The notes: generated from the letters alone by a model not told the origin. DNA of 64,000 nt from IMGVR_UViG_3300046559_001153:124001-188000, one strand, 5' to 3'; numbered from the stretch's first letter, positions 1 through 64,000 are shown. Made by a program: numbers and translations.

Positions 1-72
1 CCGATCTGATGTTGGCAGGATTTTGAGACCAACAATCGCGTTGACTGACCACTGACCACGAAAGGAACCACC

Positions 73-741
73 ATGGCAATCCGAAATGAAAACGGAATCC
101 TGTATGATGACAGAAACAACTCCGCGAGCATTGAGTATTGGGGCAGCGAGGAAGCGGCGCGAAAGGCGCTAGAGTCATTGGTGAACTGCTCCGACTGCTC
201 CCGCTGCTCCGGCTGCTCCGACTGCTCCCGCTGCTCCGGCTGCTCCGACTGCTCCCGCTGCTCCGACTGCTCCCGCTGCTCCGACTGCTCCCGCTGCTCC
301 GACTGCTCCGACTGCTCCCGCTGCTCCGACTGCTCCCGCTGCTCCGACTGCTCCGGCTGCTCCGACTGCTCCCGCTGCTCCGACTGCTCCCGCTGCTACG
401 ACTGCTCCCGCTGCTCCGGCTGCTCCCGCATAGTGCCTCAAAAAGTCACTATTGAAATTCCATTTATCACCGAAATCCACAAGACAATCTATGCCGCAGT
501 CTCACAGCCAAAAGCTCTGAACATGAGCGACTGGCACACGTGCGAGACGACGCATTGCCGGGCTGGATGGGTCGTGACGCTCGCGGGCGAGGCGGGTAAG
601 AAATTGGAGAAACAAACGTCGCCACTGTTCGCAGCCCAACAAATCTACAAAGCCAGCGGGTATGAGATTTCGCCTGTGCGGTTCTTCGACTCGAACGAGG
701 AAGCGATGGCCGATATGAAGCGTCTGGCGGAAGTTGACTGA
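73..741 (+). CDS. Cys-rich (CSD/CSR/CSG)n repeat protein with a phage-type C-terminal domain (WHTCETTHCRAGW motif)
   Basis: 222-aa ORF with an AAAGGA RBS. Contains 27 tandem C-S-x tripeptides. The C-terminal motif is recalled from phage repeat proteins. Confidence 0.8.
   Translation: MAIRNENGILYDDRNNSASIEYWGSEEAARKALESLVNCSDCSRCSGCSDCSRCSGCSDCSRCSDCSRCSDCSRCSDCSDCSRCSDCSRCSDCSGCSDCSRCSDCSRCYDCSRCSGCSRIVPQKVTIEIPFITEIHKTIYAAVSQPKALNMSDWHTCETTHCRAGWVVTLAGEAGKKLEKQTSPLFAAQQIYKASGYEISPVRFFDSNEEAMADMKRLAEVD
187..429 (+). repeat. Tandem 9-bp repeat TGCTCC(GAC/CGC/GGC) x27
   Basis: Visible directly: 243 bp = 27 units, with one variant unit TGCTACGAC. Confidence 0.95.
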
Positions 742-769
742 CCACTGACCCGAGAGAGGAGAGAGGGAT

Positions 770-946
770 ATGCTCCAGAAAATTGAAATCGAAGACGTCA
801 GCGATTGCGAATCGTGCACCGCCCGCCATAAGGGGATACTGGAGTTTCTGGCTACAACGAAAGCGAAAGTCTTGACGGACGTGATTTGCAGCGAATGCGG
901 GCGCGAGACTCATATATTTGTGGCCGACGAAAGCGAAAGGGGATGA
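770..946 (+). CDS. Small CxxC...CxxC putative zinc-binding protein (58 aa)
   Basis: Hand-translated MLQKIEIEDVSDCESC...ICSECGRETHIF. Strong GGAGAGAGG RBS; stop overlaps the next start (ATGA). Confidence 0.7.
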   Translation: MLQKIEIEDVSDCESCTARHKGILEFLATTKAKVLTDVICSECGRETHIFVADESERG

Positions 947-1167
947 CGATGATTCTTTACCCAGTTGGCATATTCTTCATGCGTCGCCGCTCTGACGGCA
1001 AACTCTATCGCGGCGCGAAGTTCTGGCGTTGGACAAAATCGTGGCGACGGGCGGCCGCGTTACCAGAGTGGCATTGGATTGCCTTTGCATTGAATAAATA
1101 TCCCGACTCGGAACTTGTGACGCTCGAGCAATTGATTGACGAAGAATCGACCACGAAAGGGGGATGA
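943..1167 (+). CDS. Hypothetical protein
   Basis: ATGA coupling at both ends; start moved from 886 to 943. Confidence 0.65.
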   Translation: MTMILYPVGIFFMRRRSDGKLYRGAKFWRWTKSWRRAAALPEWHWIAFALNKYPDSELVTLEQLIDEESTTKGG

Positions 1168-1415
1168 CGATGGTGGCGACTAAAGACAAGCCGTGTGGCA
1201 ATCCGATGTGTGGAGTATCGACCGGGATTCATGGCGGCCTGACTTTCGGCAGCGGAGAATTGGACGAGTATGGCTTCTGGCAAGTACCGTGTTGTGCCTG
1301 CGCGAGAGCACACGAGAAATCGCAGCCGCAGGATGGTAACTGCTGGCCATTTACGAACGAACAACTATGGGGTACCGCCCAGACTATGAAAGGAATGACC
1401 GATGCCGATGAATGA
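1164..1415 (+). CDS. Small Cys-rich hypothetical protein
   Basis: 83 aa with 6 Cys; ATGA-coupled. Confidence 0.65.
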   Translation: MTMVATKDKPCGNPMCGVSTGIHGGLTFGSGELDEYGFWQVPCCACARAHEKSQPQDGNCWPFTNEQLWGTAQTMKGMTDADE

Positions 1416-2955
1416 TTCACAATACCTTGACTGGGCGACGCGTCTCGATGCGGCGATTGCTCCCGCGCACGGTAAGGTGGCTGCAATTTTTGCGGAGATT
1501 CGCGAAGTCCTGCGTACTGTCCGACGGGAGAACGACGAACTCAAGTCGCGGAATGTGGAGTTGCAGGCCCAGTTGAATCAGGTGCATTCGCACGTCAAGA
1601 CGGCGTTGGAGCAGCTTCGCGTTGACGTGTTGGAGTCGGGCTACATTCCTGATTCGTGGACGCTTGTGGAGGAATGCAAGATGTCTGGCGATAAACTCGC
1701 AAGAGTGGCGGAATGGCATCGGCGGATGGTTAAGGCTGAGGACGAACTCGCCCGGCTGAAGCATCCGCGATCCTGCGAGTGGGTCTACCCGCCGTTTGAC
1801 GAACCGAGGAAGATGCCGGTTGTCGGCGAGATCATCGAGTGGGAGATGGAGAAAAGCTGCGGACTCGGTTTACAAGTTATGCGATGGTCAGAGGAATGCT
1901 CACTCTGCTACGCGACCAAATGGCGTTACGTCGTCGCTCCCGCCGCACCATCCACATTCTGCCCGCATTGCGGAAGGGAATTGTCATTCACGAATGATAC
2001 TGACTGGCTACACCCACCAGCCCCAGCCACGGACAAGTCGATTGAGGATGCGGTGGATGCGTGGATAATTGAAAACCGCAAATGGGCTGGAGAATACGGA
2101 TGGCAGACCAGGATGATGAGTCCTGAAGATGCAAAAGAATCGTTGCTGAAGCACCTCCGCACTCTCACGCTGTCGTCAAATCCGACGATTGAGTCGGCTG
2201 TTGACTCCGCGCTCGACAAGCTGTGGACCCAAGACCTGCGGCCATCGGTTGAACACCGGGCGATTGCCAGGGCGACGATCCTGGATGAACTGCGCGGCGT
2301 TACGCTGCCGTCGCCTGCGTTGCGCGAGGTAGTCAATGACGTGGTGGCTCGCATTAAGCGTCTGGCAAGAGAAATGGAATGCGACGGCCCATACTCGTCA
2401 AGAGATGCGTATGCCATTGCCGAGCGCCTCGAATCGGCATTGCAGTCCGAGCCAGTAGCAGAACCAGCAGCCCCGACCGTGCCGGATGGCGCAGGGGAAC
2501 TCCTGGTGAAGCGACTTGAATTGCACGCGAAAGAATACCTGCGTCTCTATGGCGGTGGGAACAACACGTTTCAACTGTTGCAGCAGGCAGTAATCGAGAT
2601 CGACCGCCTCAAGCACCTGCCTCCCGCTCCCACCGTCTCATCGTGGGAACCGGCGGCTGAAATAGTAGAGCAGCTTCTAGAGCCGTTCAGCCCGAGTTGG
2701 CCAATGTTCGTGCCAATCCAAGACGTAATCGACGAAATCCGCAATCTGCCTGTATCGGAGCCTGCTCCCCCAGAGCGAGAGCCGATCCCGGAAGGGGTGT
2801 ATTACTCGACCAGTGTTGACAACTTCTGCGACATCGACAAGCTCGGACTCGGCAATGACTTTTGGATGAAGTGGATTTCCCGCCGCGACGAATTCCCCAA
2901 GTCAGCCGACGAGGCGAAGGTGAGAGCCGTAGAGAACAAGGAGAGCAAAACATGA
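1402..2955 (+). CDS. Mosaic hypothetical protein (coiled coil plus modules separated by PAP linkers)
   Basis: 517-aa ORF with an AAGGA RBS. Confidence 0.75.
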   Translation: MPMNDSQYLDWATRLDAAIAPAHGKVAAIFAEIREVLRTVRRENDELKSRNVELQAQLNQVHSHVKTALEQLRVDVLESGYIPDSWTLVEECKMSGDKLARVAEWHRRMVKAEDELARLKHPRSCEWVYPPFDEPRKMPVVGEIIEWEMEKSCGLGLQVMRWSEECSLCYATKWRYVVAPAAPSTFCPHCGRELSFTNDTDWLHPPAPATDKSIEDAVDAWIIENRKWAGEYGWQTRMMSPEDAKESLLKHLRTLTLSSNPTIESAVDSALDKLWTQDLRPSVEHRAIARATILDELRGVTLPSPALREVVNDVVARIKRLAREMECDGPYSSRDAYAIAERLESALQSEPVAEPAAPTVPDGAGELLVKRLELHAKEYLRLYGGGNNTFQLLQQAVIEIDRLKHLPPAPTVSSWEPAAEIVEQLLEPFSPSWPMFVPIQDVIDEIRNLPVSEPAPPEREPIPEGVYYSTSVDNFCDIDKLGLGNDFWMKWISRRDEFPKSADEAKVRAVENKESKT

Positions 2956-3149
2956 ATGGCGACGAAAAATGGGTGTTGGCCAACCTGTTTGCGTGCGTGT
3001 CGATAGTCATCACCGTCTCAGTTATTTGTGGTTGGCATTTCGGCGAAAGCTCCGTCAGGCAACAAGCAGTCGGGGCAGGTGTCGCCCACTGGGTTGCGAA
3101 TCAGCAGACAGGGACCGTGGAGTTCGAGTTTATTAAGGCTGAAAAGTGA
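2952..3149 (+). CDS. Small membrane protein
   Basis: ATGA-coupled; hydrophobic stretch WVLANLFACVSIVITVSVICGW. Confidence 0.65.
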   Translation: MNGDEKWVLANLFACVSIVITVSVICGWHFGESSVRQQAVGAGVAHWVANQQTGTVEFEFIKAEK

Positions 3150-3217
3150 GAAGGCCGCGGAGTTGGCCAGGCTTTGTTGTCTGGCCGTAGTACGGATTGT
3201 TCGAAAGGAATTGCAAA

Positions 3218-4264
3218 ATGGGTGGAAGTAATTGGAGTGATGACACATTCAAGACGAAGGCTACGATGCGGGCGTCATCTCCCACGTCAGGATTTGACCA
3301 CAGCGACAGATCGGCAAAAGCGAAGTTGCAGGGACGCGCAGTTGTGGCACACGCTGCTGTGGCCCCTCAGACCAAGGCTGGTCCGTCCAGCCCGTTTGCT
3401 GGGCAGATCATGCGTGAATCGAGGGATTCAGCCACACACCCGACGACCAAAGCAGTGGCCATTCTGCAAGACGTGACAGGCTCGTTGAACCAGGTGCCGG
3501 AGATCGTGCGGGACGCGTTGCCCAAACTCATGGGGCTCCTCATCCGCAAAGGTTACCTGGAGCATCCACATATCCTGATCGGCGGTATCGGTGATGCCGA
3601 ACCTGACAGGAATGGCGGACCGCCTGATACCATGCCCTTGCAGATCAGCCAGTTCGAGGCGGGGATCGAGATCGACGAGGCGATCAGCAATCTTTTCCTG
3701 GAAGGCGACGGCGGCGGACAGAAGTACGAATCTCATGATTTGGCTATGTACTACATGGCCAGACACACGGCAATGGACTGCCTGGAGAAGCGCGGCGAGA
3801 AGGGTTACCTGTTCATCATCACTGACGAAATGTGTCGTCCGGTGGTGAAGAAGGCTCTCGTCGAGAAGCTGATTGGCGATAAGCTCGAGTCGGACATTCC
3901 GATCGAGGACATCGTCAAGGAATTGGAAGCCAAGTTTGAGGTGTACGTGATCATCCCGAATATGACCACGTACTATGGCGACAGGGAGGTCTTCGACAGC
4001 TGGACTAAGTTGCTCACCAATGCGGTGATCAAACTGGAAGAGCCGTCGGGTATCACAGAGTTGATCGCCACGCAGATCGGGATTGCTGAGGGCAAGACCG
4101 ATGTAACGAGGGTCAAGGATGATCTGCACGAAGTGGGCACGGAACTGTCCGTGGCCGGTGCGGTGACGGATGCTCTGATCAAGTCCGGCGCCAAGGCGGG
4201 CGAGGCAACCGGTGCGTTGGCCGTAGCCGATTCGGGTGAACCGGGCGGTCTGGCACAGGTGTAG
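3218..4264 (+). CDS. von Willebrand factor A (vWA) domain protein
   Basis: MIDAS-like QDVTGS motif, IGGIGDA, EGDGGGQKYESHDLA and FIITDE, typical of a phage/actinobacterial vWA family. Start at ATG 3218 after AAAGGA. Confidence 0.8.
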   Translation: MGGSNWSDDTFKTKATMRASSPTSGFDHSDRSAKAKLQGRAVVAHAAVAPQTKAGPSSPFAGQIMRESRDSATHPTTKAVAILQDVTGSLNQVPEIVRDALPKLMGLLIRKGYLEHPHILIGGIGDAEPDRNGGPPDTMPLQISQFEAGIEIDEAISNLFLEGDGGGQKYESHDLAMYYMARHTAMDCLEKRGEKGYLFIITDEMCRPVVKKALVEKLIGDKLESDIPIEDIVKELEAKFEVYVIIPNMTTYYGDREVFDSWTKLLTNAVIKLEEPSGITELIATQIGIAEGKTDVTRVKDDLHEVGTELSVAGAVTDALIKSGAKAGEATGALAVADSGEPGGLAQV

Positions 4265-4674
4265 TTGTTTGCTGCGGCCGCCGGGGTGTTCCGGCAACTT
4301 TACTACGGGGTGGATCGATATTGAATGGGCCCGGTCCTGGTGACAGGATGCATCTAGCGGGGCCTCCCTGCCGACAATGCCGGCGTGACAGATACCAGCA
4401 GCGAATCTGTTAGTCAATGATTGATGTACGGAAGATTCACAATTGGCGTACGCCGGGGATGGGATTCCTCCGCAAGAAACCGATGTGTTCCGTACATTAC
4501 AGTTCCGAGCTATGACCGGATGGTCATTGCTGACCTTAACCGACTGTCTAGGATTACATATCGAGTCGCAAAGGGTGCACTCAATCCGCAGAAGCCGTGT
4601 GTGCAGGTTAGATCACGGTTATACCGATCCAGGTTGGTAACCAATCCAACTCGCAGCAAGTGACGTTGTGTGTG

Positions 4675-4710
4675 GCTTGGCTCCAGGTTAAACTGGGGCC
4701 AAGCTTTATT
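4675..4710 (+). terminator. Strong hairpin plus T-rich tail immediately upstream of tmRNA
   Basis: GCTTGGCTCCAG / CTGGGGCCAAGC 12-bp stem followed by TTTATT. Confidence 0.55.
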
Positions 4711-4711
4711 C

Positions 4712-4982
4712 GGGGGCGATTGGATTCGACTGATTGCTCGAATTTGTTGTAGCGTGCCGTGGTTGATCAGTTGGCCACGTTAAAAGCTGATCAAAAACCA
4801 ATTGTCGACTGTAACAAGTTGATTCCGGCTGTGGCTGACAAACGGGTCTGTGTGCCCGCAATGGCTGCCTAAGCCAAGCGTGAGTGACGGTTTTATCCGC
4901 ATGGGATGCCTCTAAGAGGCTATGCACGTAGAAGCAGCAGAAGAGACTCTCCAGGACGCGGGTTCGATTCCCGCCGCCTCCA
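4712..4982 (+). ncRNA. ssrA: tmRNA (compact, about 271 nt); predicted tag (A)VDCNKLIPAVADKRVCVPAMAA
   Basis: 5' GGGGGCGATTGGATTCGAC and 3' GCGGGTTCGATTCCCGC-CGCCTCCA give a G3:U70 alanyl acceptor. A pk1-like pseudoknot (CGTGG/CCACG, TGATCAG/CTGATCA) is present, and the internal ORF ends GCT GCC TAA at 4864-4872. Confidence 0.93.
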
Positions 4983-4984
4983 CT

Positions 4985-5059
4985 GTGTCTGTAGCTCAAT
5001 TGGTTTAGAGCGTCTGGTTGTGATCCAGAAGGTCGCGAGTTCAAATCTCGCCAGACACC
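4985..5059 (+). tRNA. tRNA-His (GUG)
   Basis: Cloverleaf: GTGTCTG/CAGACAC acceptor, GCTC D stem, TCTGG-TTGTGAT-CCAGA anticodon arm, GCGAG-TTCAAAT-CTCGC T arm, C73. CCA is not encoded. Confidence 0.93.
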
Positions 5060-5232
5060 TGTGGCAGTGTACCTCGTGACGCATCCCGAGCGGTGTGCGT
5101 TGGTTGTTGAGATTAGTTATACGCCGGATTGGCCGGTAGTCGCTAATTGAGACATCGACTAGACGAGCCACAGGGGCAATCGCTCGAGGCTCCGCCGGTA
5201 GCCGCCTTCTGCAGAGGGCAACCGGCTTTTAT

Positions 5233-5346
5233 GCTCTGTCCCGTTGAGTGGATCGCGATTGCTCCACCTTGTATGGGGGCATCCGTTCTGACGGTAGGTA
5301 CGAAGATGCAAGGATCTTCGGACAGGTTCGATTCCTGTACAGGGCA
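5233..5346 (+). tRNA. Atypical tRNA-Thr(UGU)-like RNA with a 42-nt, two-hairpin variable region
   Basis: GCTCTGT/ACAGGGC acceptor, ACAGG-TTCGATT-CCTGT T arm, anticodon loop CT-TGT-AT. The D arm is degenerate. Confidence 0.55.
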
Positions 5347-5359
5347 GTTTCTCAGCAGT

Positions 5360-5408
5360 GGCCCGCCAGGCTACCACCCCGCAAGGGACAGGTCTGGCGG
5401 GCCTTTTT
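5360..5408 (+). terminator. Rho-independent terminator ending the RNA cluster
   Basis: GGCCCGCCAG/CTGGCGGGCC stem followed by TTTTT. Confidence 0.8.
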
Positions 5409-5410
5409 CG

Positions 5411-5428
5411 TAACTTTTTACAAAGTTA
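5411..5428. promoter_or_regulatory. Palindromic motif TAACTTT-N4-AAAGTTA, copy 1
   Basis: TAACTTTTTACAAAGTTA, 14 nt before ATG 5443. Confidence 0.75.
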
Positions 5429-5442
5429 TTAGAGGAGTGAGG

Positions 5443-5826
5443 ATGACACCGAAGGAAGCTCTGATCGAAGCCAAGCAGCTCATTGAACGCTGGGGCTGGC
5501 TAAAGGGGTCCTTTGCGAGGGACCGTTACGGGAAGTCGATCTGGATCGCGGATGCGAAAGCCCATATTGCTGCTGGTGATTGTGGCGGATTCTGCGTTTC
5601 TGGCGCTATTGCAGCTGCAGTCGGCCTGTCTCCCGATTTCCAGTCCAGTCTCCGGCTAGTCGCGTTCTATGGCACGATTGACGCTACCAGGGCCCGATTC
5701 AGCCAGGCCGTTGGGGTGGTCAATCAGGATATCGCCGGGTGGAATGACAAGCCCGAACGAACCTTACAAGAGGTTCTGGACGCGTTGGACCGAGCTATTG
5801 CTCTCAGCGACGAGGTGTCAGCGTGA
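5443..5826 (+). CDS. DUF6197-like phage protein, paralog 1
   Basis: GW...FC.SGAI...WND...EV motifs shared with 9082 and 10614. The family name is recalled, not searched. Confidence 0.7.
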   Translation: MTPKEALIEAKQLIERWGWLKGSFARDRYGKSIWIADAKAHIAAGDCGGFCVSGAIAAAVGLSPDFQSSLRLVAFYGTIDATRARFSQAVGVVNQDIAGWNDKPERTLQEVLDALDRAIALSDEVSA

Positions 5827-6161
5827 TCACACCAGAACAACTCATGCAGATGGTGCGAGAGGCAGATGAAGGCGATCCTGACTCACCTCGACACATTAAG
5901 ACTATGGCGGCCGAGATACTGTGGCTATACAGCCGTCTCAGCTGCCTGGTCGAAATGCTCAAGCGATTTCCAGAAGACGCGGATCCCGATTTCCCGGAGA
6001 TCAGCCAATTGCATGGTCCTTTGTGGCACAAGGTGGCCCAGATGACCGGGCTGGGTTCGACGTCAGCAAAGCAGCTCTGCATGGTATTGAGACAAGATCC
6101 GGATCACATCAAACTTCAACCCGAACAGGAGACCGATGATGAGGGCGATAATCACGTGTGA
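5823..6161 (+). CDS. Hypothetical protein
   Basis: GTGA-coupled, 112 aa. Confidence 0.65.
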   Translation: MITPEQLMQMVREADEGDPDSPRHIKTMAAEILWLYSRLSCLVEMLKRFPEDADPDFPEISQLHGPLWHKVAQMTGLGSTSAKQLCMVLRQDPDHIKLQPEQETDDEGDNHV

Positions 6162-7356
6162 TTTGGGCTTCGGCGATAGCGGCAAGGGATCGATTGTTGA
6201 CGCACTGGTTCGTAAGTACCAAAGCAAGCTGGTCATTCGCTACTGCGGCGGCGCCCAGGCCTCGCACGCCGTAACAACTGAAGATGGCCGGGTGCACAAG
6301 TTCTCACAGTGGGGAGCGGGCACACTGGCCGGAGCGATGACTTACCTGCACTACCCGATGATCATCGATCCGTTGGCCATGCGGAACGAAGCTGAGTCAT
6401 TGAAATCCAACTTCGGATTCGGGGATCCGTGGAGGCTGCTGACCATTCATCCTGATTGTCTGATCGCAACGCGGGTGCACAAATACGTCAACCGACAATC
6501 GGCCGAGACAATTCAAAATGGTTCGTGCGGCATGGGGATTGGGGCTACACGGGAGTACTGGCTCAAGTACGGGTCTGACGCGATCGTTGCTTCTGATTTG
6601 GTGTCCAATTCGAGTCAGCTCGTCTGGTATGACAGGCTGATTGGTAAGCTCGAGCTAATGATTGCCAGGTACGAGTTACAGCACAAGTTCAGCGCTGTGC
6701 TTGAAGCCCGGGCTTTGCTAGATATTGCGACACTCCATTTGGCTTGGCGGGTTCTTCCATTAGAGTTCAAACAGCCCAAAAGTGACGAAGTCGTGATCTT
6801 CGAGGGATCTCAGGGGCTGCTGTTGGATCAGCATTACGGGTGTTCTCCTCACACGACGTGGAGTGATGTGACTGCGCGATCAGCTCTTGAACTCATTCAT
6901 CGAAATGACGTTATTTTCACGTCTGTTCGACAGCTCGGGATCATCCGAGCGTACATGACGAGACATGGCGCTGGCCCGTTGCCTACCGCGATGAGCCCCG
7001 AAGAGTTATCTGTGATGGGATTGAGCGATCCCTACAATCCTCACAACGAATACCAGGGCAGAATGCGATTTGGATGGCCTGATGTGGCTTTGCTCGAGTA
7101 CGCATTGGATAGTGCCCAAGGGATTGATTCGCTGGCAGTCAATTGCGTTGATCAGGTTGATGGCAAGTCGTTGCACGTTCGTATGCGTGCCGACGAGTGT
7201 CATCGTTGGACGGATTCCGTCTACAGATCGCCAGGTGAGTGGACGGCCTTGCCGTGGGTCGAGATCGCCGACACAATCGATAGCATCTGCCCGATCAGCG
7301 TTATCGGGCGTGGCCCGAAGGCTAGCGATAAAATCTTTTTGAAGGATTCATTCTGA
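6136..7356 (+). CDS. purA: Adenylosuccinate synthetase (PurA)-like ligase, divergent
   Basis: Motifs GFGDSGKG, GGAQASH, GSCGMGIG, IFEGSQGLLLD, RAYMTRHGAGPLPT, RFGWPD and LAVNCVD. Confidence 0.85.
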   Translation: MMRAIITCDLGFGDSGKGSIVDALVRKYQSKLVIRYCGGAQASHAVTTEDGRVHKFSQWGAGTLAGAMTYLHYPMIIDPLAMRNEAESLKSNFGFGDPWRLLTIHPDCLIATRVHKYVNRQSAETIQNGSCGMGIGATREYWLKYGSDAIVASDLVSNSSQLVWYDRLIGKLELMIARYELQHKFSAVLEARALLDIATLHLAWRVLPLEFKQPKSDEVVIFEGSQGLLLDQHYGCSPHTTWSDVTARSALELIHRNDVIFTSVRQLGIIRAYMTRHGAGPLPTAMSPEELSVMGLSDPYNPHNEYQGRMRFGWPDVALLEYALDSAQGIDSLAVNCVDQVDGKSLHVRMRADECHRWTDSVYRSPGEWTALPWVEIADTIDSICPISVIGRGPKASDKIFLKDSF

Positions 7357-7931
7357 TGCGAGAATCATTTCGAATGTGGTTTGAGGTGCCCGACCAACCT
7401 GACGCCGGGACGGTCGAGGAGTGGGACAAATTCGAAGAGGACGCAAGGAAGCATCATCCAGTACGCTTCTTCCTGTCGTGGACGTTGCCGATCCGGCTGT
7501 CACGCACATGGCGACAGCTTGTGCGTGAGCCGTGGTATTGGCTCAAGTGCCGTCTGTGGCACCAGTACAACGTCGTCCGCATTCAGACCCTGCCACCAAC
7601 GTGGAATGACCGGGACGAAGTGATGCTCCACGCGTGTTTCCAGTGCCTGGTCGATTTTATCGAGAAAGAAAATCCCTTTGAATACGGAGCAGGCGCCGAA
7701 GTGCAGGAGCCCAGGAGGAAAGCCGATATCGAACTGGTTGCTCTTTACGACTGGTGGATTTTACGTCCTGTGCTGCTGAGGAGAATCGACGATGTGATCG
7801 ACCGATATCCCAGAGGCACAGCCCCGCGGGACGCGTATGAGCAGGCCGGGATTTCCTACAGCGATCTTCGAGCTGAAGATCAGGCAATGTTGACCAGGCT
7901 CATCGCCGTTCGAAAGTACATGTGGACATGA
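7356..7931 (+). CDS. Hypothetical phage protein (Trp-rich)
   Basis: 191-aa ORF coupled to the upstream stop (TGATG). Confidence 0.7.
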   Translation: MRESFRMWFEVPDQPDAGTVEEWDKFEEDARKHHPVRFFLSWTLPIRLSRTWRQLVREPWYWLKCRLWHQYNVVRIQTLPPTWNDRDEVMLHACFQCLVDFIEKENPFEYGAGAEVQEPRRKADIELVALYDWWILRPVLLRRIDDVIDRYPRGTAPRDAYEQAGISYSDLRAEDQAMLTRLIAVRKYMWT

Positions 7932-7941
7932 AAGGGGCCGA

Positions 7942-8163
7942 ATGGCACGAGAATGGGCGGATGACAAGCATGGGGCGGAACGGATTCCGCCTTCTTGCTT
8001 GACTGAGGTGAAACGACGGGCACTGGCTCACGATTGGAAATCAGCGGCCGAATTGCTGGATCAACTGTGTACTCACAGTCGTTTGAAGAGTTTTGAAGCG
8101 TACCATCTGGCCACACATCTCTACAATGAAATCGAGAAGGAACGATCATGCAAGTCGTCGTAG
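7942..8163 (+). CDS. Hypothetical protein
   Basis: 73 aa with an AAAGGGG RBS. Confidence 0.55.
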   Translation: MAREWADDKHGAERIPPSCLTEVKRRALAHDWKSAAELLDQLCTHSRLKSFEAYHLATHLYNEIEKERSCKSS

Positions 8164-8573
8164 CGGGAATCATTTTGTCGAAGGATCGCAAGCGGATTCT
8201 CCTCACTCAGCGGGAGGGGCCCGATTACGCGTTCTGCTGGTGTCATCCGGGCGGGAAGATGGAACTGACTGATTCCGACCCGGCGGCCGCCCTGGTTCGT
8301 GAGCTGCGGGAAGAGATCGGTGTCTGGTATCAGCCGCCAACAGAGATTTTTGACGTGCAGTTGTTCGGACCGCCGAGCTGTAAAGAGGAAGTCGAGCTGC
8401 GTACGTACATCATGTCGCACGAGATGCAGGGAACTGGGCCCATCCTGCCGCTCGACGGAACGCTCGGTCTGGGCTGGTTTACTCCGGCAGAGATCTACGG
8501 ACTGACGGTGACACCCGGGCTGTCTAATCTGCGGGAGAAACTGCGTCACACATTCCAGAGGACAGATATATGA
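8148..8573 (+). CDS. Nudix hydrolase (MutT-like)
   Basis: Nudix box PGGKMELTDSDPAAALVRELREEIG. Confidence 0.9.
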   Translation: MQVVVAGIILSKDRKRILLTQREGPDYAFCWCHPGGKMELTDSDPAAALVRELREEIGVWYQPPTEIFDVQLFGPPSCKEEVELRTYIMSHEMQGTGPILPLDGTLGLGWFTPAEIYGLTVTPGLSNLREKLRHTFQRTDI

Positions 8574-8888
8574 CCGATCAGGATGTGATCGACGGCGGTA
8601 TCGATCTGGGGGTTCACGATGGCAAGCACTGGGTGGAGATCCCCAGTGCTTTGTTCGTTGATTGGGCGGAGAAGACGGGGAAACTGGTGGCGCCTGTCTG
8701 ACAGTACCACTGGAATACATGGTCCTCAGTCTGGGGTCTCAGCGAGTGGTACTTCGAGGACTTGAGCTACCGGCATCCGTCCGAGTTTACTGGTGAGTCG
8801 CGGCGGCTGTCTTATCTGGATCAGGACGGCGACAACCCGACGGATCCGCGGGAACAGATTCAAACGACCATTTTGTCGAGGAGATTAG

Positions 8889-9131
8889 ATGATCAAGAGA
8901 CATTGTAATATCTGTGACCGGGTGATTAGGGATGATGGCCAGGGGTTCCCAGTTCATTACAACGAATTTCGAATCGTGGCGGTTGCCAAAGGCCGTGACG
9001 GAGACATTCAGGACATCTGCGAAGCTTGTATTCGTCTGGTTGTGCAAACTGGTGTTTTTCCCAAGAAAGGTAGATTGATCAATGACGAGCCTCTCGCGAG
9101 CGAAATCGAAGAAGAGGAAGAAGACAGCTAG
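8889..9131 (+). CDS. Hypothetical protein (CxxC motifs, acidic tail)
   Basis: 80 aa with a GAGGAG RBS; CNIC and CEAC motifs. Confidence 0.65.
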   Translation: MIKRHCNICDRVIRDDGQGFPVHYNEFRIVAVAKGRDGDIQDICEACIRLVVQTGVFPKKGRLINDEPLASEIEEEEEDS

Positions 9132-9534
9132 GCCTCAATTCAAATCGCCGGTGAAGATTCTGATTGCGGCGAGAGATTTGTTGCAACGGAAACGGTGGAT
9201 TCGCGGTGCGCATATGAGTGTGCGTAGAGGCAAGCACGTAACGAGGGAGGCCGTTTTTGCAGAACTGATCGAGTGTTCGGACAGGCGGCTTGTCGGTCTG
9301 TGCGCTTCGGGGGCTATTACTCGCGTATCCGGTTCGTTGATTGGGCGAGCAGTGGCCAGAGCTTATATTGACGAAATTTTGCAAAAGCATCGACGGTTTA
9401 TATCGCTGATCGACTTTAACGACAAGGTCGCCAAAGGAAAGGAGGACATTCTTCGCCTATTTAACGAGGCGATTGTTCTGGCGAAGGAATCGCGGAGAAA
9501 GTCACCGAAAGATTCGGGGAAGCCCAATGCATAG
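9082..9534 (+). CDS. DUF6197-like phage protein, paralog 2 (start uncertain)
   Basis: LIAARDLL..KRWIRG...LCASGAI...FND motifs. Confidence 0.6.
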   Translation: MTSLSRAKSKKRKKTARPQFKSPVKILIAARDLLQRKRWIRGAHMSVRRGKHVTREAVFAELIECSDRRLVGLCASGAITRVSGSLIGRAVARAYIDEILQKHRRFISLIDFNDKVAKGKEDILRLFNEAIVLAKESRRKSPKDSGKPNA

Positions 9535-10066
9535 TAGAGATCCGATCCTGTCGCACGAGCGAGAGCTCAAGCTGCGAGACAACAATCTTCGCAGACTGAA
9601 ACACGAGATGGCCATCGTGAAAAGCCATTACCGCAAAGCGGCTGAGATCCTGTTCGATTTTACGGATGTTCTGTCCGAGGCGGCTGACACGCTGCGGCAG
9701 GCCATTTCATCCAGAGGGGTTGATTCGACCTTGGCTTATACGACTGCTAGGCAGTGCGACAGGGTGATTGCCAAGCACATGGAGCGAATCTCTGAAATCA
9801 ATGCCCATGTGACAACGTCGTTCGATGAGCTCACAGCCAAGCTGGATGAGGCCAAAGACCGAGCCAGGCAGGCTGAAAAGTTGAGCGGGGTGATTGAGAC
9901 GTGGCGGACCAAGCTGGCAGAATGGCAATTGTCAGTCGAGGACGGGGCGTTTAAGCTGGTGCATTTCCGTTACCAGACAATAGTCAGTAACTCGCTCGCA
10001 GAGGCTGTCGAGCTGGCTCTAAGCGTACAGGAGAAGGCCGATGATTGTCAGCCTCAAGGAACCTAA
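9527..10066 (+). CDS. Coiled-coil hypothetical protein
   Basis: Start at ATG 9527, overlapping the upstream gene. Confidence 0.65.
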   Translation: MHSRDPILSHERELKLRDNNLRRLKHEMAIVKSHYRKAAEILFDFTDVLSEAADTLRQAISSRGVDSTLAYTTARQCDRVIAKHMERISEINAHVTTSFDELTAKLDEAKDRARQAEKLSGVIETWRTKLAEWQLSVEDGAFKLVHFRYQTIVSNSLAEAVELALSVQEKADDCQPQGT

Positions 10067-10385
10067 GCCACTCACTAACGAGCAGCATTCAAAGTACATG
10101 CAGAACGTCTGCGACACGGTTGAGTTCTATCTGCCGGACATGGCAGACTCGGTCAAAGAGATCGCCGCGGAAGGTAAACACGCGATGTTTATTGACGCGT
10201 CACAACAGTGGGATCCGGCTAAGGACTCGTGCACGCTCCTTGGCATGCTGTTGCAGTACGGGAGATCGAAAGGCGTTGATATTTGTATCACTCAAAATTT
10301 TGACGAAGTAAAGGAGCGGTACTATGCCCGACTCGAAGAAATGCAAGCTGAAGAAGAAGCCGAGGAAGAGGACGCCGAAGCCTAA
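10041..10385 (+). CDS. Hypothetical protein
   Basis: 114 aa with a GGAGAAGG RBS. Confidence 0.65.
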   Translation: MIVSLKEPKPLTNEQHSKYMQNVCDTVEFYLPDMADSVKEIAAEGKHAMFIDASQQWDPAKDSCTLLGMLLQYGRSKGVDICITQNFDEVKERYYARLEEMQAEEEAEEEDAEA

Positions 10386-10617
10386 GTACCCGCCGGCGTT
10401 CTTGAAGCTGACAAAGGAGTGGAAGGAGTCCATTCTGATGCTGGTGAATAATTACATGTTCTTGGCGGATGCCAGAGCGAAAGAAGCATCGATGAATTTC
10501 TCGCGGGACGCGGGCAATCCGGAGGCCCACAAGGAATCATTCAAGCGCACAATTCAGTATGACACGGCGAAGGATATCGCCAGGATGATCAACAACCGTT
10601 TGGAGAATCTACCATGA
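10324..10617 (+). CDS. Hypothetical protein (start uncertain)
   Basis: Stop coupled to the next start (ATGA). Confidence 0.5.
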   Translation: MPDSKKCKLKKKPRKRTPKPKYPPAFLKLTKEWKESILMLVNNYMFLADARAKEASMNFSRDAGNPEAHKESFKRTIQYDTAKDIARMINNRLENLP

Positions 10618-10955
10618 CCATCCGTGATGTCGTGGTTGGGGCACTGGATTTGATTCGGCAGGGTTGGTGCCAACGCCGCTCGTGCTGTGAGAGAGACGGA
10701 CGCACATGTTATTGTGTGACGTACGCTATTGTAATGTCGGCGGCACAAGCAGCTGACGAGTCGAGTTATCCGGATTTGGTCGCTGGGGCAATTGCTGCGG
10801 TCAGACGTCTCTTGCCGTCATTGTCCGCAGGCTACGGAGTAGCTCACTGGAATGACGCTGCCGGCCGGACACAGCAGGAAGTGATCGACAAGTTGGACGA
10901 AGTTATCAATTCTTTACCCGAGGAAGCCAGTGAAAACACAGCTGTACGTGCCTGA
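10614..10955 (+). CDS. DUF6197-like phage protein, paralog 3
   Basis: ALDLIRQGWCQ...YCVTYAI...HWNDAAGRTQQEVI. Confidence 0.7.
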   Translation: MTIRDVVVGALDLIRQGWCQRRSCCERDGRTCYCVTYAIVMSAAQAADESSYPDLVAGAIAAVRRLLPSLSAGYGVAHWNDAAGRTQQEVIDKLDEVINSLPEEASENTAVRA

Positions 10956-12051
10956 TCGACTCAAGGTCGGGTTCAACAAACGTGAAGACACGTACACCGG
11001 GCAACTGGCGTACGTGATCTTCTTTGACCATTCCGGCAAATTACAAAAGGAGAAATCCTGGGAGGGCTGGCGAGACAAGACGATCGAGCCGGTCGAGTAC
11101 GACAACAAGCCCCGGCATGGCTTTGTGCTCAACAGACAGGTGGGCGGCGCCAAGCAGTCTTGGGGCCACAACGTGAGGATTGAGAAAGTCCGCGTGTATG
11201 ACCCGCGTGGCTTCGAAATTGAGATCACAGTTCCCAATTTGCTGTTCTTGCTGCAAGAATCCGACTGTAGCCGCGGCAAGGGATTGGAAGCTGAGTGTGT
11301 GTACGCCTGGAACAAGCAAAGCCTGATATTATTGCCTGTCGCATCCAAGGAGTACAAGGAGTGCGTTAGTTTTACCAAGCTGCAGGCTCAACGTGTGCAT
11401 GTTAAGGATCTCATTCCCGGTGCCACGTACCTGACGTACCAAGAGGTGTCGCTGATCTATATCGGCCGATTTGACTACTATCAGGGGCTGTGGAGAAATC
11501 GAAACGGCAGTACATCCGGGCCGTTCAAACAGAAATTGTTCGTGTTCTACAACGCGAAAGCAGAGTCGGAGTACCAACGCTGGTTGTACTTGAAGAATGT
11601 CAAGAAGTTGGCCACATTGGAAACGGCCGTCGTTGCTTCGAATTACGCCGAATTGGTCGACGAGTACAACAAGTCGGTACACGGAAGCCCGCCAAAACGG
11701 TTGTTCTTGAAGCCCACGGCTGATCCCAAAAATCAGAACTGGTTTGTTGAAAGACCAGACGGTCGATTTCTGCGTTGTGGTTCACGAGGAACTCACATTC
11801 AACCAACGATCATTACGCACGAAGAGGCGTACGGTCACCTGTGGTTGAATGTGCACTCCGGCGCGCTGATGAAAGACACCTACTCGGCGGTGGCGATAAA
11901 ACCTGGGGGCCGGGCGGGATATGACCATTGGTCGCTTGGCCACCGAGATATGATGGAGTGGATTGAGCCGACCGGTCAAACATTGTGGGTGGAACTGGCC
12001 AGCGGAGCCCAGTTCGACGTTAATTATTACCCGTTTAGGAGTCACTACTAA
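10930..12051 (+). CDS. Conserved large-phage hypothetical protein
   Basis: 373 aa. The N-terminus KVGF..REDTYTG.LAYV...KEKSWEGWRD is recalled from large phages. Confidence 0.75.
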   Translation: MKTQLYVPDRLKVGFNKREDTYTGQLAYVIFFDHSGKLQKEKSWEGWRDKTIEPVEYDNKPRHGFVLNRQVGGAKQSWGHNVRIEKVRVYDPRGFEIEITVPNLLFLLQESDCSRGKGLEAECVYAWNKQSLILLPVASKEYKECVSFTKLQAQRVHVKDLIPGATYLTYQEVSLIYIGRFDYYQGLWRNRNGSTSGPFKQKLFVFYNAKAESEYQRWLYLKNVKKLATLETAVVASNYAELVDEYNKSVHGSPPKRLFLKPTADPKNQNWFVERPDGRFLRCGSRGTHIQPTIITHEEAYGHLWLNVHSGALMKDTYSAVAIKPGGRAGYDHWSLGHRDMMEWIEPTGQTLWVELASGAQFDVNYYPFRSHY

Positions 12052-12494
12052 TGGCGAAAGCCGCAGACAAACAGACGATGGAGCTGATCGAGAAGGTCCA
12101 GGCCAAGAAGGCTGAGATTCGCAAAATCGAGCGGCCGGTTTGGAAGACCAATTGTTCATTTCCATTTATCGACGGTCAACAGAACACGGCTGTGAATGTT
12201 CATGTACTGTGCGACGTGTCTAAGCTGGTGACCATCGGCGCATTCCTGATCGACAGGTCTCAGTCATTCTTCAACGCGGCCAGACGCCTGGGCGTCGATC
12301 CGTGCCCGGCATTCGTGTGGAACGGGTTCAGCGTGGAAGACTGGTTCCAGGATTTGTCGCTACGGATTGATCAGATCCAGCTGACAGCTAAAAAGGAGGC
12401 TCTCGATAAGCTGGAAGCTCGTCTTAACGCGATCATCAGTCCCGAGCTGAAGCAGAAGATGGAATTGGATGCCATCGCAGCTGAGGTGGGCTGA
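12051..12494 (+). CDS. Conserved phage hypothetical protein (KTNCSF), likely partner of the upstream gene
   Basis: 147 aa, TAATG-coupled. Confidence 0.7.
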   Translation: MAKAADKQTMELIEKVQAKKAEIRKIERPVWKTNCSFPFIDGQQNTAVNVHVLCDVSKLVTIGAFLIDRSQSFFNAARRLGVDPCPAFVWNGFSVEDWFQDLSLRIDQIQLTAKKEALDKLEARLNAIISPELKQKMELDAIAAEVG

Positions 12495-12510
12495 TCTCAG
12501 GAGAACACAA

Positions 12511-12834
12511 ATGCTTGAACTCGCAGAAGATGGCCGGACCTGCGTAGGTTCCGGCTATTGTTGTAAACAGCGTCCCTGTCCGTTCGGTGCTGTAACCAGC
12601 CCGACTAACCTGTCTTGCAAATTCCTCGTACAGATCGAGCAGTTCGATGAGCACCATCCTCGTTACACGTGCGGAATCTACGAACAAATTGTCCAGAGTC
12701 CCGACTGGAAAACCGCTCCAGCCTTTGGAGCGGGATGTTGCAGTCCTATCGGCAATACAGATCGTCGAAGGATTCTCTGGGAACTCGCCAGCCGCGACAG
12801 TGGTCCTTCTGCTGCTACGCTCCATCATCAGTGA
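12511..12834 (+). CDS. Cys-rich putative Fe-S/metal-binding protein (YkgJ-like)
   Basis: CVGSGYCC...PC...C...CGIY...CC, after an AGGAG RBS. Confidence 0.6.
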   Translation: MLELAEDGRTCVGSGYCCKQRPCPFGAVTSPTNLSCKFLVQIEQFDEHHPRYTCGIYEQIVQSPDWKTAPAFGAGCCSPIGNTDRRRILWELASRDSGPSAATLHHQ

Positions 12835-12993
12835 AGTGCATAGCGGTGACTCCAAATATCTGGCTATTGCCAGGACATGTGACGCATGCAAAGCTTTGGG
12901 CATTGACCCCGAGTTTACTGACATGGTGATCGACAAGCTGATGCAGTTTGCAACAGACGGTACTCGCAACCCCTGGCCGAAGGATTTCTTCGC

Positions 12994-13380
12994 ATGACGC
13001 CATTTCCAGATAAAATCGTGGACGCAGTTGGTGATGTCCTGGAACGTAGAGAGCAGCGGCGTCGATTGCAGCAGCACAAACGAGGCTGCCTGGTGTTCTC
13101 TGCTCTGTGCGTTCTGTTTTCATTAACTGCTGGTTGGTTTGACCATTGGACGATGGTTGTATGTAATTTCTTCTTTACGATAATCTTTTCCGTGCTCTGG
13201 TGTCTTTGCCAGGAGCTCGATCAGATCATCTACCGAGAATGCCGGATGCCCCCGGCGGATATAGCCAACCACCTGCGTGCGGAGTACTGGCGTCGTGAAC
13301 CGCGGCAGGATGTCGCTGTGAGCCAGGGTTCGCTTGTTGAATTTCCTCGATTGTCTCTACCGGGCGAGGAAGAAGAATGA
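12994..13380 (+). CDS. Membrane protein (2 TM)
   Basis: Two hydrophobic segments; ATGA-coupled. Confidence 0.65.
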   Translation: MTPFPDKIVDAVGDVLERREQRRRLQQHKRGCLVFSALCVLFSLTAGWFDHWTMVVCNFFFTIIFSVLWCLCQELDQIIYRECRMPPADIANHLRAEYWRREPRQDVAVSQGSLVEFPRLSLPGEEEE

Positions 13381-13805
13381 CCGGCACCTCAGCTTTAGAC
13401 GGATGGTTTGCCAGCTTCAACGGTGCAGAGATCATTCTTTTCACTCACGAGGGGGCGAAGAGGATGTTTTGCCTGGCAGCACTGCTGAAGGCCCTGTACG
13501 TCCCGGGCCGAACGCTTCAGGAGCACTACCAGAGGCCCGACGATATTGAGCTGATCGCCGGGCTATTCTTTGATGGTGAAGTGATCGGCGCGGGTGTGCT
13601 ATTGAAGGAGAAGTCGAAAACCAACTTGAGCGTTTACGTTACGCCCGAGCATCGACGGAAAGGCTACGGGACCAAGTTGGTGCAGATGATTCGAGGAGTA
13701 GCTGGCAGGCCCTTGTACGTTTCAATAATCGGTCTGACGGGCCAGGCTTTCTGGGACAACGCTAATTCTACGTTGGGAGGGGAACATGAATTCACAAGAG
13801 TTTGA
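13377..13805 (+). CDS. GNAT-family acetyltransferase
   Basis: Acetyl-CoA motif A: LSVYVTPEHRRKGYGTKLV. Confidence 0.8.
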   Translation: MTGTSALDGWFASFNGAEIILFTHEGAKRMFCLAALLKALYVPGRTLQEHYQRPDDIELIAGLFFDGEVIGAGVLLKEKSKTNLSVYVTPEHRRKGYGTKLVQMIRGVAGRPLYVSIIGLTGQAFWDNANSTLGGEHEFTRV

Positions 13806-14772
13806 AAAGATCACTGAAAGCTGGGAGAATCTGCCCGTTCTGGTCGTCGGTGATATCATGATCGATAACCACATTTTCTGCGGGCCGCACAAGCTGAGCC
13901 AAGAGGCGCCCGTGCAGGTCTTGAAACAGAGCCATACCAACATCCAGCCGGGCGGTGCGGCTAGTGTGGCTGTGATGTGTGCGGCCTTGGGCGCCAAGGT
14001 CAGCCTCTTCGGACGAATCTGGCGTCCTGACGACGCGCCAGAGGAAACACACGCGCTAATGGACGAGCTCGAGTGTTCTAATGTCGACACGCGTGGCGTA
14101 TTCCATGACGGATCGATGGGTGTCACGCCCACGAAAACGAGAATCTGGGCCATTCTGGACAGGTACCATCAGCAAATGCTGCGCATTGACAATGAATGCG
14201 TCAGACCGATGCGGTTGACCACGAACGAGCTGCGGGTCAAGGCTGAGCGTTGCGTGGTCTTCGAAGACGCCCATGTCATTATCATCAGCGACTACAACAA
14301 AGGATTTTGCACCCAGGCCTTGTTCAAGGCTTTGCCGCGTCAGACTGGCACGTTGGGCATTCGCTATGTCGATCCCCCGGATGACCCGCACTGGATGAAC
14401 ACTTACCGCGGTCAGGGGGAGTACTTCCCTTACTTTGTCACCAATCGTAAAAAATCATTGGGGATGACAGCGGCTGATCTGGCTCACGCGATGAATGCTT
14501 GTGTGGTCACAACACAGGGGAGTGGCGGCTGTGATTATGCGACACCCGCGACCAGTAGTCCTATGCTGCTGACTGTCCCCAGATATCCGGTCGATGTGAC
14601 AGGCTGCGGCGATCAGTTCATGGCCGTTTTCGCCATGACGCAGTATGCAAATGGATCACTTGCTGCTTGTGCTTTGGCTAACGTGGCCGCCGGGCTGCAG
14701 GCTATGTGCGTGGGTTGCATCCCGGTAACAATCCACGGTCTCACTCACGAACTTTTCCCTGGAGAGAAATGA
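13786..14772 (+). CDS. rfaE: HldE/RfaE-type PfkB sugar kinase (heptose-7-phosphate kinase domain only)
   Basis: VLVVGDIMID, PGGAASVA...ALGAKV, TPTKTRI, QQMLRID, ISDYNKG, DVTGCGD. Confidence 0.85.
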   Translation: MNSQEFEKITESWENLPVLVVGDIMIDNHIFCGPHKLSQEAPVQVLKQSHTNIQPGGAASVAVMCAALGAKVSLFGRIWRPDDAPEETHALMDELECSNVDTRGVFHDGSMGVTPTKTRIWAILDRYHQQMLRIDNECVRPMRLTTNELRVKAERCVVFEDAHVIIISDYNKGFCTQALFKALPRQTGTLGIRYVDPPDDPHWMNTYRGQGEYFPYFVTNRKKSLGMTAADLAHAMNACVVTTQGSGGCDYATPATSSPMLLTVPRYPVDVTGCGDQFMAVFAMTQYANGSLAACALANVAAGLQAMCVGCIPVTIHGLTHELFPGEK

Positions 14773-14984
14773 TGACCACGGAAGATCCACTCTGGGATAG
14801 GCGTAACCAACTGGAGACGATGCAAAACCAGCTGACTCTAATTCTTCAATCGACTGAGCACGTAACTGATACGCAGTGGGCTGAGATCGATCGAATTGTC
14901 CCGCGGCTGTATCTCGTGGCCGAGCAGGTTCAAAGAGCGGCTGACACGAAAGGCGATGGTGATGGACACCGAGATGATTCGTAA
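14769..14984 (+). CDS. Hypothetical protein
   Basis: ATGA-coupled small ORF. Confidence 0.55.
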   Translation: MMTTEDPLWDRRNQLETMQNQLTLILQSTEHVTDTQWAEIDRIVPRLYLVAEQVQRAADTKGDGDGHRDDS

Positions 14985-15408
14985 GTTTCAGTTGACTAGG
15001 CCTCCACAGTTCCAAGGCAATGAGCACAATGTCGACGCGGCACTAAATCAGCGAGTGTTGGACTGGGTGACTGATCAAACTGGTTACTTCCTGCGTCCCG
15101 GCGACCTGTGGGTTAACTTGCTGCAGGACCAGATATCGTTTAGTTATCTGACTCGCCAGGGCGAGCGGGCGATGGGTCGTTTTGCCGATTTGATTAAAGG
15201 AGGAAAAATAACACCGCTCAATCTTGATGTTTCGGAACGGCGTACGCCTATCCAACGGATGATCACCCGCATCGAGACGCAGTTAGACCTGTTGGAAATG
15301 ACTCCCCCGGAGACGCTCGATCGTTGGCACGGTGAGGCGGTTAAGCTGGCCAATAAAACACTACTTGAAAACATGTTGTCAGCCGCTAAGGCCTGGGATC
15401 AACAGTGA
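14956..15408 (+). CDS. Hypothetical protein
   Basis: AAAGG RBS before ATG 14956; GTGA-coupled to the next gene. Confidence 0.6.
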   Translation: MVMDTEMIRKFQLTRPPQFQGNEHNVDAALNQRVLDWVTDQTGYFLRPGDLWVNLLQDQISFSYLTRQGERAMGRFADLIKGGKITPLNLDVSERRTPIQRMITRIETQLDLLEMTPPETLDRWHGEAVKLANKTLLENMLSAAKAWDQQ

Positions 15409-16070
15409 GTGAAACTCAGCTGGTTCTGTTTGACTGGCCGCCACCCCGCAAAGAAGTCCACCTCGAGCTGTTTCCGCCAACGCACGAAGGCGTTAATTCG
15501 AAGCGAAAGACGTGCGTCGATGAGCGTATCTACGCTGACGAATGGAAGCGGTTGAACAAGCCAGCACGGGAAGACCACTACACGTTACTGGAGCGTATTC
15601 TGACGCCTGAGAATGCAGCCTATGTGTCGTATATCTCAGATCGAGACTCGATCGTAGCTGCAACGGTTGTTCAGTATATGGCTACGCATTGGGGTAGTAA
15701 CTTCCTGCATGAATGCGAACAGAAGATTGCAGAAGCCAAAGAGATTCGCAAACCGTTCCAGCATCGCGATCTGTTCTACGGTCGCGTGTGCCAAGAACCA
15801 TACACGACTATCGCCAAGCAAATTAAGGAGATTGTTTCCGCTCATCTTACGCCGGACAGCTATGAGTGCGGACAGTTGCAGAATGAAATTCTGAATTTTG
15901 TCGTGTCGATCCTGTGCCGTGGCTTCCCGCCAACCGTGACAAAGGCAACGAAGAGCCGGCGTGGGAGAATCATCATCCGCGACGAGACGCCGCCGCCCGA
16001 TCCGACAGTGATGACTGACGTTCAAACTGCGATAGACACGATTAACCAAGAATTGGAGGAGAAGTGGTAA
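15405..16070 (+). CDS. Hypothetical protein
   Basis: 221-aa ORF. Confidence 0.7.
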   Translation: MSETQLVLFDWPPPRKEVHLELFPPTHEGVNSKRKTCVDERIYADEWKRLNKPAREDHYTLLERILTPENAAYVSYISDRDSIVAATVVQYMATHWGSNFLHECEQKIAEAKEIRKPFQHRDLFYGRVCQEPYTTIAKQIKEIVSAHLTPDSYECGQLQNEILNFVVSILCRGFPPTVTKATKSRRGRIIIRDETPPPDPTVMTDVQTAIDTINQELEEKW

Positions 16071-16258
16071 AAGTCAAAAAGGACAAGGCAAAGGCGAAGC
16101 ATGCTTTTAGCCTGCCATACCCGGCTGTGGGCGAGCTTGTTTGGGCTCAGCTAGTCGGGTCGCGGCGTGTTCAGGGGACTCTGGTCCGACGAACGAAGAA
16201 ACTGATCGTTATCCATCCCGAGGGTGGGGTGGACATCTCTATCGAGAAGCCTGCGTGA
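16064..16258 (+). CDS. Small basic hypothetical protein
   Basis: 64 aa with a GGAGGAG RBS. Confidence 0.55.
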   Translation: MVKVKKDKAKAKHAFSLPYPAVGELVWAQLVGSRRVQGTLVRRTKKLIVIHPEGGVDISIEKPA

Positions 16259-16451
16259 ATCCAATCTCCGCCGACCAGGATCCAACTGGTCTTGTGGCTG
16301 CAGTACGTGGCGTGTCGCTACCAATAGCGTCCGGATACAACTCGTAGCGGGGAGTTCGTGGGTGCAAAGACTCCGCCCACGCCGTGAGAGCAATGTCATG
16401 ATGGAAAGCCGGAACTGCAGTCTTCTTTTAAGGACAAACTAAGTGAATTCA

Positions 16452-17291
16452 ATGTTGAAGAGTTTTGGTGGAAAACATTATCTGGCTGACCAGATTAACC
16501 AACTGCGGCCGCCGTCAGATGATTACGACCATTACGTCGAGACGCACTTCGCGACGGGTGCTGTGCTGTTTGCCGCGGATCCTGATTTATATCTCGAGAA
16601 GAGTGAGATCATCAACGACATCGACGGGGACGTCGTCAATTTCTGGCGAACCCTACAGGACGAGAAGGCTTTTGCCGAGTTCAAGCGGTTGGCCGAAGCG
16701 GCACCGGTTAGTGAGGCTCTCTGGAAGTACTCCCGCGTGGTTCGACCTATACTCGCCGTCCCGGATGCCAGGTTGGCCTTCCAGTTCTTCGTTGGCTGCC
16801 GCCAATCGCGGGAAGGCAAGATGCAGGCCTTCACCACGCTCACCAAGAGCCGCACACGTCGAGGGATGAACGAACAGGTGTCAGCGTGGCTGACAGCTGT
16901 AGACGGGCTCCCAGAGGTCCACACGCGTCTTAAACGGGTGCTCATTCTGGAAGCCCAGGATGCCTGCCCGGTTATAAAGCGGCAGGATACCCCAAGGACC
17001 CTATTTTACTGCGATCCGCCCTACTTCCACGCCACGCGGGTGTCCAAGGCCGTCTACCGATTCGAGATGACCGGGGAGCAGCACGTCGGGCTGCTGAATA
17101 CGCTGACTGGTATCAAGGGCAAGTTCATCTTGTCTGGCTACCAAAGCGATCTCTATGACAATTGGGCCCGCAAGAACGGCTTTTTTCGTTACGAGATCAA
17201 GATCGATTGCAAGGCCAGCGCGAAGAAGGAGAAGCCTCAGCGTGTCGAGTGTCTGTACATGAACTACGAACCACCAGTGGATACGAAATGA
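16452..17291 (+). CDS. dam: D12-class N6-adenine DNA methyltransferase (Dam family)
   Basis: KSFGGKHYLA, YVETHFATGAV (degenerate motif I), EIINDID and catalytic FYCDPPY. Confidence 0.88.
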   Translation: MLKSFGGKHYLADQINQLRPPSDDYDHYVETHFATGAVLFAADPDLYLEKSEIINDIDGDVVNFWRTLQDEKAFAEFKRLAEAAPVSEALWKYSRVVRPILAVPDARLAFQFFVGCRQSREGKMQAFTTLTKSRTRRGMNEQVSAWLTAVDGLPEVHTRLKRVLILEAQDACPVIKRQDTPRTLFYCDPPYFHATRVSKAVYRFEMTGEQHVGLLNTLTGIKGKFILSGYQSDLYDNWARKNGFFRYEIKIDCKASAKKEKPQRVECLYMNYEPPVDTK

Positions 17292-17551
17292 CTAAAGCCG
17301 AGGATAAAGCGGCTGAGCTCAAGCCGAGGAAACGTTTACAGTTGATTCGCTCTGTCTACATGACGGTCCTCAACCAGACCGAATCGTTCGAGCCCGATGA
17401 TGTTGGTGTTCAGTTGGCTTACCTGCTCGGGGCCATCGCCATGAACAGTTGTGTAGAGTTGACACGAGGTGAGCCGATTCACAATATCCTCGATCGACGG
17501 TTCCACAGAAAGCATTTGATCTGGGCGTTTATCACGTTCGACGACACCTGA
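17288..17551 (+). CDS. Hypothetical protein
   Basis: ATGA-coupled to dam. Confidence 0.6.
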   Translation: MTKAEDKAAELKPRKRLQLIRSVYMTVLNQTESFEPDDVGVQLAYLLGAIAMNSCVELTRGEPIHNILDRRFHRKHLIWAFITFDDT

Positions 17552-17655
17552 ATTTCTTCGTTTCTCGCGGCATGTATATTGGTAACGAGAGCGCTGTTTT
17601 GGCTATAGCCGAATCAGTGCTCTCATTGTTTACACTTGCTGCAAAGGAACAGATC

Positions 17656-18066
17656 ATGCTCGAAGCTGTGTGGGAGTTGATCAAGTTTGTGGCACAACCG
17701 ACCTGGCGGTTGATCAAGTTTGTGGAACGGACAGCCTGGTGGTTGCTCTGTTATCCGTACAACTTGTGTTTGTGGGAATGGGGCTACACGTACCCCCCGA
17801 TGCCGAACACCAATCCGAGCCACCCGGACTACAAGAGGTTGCACGGGGAACAGGCCGCTGCCCCGGTAGTCGCGGTCGGTATTGCTCATTTGGCGCCAGA
17901 CACAACTCCTGATCGTGATGAGCCTGACGACGCTGACTTTGGTGACTACGCGGACGCTGATACGCATCTGGCAACAGCTGATTTGCGCCCGTCCAGTTCG
18001 TCAGCTGATGCGATCTCGATCACAAAGTGCCCGCCGTTGGTGCCACGTACTCCGCAGTTTACATGA
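17656..18066 (+). CDS. Hypothetical protein, possibly membrane-associated at the N-terminus
   Basis: AAAGGA RBS before ATG 17656. Confidence 0.55.
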   Translation: MLEAVWELIKFVAQPTWRLIKFVERTAWWLLCYPYNLCLWEWGYTYPPMPNTNPSHPDYKRLHGEQAAAPVVAVGIAHLAPDTTPDRDEPDDADFGDYADADTHLATADLRPSSSSADAISITKCPPLVPRTPQFT

Positions 18067-18097
18067 CCATTTCTCTGTTTGATTCAAGGAGGGTGTT

Positions 18098-18391
18098 ATG
18101 GCGTTGACTAAGGCATTGTCGCCGAAAGAACTGGCCAACAGTGACGCACCTATCTCTGATCACCTGGTCAGGGGTGTGAAACTGAGGCATCACAGGCAGC
18201 GGGGAGGGTGGCCAGGTGGCGAAGTCGTACTCGCTGTTACGGACGAGACCGTCACACTTGCCCCGTACCGGACGAATGCATCAGTCATGGAGGGCATGCA
18301 GATTGATTACGGACTGGCTGTCGTGGTCCAACGACGCGGCTTGATCTACTACGACCGCATTGTCTCCGACACGAACGAAGAGGTTCCCTGA
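18098..18391 (+). CDS. Hypothetical protein
   Basis: 97 aa with an AAGGAGG RBS. Confidence 0.7.
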   Translation: MALTKALSPKELANSDAPISDHLVRGVKLRHHRQRGGWPGGEVVLAVTDETVTLAPYRTNASVMEGMQIDYGLAVVVQRRGLIYYDRIVSDTNEEVP

Positions 18392-18458
18392 GTCGTTGTT
18401 TGTCCGATCCATTCGGCGACGACTCATTTCTTGCTCCCGTTAGAAATGAGGTTGAGTT

Positions 18459-18854
18459 ATGCGAGGACAGTATCCGGAAATCACCGCGGCGTTGAACAAA
18501 TTCGCTATCCATCATCCCAAGGCCACGGCATCTGCCATCACGAAGGCTGTGGCGGCGAAGAGGCCCGAGTGGAAAAATCTGATCACTCAGTACATGGCGA
18601 ATAGCGCGAGAGCAGCCGGAAAGCGACACCACGAGCCGTCACGTTCGGCGTCGAACGGGCATTCCGACGGAAACGGCCACTCGAATGGAAACGGCCTCAC
18701 CAAGACCAAGGCGAAGGCCAAAACCTCGGCCAAGGCCACGGCTCCGGTCGATTTGGAGTATGTTCTGGAGCTGGCCCAGCTCCGACGCTCGTTCGGAGCT
18801 GAGCAGTTCGCTCAGGCAAACGAGGCCCTCGAGCAGTTGACAGCGATTCTCTAG
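18459..18854 (+). CDS. Basic hypothetical protein, possibly DNA-binding
   Basis: 131 aa; Lys/Ala-rich linker and SNGHSDGNGHSNGNG repeat. Confidence 0.65.
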   Translation: MRGQYPEITAALNKFAIHHPKATASAITKAVAAKRPEWKNLITQYMANSARAAGKRHHEPSRSASNGHSDGNGHSNGNGLTKTKAKAKTSAKATAPVDLEYVLELAQLRRSFGAEQFAQANEALEQLTAIL

Positions 18855-18969
18855 GCCGTCCGTAGCGGGAGGGGCCTGTCGACGCTGCGATGACGGTCTC
18901 ACGTCGACAGGTTTCCCGCACACGTTCTCACGTTTCTGTTTTCGTTTCCCCTACGAAAGGTACAAGATT

Positions 18970-19644
18970 ATGTTTACTCTGCTGATGGTGGCCGTTCTGG
19001 CCCAGACGCCTGATTCCCCTGATCCGATTTTCGAAGCGCAGAAGCGGGCCGGTCAAGACCAGCTCCGCGAAAAGCCCAAAGCCGTGTCGCCTGGCAACAA
19101 GATCGTCGAACGACAATACGATCTCTACGTGCCCACACACGACGCTGTCACTCGGTGCGTTAACTACGTCTCTGACGTGACCTTCCGCGAAAAGCTGCGG
19201 GATCTCGCCGATCTGCTGAACGGCAAAGCCAAATCGCCGCTGGGCGAGTTGGCCCCGACGTCGTGCTTGAGAGCGGCTACGTCCATTCATGAGTTTCTGA
19301 TTCATCAGAACTATGAGACTGCGGTCATCATGTTGATGAGCGTTCATGTTGATAGTCTGCGGGACACCAAGATCACGGTCGCTGTCGAACGCATCCTGCG
19401 ATCGACGGACAGCTCGGTCGTCAATCCGTACGGATGGTGGTACGGACGCAAGCTGTCGACAGAGTTGTACGCGACCGTCAGGCTTAATTCGATTGCCGCA
19501 TTGGAATCCAACGCGACTCTCAAAGAGCTGCATCGGTTGTATCCGAAAGCTAATGACGTCGATTCATTGCTGCGAATGATTGACGATAAGTACTCCGGCA
19601 AAGATAAGCCAGAAGAAGCCGTGTCGTCAAAAGAAGCTGCCTGA
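18970..19644 (+). CDS. Secreted/exported hypothetical protein
   Basis: Signal-peptide-like N-terminus MFTLLMVAVLAQ. Confidence 0.7.
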   Translation: MFTLLMVAVLAQTPDSPDPIFEAQKRAGQDQLREKPKAVSPGNKIVERQYDLYVPTHDAVTRCVNYVSDVTFREKLRDLADLLNGKAKSPLGELAPTSCLRAATSIHEFLIHQNYETAVIMLMSVHVDSLRDTKITVAVERILRSTDSSVVNPYGWWYGRKLSTELYATVRLNSIAALESNATLKELHRLYPKANDVDSLLRMIDDKYSGKDKPEEAVSSKEAA

Positions 19645-19655
19645 ACCGGGCGGCG

Positions 19656-19695
19656 AATGGGCTGGTGGACCGATTGCCACCAGCCCATTTTTATT
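19656..19695 (+). terminator. Rho-independent terminator
   Basis: AATGGGCTGGTGG/CCACCAGCCCATT 13-bp stem followed by a T tract. Confidence 0.85.
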
Positions 19696-19721
19696 TGTTA
19701 GTTTTTTATCTTAGTGAGTGA

Positions 19722-20477
19722 ATGCCCGCAAAATTGATCAATGAAGATGGTGGCCGTGAACGCAATCCGACCACCAAACGGAATCATGATAAAGCTTTCA
19801 AGATGCTGCTGCCCCGGTTACAGGCCGTTGTTCGTGACGGTGAGTGGAAAGTCCGACCAGTCGGACAACGGGATCGCAAAGGGACACCCGTCTTCCGTGT
19901 GATGGGTCTGGTTTCCGAGTATGGGGCGTCGAAAATTCGAGTGTGGTGCCGGCCGCACGCCGCCGACTCGGCCTGGGAATTCGATATCGTTCCGTCGAAG
20001 GGAGCGGATAAGTCCACAGAGACCCTGCAAAAGATCGTCGATCTGCTGAGGGCGAACGAGGAGGTCGGTACTAAGTACGAGGTTGACGCCGAAGTCGAGA
20101 AACCGCTGGTTGTACCGGTAAGTGAGGTTGTTGTGCCGCCCGTTGAAGTGGAAACAATCGAACCACCACGTCCGGCCGCCGCGGTAACTCAGACCAGCGC
20201 TCGAGATCTGAAGGCCATGCTCGGCCGGTTGCATCTGATCGTGGAAAAAGCCGAAAAGAGACAGGAGGAGATTGTCCGTGTTACCGGGCAAATCGACAAG
20301 CTTCAGCAACAACTGGTTGAGGTTCGCAAGGTATTCGAGAACCACTCGGCCCAGCTGGCAGCGTCAGAGGCCAAGTTGCAGACACAGTTAGTCTCCTTGA
20401 AGAAAGAAGACGCTGACGACCAGGCCCTGCTGCAGACAGCCCAGGTGCTCGGTCTGGCCGGCGAAATTTCTCTTTAG
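19722..20477 (+). CDS. Hypothetical protein with C-terminal coiled coil
   Basis: 251-aa ORF. Confidence 0.7.
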   Translation: MPAKLINEDGGRERNPTTKRNHDKAFKMLLPRLQAVVRDGEWKVRPVGQRDRKGTPVFRVMGLVSEYGASKIRVWCRPHAADSAWEFDIVPSKGADKSTETLQKIVDLLRANEEVGTKYEVDAEVEKPLVVPVSEVVVPPVEVETIEPPRPAAAVTQTSARDLKAMLGRLHLIVEKAEKRQEEIVRVTGQIDKLQQQLVEVRKVFENHSAQLAASEAKLQTQLVSLKKEDADDQALLQTAQVLGLAGEISL

Positions 20478-20673
20478 TTCGAAAGGAATCGATTGATGCT
20501 GATATCGAAGAAGAGCAAGAAGGGCGGGGCAGGCAAGAGTCTCAAATTGGCTCAGAAGATTTTTAACGACCGCGGGCGGAAGCCTGTGATGGCCGTATCT
20601 GCCATGTCCCTTCTCACTCAGTGGAGAAAAAGGGAATAAGCAGACAGACAATACAAGCGAATGGGTTGTTTGG

Positions 20674-20711
20674 GAAGGGGCCGGCTCAATGTGAGCCGGA
20701 CCCCTTCTTTT
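20674..20711 (+). terminator. Rho-independent terminator separating the accessory and virion regions
   Basis: GAAGGGG-CCGGCTCA / TGAGCCGG-A-CCCCTTC stem followed by TTTT. Confidence 0.8.
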
Positions 20712-20728
20712 AGCTATCAGCTTGTCGG

Positions 20729-20757
20729 TTGCGTGATTTGCCCAATTTGGCGATAAT
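20729..20757 (+). promoter_or_regulatory. Sigma70-like promoter TTGCGT-N17-GATAAT
   Basis: Spacing read directly; lies 43 nt upstream of ATG 20800. Confidence 0.45.
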
Positions 20758-20799
20758 TCAATCGGATCCCTCGCAAGGTCTCAAGACAAGGATGTCGTC

Positions 20800-22620
20800 A
20801 TGCCGATGGAGTCACAGGCACAACGTGCCTACTTGCATATTCACCACCCGCAGATTGCGGCTGAATTTGAAGCGGCCACCCCCAAGGGGAAGAAGCTGCC
20901 CAAGCACGTGAAGAAGAAAGCCGACGAGTCTCCGTCCGCCGTTCATCTGCAGCAGTTCATGCCAACGCAGCATAGACGGGCTTTGACTGAGAACGAATTG
21001 TTAGATGTGCATCGCGGCCAAAAACAATGGCTCCCGTCGATCTTTCAGTCTTACGGGACTCCCCTGCCTTCGATGCTGGCTTCGCCGTGGCGACAAGGTC
21101 TGCTGGCCGGACTGGCCGGGGCTGGTGTTGGCGGACTGGCCGGTGCGTCAATCGGGGCCGGACGCGACGGATCGCCTATTGGGGCTGGCGTAGGCGCCGC
21201 ATTGGGGGCTCTGGGCCTTGGCGGGACCGCCGGGCTGGTGACTGGTTTGAGCCGATCAGCCAAGAACGAGGGCATCATCGAAATGATGAAACGTCTGCCC
21301 GAGAACGCGGTCAAGCGAGATCTGCTGTCTGACCCGGCGTACCAGGCGGACATTAAGCGAGAGAATGACGCTGACAGCATGAATCAGTTCATGTCCGTGA
21401 TGTCGCCGCACAGCATGATGGACTTGGGGCATCCGTCCAATCTGACGATGGGCAAATGGTCCTTTGAAGAAATCGGGCAGAAAGCGGCTCTCTACGGGCC
21501 GAAAGGCTGTCCGGTTCCCGGTTGCACTGAAGGCAATCCCTGCCCCAGTTGCCTGGAGCAGGAAGTAGAAGAGAAGCAATCGGCCAGCAACGATTTAATG
21601 GCTACCGTTTCGTCGCTTATGAAGGAACGCGGCCCGCTGTTTGGTGGAGCCGGCATGGCTTTGGGTGGTCTGGTGGGGGCTGCGGGGGCATCGCCGGGGC
21701 GAGGCGGTGTAGAGACAATACGTGGTGCTGCCCACGGCGGTTTGATGGGGCTTGGGACCGTGGCCGGGGCGGCAGCTGGGGGCAATATCGGTGCTGTGTA
21801 TTCGATTGGAAACAAAGCCCTGCATCCTATTGCCGGTGAGGATTACACTGGACTGGGAACGATGGCCGGGGCAGGACTTGGTGCTTTATTGGCACATCAC
21901 GCTGCCAATGAACTTACAGGACCAATGTTCGAGCCGCACGAAGAAAAGAAAGAGGCCCATGTCCTGACCGAGGGTGAACGGGCCAGTATGCCCAAGTCGG
22001 AGTTCGCTCATCCGCAGCACGCCAAGACCAAGAAACAAAAAGAGGAACCAGGCGGTTACCCGGTGCCGGACAAACAGCATGCTCGATCGGCTTTGGGCTT
22101 TGCGGCCATGCATCATGGAAAAGACTCAGCCATCTACCGACAGGTCAAAGCCAAGGTAGAAGCCAAATTCGGCAAGAAGTCGAATGCGTTCGTCACGTCA
22201 CAGCCGCTGGCTCCCGCCGCCATGCACAATCCATTCGCGGGTGCCACGGCTGCTCCTCCGGCGATGTCCCACCCCGGGCCTGGTCTAGGGTCCGATCCAT
22301 TTCACGTCCTGGGCGGCATGGCAGCTCAGCACGGGATCGGGGCACATGAGTTCACGAACAACATGGCCGCCGGTGACCCGTTCGGTGTGCACGGTGTGCC
22401 TGTCGGTGGCAAGAACCCATTTGCTGCTCCCTCACCAGCGGCAGCCAGGTGGTTGAGCACGGTAAATCCGTTCGCCCCCGCTCCGCCGCAGGCGGCCAAT
22501 TCGGGTTGGGGCAAACACATTGCCGATCACGGATGGAAGTACGGATTGGGTGCAGCGGCCGCGGGTGCTTTGCTGTATCATCTGGCGAACCGGAAGAAAG
22601 AACAGCCGCAGTACGTCTGA
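20800..22620 (+). CDS. Modular putative virion/internal protein with glycine-zipper segments and a DUF6582-like module
   Basis: N-terminal MPMESQAQRAYL..HP.IA.EF...TPKGKKLP module, GxxxG zippers, and LTEGERASMPKSEFAHP...YPVPDKQHARSAL. Confidence 0.75.
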   Translation: MPMESQAQRAYLHIHHPQIAAEFEAATPKGKKLPKHVKKKADESPSAVHLQQFMPTQHRRALTENELLDVHRGQKQWLPSIFQSYGTPLPSMLASPWRQGLLAGLAGAGVGGLAGASIGAGRDGSPIGAGVGAALGALGLGGTAGLVTGLSRSAKNEGIIEMMKRLPENAVKRDLLSDPAYQADIKRENDADSMNQFMSVMSPHSMMDLGHPSNLTMGKWSFEEIGQKAALYGPKGCPVPGCTEGNPCPSCLEQEVEEKQSASNDLMATVSSLMKERGPLFGGAGMALGGLVGAAGASPGRGGVETIRGAAHGGLMGLGTVAGAAAGGNIGAVYSIGNKALHPIAGEDYTGLGTMAGAGLGALLAHHAANELTGPMFEPHEEKKEAHVLTEGERASMPKSEFAHPQHAKTKKQKEEPGGYPVPDKQHARSALGFAAMHHGKDSAIYRQVKAKVEAKFGKKSNAFVTSQPLAPAAMHNPFAGATAAPPAMSHPGPGLGSDPFHVLGGMAAQHGIGAHEFTNNMAAGDPFGVHGVPVGGKNPFAAPSPAAARWLSTVNPFAPAPPQAANSGWGKHIADHGWKYGLGAAAAGALLYHLANRKKEQPQYV

Positions 22621-22638
22621 TAACTTTTCGAAAAGTTA
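22621..22638. promoter_or_regulatory. Palindromic motif, copy 2
   Basis: TAACTTTTCGAAAAGTTA (perfect palindrome), 12 nt before ATG 22651. Confidence 0.8.
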
Positions 22639-22650
22639 CGAGAGGGTAAA

Positions 22651-24291
22651 ATGACATTGATCGAGAAAGCAGCTCTGTGGGCCAACGCTGGCGTTAACGC
22701 GGCTCCTCATAGCTCATTTCACGGCTCTCCCGGCGGTTACGGCATGGGGGCCTTGGCCGCTCATAGCCCCGCGTACAAGCCGCCCATCGTGTCACCAACG
22801 CCCGGCATCCCGGCGACGTCGGCCGGTGTGGCCCAGGTTGCTCAACAGCAGGCCGCCCAGCACGGCATCGCTCCGCCGAAGATGGCCCATTGTGAGGGCG
22901 GCGCCATGTCGACCGAACCAGTCAAACCGCCGAAGATCAAGCCCTTCCGTTTGCAGGGGCAGGAAGCCTGGGACTCGCTCAAGAAGTCTGAGGCGTGGCT
23001 CAGCCTGACGCCGTTCGCTCAGGGGTTCTTCTCGAGATGTTTTGAGGACGGGCTACCGACCAGCCAGATCCAAGCTGGTATCCGAAAATCGGCAAACATT
23101 GATCCGGACATCTACGCCGAGCTTCAACAGGGATTCGAGAAGCTGGCATGGCCGGGGCCTGGCCTGCCCTCGAATGTCACAGCTGCGATTGGCCGCATGG
23201 GCGGTGTCGGTCGAGCAGTGCCCCAGTTGGCGAGCAGAGCAGTCCCTGGCGGTGTTCAAGCCCTGGGTGCTCTCCCGTTGAGTTCGACGCCGAGATCGCT
23301 CCCTATGGCAGCAGCGGCTTCAGCTAAGGTTCCGTTGTTGAATGCTGGTCCCAGCTTTGGCGGCCATGTGCCGCTGACCCCTAGCCCCGGTGTTCAGGCG
23401 TTAGGGGCAATGCCGTCGACCGGTTCTATTCCGTCAATGGCTCCGGCGGCGTCGGCCGCCGCGGCTACAGCTCCGGCTGTTGCCCCGTCAATGTGGTCTC
23501 GCGGCATGGGCATGGGCCGAACAGCGGTCAACACAGGAGCTCGTATGGGCGTTGGTGCGGGCCTCGGAGCCGGATTAGGGGCTGGTGCCCAGTTTGGCTA
23601 TCAGCATCAACAGGGCGACGCCTCAGGCGGTTGGGCAGCTCCCGCAGCGGGTGCTTTGGCTGGAGCCGCGTTGGGAGCCCGTGGCGGAGCCGGGTTCAAC
23701 ATGCTCAATAGCCGACTTGGCCGCGGTATTAGTGCCGCGGGGGCAGCGACGGTTCCGTTTACCGCAGGGGTGACGTTGGCCGGAAATAAGGCCCAGAGCG
23801 ACCTCAGCGGTATGTTGACAACGGCGGCACAAAAACACGGCGTGCAGCCCCAGTCGCTTTTGGCGATGGTGCAAGACCCGGCGAATTTTCAAAAACTGCC
23901 GCAGTCGGAACAGCAGGCCTTCATGAATTCGATGCAGCAGCACATCCCCCAGATGAACCCGATGCACGGTCTCAACGAAATGATGAACGGGATCCCCGGG
24001 CTGGGCCAATGGGACATGTGGAAGAACATGCATCCAGGCGGAAAGCTGATGGCTCTGGCCGGTCTGCTGACAGCTGGCGGCGGAATGATGGGTGGAAGCC
24101 CAGGCATGGCGGGGGCTGGTGGTCTGGCCATGTTGGCACCGTTCTTGTTTCACCACTTTATGAATGGCGGTGGGGGTGGAGCACCGGAAGGCGGAGCAGA
24201 AGCTCCTCCGGCAGCTCCAGGAGCCCAACCAGGTGCATGGGCGGCTGGCGGTGGTCCGGCCCCGCAGTTCCCACAACCGACAGGATTCTAA
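22651..24291 (+). CDS. Gly/Ala/Pro-rich putative virion internal protein with glycine zippers
   Basis: 546 aa; GVGAGLGAGLGAG and related segments; KxA motifs. Confidence 0.75.
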   Translation: MTLIEKAALWANAGVNAAPHSSFHGSPGGYGMGALAAHSPAYKPPIVSPTPGIPATSAGVAQVAQQQAAQHGIAPPKMAHCEGGAMSTEPVKPPKIKPFRLQGQEAWDSLKKSEAWLSLTPFAQGFFSRCFEDGLPTSQIQAGIRKSANIDPDIYAELQQGFEKLAWPGPGLPSNVTAAIGRMGGVGRAVPQLASRAVPGGVQALGALPLSSTPRSLPMAAAASAKVPLLNAGPSFGGHVPLTPSPGVQALGAMPSTGSIPSMAPAASAAAATAPAVAPSMWSRGMGMGRTAVNTGARMGVGAGLGAGLGAGAQFGYQHQQGDASGGWAAPAAGALAGAALGARGGAGFNMLNSRLGRGISAAGAATVPFTAGVTLAGNKAQSDLSGMLTTAAQKHGVQPQSLLAMVQDPANFQKLPQSEQQAFMNSMQQHIPQMNPMHGLNEMMNGIPGLGQWDMWKNMHPGGKLMALAGLLTAGGGMMGGSPGMAGAGGLAMLAPFLFHHFMNGGGGGAPEGGAEAPPAAPGAQPGAWAAGGGPAPQFPQPTGF

Positions 24292-24587
24292 TGAAACATG
24301 GGCGAGGGGCATCATCCACGAGGGTCTTAGCTGCTCATCGGGGCTAAACGCCGTGACGGAAGATGCTGAGATACGATTGTGAGCGTATCTGGACCAGCTG
24401 GAAAAACTCTCGATACTGGTCCCGAGCAGTTGTGGCAGGCTGACTGAGTAACGGGTTTCGATCCAGACCTTTCGCCCGTGGTCAGTTTTGTGTAACGATC
24501 CGCTATCGTGCAACTGCTCTGCCCGCTGTATACTTCGATGAAATGATCCATTGGCATGGATGCCAGGTTCTTTTGAAAGGCCGATCC

Positions 24588-25022
24588 ATGTTCGACGACA
24601 CTGACGAGGTTCTTGGTGCTGGAGCCCGGGAAGGCGAACAACCGCCCCCGTGGCTGTTGTCGTTGGTCGGGGCTGTTCGTGAACGATTAACCCGATCAAT
24701 CTGCGAGTATTCCCCAGTAGAGCAAATCCGTTACTACTGGTGTGATGCCCCGGAAGTTGCCGGTCAGGACGACGGCACGCAGATCAATTTTTATCCAGCT
24801 ATTCACCCTGACTCGCTACAAGACGAGCAGGGTTTTTTGATTGATGTGGTTGGCTTGCTCACGACGTTAGACAAGACGCACGCTGTTGATTGGGTGCACC
24901 GGTACTGCCCAGTTCATGCAGCGAGTTCTTGTTTTTTGCGGATCGCCGGCGTCTACAATTCAAATCGAGTCGAATTGTGCCTGGCTGGTTTGGCCACAAC
25001 TCTCATCGAGGGTAATCTGTGA
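24588..25022 (+). CDS. Hypothetical protein
   Basis: GAAAGG RBS before ATG 24588; GTGA-coupled to the downstream GT. Confidence 0.6.
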   Translation: MFDDTDEVLGAGAREGEQPPPWLLSLVGAVRERLTRSICEYSPVEQIRYYWCDAPEVAGQDDGTQINFYPAIHPDSLQDEQGFLIDVVGLLTTLDKTHAVDWVHRYCPVHAASSCFLRIAGVYNSNRVELCLAGLATTLIEGNL

Positions 25023-25708
25023 AAGCAAAACCTCTCGTAACGGCTGTGATGATCACCGGTAAAGACCCGGCTCGCCAGCGGCTGGCTGAGATCGCCGTCG
25101 ATTCGGTGCTCCAACAGACTTACACCAATCTCGAATTGATCGTCATCAACGACGGCGATTATACGATAACCAGGCCAGCCGACCACCGATTGAGAGAGGT
25201 CCGCGTCCCCAAAGGGAAGGTGCTGGGTGAGCTCAGAAACATCGGATTGGACGTGGCCAAGGGCCAGTTCATTACGCAGACCGATGACGATGACTGGTAC
25301 CACCCGGAGCGGATCGAGCGGCAGATGGCATTCGCCGTGAAAGACGCCTGCGTGTTGCTCGAGTATCAGATCCGTTACTCGTTTGTGTCCAATTGCTCTT
25401 TTCGATACGGCTGTAAAGAGGGCATTGCTGGATCTATTCTTCATCCGCGGGGCGCCGGCCGATACCCGCCCAAGGCCAAAGCTGAGGATTCAGATTTTTG
25501 GCTACGCAACTGGGGCCCGAAACGCATCCTAATTCGAAACAAGACTGAAGCTGGTCTTTACGTGCGGATGTGCCACGGTTTTAATACCTGGAACGCCCGG
25601 CACATTATGAAACACCTTGATGGGAAGCAGGGTGTCTGGGAATTGGACCCGGCGGAGCAAGGATTGCTGCTCGGTGTTCTGGAAAAGTACAAAGTGAAAA
25701 ATGACTGA
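25019..25708 (+). CDS. Glycosyltransferase family 2
   Basis: SVLQQTYTNLELIVINDG, LGELRNIGLDVAKGQFITQTDDDDWYHPERIERQ. Confidence 0.9.
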   Translation: MKAKPLVTAVMITGKDPARQRLAEIAVDSVLQQTYTNLELIVINDGDYTITRPADHRLREVRVPKGKVLGELRNIGLDVAKGQFITQTDDDDWYHPERIERQMAFAVKDACVLLEYQIRYSFVSNCSFRYGCKEGIAGSILHPRGAGRYPPKAKAEDSDFWLRNWGPKRILIRNKTEAGLYVRMCHGFNTWNARHIMKHLDGKQGVWELDPAEQGLLLGVLEKYKVKND

Positions 25709-26018
25709 TGTCGATCGCAGAGAGTTTGTTCAGAAGGCTGTTGATTGTCTGAACACAGCGTTTCATTCGGATCCGGCAGCCATGCATGCGTTAATCGCTA
25801 ATCGAGTGCCGTGCAACGACAAGATGACCAATCATCCGCATATAATTTGCGATCCGATTCGCGTATTGCAGGATGAACGGAGTATGGTTGGCACGTTAGG
25901 CCTGTTGAACGGTGTCTTAGCTGCCATGGGCTTGCCTGCGGTTTGTTCTATCGTTCGTGACGATCCGCGTCAGACTTTGCAAGGATTTGATCTATACCGA
26001 CCGAAAGGTGCAGAATGA
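25701..26018 (+). CDS. Hypothetical phage protein
   Basis: 105 aa; RVPCN motif. Confidence 0.65.
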   Translation: MTDVDRREFVQKAVDCLNTAFHSDPAAMHALIANRVPCNDKMTNHPHIICDPIRVLQDERSMVGTLGLLNGVLAAMGLPAVCSIVRDDPRQTLQGFDLYRPKGAE

Positions 26019-27016
26019 AGAAGATCATTGTCACGGGGGCCGGTGGTTTCATCGGTCATCATCTTGTCAATGCCCTGGTAGCCCAGGGGCATGTTGTACT
26101 GGGCGTCGATATTAAGACGCCCGAGTTTTCGCCGTCTCAGGCCAGCCGATTCTACAAGCGAGACCTGCGTTCAGGCGTTGGTCTGGATGACTTGCTTGAT
26201 GAGTACGCGATCAACGAGGTTTACCACTTGGCTGCCGACATGGGCGGTATTGGCTTCATTACCGCGTCACTGGCGGATGTTGCCCGTAACAACACGCAAA
26301 TTCATTTGAAGGTTCTGGAGAGCGTTCGCCGATTTGGCGGATCCGACATTAAACTGTGCTTCTCCAGCACGGCGTGCGTTCTGGCACGATACAAGCAGAA
26401 CTTCACCGATTCCGTTCCGCTCACTGAAGATGATGACTTCCCGTACGACCCCGAGCCGGGCTACGGATTCGAGAAGCTCTACATGGAGCAGCTTCTTAAG
26501 TACTACCGAAAGGACTACGGGCTGGACTCGAGGATTGTCCGTTTTCATAACTGCTACGGGGCCGATGGTACCTGGCGTGGCGGTCGCGAGAAGGCGCCGG
26601 CCGCCGTCTGCCGCAAGATCGCCGAATTGCCGCCAGAGGGCGGTGAGGTGCAGGTTTGGGGCGACGGGTTATGTACCCGATCGTTTATGCACGTCGATGA
26701 CTGTGTCGAGGGCCTGATACGGATCATGGCGTCAGACTACGGAGACCCGCTCAATCTGGGGCGAGACGAGCTGATTAGCGTCGATGGCCTGTACGATCTG
26801 GTAGCTAGCATCGCCGGTAAGAAGATCACCAAATTTCACGATACCAGTAAGCCGGAAGGAGTTCGTGGGCGAAACGCCGATTGTACACGGCTCCAACAGA
26901 CGGTTGGCTGGGTGCCTGGGATCGATCTGCGTTCGGGGCTGGAACGGACGTACCCGTGGATTGCCGAGCAGGTAAAGAAGGCCAAGGTAGTCGAGGAGAT
27001 TGACCAGCATGGATGA
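26015..27016 (+). CDS. NAD-dependent epimerase, GDP-mannose 3,5-epimerase (GME)-like
   Basis: TGAGGFIGHH, HLAADMGGIGFI, YGFEK, GGREKAPAAVCRK, VWGDG..TRSF. Confidence 0.88.
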   Translation: MKKIIVTGAGGFIGHHLVNALVAQGHVVLGVDIKTPEFSPSQASRFYKRDLRSGVGLDDLLDEYAINEVYHLAADMGGIGFITASLADVARNNTQIHLKVLESVRRFGGSDIKLCFSSTACVLARYKQNFTDSVPLTEDDDFPYDPEPGYGFEKLYMEQLLKYYRKDYGLDSRIVRFHNCYGADGTWRGGREKAPAAVCRKIAELPPEGGEVQVWGDGLCTRSFMHVDDCVEGLIRIMASDYGDPLNLGRDELISVDGLYDLVASIAGKKITKFHDTSKPEGVRGRNADCTRLQQTVGWVPGIDLRSGLERTYPWIAEQVKKAKVVEEIDQHG

Positions 27017-27206
27017 CCTCTGGCGTTCTCGGGATTTTTGGTGTGAATTGAAAAAATTCGTTAAAGAGCAGGGGCTGTTTTCCATCAGACTAACTGAAAA
27101 ACAGGTAGATGGCATGCGTTACTGTTGCTATAACCCGGGCGACGGACCGGCCCCAGGTCTGAAGGCGTTTAACGCCCTCGGGTTGAACATCTTAGTTATC
27201 GATTGA
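27009..27206 (+). CDS. Small hypothetical protein
   Basis: GAGGAG RBS; coupled to its neighbours. Confidence 0.45.
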   Translation: MDDLWRSRDFWCELKKFVKEQGLFSIRLTEKQVDGMRYCCYNPGDGPAPGLKAFNALGLNILVID

Positions 27207-28015
27207 AAGACGACATGCTTCAACTTGATGAACCACATTTGACCATGGCCAAAAGTGCCTGCAACTTCGTTTACGAAGAAATCTTCCTGAACGACGTATA
27301 CGGTTTCCAGCTCTTGCAGAGACCAGTCGGACGTGTCTTGGATATCGGCGCCCACGTTGGCATGGCTTCGACCGCGTGCCGTCTGCTGTGGCCTGAGGCG
27401 GAGATCATCTGCGTTGAACCGCCAACTGGCAACCAGCCCGCATTGTGCCGAATGATTTCCGGGCAGCGTATCCGACTGATAGTCGCCGCTTTGGGTGACG
27501 ACGGGATCGAGATGCTTCATTGTGGAAGCAAAGATCCAAACTTGATTACCGGTGCTCACGGCTATTTCAAGAGCGACGTCTGGACTGACCCAGTTGACCG
27601 CGACAAGACTACGCATAACGTCGGATGTATCGGCCGGTCGCTGCACACGCTGGTCGCAAAATTCAAAACCAAAACTGATGGTCTGGTAGTCAAAATCGAT
27701 TGCGAGGGCGGCGAGTGGTCCATGATGCGAAATAGACAGAGCGATGAAGCTGTTCGATCGGCAGACTACTTGACTATGGAGGCGCACACGTTTGGCGGCT
27801 CACTCAACGGGGCCACCTACGAGGAGATCGCCAATTGGACAAACCGGTTTGCTGAGACACACGATGCGTTGATACCGGAAATCGAACAGTGCTGCCAGGG
27901 CGGGTTTATGCTCGGGCTCCTGAAGAAGGGTTTCGTATCTGAAGAACGAACTGACCGACTGAAACGGCATTTCTTACAACAGGTTGCCGGCCGAGCAACC
28001 ATCCTGACAGACTGA
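27203..28015 (+). CDS. FkbM-family SAM methyltransferase 1
   Basis: VLDIGAHVG, ICVEP, VVKIDCEGGE. Confidence 0.85.
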   Translation: MKDDMLQLDEPHLTMAKSACNFVYEEIFLNDVYGFQLLQRPVGRVLDIGAHVGMASTACRLLWPEAEIICVEPPTGNQPALCRMISGQRIRLIVAALGDDGIEMLHCGSKDPNLITGAHGYFKSDVWTDPVDRDKTTHNVGCIGRSLHTLVAKFKTKTDGLVVKIDCEGGEWSMMRNRQSDEAVRSADYLTMEAHTFGGSLNGATYEEIANWTNRFAETHDALIPEIEQCCQGGFMLGLLKKGFVSEERTDRLKRHFLQQVAGRATILTD

Positions 28016-28024
28016 AAGTGAAGC

Positions 28025-28714
28025 ATGGCCAAGCTCGATCCGTCTGTCCTACCAGAGGTGACTCGATTCCCCAAGAAGCTGTCCAAACGGGACATCTTCA
28101 TGCTGGTCCGCACGCATGCCCCCCTCATCCTGGAGATCGGCTGCAACGACGGGCAAGACACGCAGGAATTCATGACGCAGTTTGCCAAGGGTGAACTACA
28201 TGCGTTTGAGTGCGATCCACGTCCAATCGCCAAATTCAAAGCCAGGATTCAAGACCCGCGGATTCACCTGCACGAGATGGCTCTGGCCGACAAAAATAGC
28301 GTCATGACGTTGCATATGAGCGGTGGAACCACTGCTGGAGCTGACCGTGAAGACTGGGACATGTCGTCCAGTCTGTTGCCCCCGAATGCCCATCTATGGC
28401 AGCATCCGTGGTGCACATTCGATCGTAAGTGCGAAGTGCCCACGATGCGTTTAGACGACTGGGCCACCCGAGTGATTCCTGGCCGCACGGTCGATTTTGT
28501 GTGGATGGACGTACAGGGAGCCGAGCGGCTGGTGTTCGCCGGCGGACAGGATACATTTTTGAATCGTACACGTTTTGTGTATGCCGAGTTTTCTGTGATT
28601 GAGGAGTACACAGGTTGCTGGCTGGTTAATGATCTGGTGGCTGCGTTTCAAGGGTTCAAACCGATCGGCATTTACGAGAATTACAACGTTTTACTGGCAC
28701 GACAGGGATTGTGA
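28025..28714 (+). CDS. FkbM-family SAM methyltransferase 2
   Basis: LEIGCNDG, HAFECDP, MSSSLL, VDFVWMDVQGAE. Confidence 0.9.
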   Translation: MAKLDPSVLPEVTRFPKKLSKRDIFMLVRTHAPLILEIGCNDGQDTQEFMTQFAKGELHAFECDPRPIAKFKARIQDPRIHLHEMALADKNSVMTLHMSGGTTAGADREDWDMSSSLLPPNAHLWQHPWCTFDRKCEVPTMRLDDWATRVIPGRTVDFVWMDVQGAERLVFAGGQDTFLNRTRFVYAEFSVIEEYTGCWLVNDLVAAFQGFKPIGIYENYNVLLARQGL

Positions 28715-29421
28715 TGTCAAACCATCCGACCAGCTACGAATACTTGCGAGAGTACCAACAGATCAGCGAGGGGCTGCACACCTATCTTGATCTGCATCCA
28801 ATTGTCAAAGACCACGGCAGTCAGGCTGAAGAGGACGAGATCCTGGCCGAGCTGTTGCCCAATCCGTACGGACTCTATGTTGACGTCGGGTCGTACCACC
28901 AGTCTGAGTGCAGCAACACCTGGAAATTCTACAAACGAGGCTGGCGTGGTCTGCTCGTGGAGCCTGTGCCCATGTTCCAGCCACGGTTATTGCGTCACCG
29001 TCCTGGGGATGCCATCTTCCCTGTTGCCGCGTCAAACAAGACCGGTTACGCCTTGCTTAGATACTGCGGGTCGGTGAGTTCTCTGCAGGCTGACTGGCCG
29101 ATAGACGTCAGAACACACATTGTCGTCGAGACGATGACGCTGACTGAGATCTTGCGACAGTTCCCCGGGTTTATGCGTTCGGCAATTGAACGCGGCGCGT
29201 GGGACTTGTGTTCAATTGATGTCGAAGGTCACGAGCGAGAGGTGATCGAGGGGATTGATTTTAGCGTCTTCAGACCGAAGGTGATGTGCGTCGAGTACAT
29301 CTCTTACACGGACAACAACACGGGTGTCGACTTGTCGGGCGACTGGGACCAGCTACTGTTTGCTCAGGGATATGAGTTTTACAAACAGACCAAGTTCAAC
29401 AAAATTTACCGCGTGGTATAA
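28711..29421 (+). CDS. FkbM-family SAM methyltransferase 3
   Basis: YVDVGSYH...SNTW.FY..GWRGLLVEP, CSIDVEGHE. Confidence 0.9.
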   Translation: MMSNHPTSYEYLREYQQISEGLHTYLDLHPIVKDHGSQAEEDEILAELLPNPYGLYVDVGSYHQSECSNTWKFYKRGWRGLLVEPVPMFQPRLLRHRPGDAIFPVAASNKTGYALLRYCGSVSSLQADWPIDVRTHIVVETMTLTEILRQFPGFMRSAIERGAWDLCSIDVEGHEREVIEGIDFSVFRPKVMCVEYISYTDNNTGVDLSGDWDQLLFAQGYEFYKQTKFNKIYRVV

Positions 29422-29423
29422 CA

Positions 29424-30338
29424 ATGCAAATCGTTGACGTGCCAGCACGTTTCCAAAGCCCGTTTCACGCGTACCCGCCGCATACGCGAACGAACATCGA
29501 GAGCTTTTTCCTCGATTTTGCCAAAAGAAACATCGGCATCATCAAGACACATTTGAACTACCTGCCCATTCTGTGGACCAACAATTACGTCAGCTACCGC
29601 AACCGCGAGAAACGGGCTGATTTTCGAGCTGACCCGGAGATTCAACAGTGGCTCGATCAGCATGGTCCCGCATTAGGCCCTTGCTTCACTGTCGTTCAGA
29701 ATGATGACGGGCCTTACGAGACGCTGCCGCCCAACATCAAAGTGTTCGGCGCCGGCGGTACAGGCCATGTGGCCATTCCCCTGTTGTGCGACGCTCATCC
29801 TCGCCGAGGGATACCCAGGCAGAACAGGGCTTTCTTCACTGGTCAGATGAACTGCGGCGGTCCCGAGGCCGGTGTACACGGCCGGTCGTCCTGGAACCCG
29901 AATGGAGCTGGTGCACGAATCAGGCGGTCTATGTTTAAGGCTTTTGCCGACGCGCATGATCCGGAGTTTGTTGTCTCCGGCAAGCCTGGGCCGAACCCCC
30001 AGGCTGAATTTGAGATCGGCTTGTCAGCGTCAATCTTCGGGTTGGCACCGCGTGGGTACGGCAAAACGTCATTTCGTCTTTACGAAGCCATGCAGCTCGG
30101 AGCGATCCCCGTTTACATCTATGACGAACCGTGGCTTCCGTTCGCCAAAGAGATTCACTGGCCAGCTTTCTGTGTATTGTGTCCTGAGAGCGAGATTGCC
30201 GCTTTGCCTCAAAAACTCAAAAGCATGACTCAGGACGAGATTTCGAGATTGCAAGATAACCTCGATCGCATCTATCCTCTGTACTTTACGCTAGAGGCTG
30301 CGAGCTGGCAGATCATCAAAATTCTCGAAAGTCAGTAA
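29424..30338 (+). CDS. Exostosin-family (GT47) glycosyltransferase
   Basis: SIFGLAPRGYGKTSFRLYEAMQLGAIPVYI..EPWLPF. Confidence 0.85.
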   Translation: MQIVDVPARFQSPFHAYPPHTRTNIESFFLDFAKRNIGIIKTHLNYLPILWTNNYVSYRNREKRADFRADPEIQQWLDQHGPALGPCFTVVQNDDGPYETLPPNIKVFGAGGTGHVAIPLLCDAHPRRGIPRQNRAFFTGQMNCGGPEAGVHGRSSWNPNGAGARIRRSMFKAFADAHDPEFVVSGKPGPNPQAEFEIGLSASIFGLAPRGYGKTSFRLYEAMQLGAIPVYIYDEPWLPFAKEIHWPAFCVLCPESEIAALPQKLKSMTQDEISRLQDNLDRIYPLYFTLEAASWQIIKILESQ

Positions 30339-31000
30339 TGGCACACGGCTATATCAACGGTAAAGCCCCCCGACGAATAGATGACATTCCAATTTCCTGG
30401 GTGTTTGTCGACCTTGAAGGTGTCCTGGCCAATTTGGCTACGGCCATATTCGAGCACCTGGATCGACCAAGTTTGATCGCTGAGCCCTGGCCGGCCGGCG
30501 CCACGATCGAGGATCGACTGGGTGTCACGAAGAAGTACATGTTCGATTTGCTTATTCGCGATTCGGCGTTGATCTGGAAAAAGGTCAAACCATATCCGTG
30601 GGCTCGCAACCTGCTGACCAACCTCCGGGCACCGCGGGTGATCGTGACTGGCGGTCGATGGGGGATAGGGGCTATCACAGATAAATGGAAATGGTGTGAA
30701 CGCCATGTGAACGGAAAGTTCTCCGATCTAGTAGTCATTCAGCACAGGCATCTTCTGGCCGGCAGAGAAGCTCTGTTAATTGACGATCACGCCGGCCACA
30801 CCGAGCGATTTAAGTCGTGCGGAGGGCATAGCTTGCTCTTTCCGCAGCCGTGGAATGCAGTCGACGACACGAGCTCTGAACCTGATACAGTGTTGGACGG
30901 GGTGATGGGCCAGATCAGGTGTCGATACCTGTGTGCGGCAGTTCCAGAAACTCAAGCCAGGGACACGCAGTATGGACAGTTCGCTAGCGAATTTACTTGA
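30338..31000 (+). CDS. HAD-like 5'(3')-deoxyribonucleotidase family protein
   Basis: FVDLEGVLAN (degenerate DxD), K..WCERH, LLIDD...F...GG..LLFPQPWN. Confidence 0.7.
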   Translation: MAHGYINGKAPRRIDDIPISWVFVDLEGVLANLATAIFEHLDRPSLIAEPWPAGATIEDRLGVTKKYMFDLLIRDSALIWKKVKPYPWARNLLTNLRAPRVIVTGGRWGIGAITDKWKWCERHVNGKFSDLVVIQHRHLLAGREALLIDDHAGHTERFKSCGGHSLLFPQPWNAVDDTSSEPDTVLDGVMGQIRCRYLCAAVPETQARDTQYGQFASEFT

Positions 31001-31556
31001 AACGTGCCGAGGACGAGAGCATTTACCAGCCGTATTGAATGCGGCGGGCTTGCTCGGGTTCGGCATTGAAATTGGTGCGGCCGAGGGCGGCCACGCTGAG
31101 TACCTGCGAAAGGAATGGAAAGGCAAGAAGTTGTGGATGGTCGATCCGTGGATTGAGCAGCCTGTCGCCGAGTACATCGACGGCTGCAACCAGCCGCAAG
31201 CTGGCCAGGACGCCAACATGGCAGATTGTTACGCCCGGATGACCAAATTCCCAGCCGAGTCGTACGAGATCATCCGTGGCATGTCGCTGGACGTCGTAAC
31301 CGACTTCCCGGATCACTATTTTGATTTTGTCTACCTCGACGGGAATCACAATCGCTGGGCGATCGAGGCTGACATCCTTGCCTGGCTGTTGAAGATGAAA
31401 ACCGGCGGCGTGTTTGCCGGTCATGACTACGTGCCTGACTGTGCGACATATGGTGTACAGGCCGCGGTTAATGCCTTCTGCCAGACGACCGGTCGTCAAT
31501 TGTTTGTTATCCCTGGTCATGAATTCTGCAACCCCTCGTGGGCTGTGATTGTTTGA
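30972..31556 (+). CDS. Class I SAM methyltransferase (Methyltransf_24-like)
   Basis: GIEIGAAEG, WMVDPW, FDFVYLDGNH, GGVFAGHDY. Confidence 0.85.
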   Translation: MDSSLANLLETCRGREHLPAVLNAAGLLGFGIEIGAAEGGHAEYLRKEWKGKKLWMVDPWIEQPVAEYIDGCNQPQAGQDANMADCYARMTKFPAESYEIIRGMSLDVVTDFPDHYFDFVYLDGNHNRWAIEADILAWLLKMKTGGVFAGHDYVPDCATYGVQAAVNAFCQTTGRQLFVIPGHEFCNPSWAVIV

Positions 31557-31567
31557 TTTGTGTTGCC

Positions 31568-31681
31568 GCTGCGGAGGCTTGGTGTGATCAAAGCACACGA
31601 TGGCGAAAGCATCCCGGGATCAGTGTTGCCCGGCAGCCATGATTGGTATAAGACCCGTGGGTTCGATCCCCACCCGCAGCG
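31568..31681 (+). ncRNA. tRNA-like RNA (acceptor, D and T arms) lacking a canonical anticodon arm
   Basis: GCTGCGG/CCGCAGC acceptor, GCTT/AAGC D stem, GTGGG-TTCGATC-CCCAC T arm, and a 61-nt insert between the D and T arms. Confidence 0.55.
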
Positions 31682-31682
31682 T

Positions 31683-31700
31683 TAACTTTTCGTAAAGTTA
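31683..31700. promoter_or_regulatory. Palindromic motif, copy 3
   Basis: TAACTTTTCGTAAAGTTA, 20 nt before ATG 31721. Confidence 0.8.
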
Positions 31701-31720
31701 CCTCTTACCGAAAGTTTATC

Positions 31721-33283
31721 ATGCCCGAATACACCTGGCTTCTGGCCGGAGGCGCCGCCCTTACCGGTGTGCTGACCACTTGCTGGCAGTACGTTCGAAT
31801 GATCTACCAGTGGATGTACAGCTGGCTGTTCGTGACGGCCGACATGCATCAGTGGCAGTCGGAAATCTTCATCCAGTATCTGACTGAGAATTTCACGTCG
31901 ACTCCTTACGGTCCACGCATGTTTTTGACGTGGTGGATGCCGCTTCCGCGTCGCCGTCGAACATTGCCTGTCCTCTTCTCCGTGCCGCCGGTTGCTGGCA
32001 CGATTTACTGGAAAGGTTGGAGACCTCTGTGGCTGAACAAGAAGACCACGCAAAGCGGCTCGGCGAACACAGCATCAGACCCTACTGATGACCGACGAAT
32101 TGGTGCCAGTCTAGCTTTTCTACGCGGTACATTCAATCTTCACCAGTTGATGATTGACTCGGTGGCCGCCCTACGAATTAACAACGCTGGCAAGAGCCGT
32201 TTTTACGTCAAGAGGCTGTTTGGCCAGCGTGGAATGTACGTCACAAAGGACGGCAATGAACCGAGAGCCAGTCGTGGGGGAACGATTCAGGGCATGGGAA
32301 GTGGTAACCTGGTAAGCATTCTTCCCGGATTACCGCTGAATTATTCTCTGGAAGATGTCCAGCCTGTCGCCATGTCCGACAGAGCAGGCTTCCGTGGTCT
32401 GGTATTCGATGAAAAGACAGAAGAGCTGGCCGATTTTGTTAAGGGGTGGCTGCATGAAGAATCGTGGTATCACGATCACATGATCGCCTGGAAAGTGGGG
32501 ATCGGCCTGTTTGGTCAACCTGGTTGCGGGAAGACCAGCTTTGCCCGAGCGTTGGGGGAGGAATTGGATATGCCAATTTTCGCAATTGCCTTGCCTACCT
32601 GTACTGACGAGGATTTCGAGGTGCACTGGGGTTATGCTTTGAGCAACGGGCCGTGTATTGTGTTGCTCGAGGATATCGACAATGCCTATGACGGACGCAC
32701 GCCACGTCATGAGGATCAGGTAGGATTCGACCTGCTTCTTAACTGCATCGACGGCGCGGCTACCAGTGACGGGCTTGTGGTGATCATCACAACCAATTGC
32801 GTCGAGAAGCTGGATCCGGCCCTCCGCCGTCCTGGACGAATTGACCGAATGATTGAGCTCAAGCCGCCTACGTCGGAAAACTGCCTGAAGTTGTGCGGCC
32901 GATTTTTTGATCCAGACGACGCCCTGCTCGCTCGTGTTCATGCCAAACTGGTCGGCCAGACCGGTGCAACTATCGTGCAGTACTGCTCACGGTTGTCTCT
33001 TCAATTGAAATGGGGACATCCGGTCGACGAGCTGCCTGACGTGACTGACTTTGTGACGACAGCTGAATCGAATGTCGCTGTACCTGAGCCGAAAAAGGAT
33101 GTGCAGACAGTTATCCGCGAGACTGGTGAGATTGCTAAACGTGATCTGGCTGCTATGGTCAGCCGCCTGTTGCCTAAGCCCGGGCGTGGGATGAACTACG
33201 CTGACGAAGTTGCAGCACTCAGCGACGAGGAGCCGTTACAGAGCCCGTTCCAAAGTGTCCACAGCACCGCTAACGAGGGTTAA
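31721..33283 (+). CDS. BCS1-like AAA+ ATPase with N-terminal membrane anchor
   Basis: Walker A GQPGCGKTS, Walker B VLLEDID, LLNCIDG, TTN...LDPALRRPGRID. Confidence 0.88.
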   Translation: MPEYTWLLAGGAALTGVLTTCWQYVRMIYQWMYSWLFVTADMHQWQSEIFIQYLTENFTSTPYGPRMFLTWWMPLPRRRRTLPVLFSVPPVAGTIYWKGWRPLWLNKKTTQSGSANTASDPTDDRRIGASLAFLRGTFNLHQLMIDSVAALRINNAGKSRFYVKRLFGQRGMYVTKDGNEPRASRGGTIQGMGSGNLVSILPGLPLNYSLEDVQPVAMSDRAGFRGLVFDEKTEELADFVKGWLHEESWYHDHMIAWKVGIGLFGQPGCGKTSFARALGEELDMPIFAIALPTCTDEDFEVHWGYALSNGPCIVLLEDIDNAYDGRTPRHEDQVGFDLLLNCIDGAATSDGLVVIITTNCVEKLDPALRRPGRIDRMIELKPPTSENCLKLCGRFFDPDDALLARVHAKLVGQTGATIVQYCSRLSLQLKWGHPVDELPDVTDFVTTAESNVAVPEPKKDVQTVIRETGEIAKRDLAAMVSRLLPKPGRGMNYADEVAALSDEEPLQSPFQSVHSTANEG

Positions 33284-33285
33284 CT

Positions 33286-34230
33286 ATGTTCAGTTTCGCG
33301 ACGACGACTTACAACGAGACGCTCAAGACAGGCAACGGTTCCTGGTTTCTAGAGTGTCTCAAGGTGCCAATTGAGGATGACCGAGTCACGGAGATCGTGG
33401 TCTCGGACGATTGTTCGTCCGACTACGACGCCTTGTGCAAACTGGTGGCCCATTTGCCAAAGGTGAAGATGTTTCGTCTACCGGAGAACCGCGGGCCTTT
33501 CGGTAACAAGATCGAATCGGTGCGACGATCAACGTGTGACTGGGTCATCATTGGTGATTCAGACAACACAATCACACCGGACTATCTCCGTGTTGCCAGT
33601 GAGAACCTGGGCGATCCGACTCGTCTGTTGTGCCCGACTTACGCGGCGCCCAACTTTGATTACCGCCACATGGGGGGCCAGATCATCGGTCCGGGTGATT
33701 TTGCTCGTATGACCACCGAGAAGCTCTTCTGGTGTTTCGTTAACACGGGCAACTGGGTATTGAACCGACAACGGTTCAACCAGGCTTTCGATCGATTCTT
33801 CGACAAGCCCCGTTTTGACCACGAGCAGCCAGACTACCTCGCGGCACCCTGGCGCAGCACGCTCAGGCACCGACAGGTTTACGACTCGGCCGACAGCTTC
33901 TATATCAACCGAACATGGCTCATGGCTGACCCGGCTAACCGAATGTTCGCCGTTCCCGATCTGATCTATGAGCACAGATGGAGACGAGACAGTACGTACG
34001 ACCGCGGTGGGCCCGAGAAAGAAATGCTCATCCCGGTCTACTACTACGAGTTGCTCGACTTCGCGAAGGGGGAGCGACATAACTGGCGCGTTCTCGGGCG
34101 AGGGCATGACGCAAACATCATTCTGCAGAAGACAGAGCTTGGCCAGGCAGTCGGTTCGCCGTGCGATGTGTTGCATTTGAACTGCCACGATTATCACATT
34201 GTCAAAACCGAGAGGAAGCCAAAACTATGA
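33286..34230 (+). CDS. Glycosyltransferase family 2-like
   Basis: TTTYNE, EIVVSDDCSSD, NRGPFGNK, WVIIGDSDN. Confidence 0.78.
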   Translation: MFSFATTTYNETLKTGNGSWFLECLKVPIEDDRVTEIVVSDDCSSDYDALCKLVAHLPKVKMFRLPENRGPFGNKIESVRRSTCDWVIIGDSDNTITPDYLRVASENLGDPTRLLCPTYAAPNFDYRHMGGQIIGPGDFARMTTEKLFWCFVNTGNWVLNRQRFNQAFDRFFDKPRFDHEQPDYLAAPWRSTLRHRQVYDSADSFYINRTWLMADPANRMFAVPDLIYEHRWRRDSTYDRGGPEKEMLIPVYYYELLDFAKGERHNWRVLGRGHDANIILQKTELGQAVGSPCDVLHLNCHDYHIVKTERKPKL

Positions 34231-35174
34231 GCGGCGTGATCACGATGACCAAGTTCGGCCGCATGGGCCGGTTCGGGAATCAGATCTTTCAACTGATGTT
34301 CCTGGCCGACTACGCCCGAGTACACAATCTCGAGTTGCAGCTACCCCCGTGGGTGGGCGATCAGCTGTTCAAACGGCACTTCAGCCCGATGACAGTCCGT
34401 GGTTTGCAGACAGCTGTCGAGCATGACGAGACGTTTGGACGGGGTGTGGGGATCTTTCCGACGGAGCGAGCCAAGGGAATCTCTCGCAGCAATTTCGATT
34501 ATCACGGGTATGGCCAATATCACACCAGCTACTACGCTCCGAACAGGGCATATTTGACCAGTCTGTTTGACTTGCAACCCGAAGTGACCGAGCGACTGTC
34601 TGAGCCTGTTACCAAACTTCGAAACATGGGCAAGACGATTGTGGGCGTTCATCTGCGTCGCGGTGATTACGGCCGAGGCATGTTCTACATCACACCTGTG
34701 GCCTGGTACTTGGATCTGTTGGAGACGTTGTGGCCAACGCTGGATGAACCAGTTCTGTTCATCTCGACCGAGACTCCGGCACTTGTCCCGGAGTTTGCCA
34801 AGTTCAATCCGCAGACGTCCGAATCGTTAGGCATCGACTTACGGGCCAAACCGCTGACCGGTTACAACTATCTGAGGCACGATTTGCGAAGTGCCGACCC
34901 GCGACAGCTGGATTGGGTTCCTGACTGGGTGCTATTACGCCACTGTAACATGCTGCTCATTCCGAACAGCACATTCTCATTTAGTGCGGCCTTGTTCCCG
35001 CTGTGTGAGAAGCGACGCCAGTGTTTCAAATCCTGCCTGGTTCGCTGTGGCAGCTTCATGTTCGAACCGTTCTCGGCCTGGAACGCCCAGCCGATGACTT
35101 ACGCGAAAGCAGAAGCCTACCCAGATCTGGTCGACCAGATCACTGTGAAGTCGAACCCGTACTGGAAAGACTGA
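34227..35174 (+). CDS. Alpha-1,2-fucosyltransferase-like (GT11)
   Basis: GRFGNQIFQ, VGVHLRRGDY, D..LL..C..L.I.NSTFSF.AA. Confidence 0.88.
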   Translation: MSGVITMTKFGRMGRFGNQIFQLMFLADYARVHNLELQLPPWVGDQLFKRHFSPMTVRGLQTAVEHDETFGRGVGIFPTERAKGISRSNFDYHGYGQYHTSYYAPNRAYLTSLFDLQPEVTERLSEPVTKLRNMGKTIVGVHLRRGDYGRGMFYITPVAWYLDLLETLWPTLDEPVLFISTETPALVPEFAKFNPQTSESLGIDLRAKPLTGYNYLRHDLRSADPRQLDWVPDWVLLRHCNMLLIPNSTFSFSAALFPLCEKRRQCFKSCLVRCGSFMFEPFSAWNAQPMTYAKAEAYPDLVDQITVKSNPYWKD

Positions 35175-35175
35175 G

Positions 35176-35997
35176 ATGCTCCCGCTCGCGGTGGTTATTC
35201 CGACGTGTAACGACCCGCATCGCCTGCGACTGGTCTTGGAAGGATTTAATCGTCAAACCGACAAAGATTTCAATCTGACGATCGTTTCAGACGACGGCGA
35301 CATCAATCAGGAAATGGCCGTTGTGAATGAATATGGGACAATGCCGGGTTGGCGATATGTGCATTTACCAGGCAAGACAGTTCCTTTCAGGGCGGCCGCT
35401 GCCCGTAATCGGGGTCTACAGTTTGCCGTTGGTTCCCGCGTTCTGTTTATGGACGGCGATACTGTCCCGAGCCCGGGCGTCGTAGCTCAGCACAAAACCT
35501 ACGGTGACCGCCTCAGCGTGGTGCTGGGCCGCGTGAGACGCGTGGCTGAAGACAAGGTCATGAATACGGGGATCCCTGACGTCCAGAGGCAATTCGCCGG
35601 CTTCGACCTCAAGGATGACAAGCGACTGGAACTGGGTGGCGTCTATCGCAACCTGCAACAGCAAGTCAACGGCGACAGGCAGCGGTACATGGCCACGCCG
35701 CCATCAAGCTACCGATTCTGCTGGTCGTGTCACATGAGCGTGCCGCTGGACTTGACCAGAACCTTGGGCGGTTTCTGGGAGAAGTTTACGACATTCGGCG
35801 GTGAAGACCAGGAGCTGGGGCTGCGTCTGTTCAAGGCTGGCTGTAACATCGTAGTTGATTTCCACATTGAATCCTGGCATCTTGATCATCCACTACGCGG
35901 CGACCCCAACAGCAACCAACACCATCAGACGATCGCCGAATCATCCAGACAACCGACGCTGGTGCGTAACGGTGGTCCAATTCGTCCTCTCAATTGA
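35176..35997 (+). CDS. Glycosyltransferase family 2 (GT7C-like C-terminus)
   Basis: VVIPT, IVSDDG, AAARNRG, LFMDGD, GGFWEKF..FGGEDQELGLRL. Confidence 0.88.
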   Translation: MLPLAVVIPTCNDPHRLRLVLEGFNRQTDKDFNLTIVSDDGDINQEMAVVNEYGTMPGWRYVHLPGKTVPFRAAAARNRGLQFAVGSRVLFMDGDTVPSPGVVAQHKTYGDRLSVVLGRVRRVAEDKVMNTGIPDVQRQFAGFDLKDDKRLELGGVYRNLQQQVNGDRQRYMATPPSSYRFCWSCHMSVPLDLTRTLGGFWEKFTTFGGEDQELGLRLFKAGCNIVVDFHIESWHLDHPLRGDPNSNQHHQTIAESSRQPTLVRNGGPIRPLN

Positions 35998-36007
35998 AAG
36001 GCTTTAG

Positions 36008-36565
36008 ATGTTCGCCTTATTGCAGGGCCCGGACGACTGGCAAACATTTCAGGGGCAGTTTCTCGCGCAGATGGCCACTTCGAAGATCGAAGTCGGGGCC
36101 GGGTTCTCCGCTGAACCAGTTAACTACCCGTGTCTGGCCGACGTGTTTGCCGTGCCTGGATCAATCCAATGCTGTTTCGTTTACAGACCGGACGCCGCCC
36201 GATTGTTGCTGGCGGCAGAAATGATTTCAGCACCGCCGCCGTCACAACCAGCTGGGATACCGCAAGTGGCGTCAGCTCCCCAGGCTAACCCATCGGACGA
36301 GGATGTGGCTGAGACCTTAGCGTGGACAGATCAGCAAGAGGCTATGAACCGCCACGTTTCGGCCATGTTATTGGCAATCGTGGAGCTCCTGGTCGACACG
36401 TCCATTATCAAACCACCGGCCTTCGAACAGAGGCTGATTGCTGCCCAGCGTACGGTGGACGAGCTGTTAACCGAGAAAAAAGATCGAGCCGGAATCGACC
36501 AGCCACTGAACGAATCTGTCAATTTGGTTCTCAAACGGCTGGGATACAGGGTGGAAGACCGTTGA
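36008..36565 (+). CDS. Hypothetical protein
   Basis: 185-aa ORF. Confidence 0.65.
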   Translation: MFALLQGPDDWQTFQGQFLAQMATSKIEVGAGFSAEPVNYPCLADVFAVPGSIQCCFVYRPDAARLLLAAEMISAPPPSQPAGIPQVASAPQANPSDEDVAETLAWTDQQEAMNRHVSAMLLAIVELLVDTSIIKPPAFEQRLIAAQRTVDELLTEKKDRAGIDQPLNESVNLVLKRLGYRVEDR

Positions 36566-36836
36566 AAATACTGTTAAGCTGCTTAAAGTGCCGTTCTACA
36601 GGTTAGTTGCAGGCGCCAACTGGTTAGGATGTTGCGTGCTCGAAGGGATGTCGAAAACGAAACAAGGAAAACAGCGGCGTAACTTCATGTTGGCCGCGGT
36701 TGGTGGAGTGACGGATGCGCCCATGTTGCCGTCACACGCTGTCGTCCGCAAACGGCAGCACGGACCTGGGGTAGGGGATCCCGGGGGCTTGAAGAATGGC
36801 GATCTCGTTTAACCAAAAATCACCAAGGAACCAGTC

Positions 36837-37082
36837 ATGAAAACTATCGCGTGTCTCTGCTTGATGTTGCTGCCGGCCAGCGCCGACGCTGGGTGGTTAT
36901 TCGGCTCGAACCACAAAACGGTGGTCATCCACAACCACGGCGCTCCGGTTGCGGCTTACGAGGCGCCCGTGGTCATCTATCGCGCGGAGGCCCCGAGCTA
37001 TTCGACCCGTGTGGTGACCAAGACGAAGCACAAACATCGCCACGGGAAACACACGACTGTGACCGTTCAGCAGGTCCGTTAA
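36837..37082 (+). CDS. Small secreted protein
   Basis: Signal peptide MKTIACLCLMLLPASADA; AAGGA RBS. Confidence 0.65.
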   Translation: MKTIACLCLMLLPASADAGWLFGSNHKTVVIHNHGAPVAAYEAPVVIYRAEAPSYSTRVVTKTKHKHRHGKHTTVTVQQVR

Positions 37083-37113
37083 AATTCGCATCACCTAGCA
37101 CAAGGGCCTGACC

Positions 37114-37395
37114 ATGACAGTCGAATGGGCTGAAGTAATCGTCGCATTGTGCGGCATCCTTATCATGTTGATCGGCCACGCCTACTGGGTTGGTCGAAAA
37201 TCAGGCGACGTGATTAACCGTCTGAAGGTCCTCGAAGCCACATTGCTTGGAAAATTTCTGACCAGTGATAGAGAGGACAGGCATTGTGCCGAAGACCGCA
37301 GAGAGATGGACCTGAAGATCAACAAGCTTGGTGGTGTGGTCGAAAAGCATGGGCGAGAGATTACGGCTCTAAGAGTCGCCACCGAACGCCGATAG
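37114..37395 (+). CDS. Small membrane protein (1 TM plus coiled coil; possibly holin-like)
   Basis: N-terminal hydrophobic helix. Confidence 0.55.
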   Translation: MTVEWAEVIVALCGILIMLIGHAYWVGRKSGDVINRLKVLEATLLGKFLTSDREDRHCAEDRREMDLKINKLGGVVEKHGREITALRVATERR

Positions 37396-37405
37396 GAGCG
37401 ACAAA

Positions 37406-38080
37406 GTGCTGTTACTGTTCGGGGAACTATCACCGCCGAGCTGGGTCCGCGAAGTCTACTGTGCAGGTTTCGGCATAGGGCAGCGGTTCAAGCAGGCGGA
37501 TGCCCCGGAAGTAGTGCACGCGCTCTCAGGCATGCTGTATGTTACCCCCTCGAATTGGGGTTTACTGGCCGTCCCGAACGCCCTGGTTCGTGGCGTTTAT
37601 AGCGCCATTGACGAGCCGGGTGTTGAACTCCCAAGTCACAGCGAAAAACCAGGCAAACTGGATGCGCACATCAGCGTGTTCCGCCCTGAGGATATCGCGG
37701 CGATCGGCGGGCCCGGCAAGTTGACCGAGCGTGGCAAACACTTTCATTACACGACCGGGCAGCTCAAAACAGTTCAGCCTGCCGGCTGGCCGCAGATGAG
37801 CAAGGTCTGGATGCTCGAGGTTAAGAGTCCGGAGTTACAGACGTTGAGACAGTCGTACGGTCTCACTCCGCTGCCGCACGACAATGACTTCCAGTTTCAC
37901 ATTACTGTCGGAGTCCGTCGCAAGGGTGTACTGGGTCGTAACGAGATCAGCAAGTCGATCCTGGTCGACGACAAACCAGCCGACCCGCTTCCCGTACCAC
38001 GCAAATTTATCTGCAGCGTCTGCGGTCATGATGACTGTGCTGGCTGCACCGGGACAACACAGAGAGTCCACGTTCCATGA
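37406..38080 (+). CDS. 2H phosphoesterase superfamily protein
   Basis: Two HxS/T motifs, DAHISVF and FHITVG, about 80 aa apart. Confidence 0.7.
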   Translation: MLLLFGELSPPSWVREVYCAGFGIGQRFKQADAPEVVHALSGMLYVTPSNWGLLAVPNALVRGVYSAIDEPGVELPSHSEKPGKLDAHISVFRPEDIAAIGGPGKLTERGKHFHYTTGQLKTVQPAGWPQMSKVWMLEVKSPELQTLRQSYGLTPLPHDNDFQFHITVGVRRKGVLGRNEISKSILVDDKPADPLPVPRKFICSVCGHDDCAGCTGTTQRVHVP

Positions 38081-39141
38081 TCTCCACAGACGAGCAATCG
38101 GCCTGGCAGCAGATTGTCGGCCTGGCAGAAGCCAGAGCCGAAGCCTGTCGACCAATGGCCAAATCGGCTCAGGAGATCCTCGGGCGATTCCCGTTGCCGG
38201 ATGAAACTGCGCTTACCCAGGGACCAGACAATGAGCTGATCCTGGTCTCTGACGTCAGTGACGATCGGTTACACTGGCTTAAATTTGCGTTGGAACACGA
38301 GTTGGGTGAAGCCTACCTGGGCTGTGTCCCATCTCGAATTTGGGCTGACCCAGACGGTGACTATGTCAAGTTGGCCTATTCGCCTGTCGTTCGGTCAATG
38401 ACAGACACGATGAACTTGACGCCCGGCAAGCTGTTTGGCGTTGTTCCCAATACGCCTGGACCAGTTGCTTCTATGCTGACATCGGGCTTACTTGGCGCCG
38501 GTCTTGGCTACGGGGCGGGATGGATTGGCGAGAAGATGATGCCCAATGATTGGCGTCGCGGGCGTCTCAGCAAGACGTTGGCCCTGCTGGGTGGTGCGGC
38601 CGGCATTATGCCAGGACTGGCATATGGCATGACAAACAAGGCTAAGAATCTCCCGTTCAACGACAATACTACGCTTGATCATCCACCCACCGGCGGGATC
38701 ATGCCAGAGAATCATTTCCCGGTCGCGCCGTTGTTCCGCTCGGCCGTAGATTCGGTCAAAGAGAAGCTGGGTAGAGACCTGGCGGACAACTCAGGAATGA
38801 CTGGTGACATCCCGCCAATTCAGGTCGACAAGTTCAATCAGACCATCTGGGGAGACCCGTACGTCTCGCCGAATATCCCGTTGTCTACTCGAGGGGCAGC
38901 CACGTCAGCCGTTACGTTGGCCCAGCAGATGCCGGGTGGAATTGGGGCCGGGTGGGTCACGCCGATGCAACTGGGCCATATTGCCGCGGGCATGGGAGTA
39001 GGTTATGCTAGCGGTGCACTGGTAGGGGGAGTCCTCGGCCTTTTGACTGGGATGCCTGAGAGTACACAGGATCAGCTGAAAAGGACTGGTATGTATGCCG
39101 GTATCATTTCTGAGGTCGTTCCCATGCTGTTCGGAAGGTAG
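38077..39141 (+). CDS. Putative virion internal protein with glycine-zipper segments
   Basis: GLLGAGLGYGAGW, GMGVGYASGALVGGVLG; KxA motifs. Confidence 0.72.
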   Translation: MISTDEQSAWQQIVGLAEARAEACRPMAKSAQEILGRFPLPDETALTQGPDNELILVSDVSDDRLHWLKFALEHELGEAYLGCVPSRIWADPDGDYVKLAYSPVVRSMTDTMNLTPGKLFGVVPNTPGPVASMLTSGLLGAGLGYGAGWIGEKMMPNDWRRGRLSKTLALLGGAAGIMPGLAYGMTNKAKNLPFNDNTTLDHPPTGGIMPENHFPVAPLFRSAVDSVKEKLGRDLADNSGMTGDIPPIQVDKFNQTIWGDPYVSPNIPLSTRGAATSAVTLAQQMPGGIGAGWVTPMQLGHIAAGMGVGYASGALVGGVLGLLTGMPESTQDQLKRTGMYAGIISEVVPMLFGR

Positions 39142-39163
39142 TCATTCTAAAAAGGAGTCAGTC

Positions 39164-39556
39164 ATGTCAGACCCAACCACACCTGTTACCCCAGCTCCCG
39201 CACCGGCGACCGACACGACTACGCTCGTGACCACGGTTAGCCAGGCCATGTCGAAAGTCATGGCGGATTTCAACGCTGCCAAAGCCAAAGGGCCAATCAC
39301 GTTGAGTGGGGCAGTCGCTCTGCTCGAAGAGCTCGTCTCTGCCGGCATGCTTGCCGTGAAGCCGTTCTTGTCACCCGGTGCTGACGTGGCCGGGTTGATC
39401 TCGACCATTCTGATGGAAGTTTACACGAAGGAAATTCGTCCTCTCGAGCTGCAGCACTTCGGTGCGATAGTCTCGACGGCTGTGATTGATCCGTTGATTC
39501 ATCAGTCGATCCCGCTGCTCGTCGCCGCGGCCCAGAAAGCTTTGCTGCACATATAG
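39164..39556 (+). CDS. Hypothetical protein
   Basis: AAAGGAG RBS before ATG 39164. Confidence 0.7.
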   Translation: MSDPTTPVTPAPAPATDTTTLVTTVSQAMSKVMADFNAAKAKGPITLSGAVALLEELVSAGMLAVKPFLSPGADVAGLISTILMEVYTKEIRPLELQHFGAIVSTAVIDPLIHQSIPLLVAAAQKALLHI

Positions 39557-39634
39557 CCCGTCGATGGGTGGTCTGTCCCCTGTCCGTTGACTGGCGAGGC
39601 CCTGGGCGCTGCAAAGTGCCCCGGGCTTTCGCCA

Positions 39635-39652
39635 TAACTTTATAAAAAGTAA
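39635..39652. promoter_or_regulatory. Palindromic motif, copy 4 (one mismatch)
   Basis: TAACTTTATAAAAAGTAA, 5 nt before ATG 39658. Confidence 0.65.
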
Positions 39653-39657
39653 AAACC

Positions 39658-40029
39658 ATGACGGCACTGCTTACACCTCACCTGCTCGGCAATCACGGCT
39701 TGGTGCAATATGCCCATTTGAAGATCTGGGCTGAGCGTGGATTGATCCGTATCGAGCACACAGAAACTGGTCAGTACGAGATCTTGTCGGTTGCCGATGC
39801 GGCCAAGAGGGCCCTGGCAATCAGTGAGATGGCTCGATTGAGACGAAAGAATCCTAAGTGGGTCAAGTATTACGACGAGATCGCGGCACAAATGGATTTC
39901 GTGGACCGAATGCACGGTGTGCTCCAGAAAGCCCGCGAACAGGGCATGCCGACTGACCCGACAGCCCGACGGGATCTGACGCGAAGAATGCCGGTCACAG
40001 TGAGTGTCCCGGCTGATATCTATCTTTAG
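39658..40029 (+). CDS. Conserved phage hypothetical protein
   Basis: 123-aa ORF. Confidence 0.7.
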   Translation: MTALLTPHLLGNHGLVQYAHLKIWAERGLIRIEHTETGQYEILSVADAAKRALAISEMARLRRKNPKWVKYYDEIAAQMDFVDRMHGVLQKAREQGMPTDPTARRDLTRRMPVTVSVPADIYL

Positions 40030-40043
40030 CCTGGGAGTCATGG

Positions 40044-40553
40044 ATGACGCCTCGCGATCGTTTCAAAGTGGCCTTTCTGACTCGACTGGTCGAGTCGGGC
40101 ATGTCGTTCGATCAAATCGCCGACCATGTCTCAGATCTGCATGGGCAGGTCACGAAGTCCGCCGCTGTTCCCGGACTGGCCCCGCCTAAACCGCCGACGG
40201 CCGAGGTTGGAACCAAGCCCCTGAAGCAGCCGTCTGTGGGATCCGTTCCGGCCCTCAAACTGGCCGAATTGGGTCTTTCGACGTTACGAGATCTCTGGGG
40301 TCTCGGTAAAGATGTCGCTGGCAGCATCGGTACAGCTGGATTGTATGGAGCGGCCGGTGCAGGTATCGCCGGTGCGGGCGCCGGTTACGGTCTCGGAAAA
40401 CTGACCGATGTCGACGAGACCGACATTGAGGAAAAGAAACAACACGAGTTGGTCGATCAGTACAAACGCTGGGCTGAGTACGCCCGGCAGACACAAGCCA
40501 TGCACGAGCATGTGCAAGCCGCAGGTAAACCGCACTTTGCCGGAAGGTATTGA
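40044..40553 (+). CDS. Putative virion protein (glycine zipper, KxA motifs)
   Basis: VTKSAA, LKLAE, AAGAGIAGAGAGYGLG. Confidence 0.7.
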   Translation: MTPRDRFKVAFLTRLVESGMSFDQIADHVSDLHGQVTKSAAVPGLAPPKPPTAEVGTKPLKQPSVGSVPALKLAELGLSTLRDLWGLGKDVAGSIGTAGLYGAAGAGIAGAGAGYGLGKLTDVDETDIEEKKQHELVDQYKRWAEYARQTQAMHEHVQAAGKPHFAGRY

Positions 40554-40954
40554 TGGCACCCCCACTTTTGAAATTCATGAATCAGGTGCAGGACCCGAAC
40601 GGAGCTGCCGTTCACTGGGGTCGTGCAATTGATGACGGCCTGCCGTTCCGCGGCAAGGCAAGCATGTACAAGAATGAGGACGAATACGAATCAAAAGTTT
40701 CTCGGATCTGCGATTTCAAACTGAAGAAGTTCCTGATTGACGATCCGAAGGACCACGCTGAATACATGGGCGTAATGGACAAGATCGCCAATCGCTGGTT
40801 CAGGCTGTTTTATATCGAGCGGCAAGTGGCAGCCGCTCAGCCATTCATCTATCTTGAATGGGGTGAGTTTTACATGCAGGAGAGTGGGGAGCGAAAAGCG
40901 GTAGCCGCTCCGACCATGCTCAGCATGCCCGAGTTACCTGAAGGAACGGTCTAG
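40553..40954 (+). CDS. Conserved phage hypothetical protein
   Basis: TGATG-coupled to the upstream gene. Confidence 0.7.
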   Translation: MAPPLLKFMNQVQDPNGAAVHWGRAIDDGLPFRGKASMYKNEDEYESKVSRICDFKLKKFLIDDPKDHAEYMGVMDKIANRWFRLFYIERQVAAAQPFIYLEWGEFYMQESGERKAVAAPTMLSMPELPEGTV

Positions 40955-40960
40955 GTAATC

Positions 40961-41659
40961 ATGCAAAAGAAAGCTGACCCGGGAATTGATCTCGACGCGG
41001 CCCACTCGCAACTGGCGATGGAGCAGTTCAAGAAGATCCTGCTTCTTGGTGCCGGCGCCGGAATGGCTGCTCGCGGTGCATCTGGTTTTATCCACATGCT
41101 CCACCGGAATTCGCAGCCGGCGACGCCGTCGTCTGCCGCAGCCAACGTCCTGCCTTTCAAGGTGCCGACAAGACCTCAGCGAGAAGAAAAAATCGCCGTA
41201 CTCGAACCGTACAAGAACACCTGGTGGGCCATGCCGCTGCATGCGACTGGTGCTGTTGGGGCCACTTTCGGTGGTTACAAATTGATGGACTACCTGCTCA
41301 ACAAACAACGGCACAAAGGGCTGCAGGAAGAAGTCGATTCGGCCAAGTCAGATTTTGAATCGGCTTTGAGCCATCAGCCGATTGGTACAGGCAAACGGGC
41401 GGATGACAAGGCGTCCAAGCTGTCACAGCAACTGGATGAAATCTTCGACATCTGGCAGAAGCAGGCCAACTGGCCAACCTTCGGGGCCGGCACTGCTGCA
41501 ACCGTCGCCGCCCTTACGGCGGCCATCGGCGGCCATCTCGGGTACAGTGTGGCCAAGAGCCAGAGTGAGGCGAACCGACTGGATCTGGCCGAGAAAGAAC
41601 GCCAGAGACGTCGCCAGGTTTCAACGGCTCCGTTCCTGGTCGCCACCCCGGAGGGCTAA
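40961..41659 (+). CDS. Putative virion protein (three Gly/Ala hydrophobic segments, KxA motifs)
   Basis: QKKAD, EKIAV, KRAD, QKQANW. Confidence 0.72.
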   Translation: MQKKADPGIDLDAAHSQLAMEQFKKILLLGAGAGMAARGASGFIHMLHRNSQPATPSSAAANVLPFKVPTRPQREEKIAVLEPYKNTWWAMPLHATGAVGATFGGYKLMDYLLNKQRHKGLQEEVDSAKSDFESALSHQPIGTGKRADDKASKLSQQLDEIFDIWQKQANWPTFGAGTAATVAALTAAIGGHLGYSVAKSQSEANRLDLAEKERQRRRQVSTAPFLVATPEG

Positions 41660-41674
41660 TTAGCCCATCTTACC

Positions 41675-44600
41675 ATGTCAATCCTGTCTGGCTCCGGCAG
41701 CCTGCTCCAGCCGATGCGCCCTGCGGCCCACGAGGATGAGCCTGACAGCCTCACAGACATGTCCAAAGCGCGTCAAAGGCTGTTTGACCACACCTTGACG
41801 GCTGCGCAAGGCCTGGAGCCCCTGGCGAACTCCAAGCACACGTTAAAGCTGACCGACGTCCACTATTCTGGCCCGGACGAGTATTCTCTAAAGGACCAGA
41901 AGAAAGCCATTCTGACAGGTGACACGCTTGGCCGGACGCTGAAAGGCACATTCCAGCTTCTGGATAACGTCACAGGCCAGCTGGTCGACCAGAAACGGGT
42001 GACACTGGCTAACGTGCCTTACCGGACGGACCGTGGTACGTTCATCCACAATGGGACTGAATACGCCGTTCGAAATCAGATGCGGTTGTTGCCTGGTGTC
42101 TTTACCCGTATTCGAGGCAACGGCGAGATTGAAGCCCACACGAACGTTATGCCTGGGAAGGGGCTGAGCCACCGCTACTTTCTAGATCCTGACAAAGGCG
42201 TGTTCTACATTCGCGTAGCCCAGTCCAAGACGCCGCTAGTGTCGTTGCTCACCGCAATGGGCGTGACCCACCATCAATTGCGTGACGCCTGGGGCCCCGA
42301 GTTGGCCGCGACCAACTTGACGCATAACGATCCGGCTGACGTAAAGAAACTGGCCGGGAAATTTCTCCCGCGGATCCCCGAGAATCAGACCGAGGCGCAC
42401 ACGACTGAGCAACTGGTAAATGCCTTTCAGGCCATGGAGCTCGATCCGGAAGTCACTAAACGAACGCTCGGGCACCCATTTACCAATGTCGGACCGGAGA
42501 CCATTCTTCGAACGACACAGAAACTGCTTCAATTGCAAAAGGGCGAAGTTGAGCCCGACGATCGTGACCACCTGGCCTACCAGAAAATCATGGCGCCCGA
42601 GGATTTGTTCTCGGAACGGATTCGTCGCGATGCTGGCAACATTCGCCGTCAGCTGTTGTTCAAAGCCAGTCAGCGTGGCAATCTGCAGGGCATTGGTTCC
42701 CGACCGTTCCAGAAGCAATTGAACTCGGTCATCCTCACCAGCGGTGTCGGTACGGGTCTTGAGGAAACATCACCGCTCGAACTGCTGGACAAGATGTCAA
42801 CGATCACCAGCATGGGTGTCGGTGGACTACCAAGCACGACAGCCATTCCGTTGGAGTCCCGAGCCGTACAGCCAAGCCATCTCGGATTCATGGATCCACT
42901 GAAGACGCCCGAAAGCGAGGCGGCTGGCGTTATTCTGAATATCGCCGGACAGGTCCGTCGTAAGGCTGATGGGCAGCTCGCCAAACAATTCACCAATCTG
43001 CACACGGGGCAACTCGAGTGGCGTACCCCGCAGGACGTGGCTGATTCAGCCATCGCCTTCCCGGGTGAAATGGCCAAACCGGGCAAACGAATCATAGCCA
43101 TGTTGAATGGTAAGCTGCAGTATGTGTCCAAAGCCGATGTCAAATACGAGCTGCCGCATTTCGAACACGTCTTCAGCGACGTCACCAATCTGGTGCCGAT
43201 GAAGTCGGCTTTGAAGGGCCAGCGGGCAGTGATGGGTGCCCGTATGTTGACGCAAGCCCTGCCGCTCGAGAACCCCGAAGCCCCATTCGTTCAGTCGGCT
43301 GTTCCGGGAACGGGCGGGCAGAAGAGTTTTGACGAACACTTCGGTGGATTCATGGGTGCCGTGCGAGCCAAGCAGGGTGGTCAGGTCACTGCCGTATCGC
43401 CGGAAGCCATCACGGTCAAGCACGACGACGGAACGACGCAGAACTACGAGTTGTATGACTCGTTTCCGTTCAATCGCCGTAGCCGACTGCACAATACGCC
43501 AATGGTGCAACCGGGCCAGCGTGTCGGTCCGGACGATCTTCTGGCTAAGTCCAACTTCACCAACGACAACGGGGCAATCGCGATCGGCAAGAACGCCTAC
43601 ATCGGATACATGCCGTATGGAGCCGGCACCTACGAAGACGCCCAGCTGGTGTCGGAGAGCTTCGCCAAGAAACTGCGATCAGAACATTTGTACCAGCACG
43701 ACGCGACCTGGGGTGACGCACTCGATAAGAAAGGCAAAGCGCCATACGTGTCGCTGTTCCCGTCGAAGTTTGACCGAAAGCAGTTGGACACGATCGACGA
43801 GGATGGGGTCGTCAAGCCGGGCACGGTTGTTGATTACGGCCACCCACTCATTCTGCTGGCAAAGGGGCGAGAGCACTCGCAAAGCAAAGTGCATCGCAAG
43901 GGCCAGCTACAGCACACCGACGCGTCGGTGACCTGGTCGTACAACTCACCCGGTATCGTCCGCGACGTAGTGAAGACAGACAAAGGACCGATGGTCACTG
44001 TGACGTCTATGCGGTCGACACAGGAGTCAGACAAGTTGAGTGACCGATTCGGCGCCAAGGGTGTTATCGGCAAGATTCTGTCGGACGACTTGATGCCGCG
44101 TGACAGCACGGGTCGCCCATTCGACATGTTACTGAATCCGGCTGGTATCCCGTCGCGACTCAATCCGGTGAAGATCCACGAAGCCACACTCGGCAAGATT
44201 GCGGAAAAGACTGGCAAGCCGTACAAAATTGAGGATTTTTCGAACATTGCCGACCTGCGAGCCTTCGTCGAACAGGAAGCCCAGAAGCATGGCGTACCCG
44301 ACACAGAGACGGTCTTCGACCCAGGTACCAACAGATACATCCCCGGCGTGAAGACTGGCGTGCAGTGGATCATGAAGCTGCACCATATCGCCGAAGACAA
44401 AGAACAGGGTCGCGGTGCCTCGGGTGGTTACACACTCAGCGGTGTACCGGCCAAGGGTGGTGACGGTGAGTCAAGTAAGAAGCTGTCCATGGGGGAAACG
44501 AATGCCCTGTTGTCTCACGGTGCGTTGAATCTGCTGCGTGATTCGCAATTGTTACGAGGCCAGCGAAACGAACCATATTGGCTGGCCTTCATGCAGGGGC

Positions 44601-46093
44601 ACCGCCCGCCCGAGCCCGGTATCCCGCTTGTTTACGAGGAATTCATCAACGAATTGAAAGCTGCTGGGATCAACCCAGTTCGCAACGGGGCCAGCATGAA
44701 CGTCATGGCCTTGACGAACAAGGACATTGACCAGTTGTCGGGCGGCCGCGAATTGCAAAATGGGAACACGGTCAACTTTGACGGTGATCTGAGCCCGGTG
44801 GCCGGCGGCTTGTTCGATCCAGCTTTGACTGGCGGGCATATGGGCCGCCGATGGTCGCACGTAACGCTGGCCGACCCGATGCCCAATCCGGTGATGGAAG
44901 AGCCTATACGTAAACTGCTGGCCCTGACTAAGAACAAATTCGAAGGGGTTCTGGCTGGGACTGAATCGATCGGTTCGCACGGTACAGGACCGCAAGCTCT
45001 GTTCAAAGCCCTGCAGGGGATCAATCTGGACAAGGAGCTTTTGCTCGCCAGGATGCAGATCAAGTCGGGCAAGAAAACAGCCCGTGATGTGGCCGTTCGC
45101 AAACTAGGGTATCTCAAAGCAGCCAAGTCGCTGGGGATCCACCCGTCAGACTGGATGCTCGACAAAGCACCAATTCTTCCCCCCCTCTTTCGTCAGGTGG
45201 CGAAGATTTCCGATTCGGGCCAACCAATTATTTCCGATGCCAATTACCTTTACAAAGAGCTGATTGACGCGAATACGACGCTCAAGAAGCTGAAGGGGGT
45301 GGTGGGTGAAAACGTGGGTCAAGAACGCCTTGCGTTATATAACTCGTTCAAAGCAGTCACTGGCCTGGGCGACCCAAGCCATCCGAAACTGGTCGAGAAG
45401 GGAGTCAAAGGCCTGCTTGCCGGGATCTTCGGAAGTAGTCCCAAGTGGGGCTCAGTCCAGTCCCGATTACTCAGTACCCCTGTGGATATTGTTGGGCGTG
45501 CCACTGTACAGCCCAACGCCGACCTCGACATGGATTCCATTGGACTTCCCGAAGAACGAGCCTGGACCGTCTACAAAAACTTCATAGTCCGTCGCCTTAA
45601 ACGCCAAGGCATGCCGTTGACGAATGCCCTGCAGGCTCACAAGGATCAGACCCCGCTGGCGAAGAAAGCCCTGCTTGATGAGCTGGAGACGCGACCAGTT
45701 ATCTACAGCCGGGCGCCCATCCATCATAAGTACGGGATCATGGCCGCTTGGCCGCAGCTGGTGAAAGGTAACGCCGTTCACTTGTCACCGCTGGTGACGG
45801 TTGGATTTGGTGCGGACTTTGATGGCGATCAGATGAACTACCATGTGCCTGTGAGTGATGCGGAAGTGCAGGACGCTGTCGAGCGAATGCTGCCGTCTCG
45901 CAATTTGATCAGCCCGGCCGACTTTCGAACGCCCATGTTCATGCCACGGCACGAAATGCTAATGGGATTGTTCGAATCAACCAGACCGGATAGAATTGGT
46001 CGAAGTATCACATTTCGCAATAAGCAAGACGCTATTGCCGCTTATCGACGCGGAGAGTTGACCGTGCAGGATTCGGTGACAATTCTCCATTGA
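41675..46093 (+). CDS. rpoBC: DNA-directed RNA polymerase beta subunit fused to the N-terminal catalytic half of beta'
   Basis: Beta motifs: VPYRTDRGTFIHNGTE, DPLKTPES, DKLSDRFGAKGV, LNPAGIPSRLN, KLHH, ELKAAGIN. Beta' motifs after about 44696: GGLFD, PILPP, SDANYLY, PVDIVGR, SRAPIHH and catalytic GADFDGDQM (45809-45829). Confidence 0.95.
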   Translation: MSILSGSGSLLQPMRPAAHEDEPDSLTDMSKARQRLFDHTLTAAQGLEPLANSKHTLKLTDVHYSGPDEYSLKDQKKAILTGDTLGRTLKGTFQLLDNVTGQLVDQKRVTLANVPYRTDRGTFIHNGTEYAVRNQMRLLPGVFTRIRGNGEIEAHTNVMPGKGLSHRYFLDPDKGVFYIRVAQSKTPLVSLLTAMGVTHHQLRDAWGPELAATNLTHNDPADVKKLAGKFLPRIPENQTEAHTTEQLVNAFQAMELDPEVTKRTLGHPFTNVGPETILRTTQKLLQLQKGEVEPDDRDHLAYQKIMAPEDLFSERIRRDAGNIRRQLLFKASQRGNLQGIGSRPFQKQLNSVILTSGVGTGLEETSPLELLDKMSTITSMGVGGLPSTTAIPLESRAVQPSHLGFMDPLKTPESEAAGVILNIAGQVRRKADGQLAKQFTNLHTGQLEWRTPQDVADSAIAFPGEMAKPGKRIIAMLNGKLQYVSKADVKYELPHFEHVFSDVTNLVPMKSALKGQRAVMGARMLTQALPLENPEAPFVQSAVPGTGGQKSFDEHFGGFMGAVRAKQGGQVTAVSPEAITVKHDDGTTQNYELYDSFPFNRRSRLHNTPMVQPGQRVGPDDLLAKSNFTNDNGAIAIGKNAYIGYMPYGAGTYEDAQLVSESFAKKLRSEHLYQHDATWGDALDKKGKAPYVSLFPSKFDRKQLDTIDEDGVVKPGTVVDYGHPLILLAKGREHSQSKVHRKGQLQHTDASVTWSYNSPGIVRDVVKTDKGPMVTVTSMRSTQESDKLSDRFGAKGVIGKILSDDLMPRDSTGRPFDMLLNPAGIPSRLNPVKIHEATLGKIAEKTGKPYKIEDFSNIADLRAFVEQEAQKHGVPDTETVFDPGTNRYIPGVKTGVQWIMKLHHIAEDKEQGRGASGGYTLSGVPAKGGDGESSKKLSMGETNALLSHGALNLLRDSQLLRGQRNEPYWLAFMQGHRPPEPGIPLVYEEFINELKAAGINPVRNGASMNVMALTNKDIDQLSGGRELQNGNTVNFDGDLSPVAGGLFDPALTGGHMGRRWSHVTLADPMPNPVMEEPIRKLLALTKNKFEGVLAGTESIGSHGTGPQALFKALQGINLDKELLLARMQIKSGKKTARDVAVRKLGYLKAAKSLGIHPSDWMLDKAPILPPLFRQVAKISDSGQPIISDANYLYKELIDANTTLKKLKGVVGENVGQERLALYNSFKAVTGLGDPSHPKLVEKGVKGLLAGIFGSSPKWGSVQSRLLSTPVDIVGRATVQPNADLDMDSIGLPEERAWTVYKNFIVRRLKRQGMPLTNALQAHKDQTPLAKKALLDELETRPVIYSRAPIHHKYGIMAAWPQLVKGNAVHLSPLVTVGFGADFDGDQMNYHVPVSDAEVQDAVERMLPSRNLISPADFRTPMFMPRHEMLMGLFESTRPDRIGRSITFRNKQDAIAAYRRGELTVQDSVTILH

Positions 46094-46105
46094 GGGGGGA
46101 GTTGT

Positions 46106-46678
46106 ATGACTCGACGCAAAATTTGCACATACTGCGGTAAATTGAAAGCGACTAGCGCGTACGGTAAAAAAGGCGCTGGGCTTAATCATCATTGCAAAGA
46201 TTGTGACAGCATCAAGCAACAAGCTTTCGCAAAAACCCCCCACGGCCGAGCGGTTAAAGCTTGGAATTTGATCAAGTATCGTGTCAGAAACCCGTACGGG
46301 AAAAATAAGACGTATGTTGGTGTTGAACTCCGGATGACTCGCGACGAATTCATGACCTGGGCTGTTCCGGCTTATACCGCATGGGTTACTGATGGAAATC
46401 TGATTGAATCGGCTTCTGTGGATCGAAAAGAAGACGGGCATTACGCGATCGGAAATCTTCAGATCATTTCTCGGGTTGAAAACGCCAAAAAGCAAAAACG
46501 TAATAAAAACGTACACGCTCCGGCCGGCCACGCGTGGTGCCCTAGCTGTGTCCAGTACAAATTGAAATGTGAGTTCTACACGGACAAGGCTAGTTGGAAT
46601 GGCGTAAGTTGCCGTTGCCGACAATGTCACAACCAATATCACCGCAATTATTACAGACAGCGACAATTATCTAAATGA
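46106..46678 (+). CDS. Free-standing HNH-like homing endonuclease with Cys-rich zinc-finger modules
   Basis: SVDR...GHYAIGNLQIIS..EN core flanked by CxxC pairs. Visibly more AT-rich than its neighbours; starts 12 bp after the RNAP stop. Confidence 0.7.
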   Translation: MTRRKICTYCGKLKATSAYGKKGAGLNHHCKDCDSIKQQAFAKTPHGRAVKAWNLIKYRVRNPYGKNKTYVGVELRMTRDEFMTWAVPAYTAWVTDGNLIESASVDRKEDGHYAIGNLQIISRVENAKKQKRNKNVHAPAGHAWCPSCVQYKLKCEFYTDKASWNGVSCRCRQCHNQYHRNYYRQRQLSK

Positions 46679-46814
46679 CGTAAGTCCGAAGCCTGCCGTG
46701 AATTACAGCCAGCCCCGAAAATTCCTCCCGATTATTTGGAATTTCGTCTATGGGATCAGCCCTTGATATGGTCTATTTGCTGGGTGGCTGACAACCTAGA
46801 AGGGCTGGTATGCG

Positions 46815-47312
46815 ATGACTGACGCCGAATATCTAGTACAGGCGTATCTTCTGGCTCGCGATCAATCACCTGACCCCCGCACGCAAAACGCAGCGCTGCT
46901 GGTTGAACCTGGCGGCGATGTGGTTTGCCAAGCTGTGAACAAATTTCCCCCCGGAGTCGTCGTATCGGCTGACAGGTGGGAACGCCCACTCAAGTATGAG
47001 TACGTCGAGTGCGCGGAACGCAACTCGATTTATGAGTGCGCGAGACTGGGGATTAAGACCAGTGACCTGGTGATGTACGCGGCCTGGGCCTCGTGCGCTA
47101 ATTGTGCCCGAGCGATCATCCAGGCCGGCATCAAACTGCTGGTGACCCACCGACCGGCTGACGCTGACAACGGTACGTGGGGTGACATCATCGCGAGAGC
47201 TGATGGCATGATGCGTGAGGCGGGGGTTGAACTTCGCTTCGTTACTGAAAGATTGTTTACTCATGATGACGAATTTTTTGTTCGTCGAAACGGAAAGGCA
47301 ATGAAGCCGTGA
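46815..47312 (+). CDS. dCMP deaminase-like zinc deaminase
   Basis: SPDPRTQ.AA, CAERNSI (CAE in place of HAE), SCANCARAIIQAGIK. Confidence 0.85.
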   Translation: MTDAEYLVQAYLLARDQSPDPRTQNAALLVEPGGDVVCQAVNKFPPGVVVSADRWERPLKYEYVECAERNSIYECARLGIKTSDLVMYAAWASCANCARAIIQAGIKLLVTHRPADADNGTWGDIIARADGMMREAGVELRFVTERLFTHDDEFFVRRNGKAMKP

Positions 47313-47686
47313 CGTCAAAGAGAATGAAGTTCAAAACGGGTGCAGTGCGGAGTTCAGATGCGGCGGGAGTGAGATACGATCTGGTTTCACCGATTGGCCT
47401 ACGACGACTGGCCGAGACATACGCAGAGGGAGCAGAGAAATATGGTGTGGGTAACTGGCTGAAAGGATTTCCGGCCAGCGACCTGCTGAATCACCTGATG
47501 AAGCATATCGATCAGTGGCGATCGGGGGACAAGACTGAAGACCACTTGGCGCATGCGACTTGGGGTTTGTTCACTCTGATGCATTTCGAAGAAACCCGAC
47601 CGGATCTGTTCGATTTACAGAAGTGGATTCCAGAACAGAAAAGGACGAAACGAAAAAGAACAAAACGACCGGCGAAGAAAGTTTAG
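47309..47686 (+). CDS. dATP/dGTP diphosphohydrolase-domain protein (DUF5664-like)
   Basis: F.TGAVR...RYDLVSP..L.RLA..Y..GA.KYG..NW.KG...H...DHLAHA.W. Confidence 0.85.
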   Translation: MTSKRMKFKTGAVRSSDAAGVRYDLVSPIGLRRLAETYAEGAEKYGVGNWLKGFPASDLLNHLMKHIDQWRSGDKTEDHLAHATWGLFTLMHFEETRPDLFDLQKWIPEQKRTKRKRTKRPAKKV

Positions 47687-47946
47687 ATGTCAGAAGTTTA
47701 AGTACGTTTTTCTTACATGGACCAGGAAGGCAAAAATGCCACGCAAGCTCAAGGACGAACTGCGAAGACTCCCGGTTAAATCGCAATCACGGAAGGGTAA
47801 ACGATCGTCGGAGGATGCCGACAAGTCTCTCCAAGTTCTAACTGCCGGCCCCCTGACCGACGGTTCAATCGATGACGGTGATGACGATCAGGCTGGAGAA
47901 GCTGACGGAATTTCAACAGTCGAAACCTAACCCGAGGGAACGGTAA

Positions 47947-48813
47947 ATGCCAAAAAAGCGAGCCAGTAAGAAACAACCGATTAACAATCTGGTCGTCATC
48001 AGCGACACGCACTGCGGGTGTGGGCTGGCGATCATGCCAGGCCCGGTCAAACTTGACCAGGCAAATGTTGTCCATCCATCACCACTGCAGAAGATCATCA
48101 AAGGCCACTGGGACGAGTTCTGGGGCCAGCACGTGCCCGACGCGACTCATGGCGAACCGTACGCCGTTGTTCACAACGGCGATTGCATTGACGGTGTCCA
48201 TCACAACTCGACGACGCAGATCACGCACAATCTGGCCACACAGGCTCAGATGGCAATTGATCTGATGAGACCGATCGTCGATGGCTGTGATGGGCGTTAC
48301 TACCACATCCGCGGGACTGAGGCCCATGTGGGGAAGTCTGCGGAGAAGGAAGAAGAAGTGGCCAAGGCGTTGGGGGCAATTCCCAACGAGGACGGCCTGT
48401 TCGCTCGATACGACCTGTGGACGATGGTCGGCACCGGGCTGGTTCACCTGTTGCACCACATTGGGACGACAGGTAGTCAGGCGTACGAGTCGACGGCCAT
48501 CCACAAGGAGCTTGTCGAGTCGTTCACTGAGGCTGGACGATGGGGACGACGCCCACCAGACATCATCGTTCGCAGCCACCGTCATCGAGCAATCGAGACG
48601 AACATTCCCACGCACAACGGCAAAGCTCGTGCTGTTGTGACTGCCTGTTGGCAGGGCAAGACGCCGTTCGTGTGGAAAATTCCTGGCGGCCGAATCAGTA
48701 CCCCTCAGTTTGGCGGGCTCGTGATCCGGTACGCGAGAGATTCGAACGTGCTGTTCATTCGTGAACGCATCTGGTCCATTGCCCCATCTGCCACGGAGAT
48801 CATTGAACTATGA
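47947..48813 (+). CDS. Calcineurin-like metallophosphoesterase
   Basis: ISDTHCG, HNGDCIDG, RGTEAH, HH, RSHRH. Confidence 0.85.
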   Translation: MPKKRASKKQPINNLVVISDTHCGCGLAIMPGPVKLDQANVVHPSPLQKIIKGHWDEFWGQHVPDATHGEPYAVVHNGDCIDGVHHNSTTQITHNLATQAQMAIDLMRPIVDGCDGRYYHIRGTEAHVGKSAEKEEEVAKALGAIPNEDGLFARYDLWTMVGTGLVHLLHHIGTTGSQAYESTAIHKELVESFTEAGRWGRRPPDIIVRSHRHRAIETNIPTHNGKARAVVTACWQGKTPFVWKIPGGRISTPQFGGLVIRYARDSNVLFIRERIWSIAPSATEIIEL

Positions 48814-49115
48814 CGACAAACAGCGAAATCACTTTAGACCAACTGGTCAGCGAGATGAATCGCCTGACCGCATCAAAGAAAGACAACGACGGAGGTTTTA
48901 CTTCGAAGGAGCTTCGAATCAGTTCAGGTTACAGCCTGCGTAAAGCGAACGCGGTGCTCCGACAGATTATCGAGAGCGGGTTGGTCACTGTCAGACGAAG
49001 TCCGCGAAAAAACATTGTCGGGGAGGACTCCATGGTTCCTGTGTATTTCCCCACAGAAAAGCTTATCAGACTGAGTAAAAAGAAGGTGCAGAAGAAACAA
49101 AAACAAGCTAAATAA
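48810..49115 (+). CDS. Small basic, possibly winged-helix protein
   Basis: ATGA-coupled to the phosphoesterase; FTSKELRISSGYSLRKANAVLRQII. Confidence 0.6.
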   Translation: MTTNSEITLDQLVSEMNRLTASKKDNDGGFTSKELRISSGYSLRKANAVLRQIIESGLVTVRRSPRKNIVGEDSMVPVYFPTEKLIRLSKKKVQKKQKQAK

Positions 49116-49142
49116 CCAGCGTTTTCAAGGCATAAACCTTGT

Positions 49143-49176
49143 ATGGGCGGCACTTCGGTGTCGCCCATTTTCTTTT
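49143..49176 (+). terminator. Rho-independent terminator (UUCG loop)
   Basis: ATGGGCGGCAC-TTCG-GTGTCGCCCAT followed by TTTCTTTT. Confidence 0.85.
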
Positions 49177-49200
49177 GTATCCCGCTAAAAGGACACACAC

Positions 49201-49677
49201 ATGCCCCTATTCAGAATGACGTACGCCGACCAATTCAAACGGCGCCCGGATGGTGAAGTCGTGAACGAGCGACGGCCGCACATTATCCCAACAAGTCCCG
49301 AAGCGGCTGATTTTCTCGTGAGAGCTCGAACAGACAACAGATGTTTTCGGTCGTTGATCGGCCCCATGTCGCTGGGCGGCCTGGGAGAAGCTAATGTCGG
49401 TGGGGTGTGGGTTCCCTCACTTCGGTATTTGCCGGTCGAGGCCCAGGAGCCCAACTTCGAGATCAATCTGGTCGAGATGACGGTTAAGCTCGAGCGACGC
49501 ATGGACCAGTACGAACGAACGAGGCTGGTCACACTCGAGTTGGAAACGGATCTTGACCCGGACACGCTGTTCGATCGCGTCAACTGTTTGAATACTGCAA
49601 CGCTCTATTCGAAATCGGGTCAGTTGCTCGGTGAAGTCTTACGTGTGAAAGACGATCCGCTTGAGGTGTCAGCATGA
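49201..49677 (+). CDS. Hypothetical protein
   Basis: 158 aa with an AAAAGGA RBS. Confidence 0.65.
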   Translation: MPLFRMTYADQFKRRPDGEVVNERRPHIIPTSPEAADFLVRARTDNRCFRSLIGPMSLGGLGEANVGGVWVPSLRYLPVEAQEPNFEINLVEMTVKLERRMDQYERTRLVTLELETDLDPDTLFDRVNCLNTATLYSKSGQLLGEVLRVKDDPLEVSA

Positions 49678-50069
49678 CCGGCGCAAAGGCCAGACTATTG
49701 GCGACATGGCACGAGGCTCAGGCCAAAATGTTACGTGATATGGCTGTTGTTCTTGACCAGCATGAACCGGCAATCGCTGTGCCTCGGGTTATGAGCGATT
49801 TTTCTGGTCTAAACAAAATGACACGAACCAAGGTCGAGAAATTGGAGAAGTCGATCGAAGAATTGTGCGAAATGAGCATACCGGATTTGTTAATGATCCG
49901 AGGTTTCGGATTCTGGACAGTCGAATATATCCGCCGGTTTCTCAAAGACCTCGGTTTGTCGCTCCGAGGCGACCCTGGCGGTTACATTGATCCAGAGGCA
50001 TACTCACGATTGCGCGGTGAGGCGATAGCCGTCAGAGACTACCAGAAGAAATTGGCTGGCCCGGAATAA
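49674..50069 (+). CDS. RNA polymerase alpha C-terminal-domain (HhH)-like protein
   Basis: SIEELCEMSIPDLLMIRGFGFWTVEYIRRFLKDLGLSL resembles the alpha-CTD segment ELLKxxNLGKKSLxEIKxxLxxxGLSL. Confidence 0.6.
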   Translation: MTGAKARLLATWHEAQAKMLRDMAVVLDQHEPAIAVPRVMSDFSGLNKMTRTKVEKLEKSIEELCEMSIPDLLMIRGFGFWTVEYIRRFLKDLGLSLRGDPGGYIDPEAYSRLRGEAIAVRDYQKKLAGPE

Positions 50070-50112
50070 TCCGGGCCATTTTCGTTCCTGTAACTAATTG
50101 AAAGGATTTCAA

Positions 50113-50316
50113 ATGGTTTCCAGTGATCGTCTCCGTCCGAGCTTGGCCAAACGACTCCATCGCCTGGACGACGAAGAAGACAAGATTTCGCGACAGACAC
50201 TGACAGCTCAAAATTTGCGGCGTCTGTGCCGCATCCGTTTGTGTCGGGAACGCGTGATTGAGTATCTCGATGCATTCGACATGATGCGAATCAACGCAGT
50301 CTACAGCCCGGTCTAA
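50113..50316 (+). CDS. Hypothetical protein
   Basis: GAAAGGA RBS before ATG 50113. Confidence 0.5.
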   Translation: MVSSDRLRPSLAKRLHRLDDEEDKISRQTLTAQNLRRLCRIRLCRERVIEYLDAFDMMRINAVYSPV

Positions 50317-50356
50317 CCGGGCTGCTTCATCCCCCCCCCGCTTAAAAGGTGTAAAG

Positions 50357-50599
50357 ATGACCAAACAAATTGATTTGACTGACGGATGGGCTCGGGAAGA
50401 TCAACGGTTTCGCGATCTGGCTTTGGGGCGATCGAAATTACGATCGATTATGGACATACCGGCAGCGTCGCCGAAATCGCCATGTTTTGACATACGTCGC
50501 AGAACAGTTTTAGCGATTCGTCATGGTCTGGTTGTGATGCTCCACGCTGACCTTGTCGACGACAAATACGACGGGAGTAGCCATGAAGAAACCGACTAA
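50357..50599 (+). CDS. Hypothetical protein
   Basis: 80 aa with an AAAGG RBS. Confidence 0.5.
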   Translation: MTKQIDLTDGWAREDQRFRDLALGRSKLRSIMDIPAASPKSPCFDIRRRTVLAIRHGLVVMLHADLVDDKYDGSSHEETD

Positions 50600-51026
50600 T
50601 CGTTTTGCCCATACAGTGGCGAGGCTGGCAATAGCCGCGTTGTCTGAAATGGCAAAGCGGCTAGACAGCGAGGCCCAGCAGATGCTGCAAGACAAAGTTT
50701 TTGACGAGTCTCGCATCATTCGAATACTTTATCAGTCCACCGGGGTGAGCCTGGGTCATGAGCAGCTGCACTCGGATTCGGCAAATGATGCCGACGACGA
50801 GATGCTAGCCGATCTGGACGCGACGGTGATGCTTTGCCAGACGTCCTGCCGACTGTTAGCGAAATCAGCTCTGCAGGACAGTTCAGACCCGAAAGCCCAC
50901 GTTCAACGGGTAACTGAACGGGTTGCCAATCTGCTCATGGCCGATCCGATTATGGGTCCTTTGGCGATGAAGAGGGCTAAGCTCGATCTCAGAGCTCGTC
51001 AGCCCGAACCTGGAACAACAGGCTGA
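50583..51026 (+). CDS. Hypothetical protein
   Basis: GGGAG RBS before ATG 50583. Confidence 0.6.
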   Translation: MKKPTNRFAHTVARLAIAALSEMAKRLDSEAQQMLQDKVFDESRIIRILYQSTGVSLGHEQLHSDSANDADDEMLADLDATVMLCQTSCRLLAKSALQDSSDPKAHVQRVTERVANLLMADPIMGPLAMKRAKLDLRARQPEPGTTG

Positions 51027-51036
51027 CGGATGTAGC

Positions 51037-51070
51037 GGCTGGTAGGGAATTTCCCTATCAGCCTTTTTTT
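51037..51070 (+). terminator. Rho-independent terminator
   Basis: GGCTGGTAGGG/CCCTATCAGCC stem followed by T7. Confidence 0.85.
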
Positions 51071-51089
51071 AGCTATCAGCCTGACCATC

Positions 51090-51119
51090 TTGCTCCCCTT
51101 GACCTTGTCAGCGTATACT
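51090..51119 (+). promoter_or_regulatory. Sigma70-like promoter TTGCTC-N18-TATACT
   Basis: Follows the terminator and precedes ATG 51133. Confidence 0.4.
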
Positions 51120-51132
51120 GAGGACTACAAGC

Positions 51133-51333
51133 ATGACTCCTGACCTGCTGCAACTCGAATCATCCTCGTACGGCGATCTGCTAGGCCAGATCCGCTATTG
51201 GAAAAACCACGGGTATGACCTGGTCTCAGGCACTTTCAGGTATCATCGAAAGTACGTAGTTTTGATGCAGAAACGAGTCGACCACAAACCGGCCAGACTC
51301 GTCGTAAGCATCGGTCGTCCGACATTCAAATAA
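51133..51333 (+). CDS. Small hypothetical protein
   Basis: 66 aa with a GAGGA RBS. Confidence 0.55.
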   Translation: MTPDLLQLESSSYGDLLGQIRYWKNHGYDLVSGTFRYHRKYVVLMQKRVDHKPARLVVSIGRPTFK

Positions 51334-51354
51334 CCAATCGCAAGGAGGCGAAAC

Positions 51355-51681
51355 ATGTCTGCTTCTGTTTCATTGACTGATCTTCAGCAAGTTGCCGGTG
51401 CCGTGGGCGCTGTGAACGCCGCGGGCCACGCAGTTCCACTGACCGTTGTTCCTGTCTGGGCCGGTGCCGACCCAGCGGTCGTCAAGCTGATTCCGTCGGC
51501 TGACGGTCTGTCGTGCGAAGTTGTCGCAGTCGCCGTTGGCTCGACAGCCTTTACCGTCACAGCCACGTTGGCTGACGGTACGGTCATCACCGCTCCGTCC
51601 GTCCCGGTGACCGTTTCGGCCTCGGTAGCCGTCGGTCTGGTTGTGACCATTGGCACCCCGGAACTCATTCCGGCCAGCTAA
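51355..51681 (+). CDS. Ig-like domain protein (possible virion decoration)
   Basis: Val/Thr/Ala-rich beta-strand pattern VVKLIPSADGLSCEVVAVAVGSTAFTVTA; AAGGAGG RBS. Confidence 0.65.
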   Translation: MSASVSLTDLQQVAGAVGAVNAAGHAVPLTVVPVWAGADPAVVKLIPSADGLSCEVVAVAVGSTAFTVTATLADGTVITAPSVPVTVSASVAVGLVVTIGTPELIPAS

Positions 51682-51717
51682 TTCCTTTTTTGATTCAGTC
51701 CATTGGAGCCACTGGCT

Positions 51718-52455
51718 ATGTCCATCTTGAATCTTGCTGCGCTGCGAATGGCAAAAACGGCTGTTGCAAGCGCAAAGGTCGCGTTTACTCCAATGGATCC
51801 GTCACAGATGGCTGGCCAGCAAGGTGGCCAGCCCGGCGGTGACCCAGGTGCCGCACAGGGCGGCCCTGTCGATCCGTCACAGATCTCCGGGATCGGCTCG
51901 CAGTCTGGCTCGTCTGGTTCCGGCGGTGGCGCCGTAGACCAGGAAATGATTCGAAATGTCCTGCGACAAGAGTTACAGCAGATTCTGCCCCAAATGGGCG
52001 GTGGTGGCGGGGGTGCCGGTGGTGGCATGGGCCCCGGAGGCAAACCAATGAAGCTCGACGTTGGTGTTGAGCTTCACCGTTTGAACGTCATGCTGGCCAA
52101 GATCATCGACGCACTGGGTCTTCAAATCCCGGCGTCTGACATGGTCACGACCGAGGAACAGGGACAGCAACCCAGTGCACAGAATGCTGGCATGACGGGA
52201 GCTCCACAGCCCCCGGCCAGCTCGATATCGCCGATTCAGCCGATGCAGCCGGCCGGCCCCGGGCAACAGCAGCAGCATCAGCAGCATCAGCACCAGGCGA
52301 CCGACAAGGCGTCCCTGGCGGACGAGACGGCCCGCAAATTCATGGACCAGGGTGAGTGCAACTCGGAAGAAAGCATTCTCCCACTCTCGACGTCGGCCGC
52401 CGCGGCCAGCCTTATCATGCGTCACCTGCCCGCCATACAGGACCAGATTGCCTGA
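51718..52455 (+). CDS. Gly/Gln/Pro-rich putative virion or scaffold-like protein
   Basis: AKTAVAS, AKVAF and DKASL motifs; low-complexity linkers. Confidence 0.7.
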   Translation: MSILNLAALRMAKTAVASAKVAFTPMDPSQMAGQQGGQPGGDPGAAQGGPVDPSQISGIGSQSGSSGSGGGAVDQEMIRNVLRQELQQILPQMGGGGGGAGGGMGPGGKPMKLDVGVELHRLNVMLAKIIDALGLQIPASDMVTTEEQGQQPSAQNAGMTGAPQPPASSISPIQPMQPAGPGQQQQHQQHQHQATDKASLADETARKFMDQGECNSEESILPLSTSAAAASLIMRHLPAIQDQIA

Positions 52456-52694
52456 TGTACATCGAAGCCATCGAACGATTCGGTAAGCCGCCCGTGCGGT
52501 TGGAAGTCAGTCAGGTCGTCATTTACCGAGACGACGGAACCCCCATCTCGCTGGCCAGTTTGTACGGCCCCGATGGGGCCATTTTCGTTGAAACGGCCGA
52601 GGATCCGGAAAAATTCAACAAGGCCCTGCAGACACTGGGGATCGATAAAACAGTCATCGTCGACAACCTGGTCATGTCCGAACCAACCCAATAA
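52455..52694 (+). CDS. Small hypothetical protein
   Basis: TGATG-coupled; MYIEAIERFGKPPVRLEVSQVVIY. Confidence 0.65.
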   Translation: MYIEAIERFGKPPVRLEVSQVVIYRDDGTPISLASLYGPDGAIFVETAEDPEKFNKALQTLGIDKTVIVDNLVMSEPTQ

Positions 52695-52709
52695 CTTTTT
52701 ACAAAGTTA
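52692..52709. promoter_or_regulatory. Palindromic motif, copy 5
   Basis: TAACTTTTTACAAAGTTA (identical to copy 1), 22 nt before ATG 52732. Confidence 0.8.
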
Positions 52710-52731
52710 CAGAGACCAGCAGGTAGGCAAG

Positions 52732-55700
52732 ATGCCCGCGACCTTCATAGGGAAAATGGGTCAGCTGCTGGTCAACGAGGCTCTGCCCGAAGATCTGCGT
52801 AACGGTAAGACCCTGGATTCAAGGGGCTTGACCGACCTGCTGCGGGATGTGGCTGAACGTCACCCCGACAAGTACCGGGACATCTCACACAAGTTGACCC
52901 AGCTGGGTGAAGACGCAGCTCAGCAACTCGGCGGCTATTCGTTCGGGCTCAATGCCATGCGACGGGCCGGGTCAGCCAATGTCATTCGCGATCGCATCAA
53001 AAGCCAGGTTCAGTCACTGCTCGACAATGACAACCTGTCAGATGATGCACGCGAGTCCCAGATCGTCAAACTCCTGGGTCAGGCCCAGTCAGAACAAGAG
53101 AACGCCGTCTACGACGAGAGTTTGAAAGAGAACAATCCGATCGCCTTGCAGATCAAGTCAGGCGCTCGCGGCAAGAAGATGGCTCTCAATTCTCTGCGTG
53201 GGTCCGATCTGCTGTATGTCGACCATCGCGACCGGCCAGTGCCCATCCCCGTCCTGCGGAGTTACCCTGAGGGCCTGTCGCCGGCCGAGTATTGGGCTGG
53301 GGCCTATGGTGCTCGTCACGGCATTGTCAGTGTGAAGCTGGGCACAGCCCAGTCAGGCTTCCTGGCGAAACAACTCAATCAAGCGACCCACCGGCTGATT
53401 GTGACGCATGAGGATGACGCTCCGGTCGATACGGTCCGAGGCCTGCCAGTCCCTGTCGACGATAACGACAATGTGGGGGCCTTGCTGGCCCATCCGGCTG
53501 GTGGTTTTGGGCGGAACACGGTTCTGACGCCCAAGGTTCTGAAGTCCCTGCATGATGGCGGCATTCAGAGAATTCTGGTACGCAGCCCGACTGTTGGCGG
53601 GGCACCTGATGGGGGTCTCTACTCACGCGATGTTGGCATTCGAGAAACTGGCGGTCTGCCGCCCAAAGGAACGTTCTCCGGTCTGCAGGCCGGTCAGGCG
53701 ATCTCTGAGCCGTTGTCGCAGGCCACCTTGTCCGCCAAGCACGCAGGGGGCGTTGCCGGAGCATCCAAATCAGTGTCAGGCTTTGCCTGGATCAACGCCC
53801 TGGTTCAGATCCCCAAGGTATTTCCTGGCGGGGCAACGCATTCAGAAGTAGACGGGCGTGTGCAGCAGATTACCAAGGCACCTGGCGGCGGTTTGCACGT
53901 GCAGGTGAACGGACTGGAGCATTACGTGCCGCACGGGCTGGCTTTGACAGTTGCCCCGGGCGACGCGGTTGAAGCTGGCGACGTGCTCAGTGAGGGCATT
54001 CCCAGCCCGGCCGAGATCGTCAAGCACAAGGGAATTGGTGAAGGTCGCCGGTACTTTGTGGATGCCATGCGTAAAGCATTGACCGACTCTGGTGTTCGAA
54101 ACAATCGCCGAAATCTCGAACTCATCAGTCGTGGTCTGATCAATCACGTCGAGCTCGACGCGGAGATCGGCGAACACGCGCCAGACGACGTTGTCCCATT
54201 CGACACGATCGAACGGGATTACGAGCCGAGAGAAGGCAGTCACACGCTGCCTGTCCACCAGGCAATCGGCCAGTATCTCGAGAAGCCCTACCTGCACCAC
54301 ACGATTGGTACGAAGGTCAAATCGAGCATGTTGCCGGACTTCAAGCATTTTGGAGTTGAATCGGTTCACGTGCACAAAGATCCGCCGCTATTCCATCCGC
54401 TCATGGTTCGCGGTATGTACAACTTGCAGCACGACCCGGACGCCATGACAAGGAATCTAGGTTCAGGGCTGCAGGCAAGCTTCCTGGACTCGGTCCACCG
54501 TGGCGGCGGCAGCGACGAAAAGGGTACCAGCTATGTTCCCGGCCTGGCCCGTACTGTGGATTTTGGCCGCATTGGCGTTATCCGGCCGACTGTGGTTACA
54601 CCGCAGAGATCGACTATGAAAATCGCAGCTGGCAGCCCGATTGCCCCGGCTCTCGACCCGAAACCGGCTCCCATCAAACCACTGGCGCCACCACAGCCTC
54701 AAATAAAACCGATTGCTCCTCCACCGTCGCCGGCTTTGCAGGCGAAGCCTCAATCTGTGCTGGGCGATAGTTCGATCAACGGGTTCGGTGACTTCTTCCA
54801 TCATGCCGGTAATCTGCTGCGTGGGCCCGGGTACGACGCCGGGATGGCACCGGCAACTGCCGGTTTCAAGAACACGATGACGCCGCAGCAGTTTGGCCAA
54901 CAGATGCGGACTGATCTTCCCGGTCTGCCTAATCCGGTTGCACCAGCCGCACAACCCGGAGTATGGGATCAAGCGAAAGCCATAGCGCCTGGCCTGGCTA
55001 CCAATCTCGGGGTTAATGTAGCTGGGCAGCAGATAGCAAAAAATACGTTGGTGCGAGCCGTTCCCAGATTAGGAGTAGGTGCCGCCTCAAAGCTCTTGCC
55101 TCTCGGTATCGGCGCCGCAGTTGCCGAGCCGATTGGGTGGCTCGGTAAAAAGACCGGAATTCCAGGCTTCGAAAACGATGCAGCATATGACACCAATGCG
55201 TATCGTCAAGAGGCCGAAGGTTTGCACTACGGGATGCCGGCCGGCTGGCGTCAGGACACCAATCGACCGTGGTATATTCGAATGGGAGACTGGTTGGCCA
55301 ATGACGCAGGAACAGCCGTAATGCAGCCTCAGACGGCCGTCATGAACGCGTTTGGCAAGTCGAGCGATGACGCCTTGGGAATTCCTTCTCGCGACGAGAT
55401 GGGAGACTTATCCAAGCTCGAAACGGGCAAGCTCTATGACCTGTTTACACAGCTCCATAACGCCACCAAAGCCGGTCCCCACACTGATCTGAGGATTGGC
55501 GATCCGGAGCAGGGGCTGCACTCTTGGGCCGTGCCGAAGGGTTTACCCGAGTCTGGGAAGAAGCATCTGGCTGTCCACCAGCCAATTCACGAGCATTCCT
55601 ACGGGGGCTGGTCGGGCACGATTCCCGAGGGCGAATACGGGGCCGGTACGGTCAAGAGTCAGATCAAGGGCAAGGCCCTGGTGACCGAGTCGGGTCCGGG

Positions 55701-56883
55701 CAAACTGCATTTTACGACAGCTCACATGAAGCATCCCGAGCGGTTCACTGTGGTGGCGCCAAAAAGCTTCGGTGAAAACAATCACCTGCTGCTCAACACG
55801 ACGCCGACCGAGCCGCTGCCGTACCAGAAGATCCACTACAAGAAAGTTCCGACCGAACAGGTCGAAGGAAAGTTGAAGGAGTTAGAACCCGGTTCGTCGG
55901 TGCAGGCCAAGATTGACGGTGCATCGAGCCTGGTCAAACTGCTCAAGGATCAGCTCGAACTGTATTCGTACCGGGCATCAAAGCCGACAGGAAAACCAAT
56001 CATTCACACGGAGAAGGTGTTACATGGCCGGCCTCGGATTGAGATCCCTCCTGAGTACCACAACAGCATCCTGCGCGGTGAGTTACACGGGGTCAAGCAA
56101 GACTCCGAAGGAAAAGAAACGGTTATTCATCCCAGCGAACTTGGTGGTATCCTCAACTCAACGATTGCTCACTCGCTGGCAAAACAAGAGACCTCAGGCG
56201 TTCGGCTCCGTAACGCACTGTTCGACATTCAACAGGTTGGCAACACGCCAATTGACTTCTCCAAGACGCCATATTCTGAACGTCGGGAACACTTGAAGAG
56301 CATTCTGCCGTCGCTGCCGCAGGACATTTTTCACTTGACCGACGAAGCCAAGACACCGGAAGATGCGCTGAAGTTGTGGAAAGACATTGGTAGCGGGGAT
56401 CACCCGAAAACTGAGGAAGGAATCGTTATCCACTCTCCAACGGGCAAGCCCCAGAAGGCTAAGTACATTGAAGATCACGACGTTCACATCCGCGGTATTT
56501 TCCCTGGCGAAGGCCGTCTTGCTGGAACTCATGCCGGCGGCTTTGAGTACTCTGCTGAGCCTGATGGTCCTATTCTCGGCCGTGTTGGCACTGGCTTTTC
56601 TGACGATGTTCGTCGCCAGATGCATGATCGACCTGACGATTTCGTGGGGCGGGTTGCCCGGGTGAAGTCCCAGGAGAAGTTGCAGTCGGGTGCGTTGAGA
56701 GCTCCGGCTTATATCGCTCTCCACGAAGATTACCCAGTGTCGTCGGCTTTGAATAAGGCGGCCGAGCTAGAACGCGTCCGTCTGCGTGTGAAAGAATTGG
56801 CAGAGAAAAAGGCGACCGCTTCTCCAATTTCTCTGGCCAGAGAACGCCTTCAAGCTATCCGAGCGAAAAATTTGGGCCTATAA
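52732..56883 (+). CDS. rpoC: Fusion protein: RNA polymerase beta' C-terminal half + Pro/Gly-rich linker + LigD 3'-phosphoesterase domain + ATP-dependent DNA ligase
   Basis: Beta' motifs: KSGARG, SYPEGLSPAEY..GAYGARHG...TAQSGFL, GLQAGQAISEPLSQATLSAKHAGG. PE motifs: QLH...HTDLR, SWAVPKG, H..SY, GTIPEGEYGAGTV. Ligase motifs: KIDG, RGEL, LFDI, EEGIVI, KAK, GRVGTGFSD. Start moved to ATG 52732 (AGGTAGG RBS). Confidence 0.92.
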   Translation: MPATFIGKMGQLLVNEALPEDLRNGKTLDSRGLTDLLRDVAERHPDKYRDISHKLTQLGEDAAQQLGGYSFGLNAMRRAGSANVIRDRIKSQVQSLLDNDNLSDDARESQIVKLLGQAQSEQENAVYDESLKENNPIALQIKSGARGKKMALNSLRGSDLLYVDHRDRPVPIPVLRSYPEGLSPAEYWAGAYGARHGIVSVKLGTAQSGFLAKQLNQATHRLIVTHEDDAPVDTVRGLPVPVDDNDNVGALLAHPAGGFGRNTVLTPKVLKSLHDGGIQRILVRSPTVGGAPDGGLYSRDVGIRETGGLPPKGTFSGLQAGQAISEPLSQATLSAKHAGGVAGASKSVSGFAWINALVQIPKVFPGGATHSEVDGRVQQITKAPGGGLHVQVNGLEHYVPHGLALTVAPGDAVEAGDVLSEGIPSPAEIVKHKGIGEGRRYFVDAMRKALTDSGVRNNRRNLELISRGLINHVELDAEIGEHAPDDVVPFDTIERDYEPREGSHTLPVHQAIGQYLEKPYLHHTIGTKVKSSMLPDFKHFGVESVHVHKDPPLFHPLMVRGMYNLQHDPDAMTRNLGSGLQASFLDSVHRGGGSDEKGTSYVPGLARTVDFGRIGVIRPTVVTPQRSTMKIAAGSPIAPALDPKPAPIKPLAPPQPQIKPIAPPPSPALQAKPQSVLGDSSINGFGDFFHHAGNLLRGPGYDAGMAPATAGFKNTMTPQQFGQQMRTDLPGLPNPVAPAAQPGVWDQAKAIAPGLATNLGVNVAGQQIAKNTLVRAVPRLGVGAASKLLPLGIGAAVAEPIGWLGKKTGIPGFENDAAYDTNAYRQEAEGLHYGMPAGWRQDTNRPWYIRMGDWLANDAGTAVMQPQTAVMNAFGKSSDDALGIPSRDEMGDLSKLETGKLYDLFTQLHNATKAGPHTDLRIGDPEQGLHSWAVPKGLPESGKKHLAVHQPIHEHSYGGWSGTIPEGEYGAGTVKSQIKGKALVTESGPGKLHFTTAHMKHPERFTVVAPKSFGENNHLLLNTTPTEPLPYQKIHYKKVPTEQVEGKLKELEPGSSVQAKIDGASSLVKLLKDQLELYSYRASKPTGKPIIHTEKVLHGRPRIEIPPEYHNSILRGELHGVKQDSEGKETVIHPSELGGILNSTIAHSLAKQETSGVRLRNALFDIQQVGNTPIDFSKTPYSERREHLKSILPSLPQDIFHLTDEAKTPEDALKLWKDIGSGDHPKTEEGIVIHSPTGKPQKAKYIEDHDVHIRGIFPGEGRLAGTHAGGFEYSAEPDGPILGRVGTGFSDDVRRQMHDRPDDFVGRVARVKSQEKLQSGALRAPAYIALHEDYPVSSALNKAAELERVRLRVKELAEKKATASPISLARERLQAIRAKNLGL

Positions 56884-56904
56884 TCGGTCTGAAAGGATTT
56901 CGCA

Positions 56905-57111
56905 ATGAGTCTGACCTGGATACTGTACTGGATCTTTGTCGGAATTTTCGTGCTTGGGGATACAGGTTGGATGATCTGGGCAATGAACCAGGGGACCGGT
57001 CAAGCGATGCCTCCGACGATTTTGCCGCTCATAGTAGGTATTCTCGGTGTTGGATTTTTTGTCGTTGTCGCTGTCATCATCATCGGAGTGAGAGCGTTAC
57101 TCGGGCCGTAA
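56905..57111 (+). CDS. Small membrane protein (2 TM)
   Basis: Two strongly hydrophobic helices; GAAAGGA RBS. Confidence 0.7.
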   Translation: MSLTWILYWIFVGIFVLGDTGWMIWAMNQGTGQAMPPTILPLIVGILGVGFFVVVAVIIIGVRALLGP

Positions 57112-57150
57112 ATTTTTGCTGATCGAACTTCTCGTCAAGGATGACGCCAC

Positions 57151-59652
57151 ATGTCCATTCTGCTTGCAGGTAGCCAGTCGCTCGCGAAACGCGCTAACAT
57201 CGGCGGCGATCCTGAAGGGAACTTCGAACAATCGTTCGCCTCGCTGGGCTATAACTTCCTGAGTGAAAAAGCCCCCAGGCTGCTCGAGCACATGCTGGGC
57301 TTCCAGCTGCTTGACCGCAACGACGACATGTCACGAGCTGTCGGCGTTTATGGTTTCCAGGCTGATACCAAGCGACTGTACATGCCTTTGTTTTTCCTGA
57401 ATGGGGAACTTCGCGGCCAGGAATTGCTCTTCGTTCAGAACAAGGACGAGGGGCAGTTTGTCCCCATGAAGGAGAACTGGGTCAACTTCCTGCTCAGCAA
57501 GTCGCCACACATCATGGGCGAGGCGTCGCAGAAGGATGTGTTCCAGATGGGCGGGATGTGGCCGGACCTGCGTCCATTCACGAACGCTTACCGCGGTAGC
57601 AAATACTCATGCGACATGCCGCGTATCCAAGAGTGGGCCAAGCCGTTCATGCCCGTCTATGCTCGTCTCTGTACGACCAACCCTCTGCGTGACACTCGTT
57701 ACGCGAAGATCGCGACAGCCCAAAACCTGCTGAGCGAATCTCCGATGGCCGTGAAAATGGCCATCGATCTGTGTGACCGATTCCCGAACGTCAAGGCGGC
57801 CATGCACCGGTGTTACGGAGCGGACGTCTTTGAGAAGGCTCTACTGACCATCAAAGCCCGACTGACCAAAGAGGCGTCGGATCGAGGCAGCATTCTCTCG
57901 TTCAAGCCGCAGAAGGTGGCAGTCGCGCGTTCCCGATCGAGCATACTGCCCGACCTGACCCCCCAGGACCCCGTTAAGCTGGGGGCTTTGAAGATTATGC
58001 GGGTCGATCCGAATGAACGTTTTACGCACAACATTCCCGATCGATCACGCGAAGAGGCCACTGGCGACACCCGCCGCGGCGCCGTCGTGATCACCGACAA
58101 ACGCTTGCCGCAGGACAAGTCGACCCTGTACAACACGGCGATCCATACGGCCTACACGAATCCAACTCGATCTTCCCTGGCTGAGGTGCTGGCCGGGGCC
58201 GGCAAGTTCGAGAAGTGCCTGATCATCCATCGCCCATACTCCGGCAAGGGGCAGCACACCTTCGTGACTGTCGTCCGAGCGGAAGGTCAAAGTTCAGCCC
58301 GCAACTGGATCAACTCGGACGCTACGAACATTTACGTTCGCCAGCCGATTGAAAGCCAGTTCGATTTCAAGACCTGGTTCGACGGATTGTCGTCCGCCAA
58401 GATGACCAAGGACAGCACGTATGTCGCGCTGACCGGTGACGGCCGCGGTACATTGCCGTTTACAGTGAACAGCGTTCTGGATGATGACTGTTACCGAGTC
58501 CAATACGAGACCGGACACAAGCGACCACAGTACGCTCACATGTCGCGAAATTACAGCACCAACGGATTGGGCGACCGCGACACGCCGCCCAATCCGTCGG
58601 GTTACACGGATTACAATGCCTTGCTGCATTTGAACGGCCGTAAGGGCTCCAGCATCCACGCCGTTGGTGGCGAACTGTGGATCCCCGACAGCGCTAAAAT
58701 CCTCAAGATCCAAGACCCATTTGACCCAGAAGATGACAGTGACGAAGACTCAATTTCGCCGCTCCAGCCTGGCAACCTGATTGACGTGCAGAATCAGATC
58801 TACCAGAAAACAGCGTCCCTCAAGCTCTGGACGGTTGGGTCAGACGAAATCGCTCTGTCGACAAAGTTTGGCACGCGCCGCATGAGCAAACAAGCCGCTT
58901 ACGTGGCGATGGTTGCTGACCTTGGGCTGGGGATTGATGATGCAGACGCGGCCATGGACAAAGTGACCAAAGCCGGTTCGGCCAAGTTCAGGATTCTGTA
59001 CGGACCGTTCTACCAGAAGCGGGCTGACGCGTGGCCCGGCTACGGCGGCGACCTGCTTGATCAGGGCCCGAGTGCTCCCCGAGAAGGGCCGCCACCGACC
59101 GGATCCGGCTTCCCGTGGTACGGCGGAGCGATCAACAAGTATCCGCAGGAGGAGTACCTGGAAGTTCCAGGACTCAATGCCTACTCAACCAATCCCTGGA
59201 TCTACGATCCCACTCGTATCCCCGATCCAGGGACTGGCCCCGGCGCCTACGGCACAGACCAGGCCGGGTCGGGAAGCTTCTCTCAGGGTCAGGATTCGTC
59301 ATCCCAGGGCGTCCAAAATGCGGCGGCATCTGGCCAGAAGGAAGTCTTCGATACGACCATCTTGAGCAACCTGCTCAACTCGGTTCGACAGGAGAGCGTG
59401 GTCGATCGCTACTTGAGCGACCTGATGACTGGGCTTGACCGAATCGGGCGTATTCTGTTCAGCTTCTACTGGCACATGGATGACGTCAAAGAGCACTACG
59501 GTGCGGCCGAGACGCCCGATCTCATCGATGCCATGCGAAATGCGTTTGAAGAATGCGGCGACGTCACGTTGAAACTTCGTCAGAACTCGATGAACCCTGA
59601 CATGGGTGAAATGGGATCGCCGAACGTTGAAGACGTGGCTCGTGCTGACTGA
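57151..59652 (+). CDS. Large conserved putative virion protein
   Basis: 833 aa with multiple KxA motifs (KRAN, KIAT, KEAS, KTAS, KRAD). Confidence 0.78.
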   Translation: MSILLAGSQSLAKRANIGGDPEGNFEQSFASLGYNFLSEKAPRLLEHMLGFQLLDRNDDMSRAVGVYGFQADTKRLYMPLFFLNGELRGQELLFVQNKDEGQFVPMKENWVNFLLSKSPHIMGEASQKDVFQMGGMWPDLRPFTNAYRGSKYSCDMPRIQEWAKPFMPVYARLCTTNPLRDTRYAKIATAQNLLSESPMAVKMAIDLCDRFPNVKAAMHRCYGADVFEKALLTIKARLTKEASDRGSILSFKPQKVAVARSRSSILPDLTPQDPVKLGALKIMRVDPNERFTHNIPDRSREEATGDTRRGAVVITDKRLPQDKSTLYNTAIHTAYTNPTRSSLAEVLAGAGKFEKCLIIHRPYSGKGQHTFVTVVRAEGQSSARNWINSDATNIYVRQPIESQFDFKTWFDGLSSAKMTKDSTYVALTGDGRGTLPFTVNSVLDDDCYRVQYETGHKRPQYAHMSRNYSTNGLGDRDTPPNPSGYTDYNALLHLNGRKGSSIHAVGGELWIPDSAKILKIQDPFDPEDDSDEDSISPLQPGNLIDVQNQIYQKTASLKLWTVGSDEIALSTKFGTRRMSKQAAYVAMVADLGLGIDDADAAMDKVTKAGSAKFRILYGPFYQKRADAWPGYGGDLLDQGPSAPREGPPPTGSGFPWYGGAINKYPQEEYLEVPGLNAYSTNPWIYDPTRIPDPGTGPGAYGTDQAGSGSFSQGQDSSSQGVQNAAASGQKEVFDTTILSNLLNSVRQESVVDRYLSDLMTGLDRIGRILFSFYWHMDDVKEHYGAAETPDLIDAMRNAFEECGDVTLKLRQNSMNPDMGEMGSPNVEDVARAD

Positions 59653-59654
59653 CG

Positions 59655-59672
59655 TAACTTTTTGAAAAGTTA
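59655..59672. promoter_or_regulatory. Palindromic motif, copy 6
   Basis: TAACTTTTTGAAAAGTTA, 14 nt before ATG 59687. Confidence 0.8.
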
Positions 59673-59686
59673 ACGAGGGAAAATCG

Positions 59687-60127
59687 ATGGCCGTTCCTTA
59701 TGAAACACTGGCTTCTGACCTGAATGTGTCAGGGGGCCAGGTCAACTGTTTTCCGATTCCGTTCCCCAGCCGAACATTCATCGGCAAGCTGATCGTTTTG
59801 CAAACTGGTGGTGCCGGATGCACGTTCACTGTTAACGTGTACAACCGCGTGACCGCCTGCGAAAAGATCTCGATCGCCAATGACCAGGGTAGTGGTCCAG
59901 GCCCTGATCCGGCCCCGCTGTACATGGTCATGCCTCCCTTGACCAACATCTACCCGATTCACTTTGTGTCAGCCTTCGCTCAGGGCGGATTGGGCTGGCC
60001 GTTCTTCAATATGGACGGCGATATCGGATTCGGCAATCCTCACATGATCTATCTTCAGATCGCCCCGCAGGGGTCTGGTCCCAAGGAATTTGCCGCTTCG
60101 ATTAACGGCGCCAGCGATCTTAACTGA
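59687..60127 (+). CDS. Hypothetical beta-rich protein, possibly structural
   Basis: 146 aa with a GAGGG RBS. Confidence 0.65.
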   Translation: MAVPYETLASDLNVSGGQVNCFPIPFPSRTFIGKLIVLQTGGAGCTFTVNVYNRVTACEKISIANDQGSGPGPDPAPLYMVMPPLTNIYPIHFVSAFAQGGLGWPFFNMDGDIGFGNPHMIYLQIAPQGSGPKEFAASINGASDLN

Positions 60128-60136
60128 CGAGCAAGA

Positions 60137-61171
60137 ATGCCTGTTCTCACCGACTTGGCCTACAAAGGGCCCGAACTCACTACTGACGACATGGTTTTTG
60201 GGGACGCGACCCTGCGGCCTGACTGGCGGTGGGAACGAGTCCTGGACATGGTCAACCATTCACCGTGCCCATTACGCAACAAGCGATTCGACGACTCGTA
60301 CGTCCGCACCATGCGACAGTACATGCTGCAGAACCGCGGCGACAACGAAGAGCGTAAAAAGAATCTGTTTTTCGAGTACCCGGGTTGCTACCACGCGTTG
60401 AAATTGCATCAGGATGTCGACGGGGCCGATATGCGATTGTTTCTGCAATCGCGGTTCCTGGCCAGACAATCCATTCCCGATATCGCGAGATACACGGGCA
60501 TGTTACCCATCTCGATTGAATGGTACGAGAAGCTGTTCTTCAATGTCTCGGACAGGATCAGCGATCAAGACTGGATCTTGCGGCATATCCTTGGCCCCGA
60601 AGCCAGCCGACAACTCAATAACTACGAACTGGCCATTAAAATGCTAGCTTACCACGGGGGTGTCAGCGTCCTTAACTTCATGCTGACAGGCTGTCGAGAG
60701 CTGGAACATCCGCAGACACCAGAAGAAGTCATCAACTATGTCACCGACTATGCCGTCGACGGAATCATCCGCAAAGCGGCTCTGGCGGTTTACTGCTACA
60801 CGCCCAACAAGTATAAAATAGAACAGCTGTTGGACATGGCTCGTCAGGCCAAAGCCGATATGAAGGCCAAGGAAGACGAGACAGATCGAATCGAAATGGT
60901 CGCGGGTGCTGTGCGACATACGTTAGAGGCGATCGAATTCATCAAGGGTGACATGGCTGAGGATTGGTTGAGAGCCAGGTCACCGCAGTTGCTTGAGTAT
61001 GACGGTTTTGCGGCCGAGTTACGCGATCAACAGGTTTACGCGGTCGTGACAGGCAATCTGGCGTCTGTCGAACACATGCGACACAGGAAGTTCCCGGAAG
61101 CACCGAAGCGCGAATCCAAGTTGCTAACAGCCAAGGATGGCAAGCATGAAGACCCTCTCGAAACAAGCTGA
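60137..61171 (+). CDS. Conserved hypothetical protein
   Basis: 344-aa ORF. Confidence 0.75.
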   Translation: MPVLTDLAYKGPELTTDDMVFGDATLRPDWRWERVLDMVNHSPCPLRNKRFDDSYVRTMRQYMLQNRGDNEERKKNLFFEYPGCYHALKLHQDVDGADMRLFLQSRFLARQSIPDIARYTGMLPISIEWYEKLFFNVSDRISDQDWILRHILGPEASRQLNNYELAIKMLAYHGGVSVLNFMLTGCRELEHPQTPEEVINYVTDYAVDGIIRKAALAVYCYTPNKYKIEQLLDMARQAKADMKAKEDETDRIEMVAGAVRHTLEAIEFIKGDMAEDWLRARSPQLLEYDGFAAELRDQQVYAVVTGNLASVEHMRHRKFPEAPKRESKLLTAKDGKHEDPLETS

Positions 61172-62414
61172 GACTCAGCTTCTGTCGGCTGTCAAAAACG
61201 TTGTCGGACACGTCGACAATGGGGATGACCCGACTGACGCCGTGGTCAAAGTGGCTCAAGAGCTGGAATTGCCCCGCGGGCATCTGCAGCTGCTTTGCAG
61301 CGCGTACAACACGGGTCGCGTGAACGCCCAGAGGAAGATGGCAGCTGCCAGCATCATGGAGCGGTTTGAGGATATCCCGCTGGCTGACCACGAGAAGGCC
61401 GCCCAACAGATCTGGCCTGACAAAATTGAAACACCGTCCGAGCGCCTGAGCAAAACAGCCGTCTCGGACGATTACCGAAAAGCTCCGCACTGGTTAGCAC
61501 CGTGTCTGACTAGCCCTCCTGCGCGAAAAGCAGCCAGTGCGGAGCCTCTTGTTCTTACCCCGGCGCAACGCAAAGACGCCGCCTGGAAGACGATCCTTGA
61601 CGGCCAACGCCGCATTCAAGACGTCCGTCCCAAGTCGTCGGCCGCCCGTGACAACATGGTCGCCTCGATGCAGACGCTGACCGGATACTTCAAACGGGCC
61701 AATTGTCTGCCGTTTTCCGAGGTGCATTACGCAGTCGCGTCAGATCCCGCGGCCGAAGCTCTGATGCAGGTCGTGGGTGCCAGCCTGGGACGTGAGAAGC
61801 AGGCGGCAGTTGTCCCCCGAGTGATGCACTCGGTTGTCTGGACAGAGGCCCCGTACACACTGATCAAAGAAGCCCTGGCCGCCTGCGAGTTGGCCGTTAA
61901 CGCCCGTCGTGAACTGGTTGAACTTGAAGCCAGTATTAAGACGGCCCGAGAGGAGGTATACGGCCCCTCTGGGGCCCATAAAAGTGGGTCTGAAAAAGTG
62001 GGGGCTGGAGGATCTATTTTCGGGACAGCGCTTGGAACCACTTTCGGGTCAACATTGCCTAAGCCCAAATCTACGGGCGAAAGAGTTGAGTCTGCTGTCA
62101 CCGCGTTAGACGATCCGGATCACGAAAACGCTATGCGTAACATCCAGATCACGGCCATGCTGCGAGACATGATGTCGAATGACGAAGTGATCAAGGGCTA
62201 CGAGCCGGAAGAGGTTCTGCACGCCTACAATCAAATCTCGCAGACAGCACCAACTGTCGCCATGCACTCGATCGCTCTCGGACCTGAGCTTCGATCTGTC
62301 CTGCAGCGCAACCGGGCACCGCACGAGACGTCACAACTGGTCGGTCTGGAGAAGGATCTTCGCGGACTACGGCCGCCACTCGGGGCGGCGCCTGAAAAGA
62401 AGGACACGAAATGA
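61146..62414 (+). CDS. Putative virion protein rich in KxA motifs
   Basis: KQAE, KMAA, KTAV, KAAS, KDAA, KRAN, EKQAAV. Confidence 0.75.
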   Translation: MKTLSKQAETQLLSAVKNVVGHVDNGDDPTDAVVKVAQELELPRGHLQLLCSAYNTGRVNAQRKMAAASIMERFEDIPLADHEKAAQQIWPDKIETPSERLSKTAVSDDYRKAPHWLAPCLTSPPARKAASAEPLVLTPAQRKDAAWKTILDGQRRIQDVRPKSSAARDNMVASMQTLTGYFKRANCLPFSEVHYAVASDPAAEALMQVVGASLGREKQAAVVPRVMHSVVWTEAPYTLIKEALAACELAVNARRELVELEASIKTAREEVYGPSGAHKSGSEKVGAGGSIFGTALGTTFGSTLPKPKSTGERVESAVTALDDPDHENAMRNIQITAMLRDMMSNDEVIKGYEPEEVLHAYNQISQTAPTVAMHSIALGPELRSVLQRNRAPHETSQLVGLEKDLRGLRPPLGAAPEKKDTK

Positions 62415-63511
62415 CGCCCGCAACGCCGCTGGAAGCCACGACGATCAAGGAAGCTGCCGAGATGCTGGCGAAGCGAATCGTTCTGATTCGTCTTACCAAG
62501 CAGGCGGCTGGTTTGTCGGACTACGTCGAGCCGTATGTGAACAAGGCAACCGAGTTCCTCGACAAGACAGCACCACAGGTTGGCAAATTCTACAGCGAGA
62601 ACGCGACGCCCATTCACGCCGGATTGGGTGGGGCTGCCTTGGGGGCAGCAATGGGTGGTCTCTCCGGTCTGACGAGCCCCGACGAGGATCGACGTAACCC
62701 GGGCCGAAGTGCCCTCATGGGCGGATTGGCCGGCGGTGCGGTGGGCGGGGGTCTCGGACTGTTAGCTCAGCACGGGCCTGCTCTGAAGAAGTTGTTTGGC
62801 GCATCGAAGTCGATCGATACGGCAAAGAGTGAGGCGGATGCCTCTGGCGGTTTGATCCGCCAGTATCTCCCTCCTATGAAGCCTGACGCGACGGATCCGA
62901 CTCGAGCTGGATTGCTGGCCCAGACGCTCGGTGGTGATTATGCTGGCACGACAGCCAAAGTAGTTGCCCCAGCCGCGATAGGGATCGAGAGCGGGATCGG
63001 GTTCAACAATTGGAGAAATGCTCACAATCCATTGACTACGAAAAATATCCGAACCGGTGCTAGCGAGTTTTTGGGTAAAAAGGATTTTGGCGGACTAGCC
63101 AGCACGCTGAATGTTCATCCAAATGTCGGATCGCCGTCAACCTGGATGGGTGCACCCGACGATATCGCAAAGAAAATGGAAGCAGCATTAACCAATTTGC
63201 AGACTGACAAAGCTCCATTTTGGGGCGGCGGGATACACTCCCCTCGAGGGATGGGCAGTTCCTACATGAAAGAGCTTGGCGGATTGCACGGTCCACCGGG
63301 CTGGTATGACAAAACAATGACAGCGATCGGCAACGCTGGAATGAAAGCCAACGCGGTAGAAGCCAGTTCAGCTGGCGGCATGCTAAGACGAGGCGCCGGC
63401 TTCGGCGGGCGTATGCTCGGATACGCGGCTTTGCCTGCTCTGGCCAGCTACTATCAACCACCCGTCGCTCCAGTTCTTAAACCCGGTCTGACAGATCTCC
63501 TGAAGAGATAA
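62411..63511 (+). CDS. Putative virion internal protein with glycine zippers
   Basis: KEAAE, KQAAG, GLGGAALGAAMGGLSG, GGLAGGAVGGGLG. Confidence 0.72.
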   Translation: MTPATPLEATTIKEAAEMLAKRIVLIRLTKQAAGLSDYVEPYVNKATEFLDKTAPQVGKFYSENATPIHAGLGGAALGAAMGGLSGLTSPDEDRRNPGRSALMGGLAGGAVGGGLGLLAQHGPALKKLFGASKSIDTAKSEADASGGLIRQYLPPMKPDATDPTRAGLLAQTLGGDYAGTTAKVVAPAAIGIESGIGFNNWRNAHNPLTTKNIRTGASEFLGKKDFGGLASTLNVHPNVGSPSTWMGAPDDIAKKMEAALTNLQTDKAPFWGGGIHSPRGMGSSYMKELGGLHGPPGWYDKTMTAIGNAGMKANAVEASSAGGMLRRGAGFGGRMLGYAALPALASYYQPPVAPVLKPGLTDLLKR

Positions 63512-63517
63512 ACTCCC

Positions 63518-64000
63518 ATGATGACCAAAGTGATTAGCCCGGCCGGCTGGGACTTCGGCACTGCCCTGACCGAGATGGTCAAGGTATCCAGCCGCGGACT
63601 GATTGGCAGTGACCGTAACTCGCTGATCAAGCGAGCCGGTTACGCATTTGCCAACCTGGTCGATCACTCGGATTTGAAGCCCGGAGACGTCCCCATTCAT
63701 CAGATTGCGATGGGGGCCACCGAACGTTATCTGGCCAACCGTAACGGAGATGGATTCAAACGGGCCAACCTGATTCGAACGATCGACACGTTTGTGAAGC
63801 GTGCCCGGTACTACCGCAATCACCAGAACAAGGATCCCCGCAAGTCGTACGGGGTGATTAAGAGAGCGGCTTACCACGACCCGATGGATCGTGTTGAGCT
63901 TTTGATCTTTTTGAATGGGACAAAAGAGGCGGCTGACCGTAATGGTGGCCTGGTAGCCGATCGCGAACTTCAGCAACTCGAAAAGACCGGTGAGCTGGCT
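63518..64000 (+). CDS. Probable prohead/maturation protease, N-terminal part (runs off the window)
   Basis: Hand-translated, open for 161 codons: H.IAMGATERY..NRNGDGF, YRNHQNKDP..SYG.I..AAYH..MDRVELL. Motifs are recalled from large-phage putative prohead proteases; the catalytic Ser is not in the window. Confidence 0.5.
   Translation, partial: MMTKVISPAGWDFGTALTEMVKVSSRGLIGSDRNSLIKRAGYAFANLVDHSDLKPGDVPIHQIAMGATERYLANRNGDGFKRANLIRTIDTFVKRARYYRNHQNKDPRKSYGVIKRAAYHDPMDRVELLIFLNGTKEAADRNGGLVADRELQQLEKTGELA

What the first reader, a model, noticed from the sequence alone, without database searches (positions are those of the whole stretch)
52732..56883. RNAP beta' C-half fused to a LigD phosphoesterase and ATP-dependent DNA ligase: candidate virion-delivered transcription plus end-repair system
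Seen in one uninterrupted frame: beta' bridge-helix and trigger-loop regions (about 52732-54570), then MKIA|A (54616-54630) and a roughly 270-aa Pro/Gly/Ala linker. Next is a PE domain with the QxH...HxDxR and H...Y catalytic pattern (about 55430-55790), then ligase KIDG (55909), EGIVI and an OB fold with GTGFSD, ending in an NKAA/EKKA tail. Established: LigD PE heals 3' ends for NHEJ ligation. I know of no described RNAP-ligase fusion. Inference: the fusion co-packages an end-healing and sealing enzyme with the virion RNAP, probably released by KxA cleavage. It could circularise or repair the incoming genome (for example after restriction or CRISPR cuts) before any phage gene expression.
Basis: partly seen in the sequence, partly recalled or inferred. 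Interest (0 to 1): 0.92.

Follow-up and report, generated by a model that had tools for sequence, protein, structure and literature searches.

The report
Phage RNA polymerase subunit fused to DNA-repair ligase
A ~224-kb uncultured phage makes one protein that joins the rear half of its own RNA polymerase beta-prime subunit to an intact DNA end-cleaning enzyme and DNA ligase. Related phages encode that enzyme pair as a separate gene near the polymerase genes, so the fusion is a rare, real variant that ties DNA end repair to the phage's probably virion-carried transcription machine.

Summary
One uninterrupted frame (52573-56883; real start most likely the ATG at 52732, giving 1383 aa) encodes four parts:
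- the RNAP beta' C-half, with bridge helix and trigger loop;
- a ~250-aa Ala/Pro/Gly-rich linker;
- a LigD-type 3'-phosphoesterase (PE) with all catalytic residues;
- an ATP-dependent DNA ligase (KIDG Lys at 55909, plus OB fold).

The identical protein is encoded on 18 contigs, and the six shown come from six different samples, so an assembly error is unlikely.

New context:
- The ~445-aa PE-ligase module is a large phage family: 694 clusters at E<1e-30, 43-56% identical among the best 150.
- It occurs alone or fused to an SNF2 helicase, a 2H phosphoesterase, a kinase, NUDIX or InPase. Several of these domains occur in "polyvalent" injected phage proteins.
- It often lies within 10 kb of the RNAP genes.
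- No other fusion to beta'C was found.
- In an unbiased sample, only about 13% of beta'C genes carry any long tail.

Virion delivery rests on two indirect points: synteny with structural genes, and virion mass spectrometry of a 26-30%-identical relative, Salmonella phage Arash. The proposed "KxA" cleavage is untested. A junction motif is enriched there, but its role is unknown.

Verdict: a real and unusual new variant of known kinds; the mechanism is inferred.

The parts
41675..46093 (+). Partner gene: RNAP beta fused to the N-half of beta' (1472 aa), with the catalytic DFDGD at nt 45815-45829
   Evidence: Pfam Rpb2_6 1e-41, Rpb2_3, Rpb2_2 and Rpb1_2 1e-17. PHROG 24349 and PHROG 25354 positions 169-539. 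30.5% identical over its full length to Arash gp206. DFDGD located.
52732..56883 (+). The fused gene: beta'C, linker, PE, DNA ligase (1383 aa from the ATG at 52732; the frame is open from 52573)
52732..54570 (+). RNAP beta' C-half module: bridge helix (GARHG at 53308), trigger loop (ISEPLSQ at 53701), ending at ..VDFGR
   Evidence: Pfam Rpb1_5. Aligned to solved bacterial beta' chains at E 7e-31. About 55% identical to hundreds of metagenomic beta'C proteins.
54616..54633 (+). Junction motif MKIAAG (hydrophobic-K-hydrophobic-[ASG]), 16 aa after the end of beta'C
   Evidence: The motif class is about 8-fold enriched in the first 100 aa of the tails of relatives, and 33 of 81 tails have it. Its function is unknown; cleavage is only a hypothesis.
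54634..55365 (+). Low-complexity Ala/Pro/Gly-rich linker (aa 688-931) with one hydrophobic Gly-zipper-like stretch (aa 833-851)
   Evidence: Composition and hydropathy. No homolog outside its own >=90% cluster.
55366..55851 (+). LigD-type 3'-phosphoesterase domain: H962, H970, D972, R974, SWAVPKG, H1006, Y1010, GEYGAG
   Evidence: Pfam LigD_N 3e-12. Aligned to PE structures 3p4h, 3p43 and 3n9b. These residues are invariant in 125 homologs. The AF2 beta-rich domain has pLDDT >90.
55852..56463 (+). ATP-dependent DNA ligase nucleotidyltransferase domain: motif I K1113-I-D-G (Lys at 55909), motif III E1171, motif IV EG 1282-1283, motif V K1296/K1298
   Evidence: All top 50 Foldseek matches are ATP-dependent DNA ligases.
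56506..56736 (+). Ligase OB-fold domain (GRVGTGFSD ... ALHED)
   Evidence: Weak Pfam DNA_ligase_OB_2 and A_C hits, stronger in homologs. Conserved columns. Model.
56737..56880 (+). About 48-aa helical, Lys/Ala/Glu-rich C-terminal extension, absent from stand-alone homologs
   Evidence: Stand-alone homologs end at ALHED. The model shows low pLDDT followed by a helix.
37406..38080 (+). Stand-alone 2H-SAK phosphoesterase gene, probably an associated end-processing enzyme
   Evidence: Pfam 2H-SAK 3.5e-11. Its homolog (up to 61% identical) is fused N-terminally to PE-ligase in 25 of 149 relatives.
57151..59652 (+). Conserved 833-aa downstream gene, related to a virion structural protein
   Evidence: Its C-terminus matches Arash gp218 'structural protein' at E 4e-8. 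A homolog lies downstream of beta'C in 76 of 79 related loci.

Best explanation
Shown:
- This is a genuine translational fusion.
- The phage's RNA polymerase is encoded by two genes: beta+beta'N at 41675-46093 and beta'C at 52732 onward.
- The beta'C polypeptide continues through a ~250-aa flexible Ala/Pro/Gly linker into a two-enzyme DNA end-repair module.
- That module is a LigD-type Mn-dependent 3'-phosphoesterase, which removes 3'-phosphates or 3'-ribonucleotides, followed by an ATP-dependent DNA ligase (adenylated on K1113) with its OB fold.
- Both active sites are intact.
- The module belongs to a large phage family that is usually a separate gene, or is fused to an RNAP-linked SNF2 helicase or to other end-processing domains, and often lies next to the RNAP genes.

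Inferred:
- The tether keeps the end-healing and sealing enzyme physically on the polymerase.
- Because this polymerase is probably packaged in the capsid and enters with the DNA, as in phage Arash, the ligase would be co-packaged at one copy per polymerase.
- It would then act on the phage genome from the first minutes of infection, before any phage gene is expressed.
- Its likely task is to clean 3' ends and seal nicks or breaks, whether pre-existing, nuclease-inflicted or met by the transcribing enzyme.
- Whether the tail is later cut off at the junction motif is open.
For: - ORF continuity across 18 contigs; the six shown are from six samples.
- Domain identity.
- Catalytic residues are invariant across 125 homologs.
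- A confident AF2 model (pLDDT 88.9) whose top 50 PDB matches are all ATP-dependent DNA ligases.
- The module family is large: 694 clusters at E<1e-30.
- Its fusion partners are SNF2, 2H-SAK, AAA_33 kinase with a HAD-like domain, NUDIX, InPase and DUF5661. SNF2, 2H and InPase are domains described in polyvalent injected phage proteins (PMC5512222).
- Gene neighbourhood in relatives: PE-ligase directly upstream of beta'C (L021/L140, L139), about 1 kb downstream of a fused beta-beta' gene (L044), 5.5 kb downstream of beta'C (L018), or 2-9 kb from beta-beta'N (L015, L016, L020, L034, L037).
- The SNF2 partner is about 30% identical over its full length to Arash gp217, the gene next to Arash beta'C, which is abundant in virions.
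- The window block is syntenic with Arash gp206, gp216, gp218 and gp222, which virion mass spectrometry found in particles.
- A second, independent fusion joins an RNAP-derived piece (the beta N-terminus) to PE-ligase in P0220.
- Thirteen beta'C tails in relatives share modules with regions that flank PE-ligase in other proteins.
Against: - There is no direct evidence that this protein, or any PE-ligase of the family, is in virions.
- Arash is only 26-30% identical and lacks the module. Its virion preparation also contained clearly non-structural enzymes.
- The fusion occurs in one species-level cluster only, so it could be a neutral accident.
- 68 of 78 related beta'C genes have no tail at all, so tethering is not required.
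- The substrate (DNA nick, double-strand break or RNA-DNA junction) is unknown.
- No Ku and no LigD polymerase domain were seen.
- An internal start at M917, with a weak AGGA 9 nt upstream, cannot be excluded as a second source of free PE-ligase.
- Only 64 kb of about 224 kb was visible, so another ligase or a separate SNF2 helicase may exist elsewhere in the genome.
Confidence: 0.5

Rival explanations
1. Intracellular repair or replication ligase. The PE-ligase is the phage's ordinary DNA ligase, used for lagging-strand sealing and for repair of nicked or damaged, possibly base-modified, DNA during replication. Its attachment to beta'C is a recent gene fusion that merely co-expresses it or loosely localises it. 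Virion packaging plays no part.
For: - Most family members are free-standing or sit in non-RNAP contexts. For example, P0220 lies in a PolA / RecA-like / helicase module, and most of the 32 IMG/VR loci had no RNAP gene within 10 kb.
- The fusion is unique to one cluster.
- Most beta'C genes are tail-less.
- ATP-dependent ligases are common replication components of large phages (PMC7824862).
Against: - The module repeatedly lies close to, or is fused with, RNAP parts and the RNAP-linked SNF2 helicase.
- Its partner domains are for end-healing or nucleotide processing, not replisome parts.
- One ligase per RNAP would be an odd stoichiometry for a replicative ligase.
Confidence: 0.3
2. LigD-like 'ribo-patch' repair with RNAP acting as the polymerase. 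In bacterial LigD, a ribonucleotide-adding polymerase, the PE and the ligase work in sequence. Here the multisubunit RNAP would replace the LigD polymerase domain. It would lay down RNA at a gap or break, the PE would trim it to a single 3' ribonucleotide, and the ligase would seal it.
For: - The order of parts (polymerase, PE, ligase) parallels LigD.
- From established LigD biochemistry: the PE resects 3'-ribonucleotide tracts and the LigD ligase prefers a 3'-ribonucleotide at the nick.
- The PE active site is fully conserved.
Against: - This rests on analogy only.
- Most relatives keep PE-ligase separate from RNAP.
- No Ku was seen.
- Promoter-dependent multisubunit RNAPs are not known to act as gap fillers.
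Confidence: 0.07
3. RNA-directed function. The nucleotidyltransferase would act on transcripts or on host-cleaved RNAs, by RNA repair or a cap-like 5' modification, coupled to transcription. This would resemble enzymes riding on the tail of eukaryotic RNA polymerase II.
For: - Partner domains in sister proteins (2H phosphoesterase, PNK-like kinase with a HAD-like domain, NUDIX) are typical of RNA end-healing toolkits (PMC7824862).
- Motif I lacks the Arg usual in DNA ligases (KIDGAS).
Against: - All top 50 structural matches are ATP-dependent DNA ligases; none is an RNA ligase or a capping enzyme.
- The Pfam and PHROG matches are to DNA ligase families only.
- The PE domain is so far known from DNA-repair ligases.
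Confidence: 0.06
4. Artefact or dead gene: a mis-assembly or a decaying fusion that makes no functional product.
For: Only one species-level cluster carries the fusion.
Against: - The identical 1383-aa product is found in six different samples and 18 contigs.
- All catalytic residues are intact.
- The apparent split forms are contig-edge truncations.
Confidence: 0.02

Closest known systems
Bacterial LigD (NHEJ ligase of Pseudomonas and Mycobacterium): PE and ligase domains
   Same: - The PE domain has the same catalytic set (His, His-x-Asp-x-Arg, His-xxx-Tyr), aligned to solved PE structures 3n9b, 3p4h and 3p43.
- The ligase has an adenylation domain plus an OB fold. Mycobacterial LigD ligase structures (6nhx, 1vs0) are among the fold matches.
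   Different: - There is no primase-polymerase domain.
- No Ku partner was seen.
- The module is encoded by a phage.
- Here it is joined to an RNA polymerase subunit.
- Sequence identity to LigD is low: the ligase part has only a 2.6e-4 match in the PDB, to a Rhizobium phage ligase (named).
Polyvalent proteins of phages and conjugative elements (Iyer, Burroughs, Anand, de Souza, Aravind 2017, PMC5512222)
   Same: - Long multidomain proteins built from a shuffled pool of enzymatic modules joined by linkers, proposed to be packaged and injected with the DNA.
- Sister proteins of this module carry SNF2, 2H and InPase domains, which that paper describes in polyvalent proteins, plus NUDIX and DUF5661.
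   Different: - The carrier here is a core RNAP subunit rather than a MuF, portal or methylase-helicase scaffold.
- In the passages found, that paper mentions ligases only as RNA ligases, which it says it never saw associated with polyvalent-type 2H domains. The term 'ligase' occurs three times in it.
Virion-packaged multisubunit RNAPs of large phages (Salmonella phage Arash; by analogy the phiKZ/AR9 virion RNAPs)
   Same: - The same split occurs (beta+beta'N in one gene, beta'C in another) in a syntenic block with structural genes.
- Arash beta and beta' dominate its virion proteome.
   Different: - Arash beta'C (gp216, 606 aa) has no tail, and Arash has no PE-ligase.
- Identity is only 26-30%.
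- phiKZ-type enzymes are split into more subunits (own knowledge and PMC7598289).
SNF2-type helicase genetically linked to phage RNAP beta'C genes (Iyer et al. 2021, PMC7824862)
   Same: That paper reports a Swi2/Snf2 helicase that co-occurs with, and neighbours, the beta'C gene in jumbo phages. In this phage group the homologous helicase (Arash gp217-like) is often fused to the PE-ligase module.
   Different: In this window the helicase is absent from the visible 64 kb, and PE-ligase is attached to beta'C itself. No SNF2 gene lies within 10 kb of beta'C in the 79 close relatives.

Membership tests
LigD 3'-phosphoesterase domain (Pfam PF13298) | Profile match above the curated threshold | tested here: met
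   46.9 bits against a 31.1-bit cut-off, aa 960-1034
LigD 3'-phosphoesterase domain (Pfam PF13298) | Catalytic and metal-binding residues (P. aeruginosa LigD His42, His48, Asp50, Arg52, His84, Tyr88; numbering from own knowledge) | tested here: met
   They align to H962, H970, D972, R974, H1006 and Y1010 in the alignment to 3n9b, 3p4h and 3p43. They are invariant in 125 homologs.
LigD 3'-phosphoesterase domain (Pfam PF13298) | Mn-dependent 3'-phosphatase and 3'-ribonucleotide-resecting activity | not testable with these tools
   Needs an enzyme assay
ATP-dependent DNA ligase (covalent nucleotidyltransferase superfamily) | Motifs I (KxDG), III, IV and V in order, followed by an OB domain | tested here: met
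   K1113-I-D-G, E1171, EG1282-1283 and K1296/K1298 are invariant. Weak Pfam OB matches here are stronger in homologs.
ATP-dependent DNA ligase (covalent nucleotidyltransferase superfamily) | Profile or fold match to DNA ligases rather than to RNA ligases or capping enzymes | tested here: met
   Pfam DNA_ligase_A_M scores 25.6 against 26.2, marginal here, but 27-34 bits in homologs. PHROG 114 scores 8e-19. The Foldseek top 50 are all ATP-dependent DNA ligases, E 2e-14 to 4e-9.
Bacterial LigD (complete NHEJ enzyme) | Primase-polymerase (AEP) domain in the same protein | tested here: not met
   No such Pfam match in the 1436-aa protein
Bacterial LigD (complete NHEJ enzyme) | Ku partner gene | tested here: inconclusive
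   No Ku family hit in the 31 window ORFs scanned with Pfam. The scan was incomplete, and only 64 of about 224 kb were visible.
Multisubunit RNAP beta' (C-terminal half) | Bridge helix and trigger loop regions that align to cellular beta' | tested here: met
   Rpb1_5 scores 63 bits against 28.5. Alignment to Thermus beta' 968-1381 at E 7e-31.
Multisubunit RNAP beta' (C-terminal half) | A complementary N-half with the catalytic Asp triad, and a beta subunit, in the same genome | tested here: met
   ORF 41675-46093 has the Rpb2 domains, Rpb1_2 and DFDGD.
Polyvalent (virion-injected multidomain) proteins | Array of shuffled enzymatic modules from the polyvalent domain pool | tested here: inconclusive
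   Sister proteins carry SNF2, 2H-SAK, InPase, NUDIX and DUF5661, and 13 beta'C tails share modules with them. This protein itself carries only PE and ligase.
Polyvalent (virion-injected multidomain) proteins | Packaged in the virion and delivered with the DNA | not testable with these tools
   Only indirect evidence: synteny with Arash proteins found by virion mass spectrometry

The most novel reading that the evidence does not exclude
The fusion reveals a transcription-coupled DNA sealing system. A capsid-delivered RNA polymerase would carry its own 3'-end healing enzyme and ligase and, in relatives, an SNF2 translocase and other end-processing enzymes. It would proof-read the incoming genome as it transcribes, repairing nicks and nuclease cuts where it stalls. 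This would be a phage counterpart of transcription-coupled repair, working before any phage gene is expressed.
Probability: 0.15. Interest if true: 0.8.

Novelty: new variant of a known kind. Interest (0 to 1): 0.6.

Why it matters
A fusion of two proteins is strong genomic evidence that they work together. Here it links a large, apparently undescribed family of phage LigD-like end-repair enzymes to the phage's own, probably virion-carried, RNA polymerase and to its SNF2 helicase partner.

If the enzyme does enter the cell with the DNA, that would be a new way for phages to survive host nucleases or to tolerate nicked genomes. It would also add DNA end repair to the list of activities phages inject.

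The module is compact (about 445 aa), abundant and diverse, so it is also a source of new ligase and 3'-end-cleaning enzymes for laboratory use.

If the fusion is only a local accident, what remains is the description of the module family and its repeated placement near the RNAP genes.

Tried and rejected
- Nucleotide search against 50,697 phage records: no match. The protein-level search found only distant RNAP relatives (Vibrio phages D69, D181 and D148; Arash) and weak ligase hits.
- My first impression that most beta'C relatives carry long tails was an artefact. The protein search only admits candidates 0.55-1.75 times the query length. An unbiased locus sample gave 10 tailed out of 78.
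- A natural split variant: the 520-aa cluster members P0291 and P0293 start at the contig edge, so they are truncations.
- The scenario 'deletion of an adjacent SNF2 helicase fused beta'C to helicase-PE-ligase': close relatives have no SNF2 gene next to beta'C, and none of 79 loci has one within 10 kb. Not supported.
- The junction motif as a general inter-module cleavage site: not enriched at PE-ligase borders in 149 other proteins.
- Capping enzyme or RNA ligase reading: not favoured by the fold search.
- A locus search with a single protein found only the window's own genome. The alignment-based search worked.
- The linker has no homolog outside its own cluster. The apparent BLAST extension into the linkers of P0021 and P0013 was not confirmed by phmmer.
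- The internal Met codons at aa 888-943 lack a convincing ribosome-binding site. Only M917 has AGGA, 9 nt upstream.

Full report
ORF 52573..56883 on the + strand is 1436 codons without a stop. Relatives align from query residue 62 to their own residue ~6. The domain matches in this frame are:
- Pfam RNA_pol_Rpb1_5 (aa 234-408, 3e-17), LigD_N (aa 960-1034, 3e-12), DNA_ligase_A_M (aa 1094-1297, 25.6 bits against a 26.2-bit cut-off) and weak OB-fold matches.
- PHROG 25354 (a beta'-like family) and PHROG 114 (ATP-dependent DNA ligase, 8e-19).

The linker (aa 684-939) is 40% Ala+Pro+Gly.

**It is not an assembly artefact.** The exact 1383-aa protein is encoded on 18 contigs. The six places shown come from four JGI samples and two Logan runs, including two ~224-kb contigs that are probably the whole genome. 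Two 520-aa members of the same cluster looked like a split form, but their gene begins 46 nt from a contig end, so they are truncations.

**The polymerase part.**
- The beta'C module (nt 52732-54570) aligns to Thermus beta' 968-1381 and E. coli beta' 717-949, which includes the bridge helix and trigger loop.
- The rest of the enzyme is in ORF 41675-46093. This is a 1472-aa fusion of beta (Rpb2 domains) with the beta' N-half (Rpb1_2), and it holds the catalytic DFDGD at nt 45815.
- About 6.6 kb of small genes separate the two ORFs. They include an HNH/EndoVII-like nuclease, a dCMP deaminase and a MazZ-like gene.
- This two-gene layout, followed by a conserved ~830-aa gene, is found in 76 of 79 related IMG/VR loci.
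- Salmonella phage Arash has the same layout: gp206 and gp216, then gp218 and gp222.
- In Arash the beta and beta' proteins are among the most abundant proteins in virion mass spectrometry, and the neighbouring helicase gp217 is also abundant. The authors caution that abundant enzymes may be carried over (PMC10585845).
- The group probably corresponds to the RNAP-encoding Caudovirales described from metagenomes (PMC7481178). I did not test that identity.

**The repair part.**
- The PE region aligns to solved PE domains (3p4h, 3p43, 3n9b) with the His, His-x-Asp-x-Arg and His-xxx-Tyr residues in place.
- Across 125 homologous modules, these residues and the ligase motif residues (K1113, D1115, G1116, E1171, EG1282-1283, K1296, K1298) are invariant.
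- An AlphaFold model built on 18 sequences is confident (pLDDT 88.9, pTM 0.79).
- Its 50 best PDB matches are all ATP-dependent DNA ligases, including mycobacterial LigD, T4, LigIV, Lig E and Chlorella virus ligase. None is an RNA ligase or a capping enzyme.
- No LigD polymerase domain is present. No Ku was seen in the 31 ORFs scanned with Pfam.

- The ~445-aa PE-ligase unit is a large family. It has 694 representative clusters at E<1e-30, and the best 150 are 43-56% identical across the whole unit.
- It sits at the start, middle or end of proteins of 390-2913 aa. Twenty-five of the 149 relatives are stand-alone.
- Its fusion partners are an SNF2 helicase, a 2H 'Swiss-army-knife' phosphoesterase, an AAA_33-type kinase with a HAD-like domain, NUDIX, InPase and DUF5661.
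- SNF2, 2H and InPase are domains described in polyvalent proteins, which are proposed to be packaged and injected with phage DNA (PMC5512222).
- The SNF2 part is about 30% identical over its full length to Arash gp217.
- An SNF2 helicase linked to beta'C genes was already noted in jumbo phages (PMC7824862).
- This window also holds a stand-alone 2H-SAK gene (37406-38080). Its homolog is fused to PE-ligase in 25 relatives.

**Neighbourhood in relatives.** In IMG/VR loci the module often lies near the polymerase genes:
- directly upstream of a tail-less beta'C (L021/L140, L139);
- about 1 kb downstream of a single 2891-aa beta-beta' ORF (L044);
- 5.5 kb downstream of beta'C (L018);
- 2-9 kb upstream of beta-beta'N (L015, L016, L020, L034, L037).

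One protein, P0220, joins a copy of the beta N-terminus (35% identity, E 4e-38) to a GNAT domain and PE-ligase. This is a second, independent link between a polymerase part and the module.

**How unusual the fusion is.**
- No other protein combines beta'C with PE-ligase. This holds for the 5.8-billion-protein search, where only the window's own cluster scored for both halves, for the 149 best module relatives, and for 119 tailed beta'C proteins and 82 loci searched with a module profile.
- Long beta'C tails are themselves a minority: 10 of 78 in an unbiased sample. My first list was biased by that tool's length filter.
- Where tails exist they are very diverse. Some carry an acylphosphatase, a kinase, DUF5661, DUF4269 or NUDIX. 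Thirteen share modules with regions that flank PE-ligase elsewhere.
- The 3' end of beta'C, just before the conserved ~830-aa gene, therefore acts as a slot where cargo from one shared pool is occasionally attached.

**Mechanism.**
- Shown: a real fusion of a core RNAP subunit to intact PE and DNA-ligase domains, and a recurrent genomic association of this module with the RNAP and its SNF2 partner.
- Inferred: the tether delivers or holds the end-healing and sealing enzyme with the polymerase. Given the Arash data and the structural-gene synteny, this is probably inside the capsid and at the moment of DNA entry.
- The main rival is an ordinary intracellular repair or replication ligase that was fused by accident.
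- A LigD-like scheme with RNAP as the ribonucleotide polymerase, and an RNA-directed role, are minor rivals.

**Cleavage.** A hydrophobic-K/R-hydrophobic-[ASG] motif (MKIAAG here) lies 17-60 aa after beta'C in 33 of 81 tailed relatives. That is about 8 times its density in the rest of the tails. It is not enriched at other PE-ligase borders. A cut there would leave a beta'C of the same size as the tail-less orthologs, but nothing tested here shows proteolysis.

**Literature.** Full-text searches found no description of an RNAP-ligase fusion or of virion LigD-like enzymes in phages.

**Verdict.** A real and rare arrangement, a new variant of known kinds (polyvalent-type phage proteins, LigD-type repair domains, virion RNAPs). 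Its functional reading is plausible but unproven.

Noticed in passing
window 6136-7356; 47324-47687; 46815-47312: A PurZ-like adenylosuccinate synthetase (PHROG 1211, 8e-52), a MazZ-like dGTP_diPhyd_N gene (precomputed Pfam) and a dCMP deaminase. Together they suggest the phage replaces adenine with 2-aminoadenine (a 'Z genome') or otherwise edits its nucleotide pool.
   Followed up: partly
window 46106-46678: An HNH/endonuclease VII-like ORF with a Lar-like C-terminal part sits immediately after the beta-beta'N gene. The spacer between the two RNAP genes is about 6.6 kb here, against about 2-3 kb in relatives.
   Followed up: no
relatives P0005, P0024, P0041, P0058, P0117 and others (positions equivalent to query aa 265 and 387): Many beta'C homologs carry inteins (LAGLIDADG_3, Hint, Hom_end_hint) at two recurrent sites. 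The window's copy has none.
   Followed up: partly
L044:403-9078: A distant relative encodes beta and the whole of beta' in one 2891-aa ORF. A 161-aa ORF and a stand-alone PE-ligase (431 aa) follow it.
   Followed up: partly
P0220 / L224:10001-13459: This protein joins a copy of the RNAP beta N-terminus (35% identical to window protein aa 26-253), a GNAT acetyltransferase and PE-ligase. It sits in a replication-gene neighbourhood.
   Followed up: partly
window 54616-54633 and the tails of relatives: The hydrophobic-K/R-hydrophobic-[ASG] motif (for example FGLFKLS, FFGGRFKVG, IKFAEV) is about 8-fold enriched just after the end of beta'C. Its function is unexplained.
   Followed up: partly
window 25019-36000: A cluster of glycosyltransferases (three GT2, one GT11-like, one GT47-like), three FkbM-type methyltransferases, a nucleotide-sugar epimerase-like gene and an NT5C-like nucleotidase. 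They may serve DNA or virion glycosylation. A D12 adenine methyltransferase lies at 16443-17291.
   Followed up: no
window 55069-55125 (aa 833-851) and window 62411-63511: A hydrophobic Gly-zipper-like stretch lies inside the linker. A weak YMGG Gly-zipper match occurs in a downstream 366-aa ORF. This may hint at membrane contact.
   Followed up: no
L001:20787-23402 (begins at window 63518 and runs past the window end): An 871-aa gene whose N-terminal part matches Arash structural protein gp222 (38% identity). It has a faint LAGLIDADG hit, so it may be a structural gene containing an intein.
   Followed up: no
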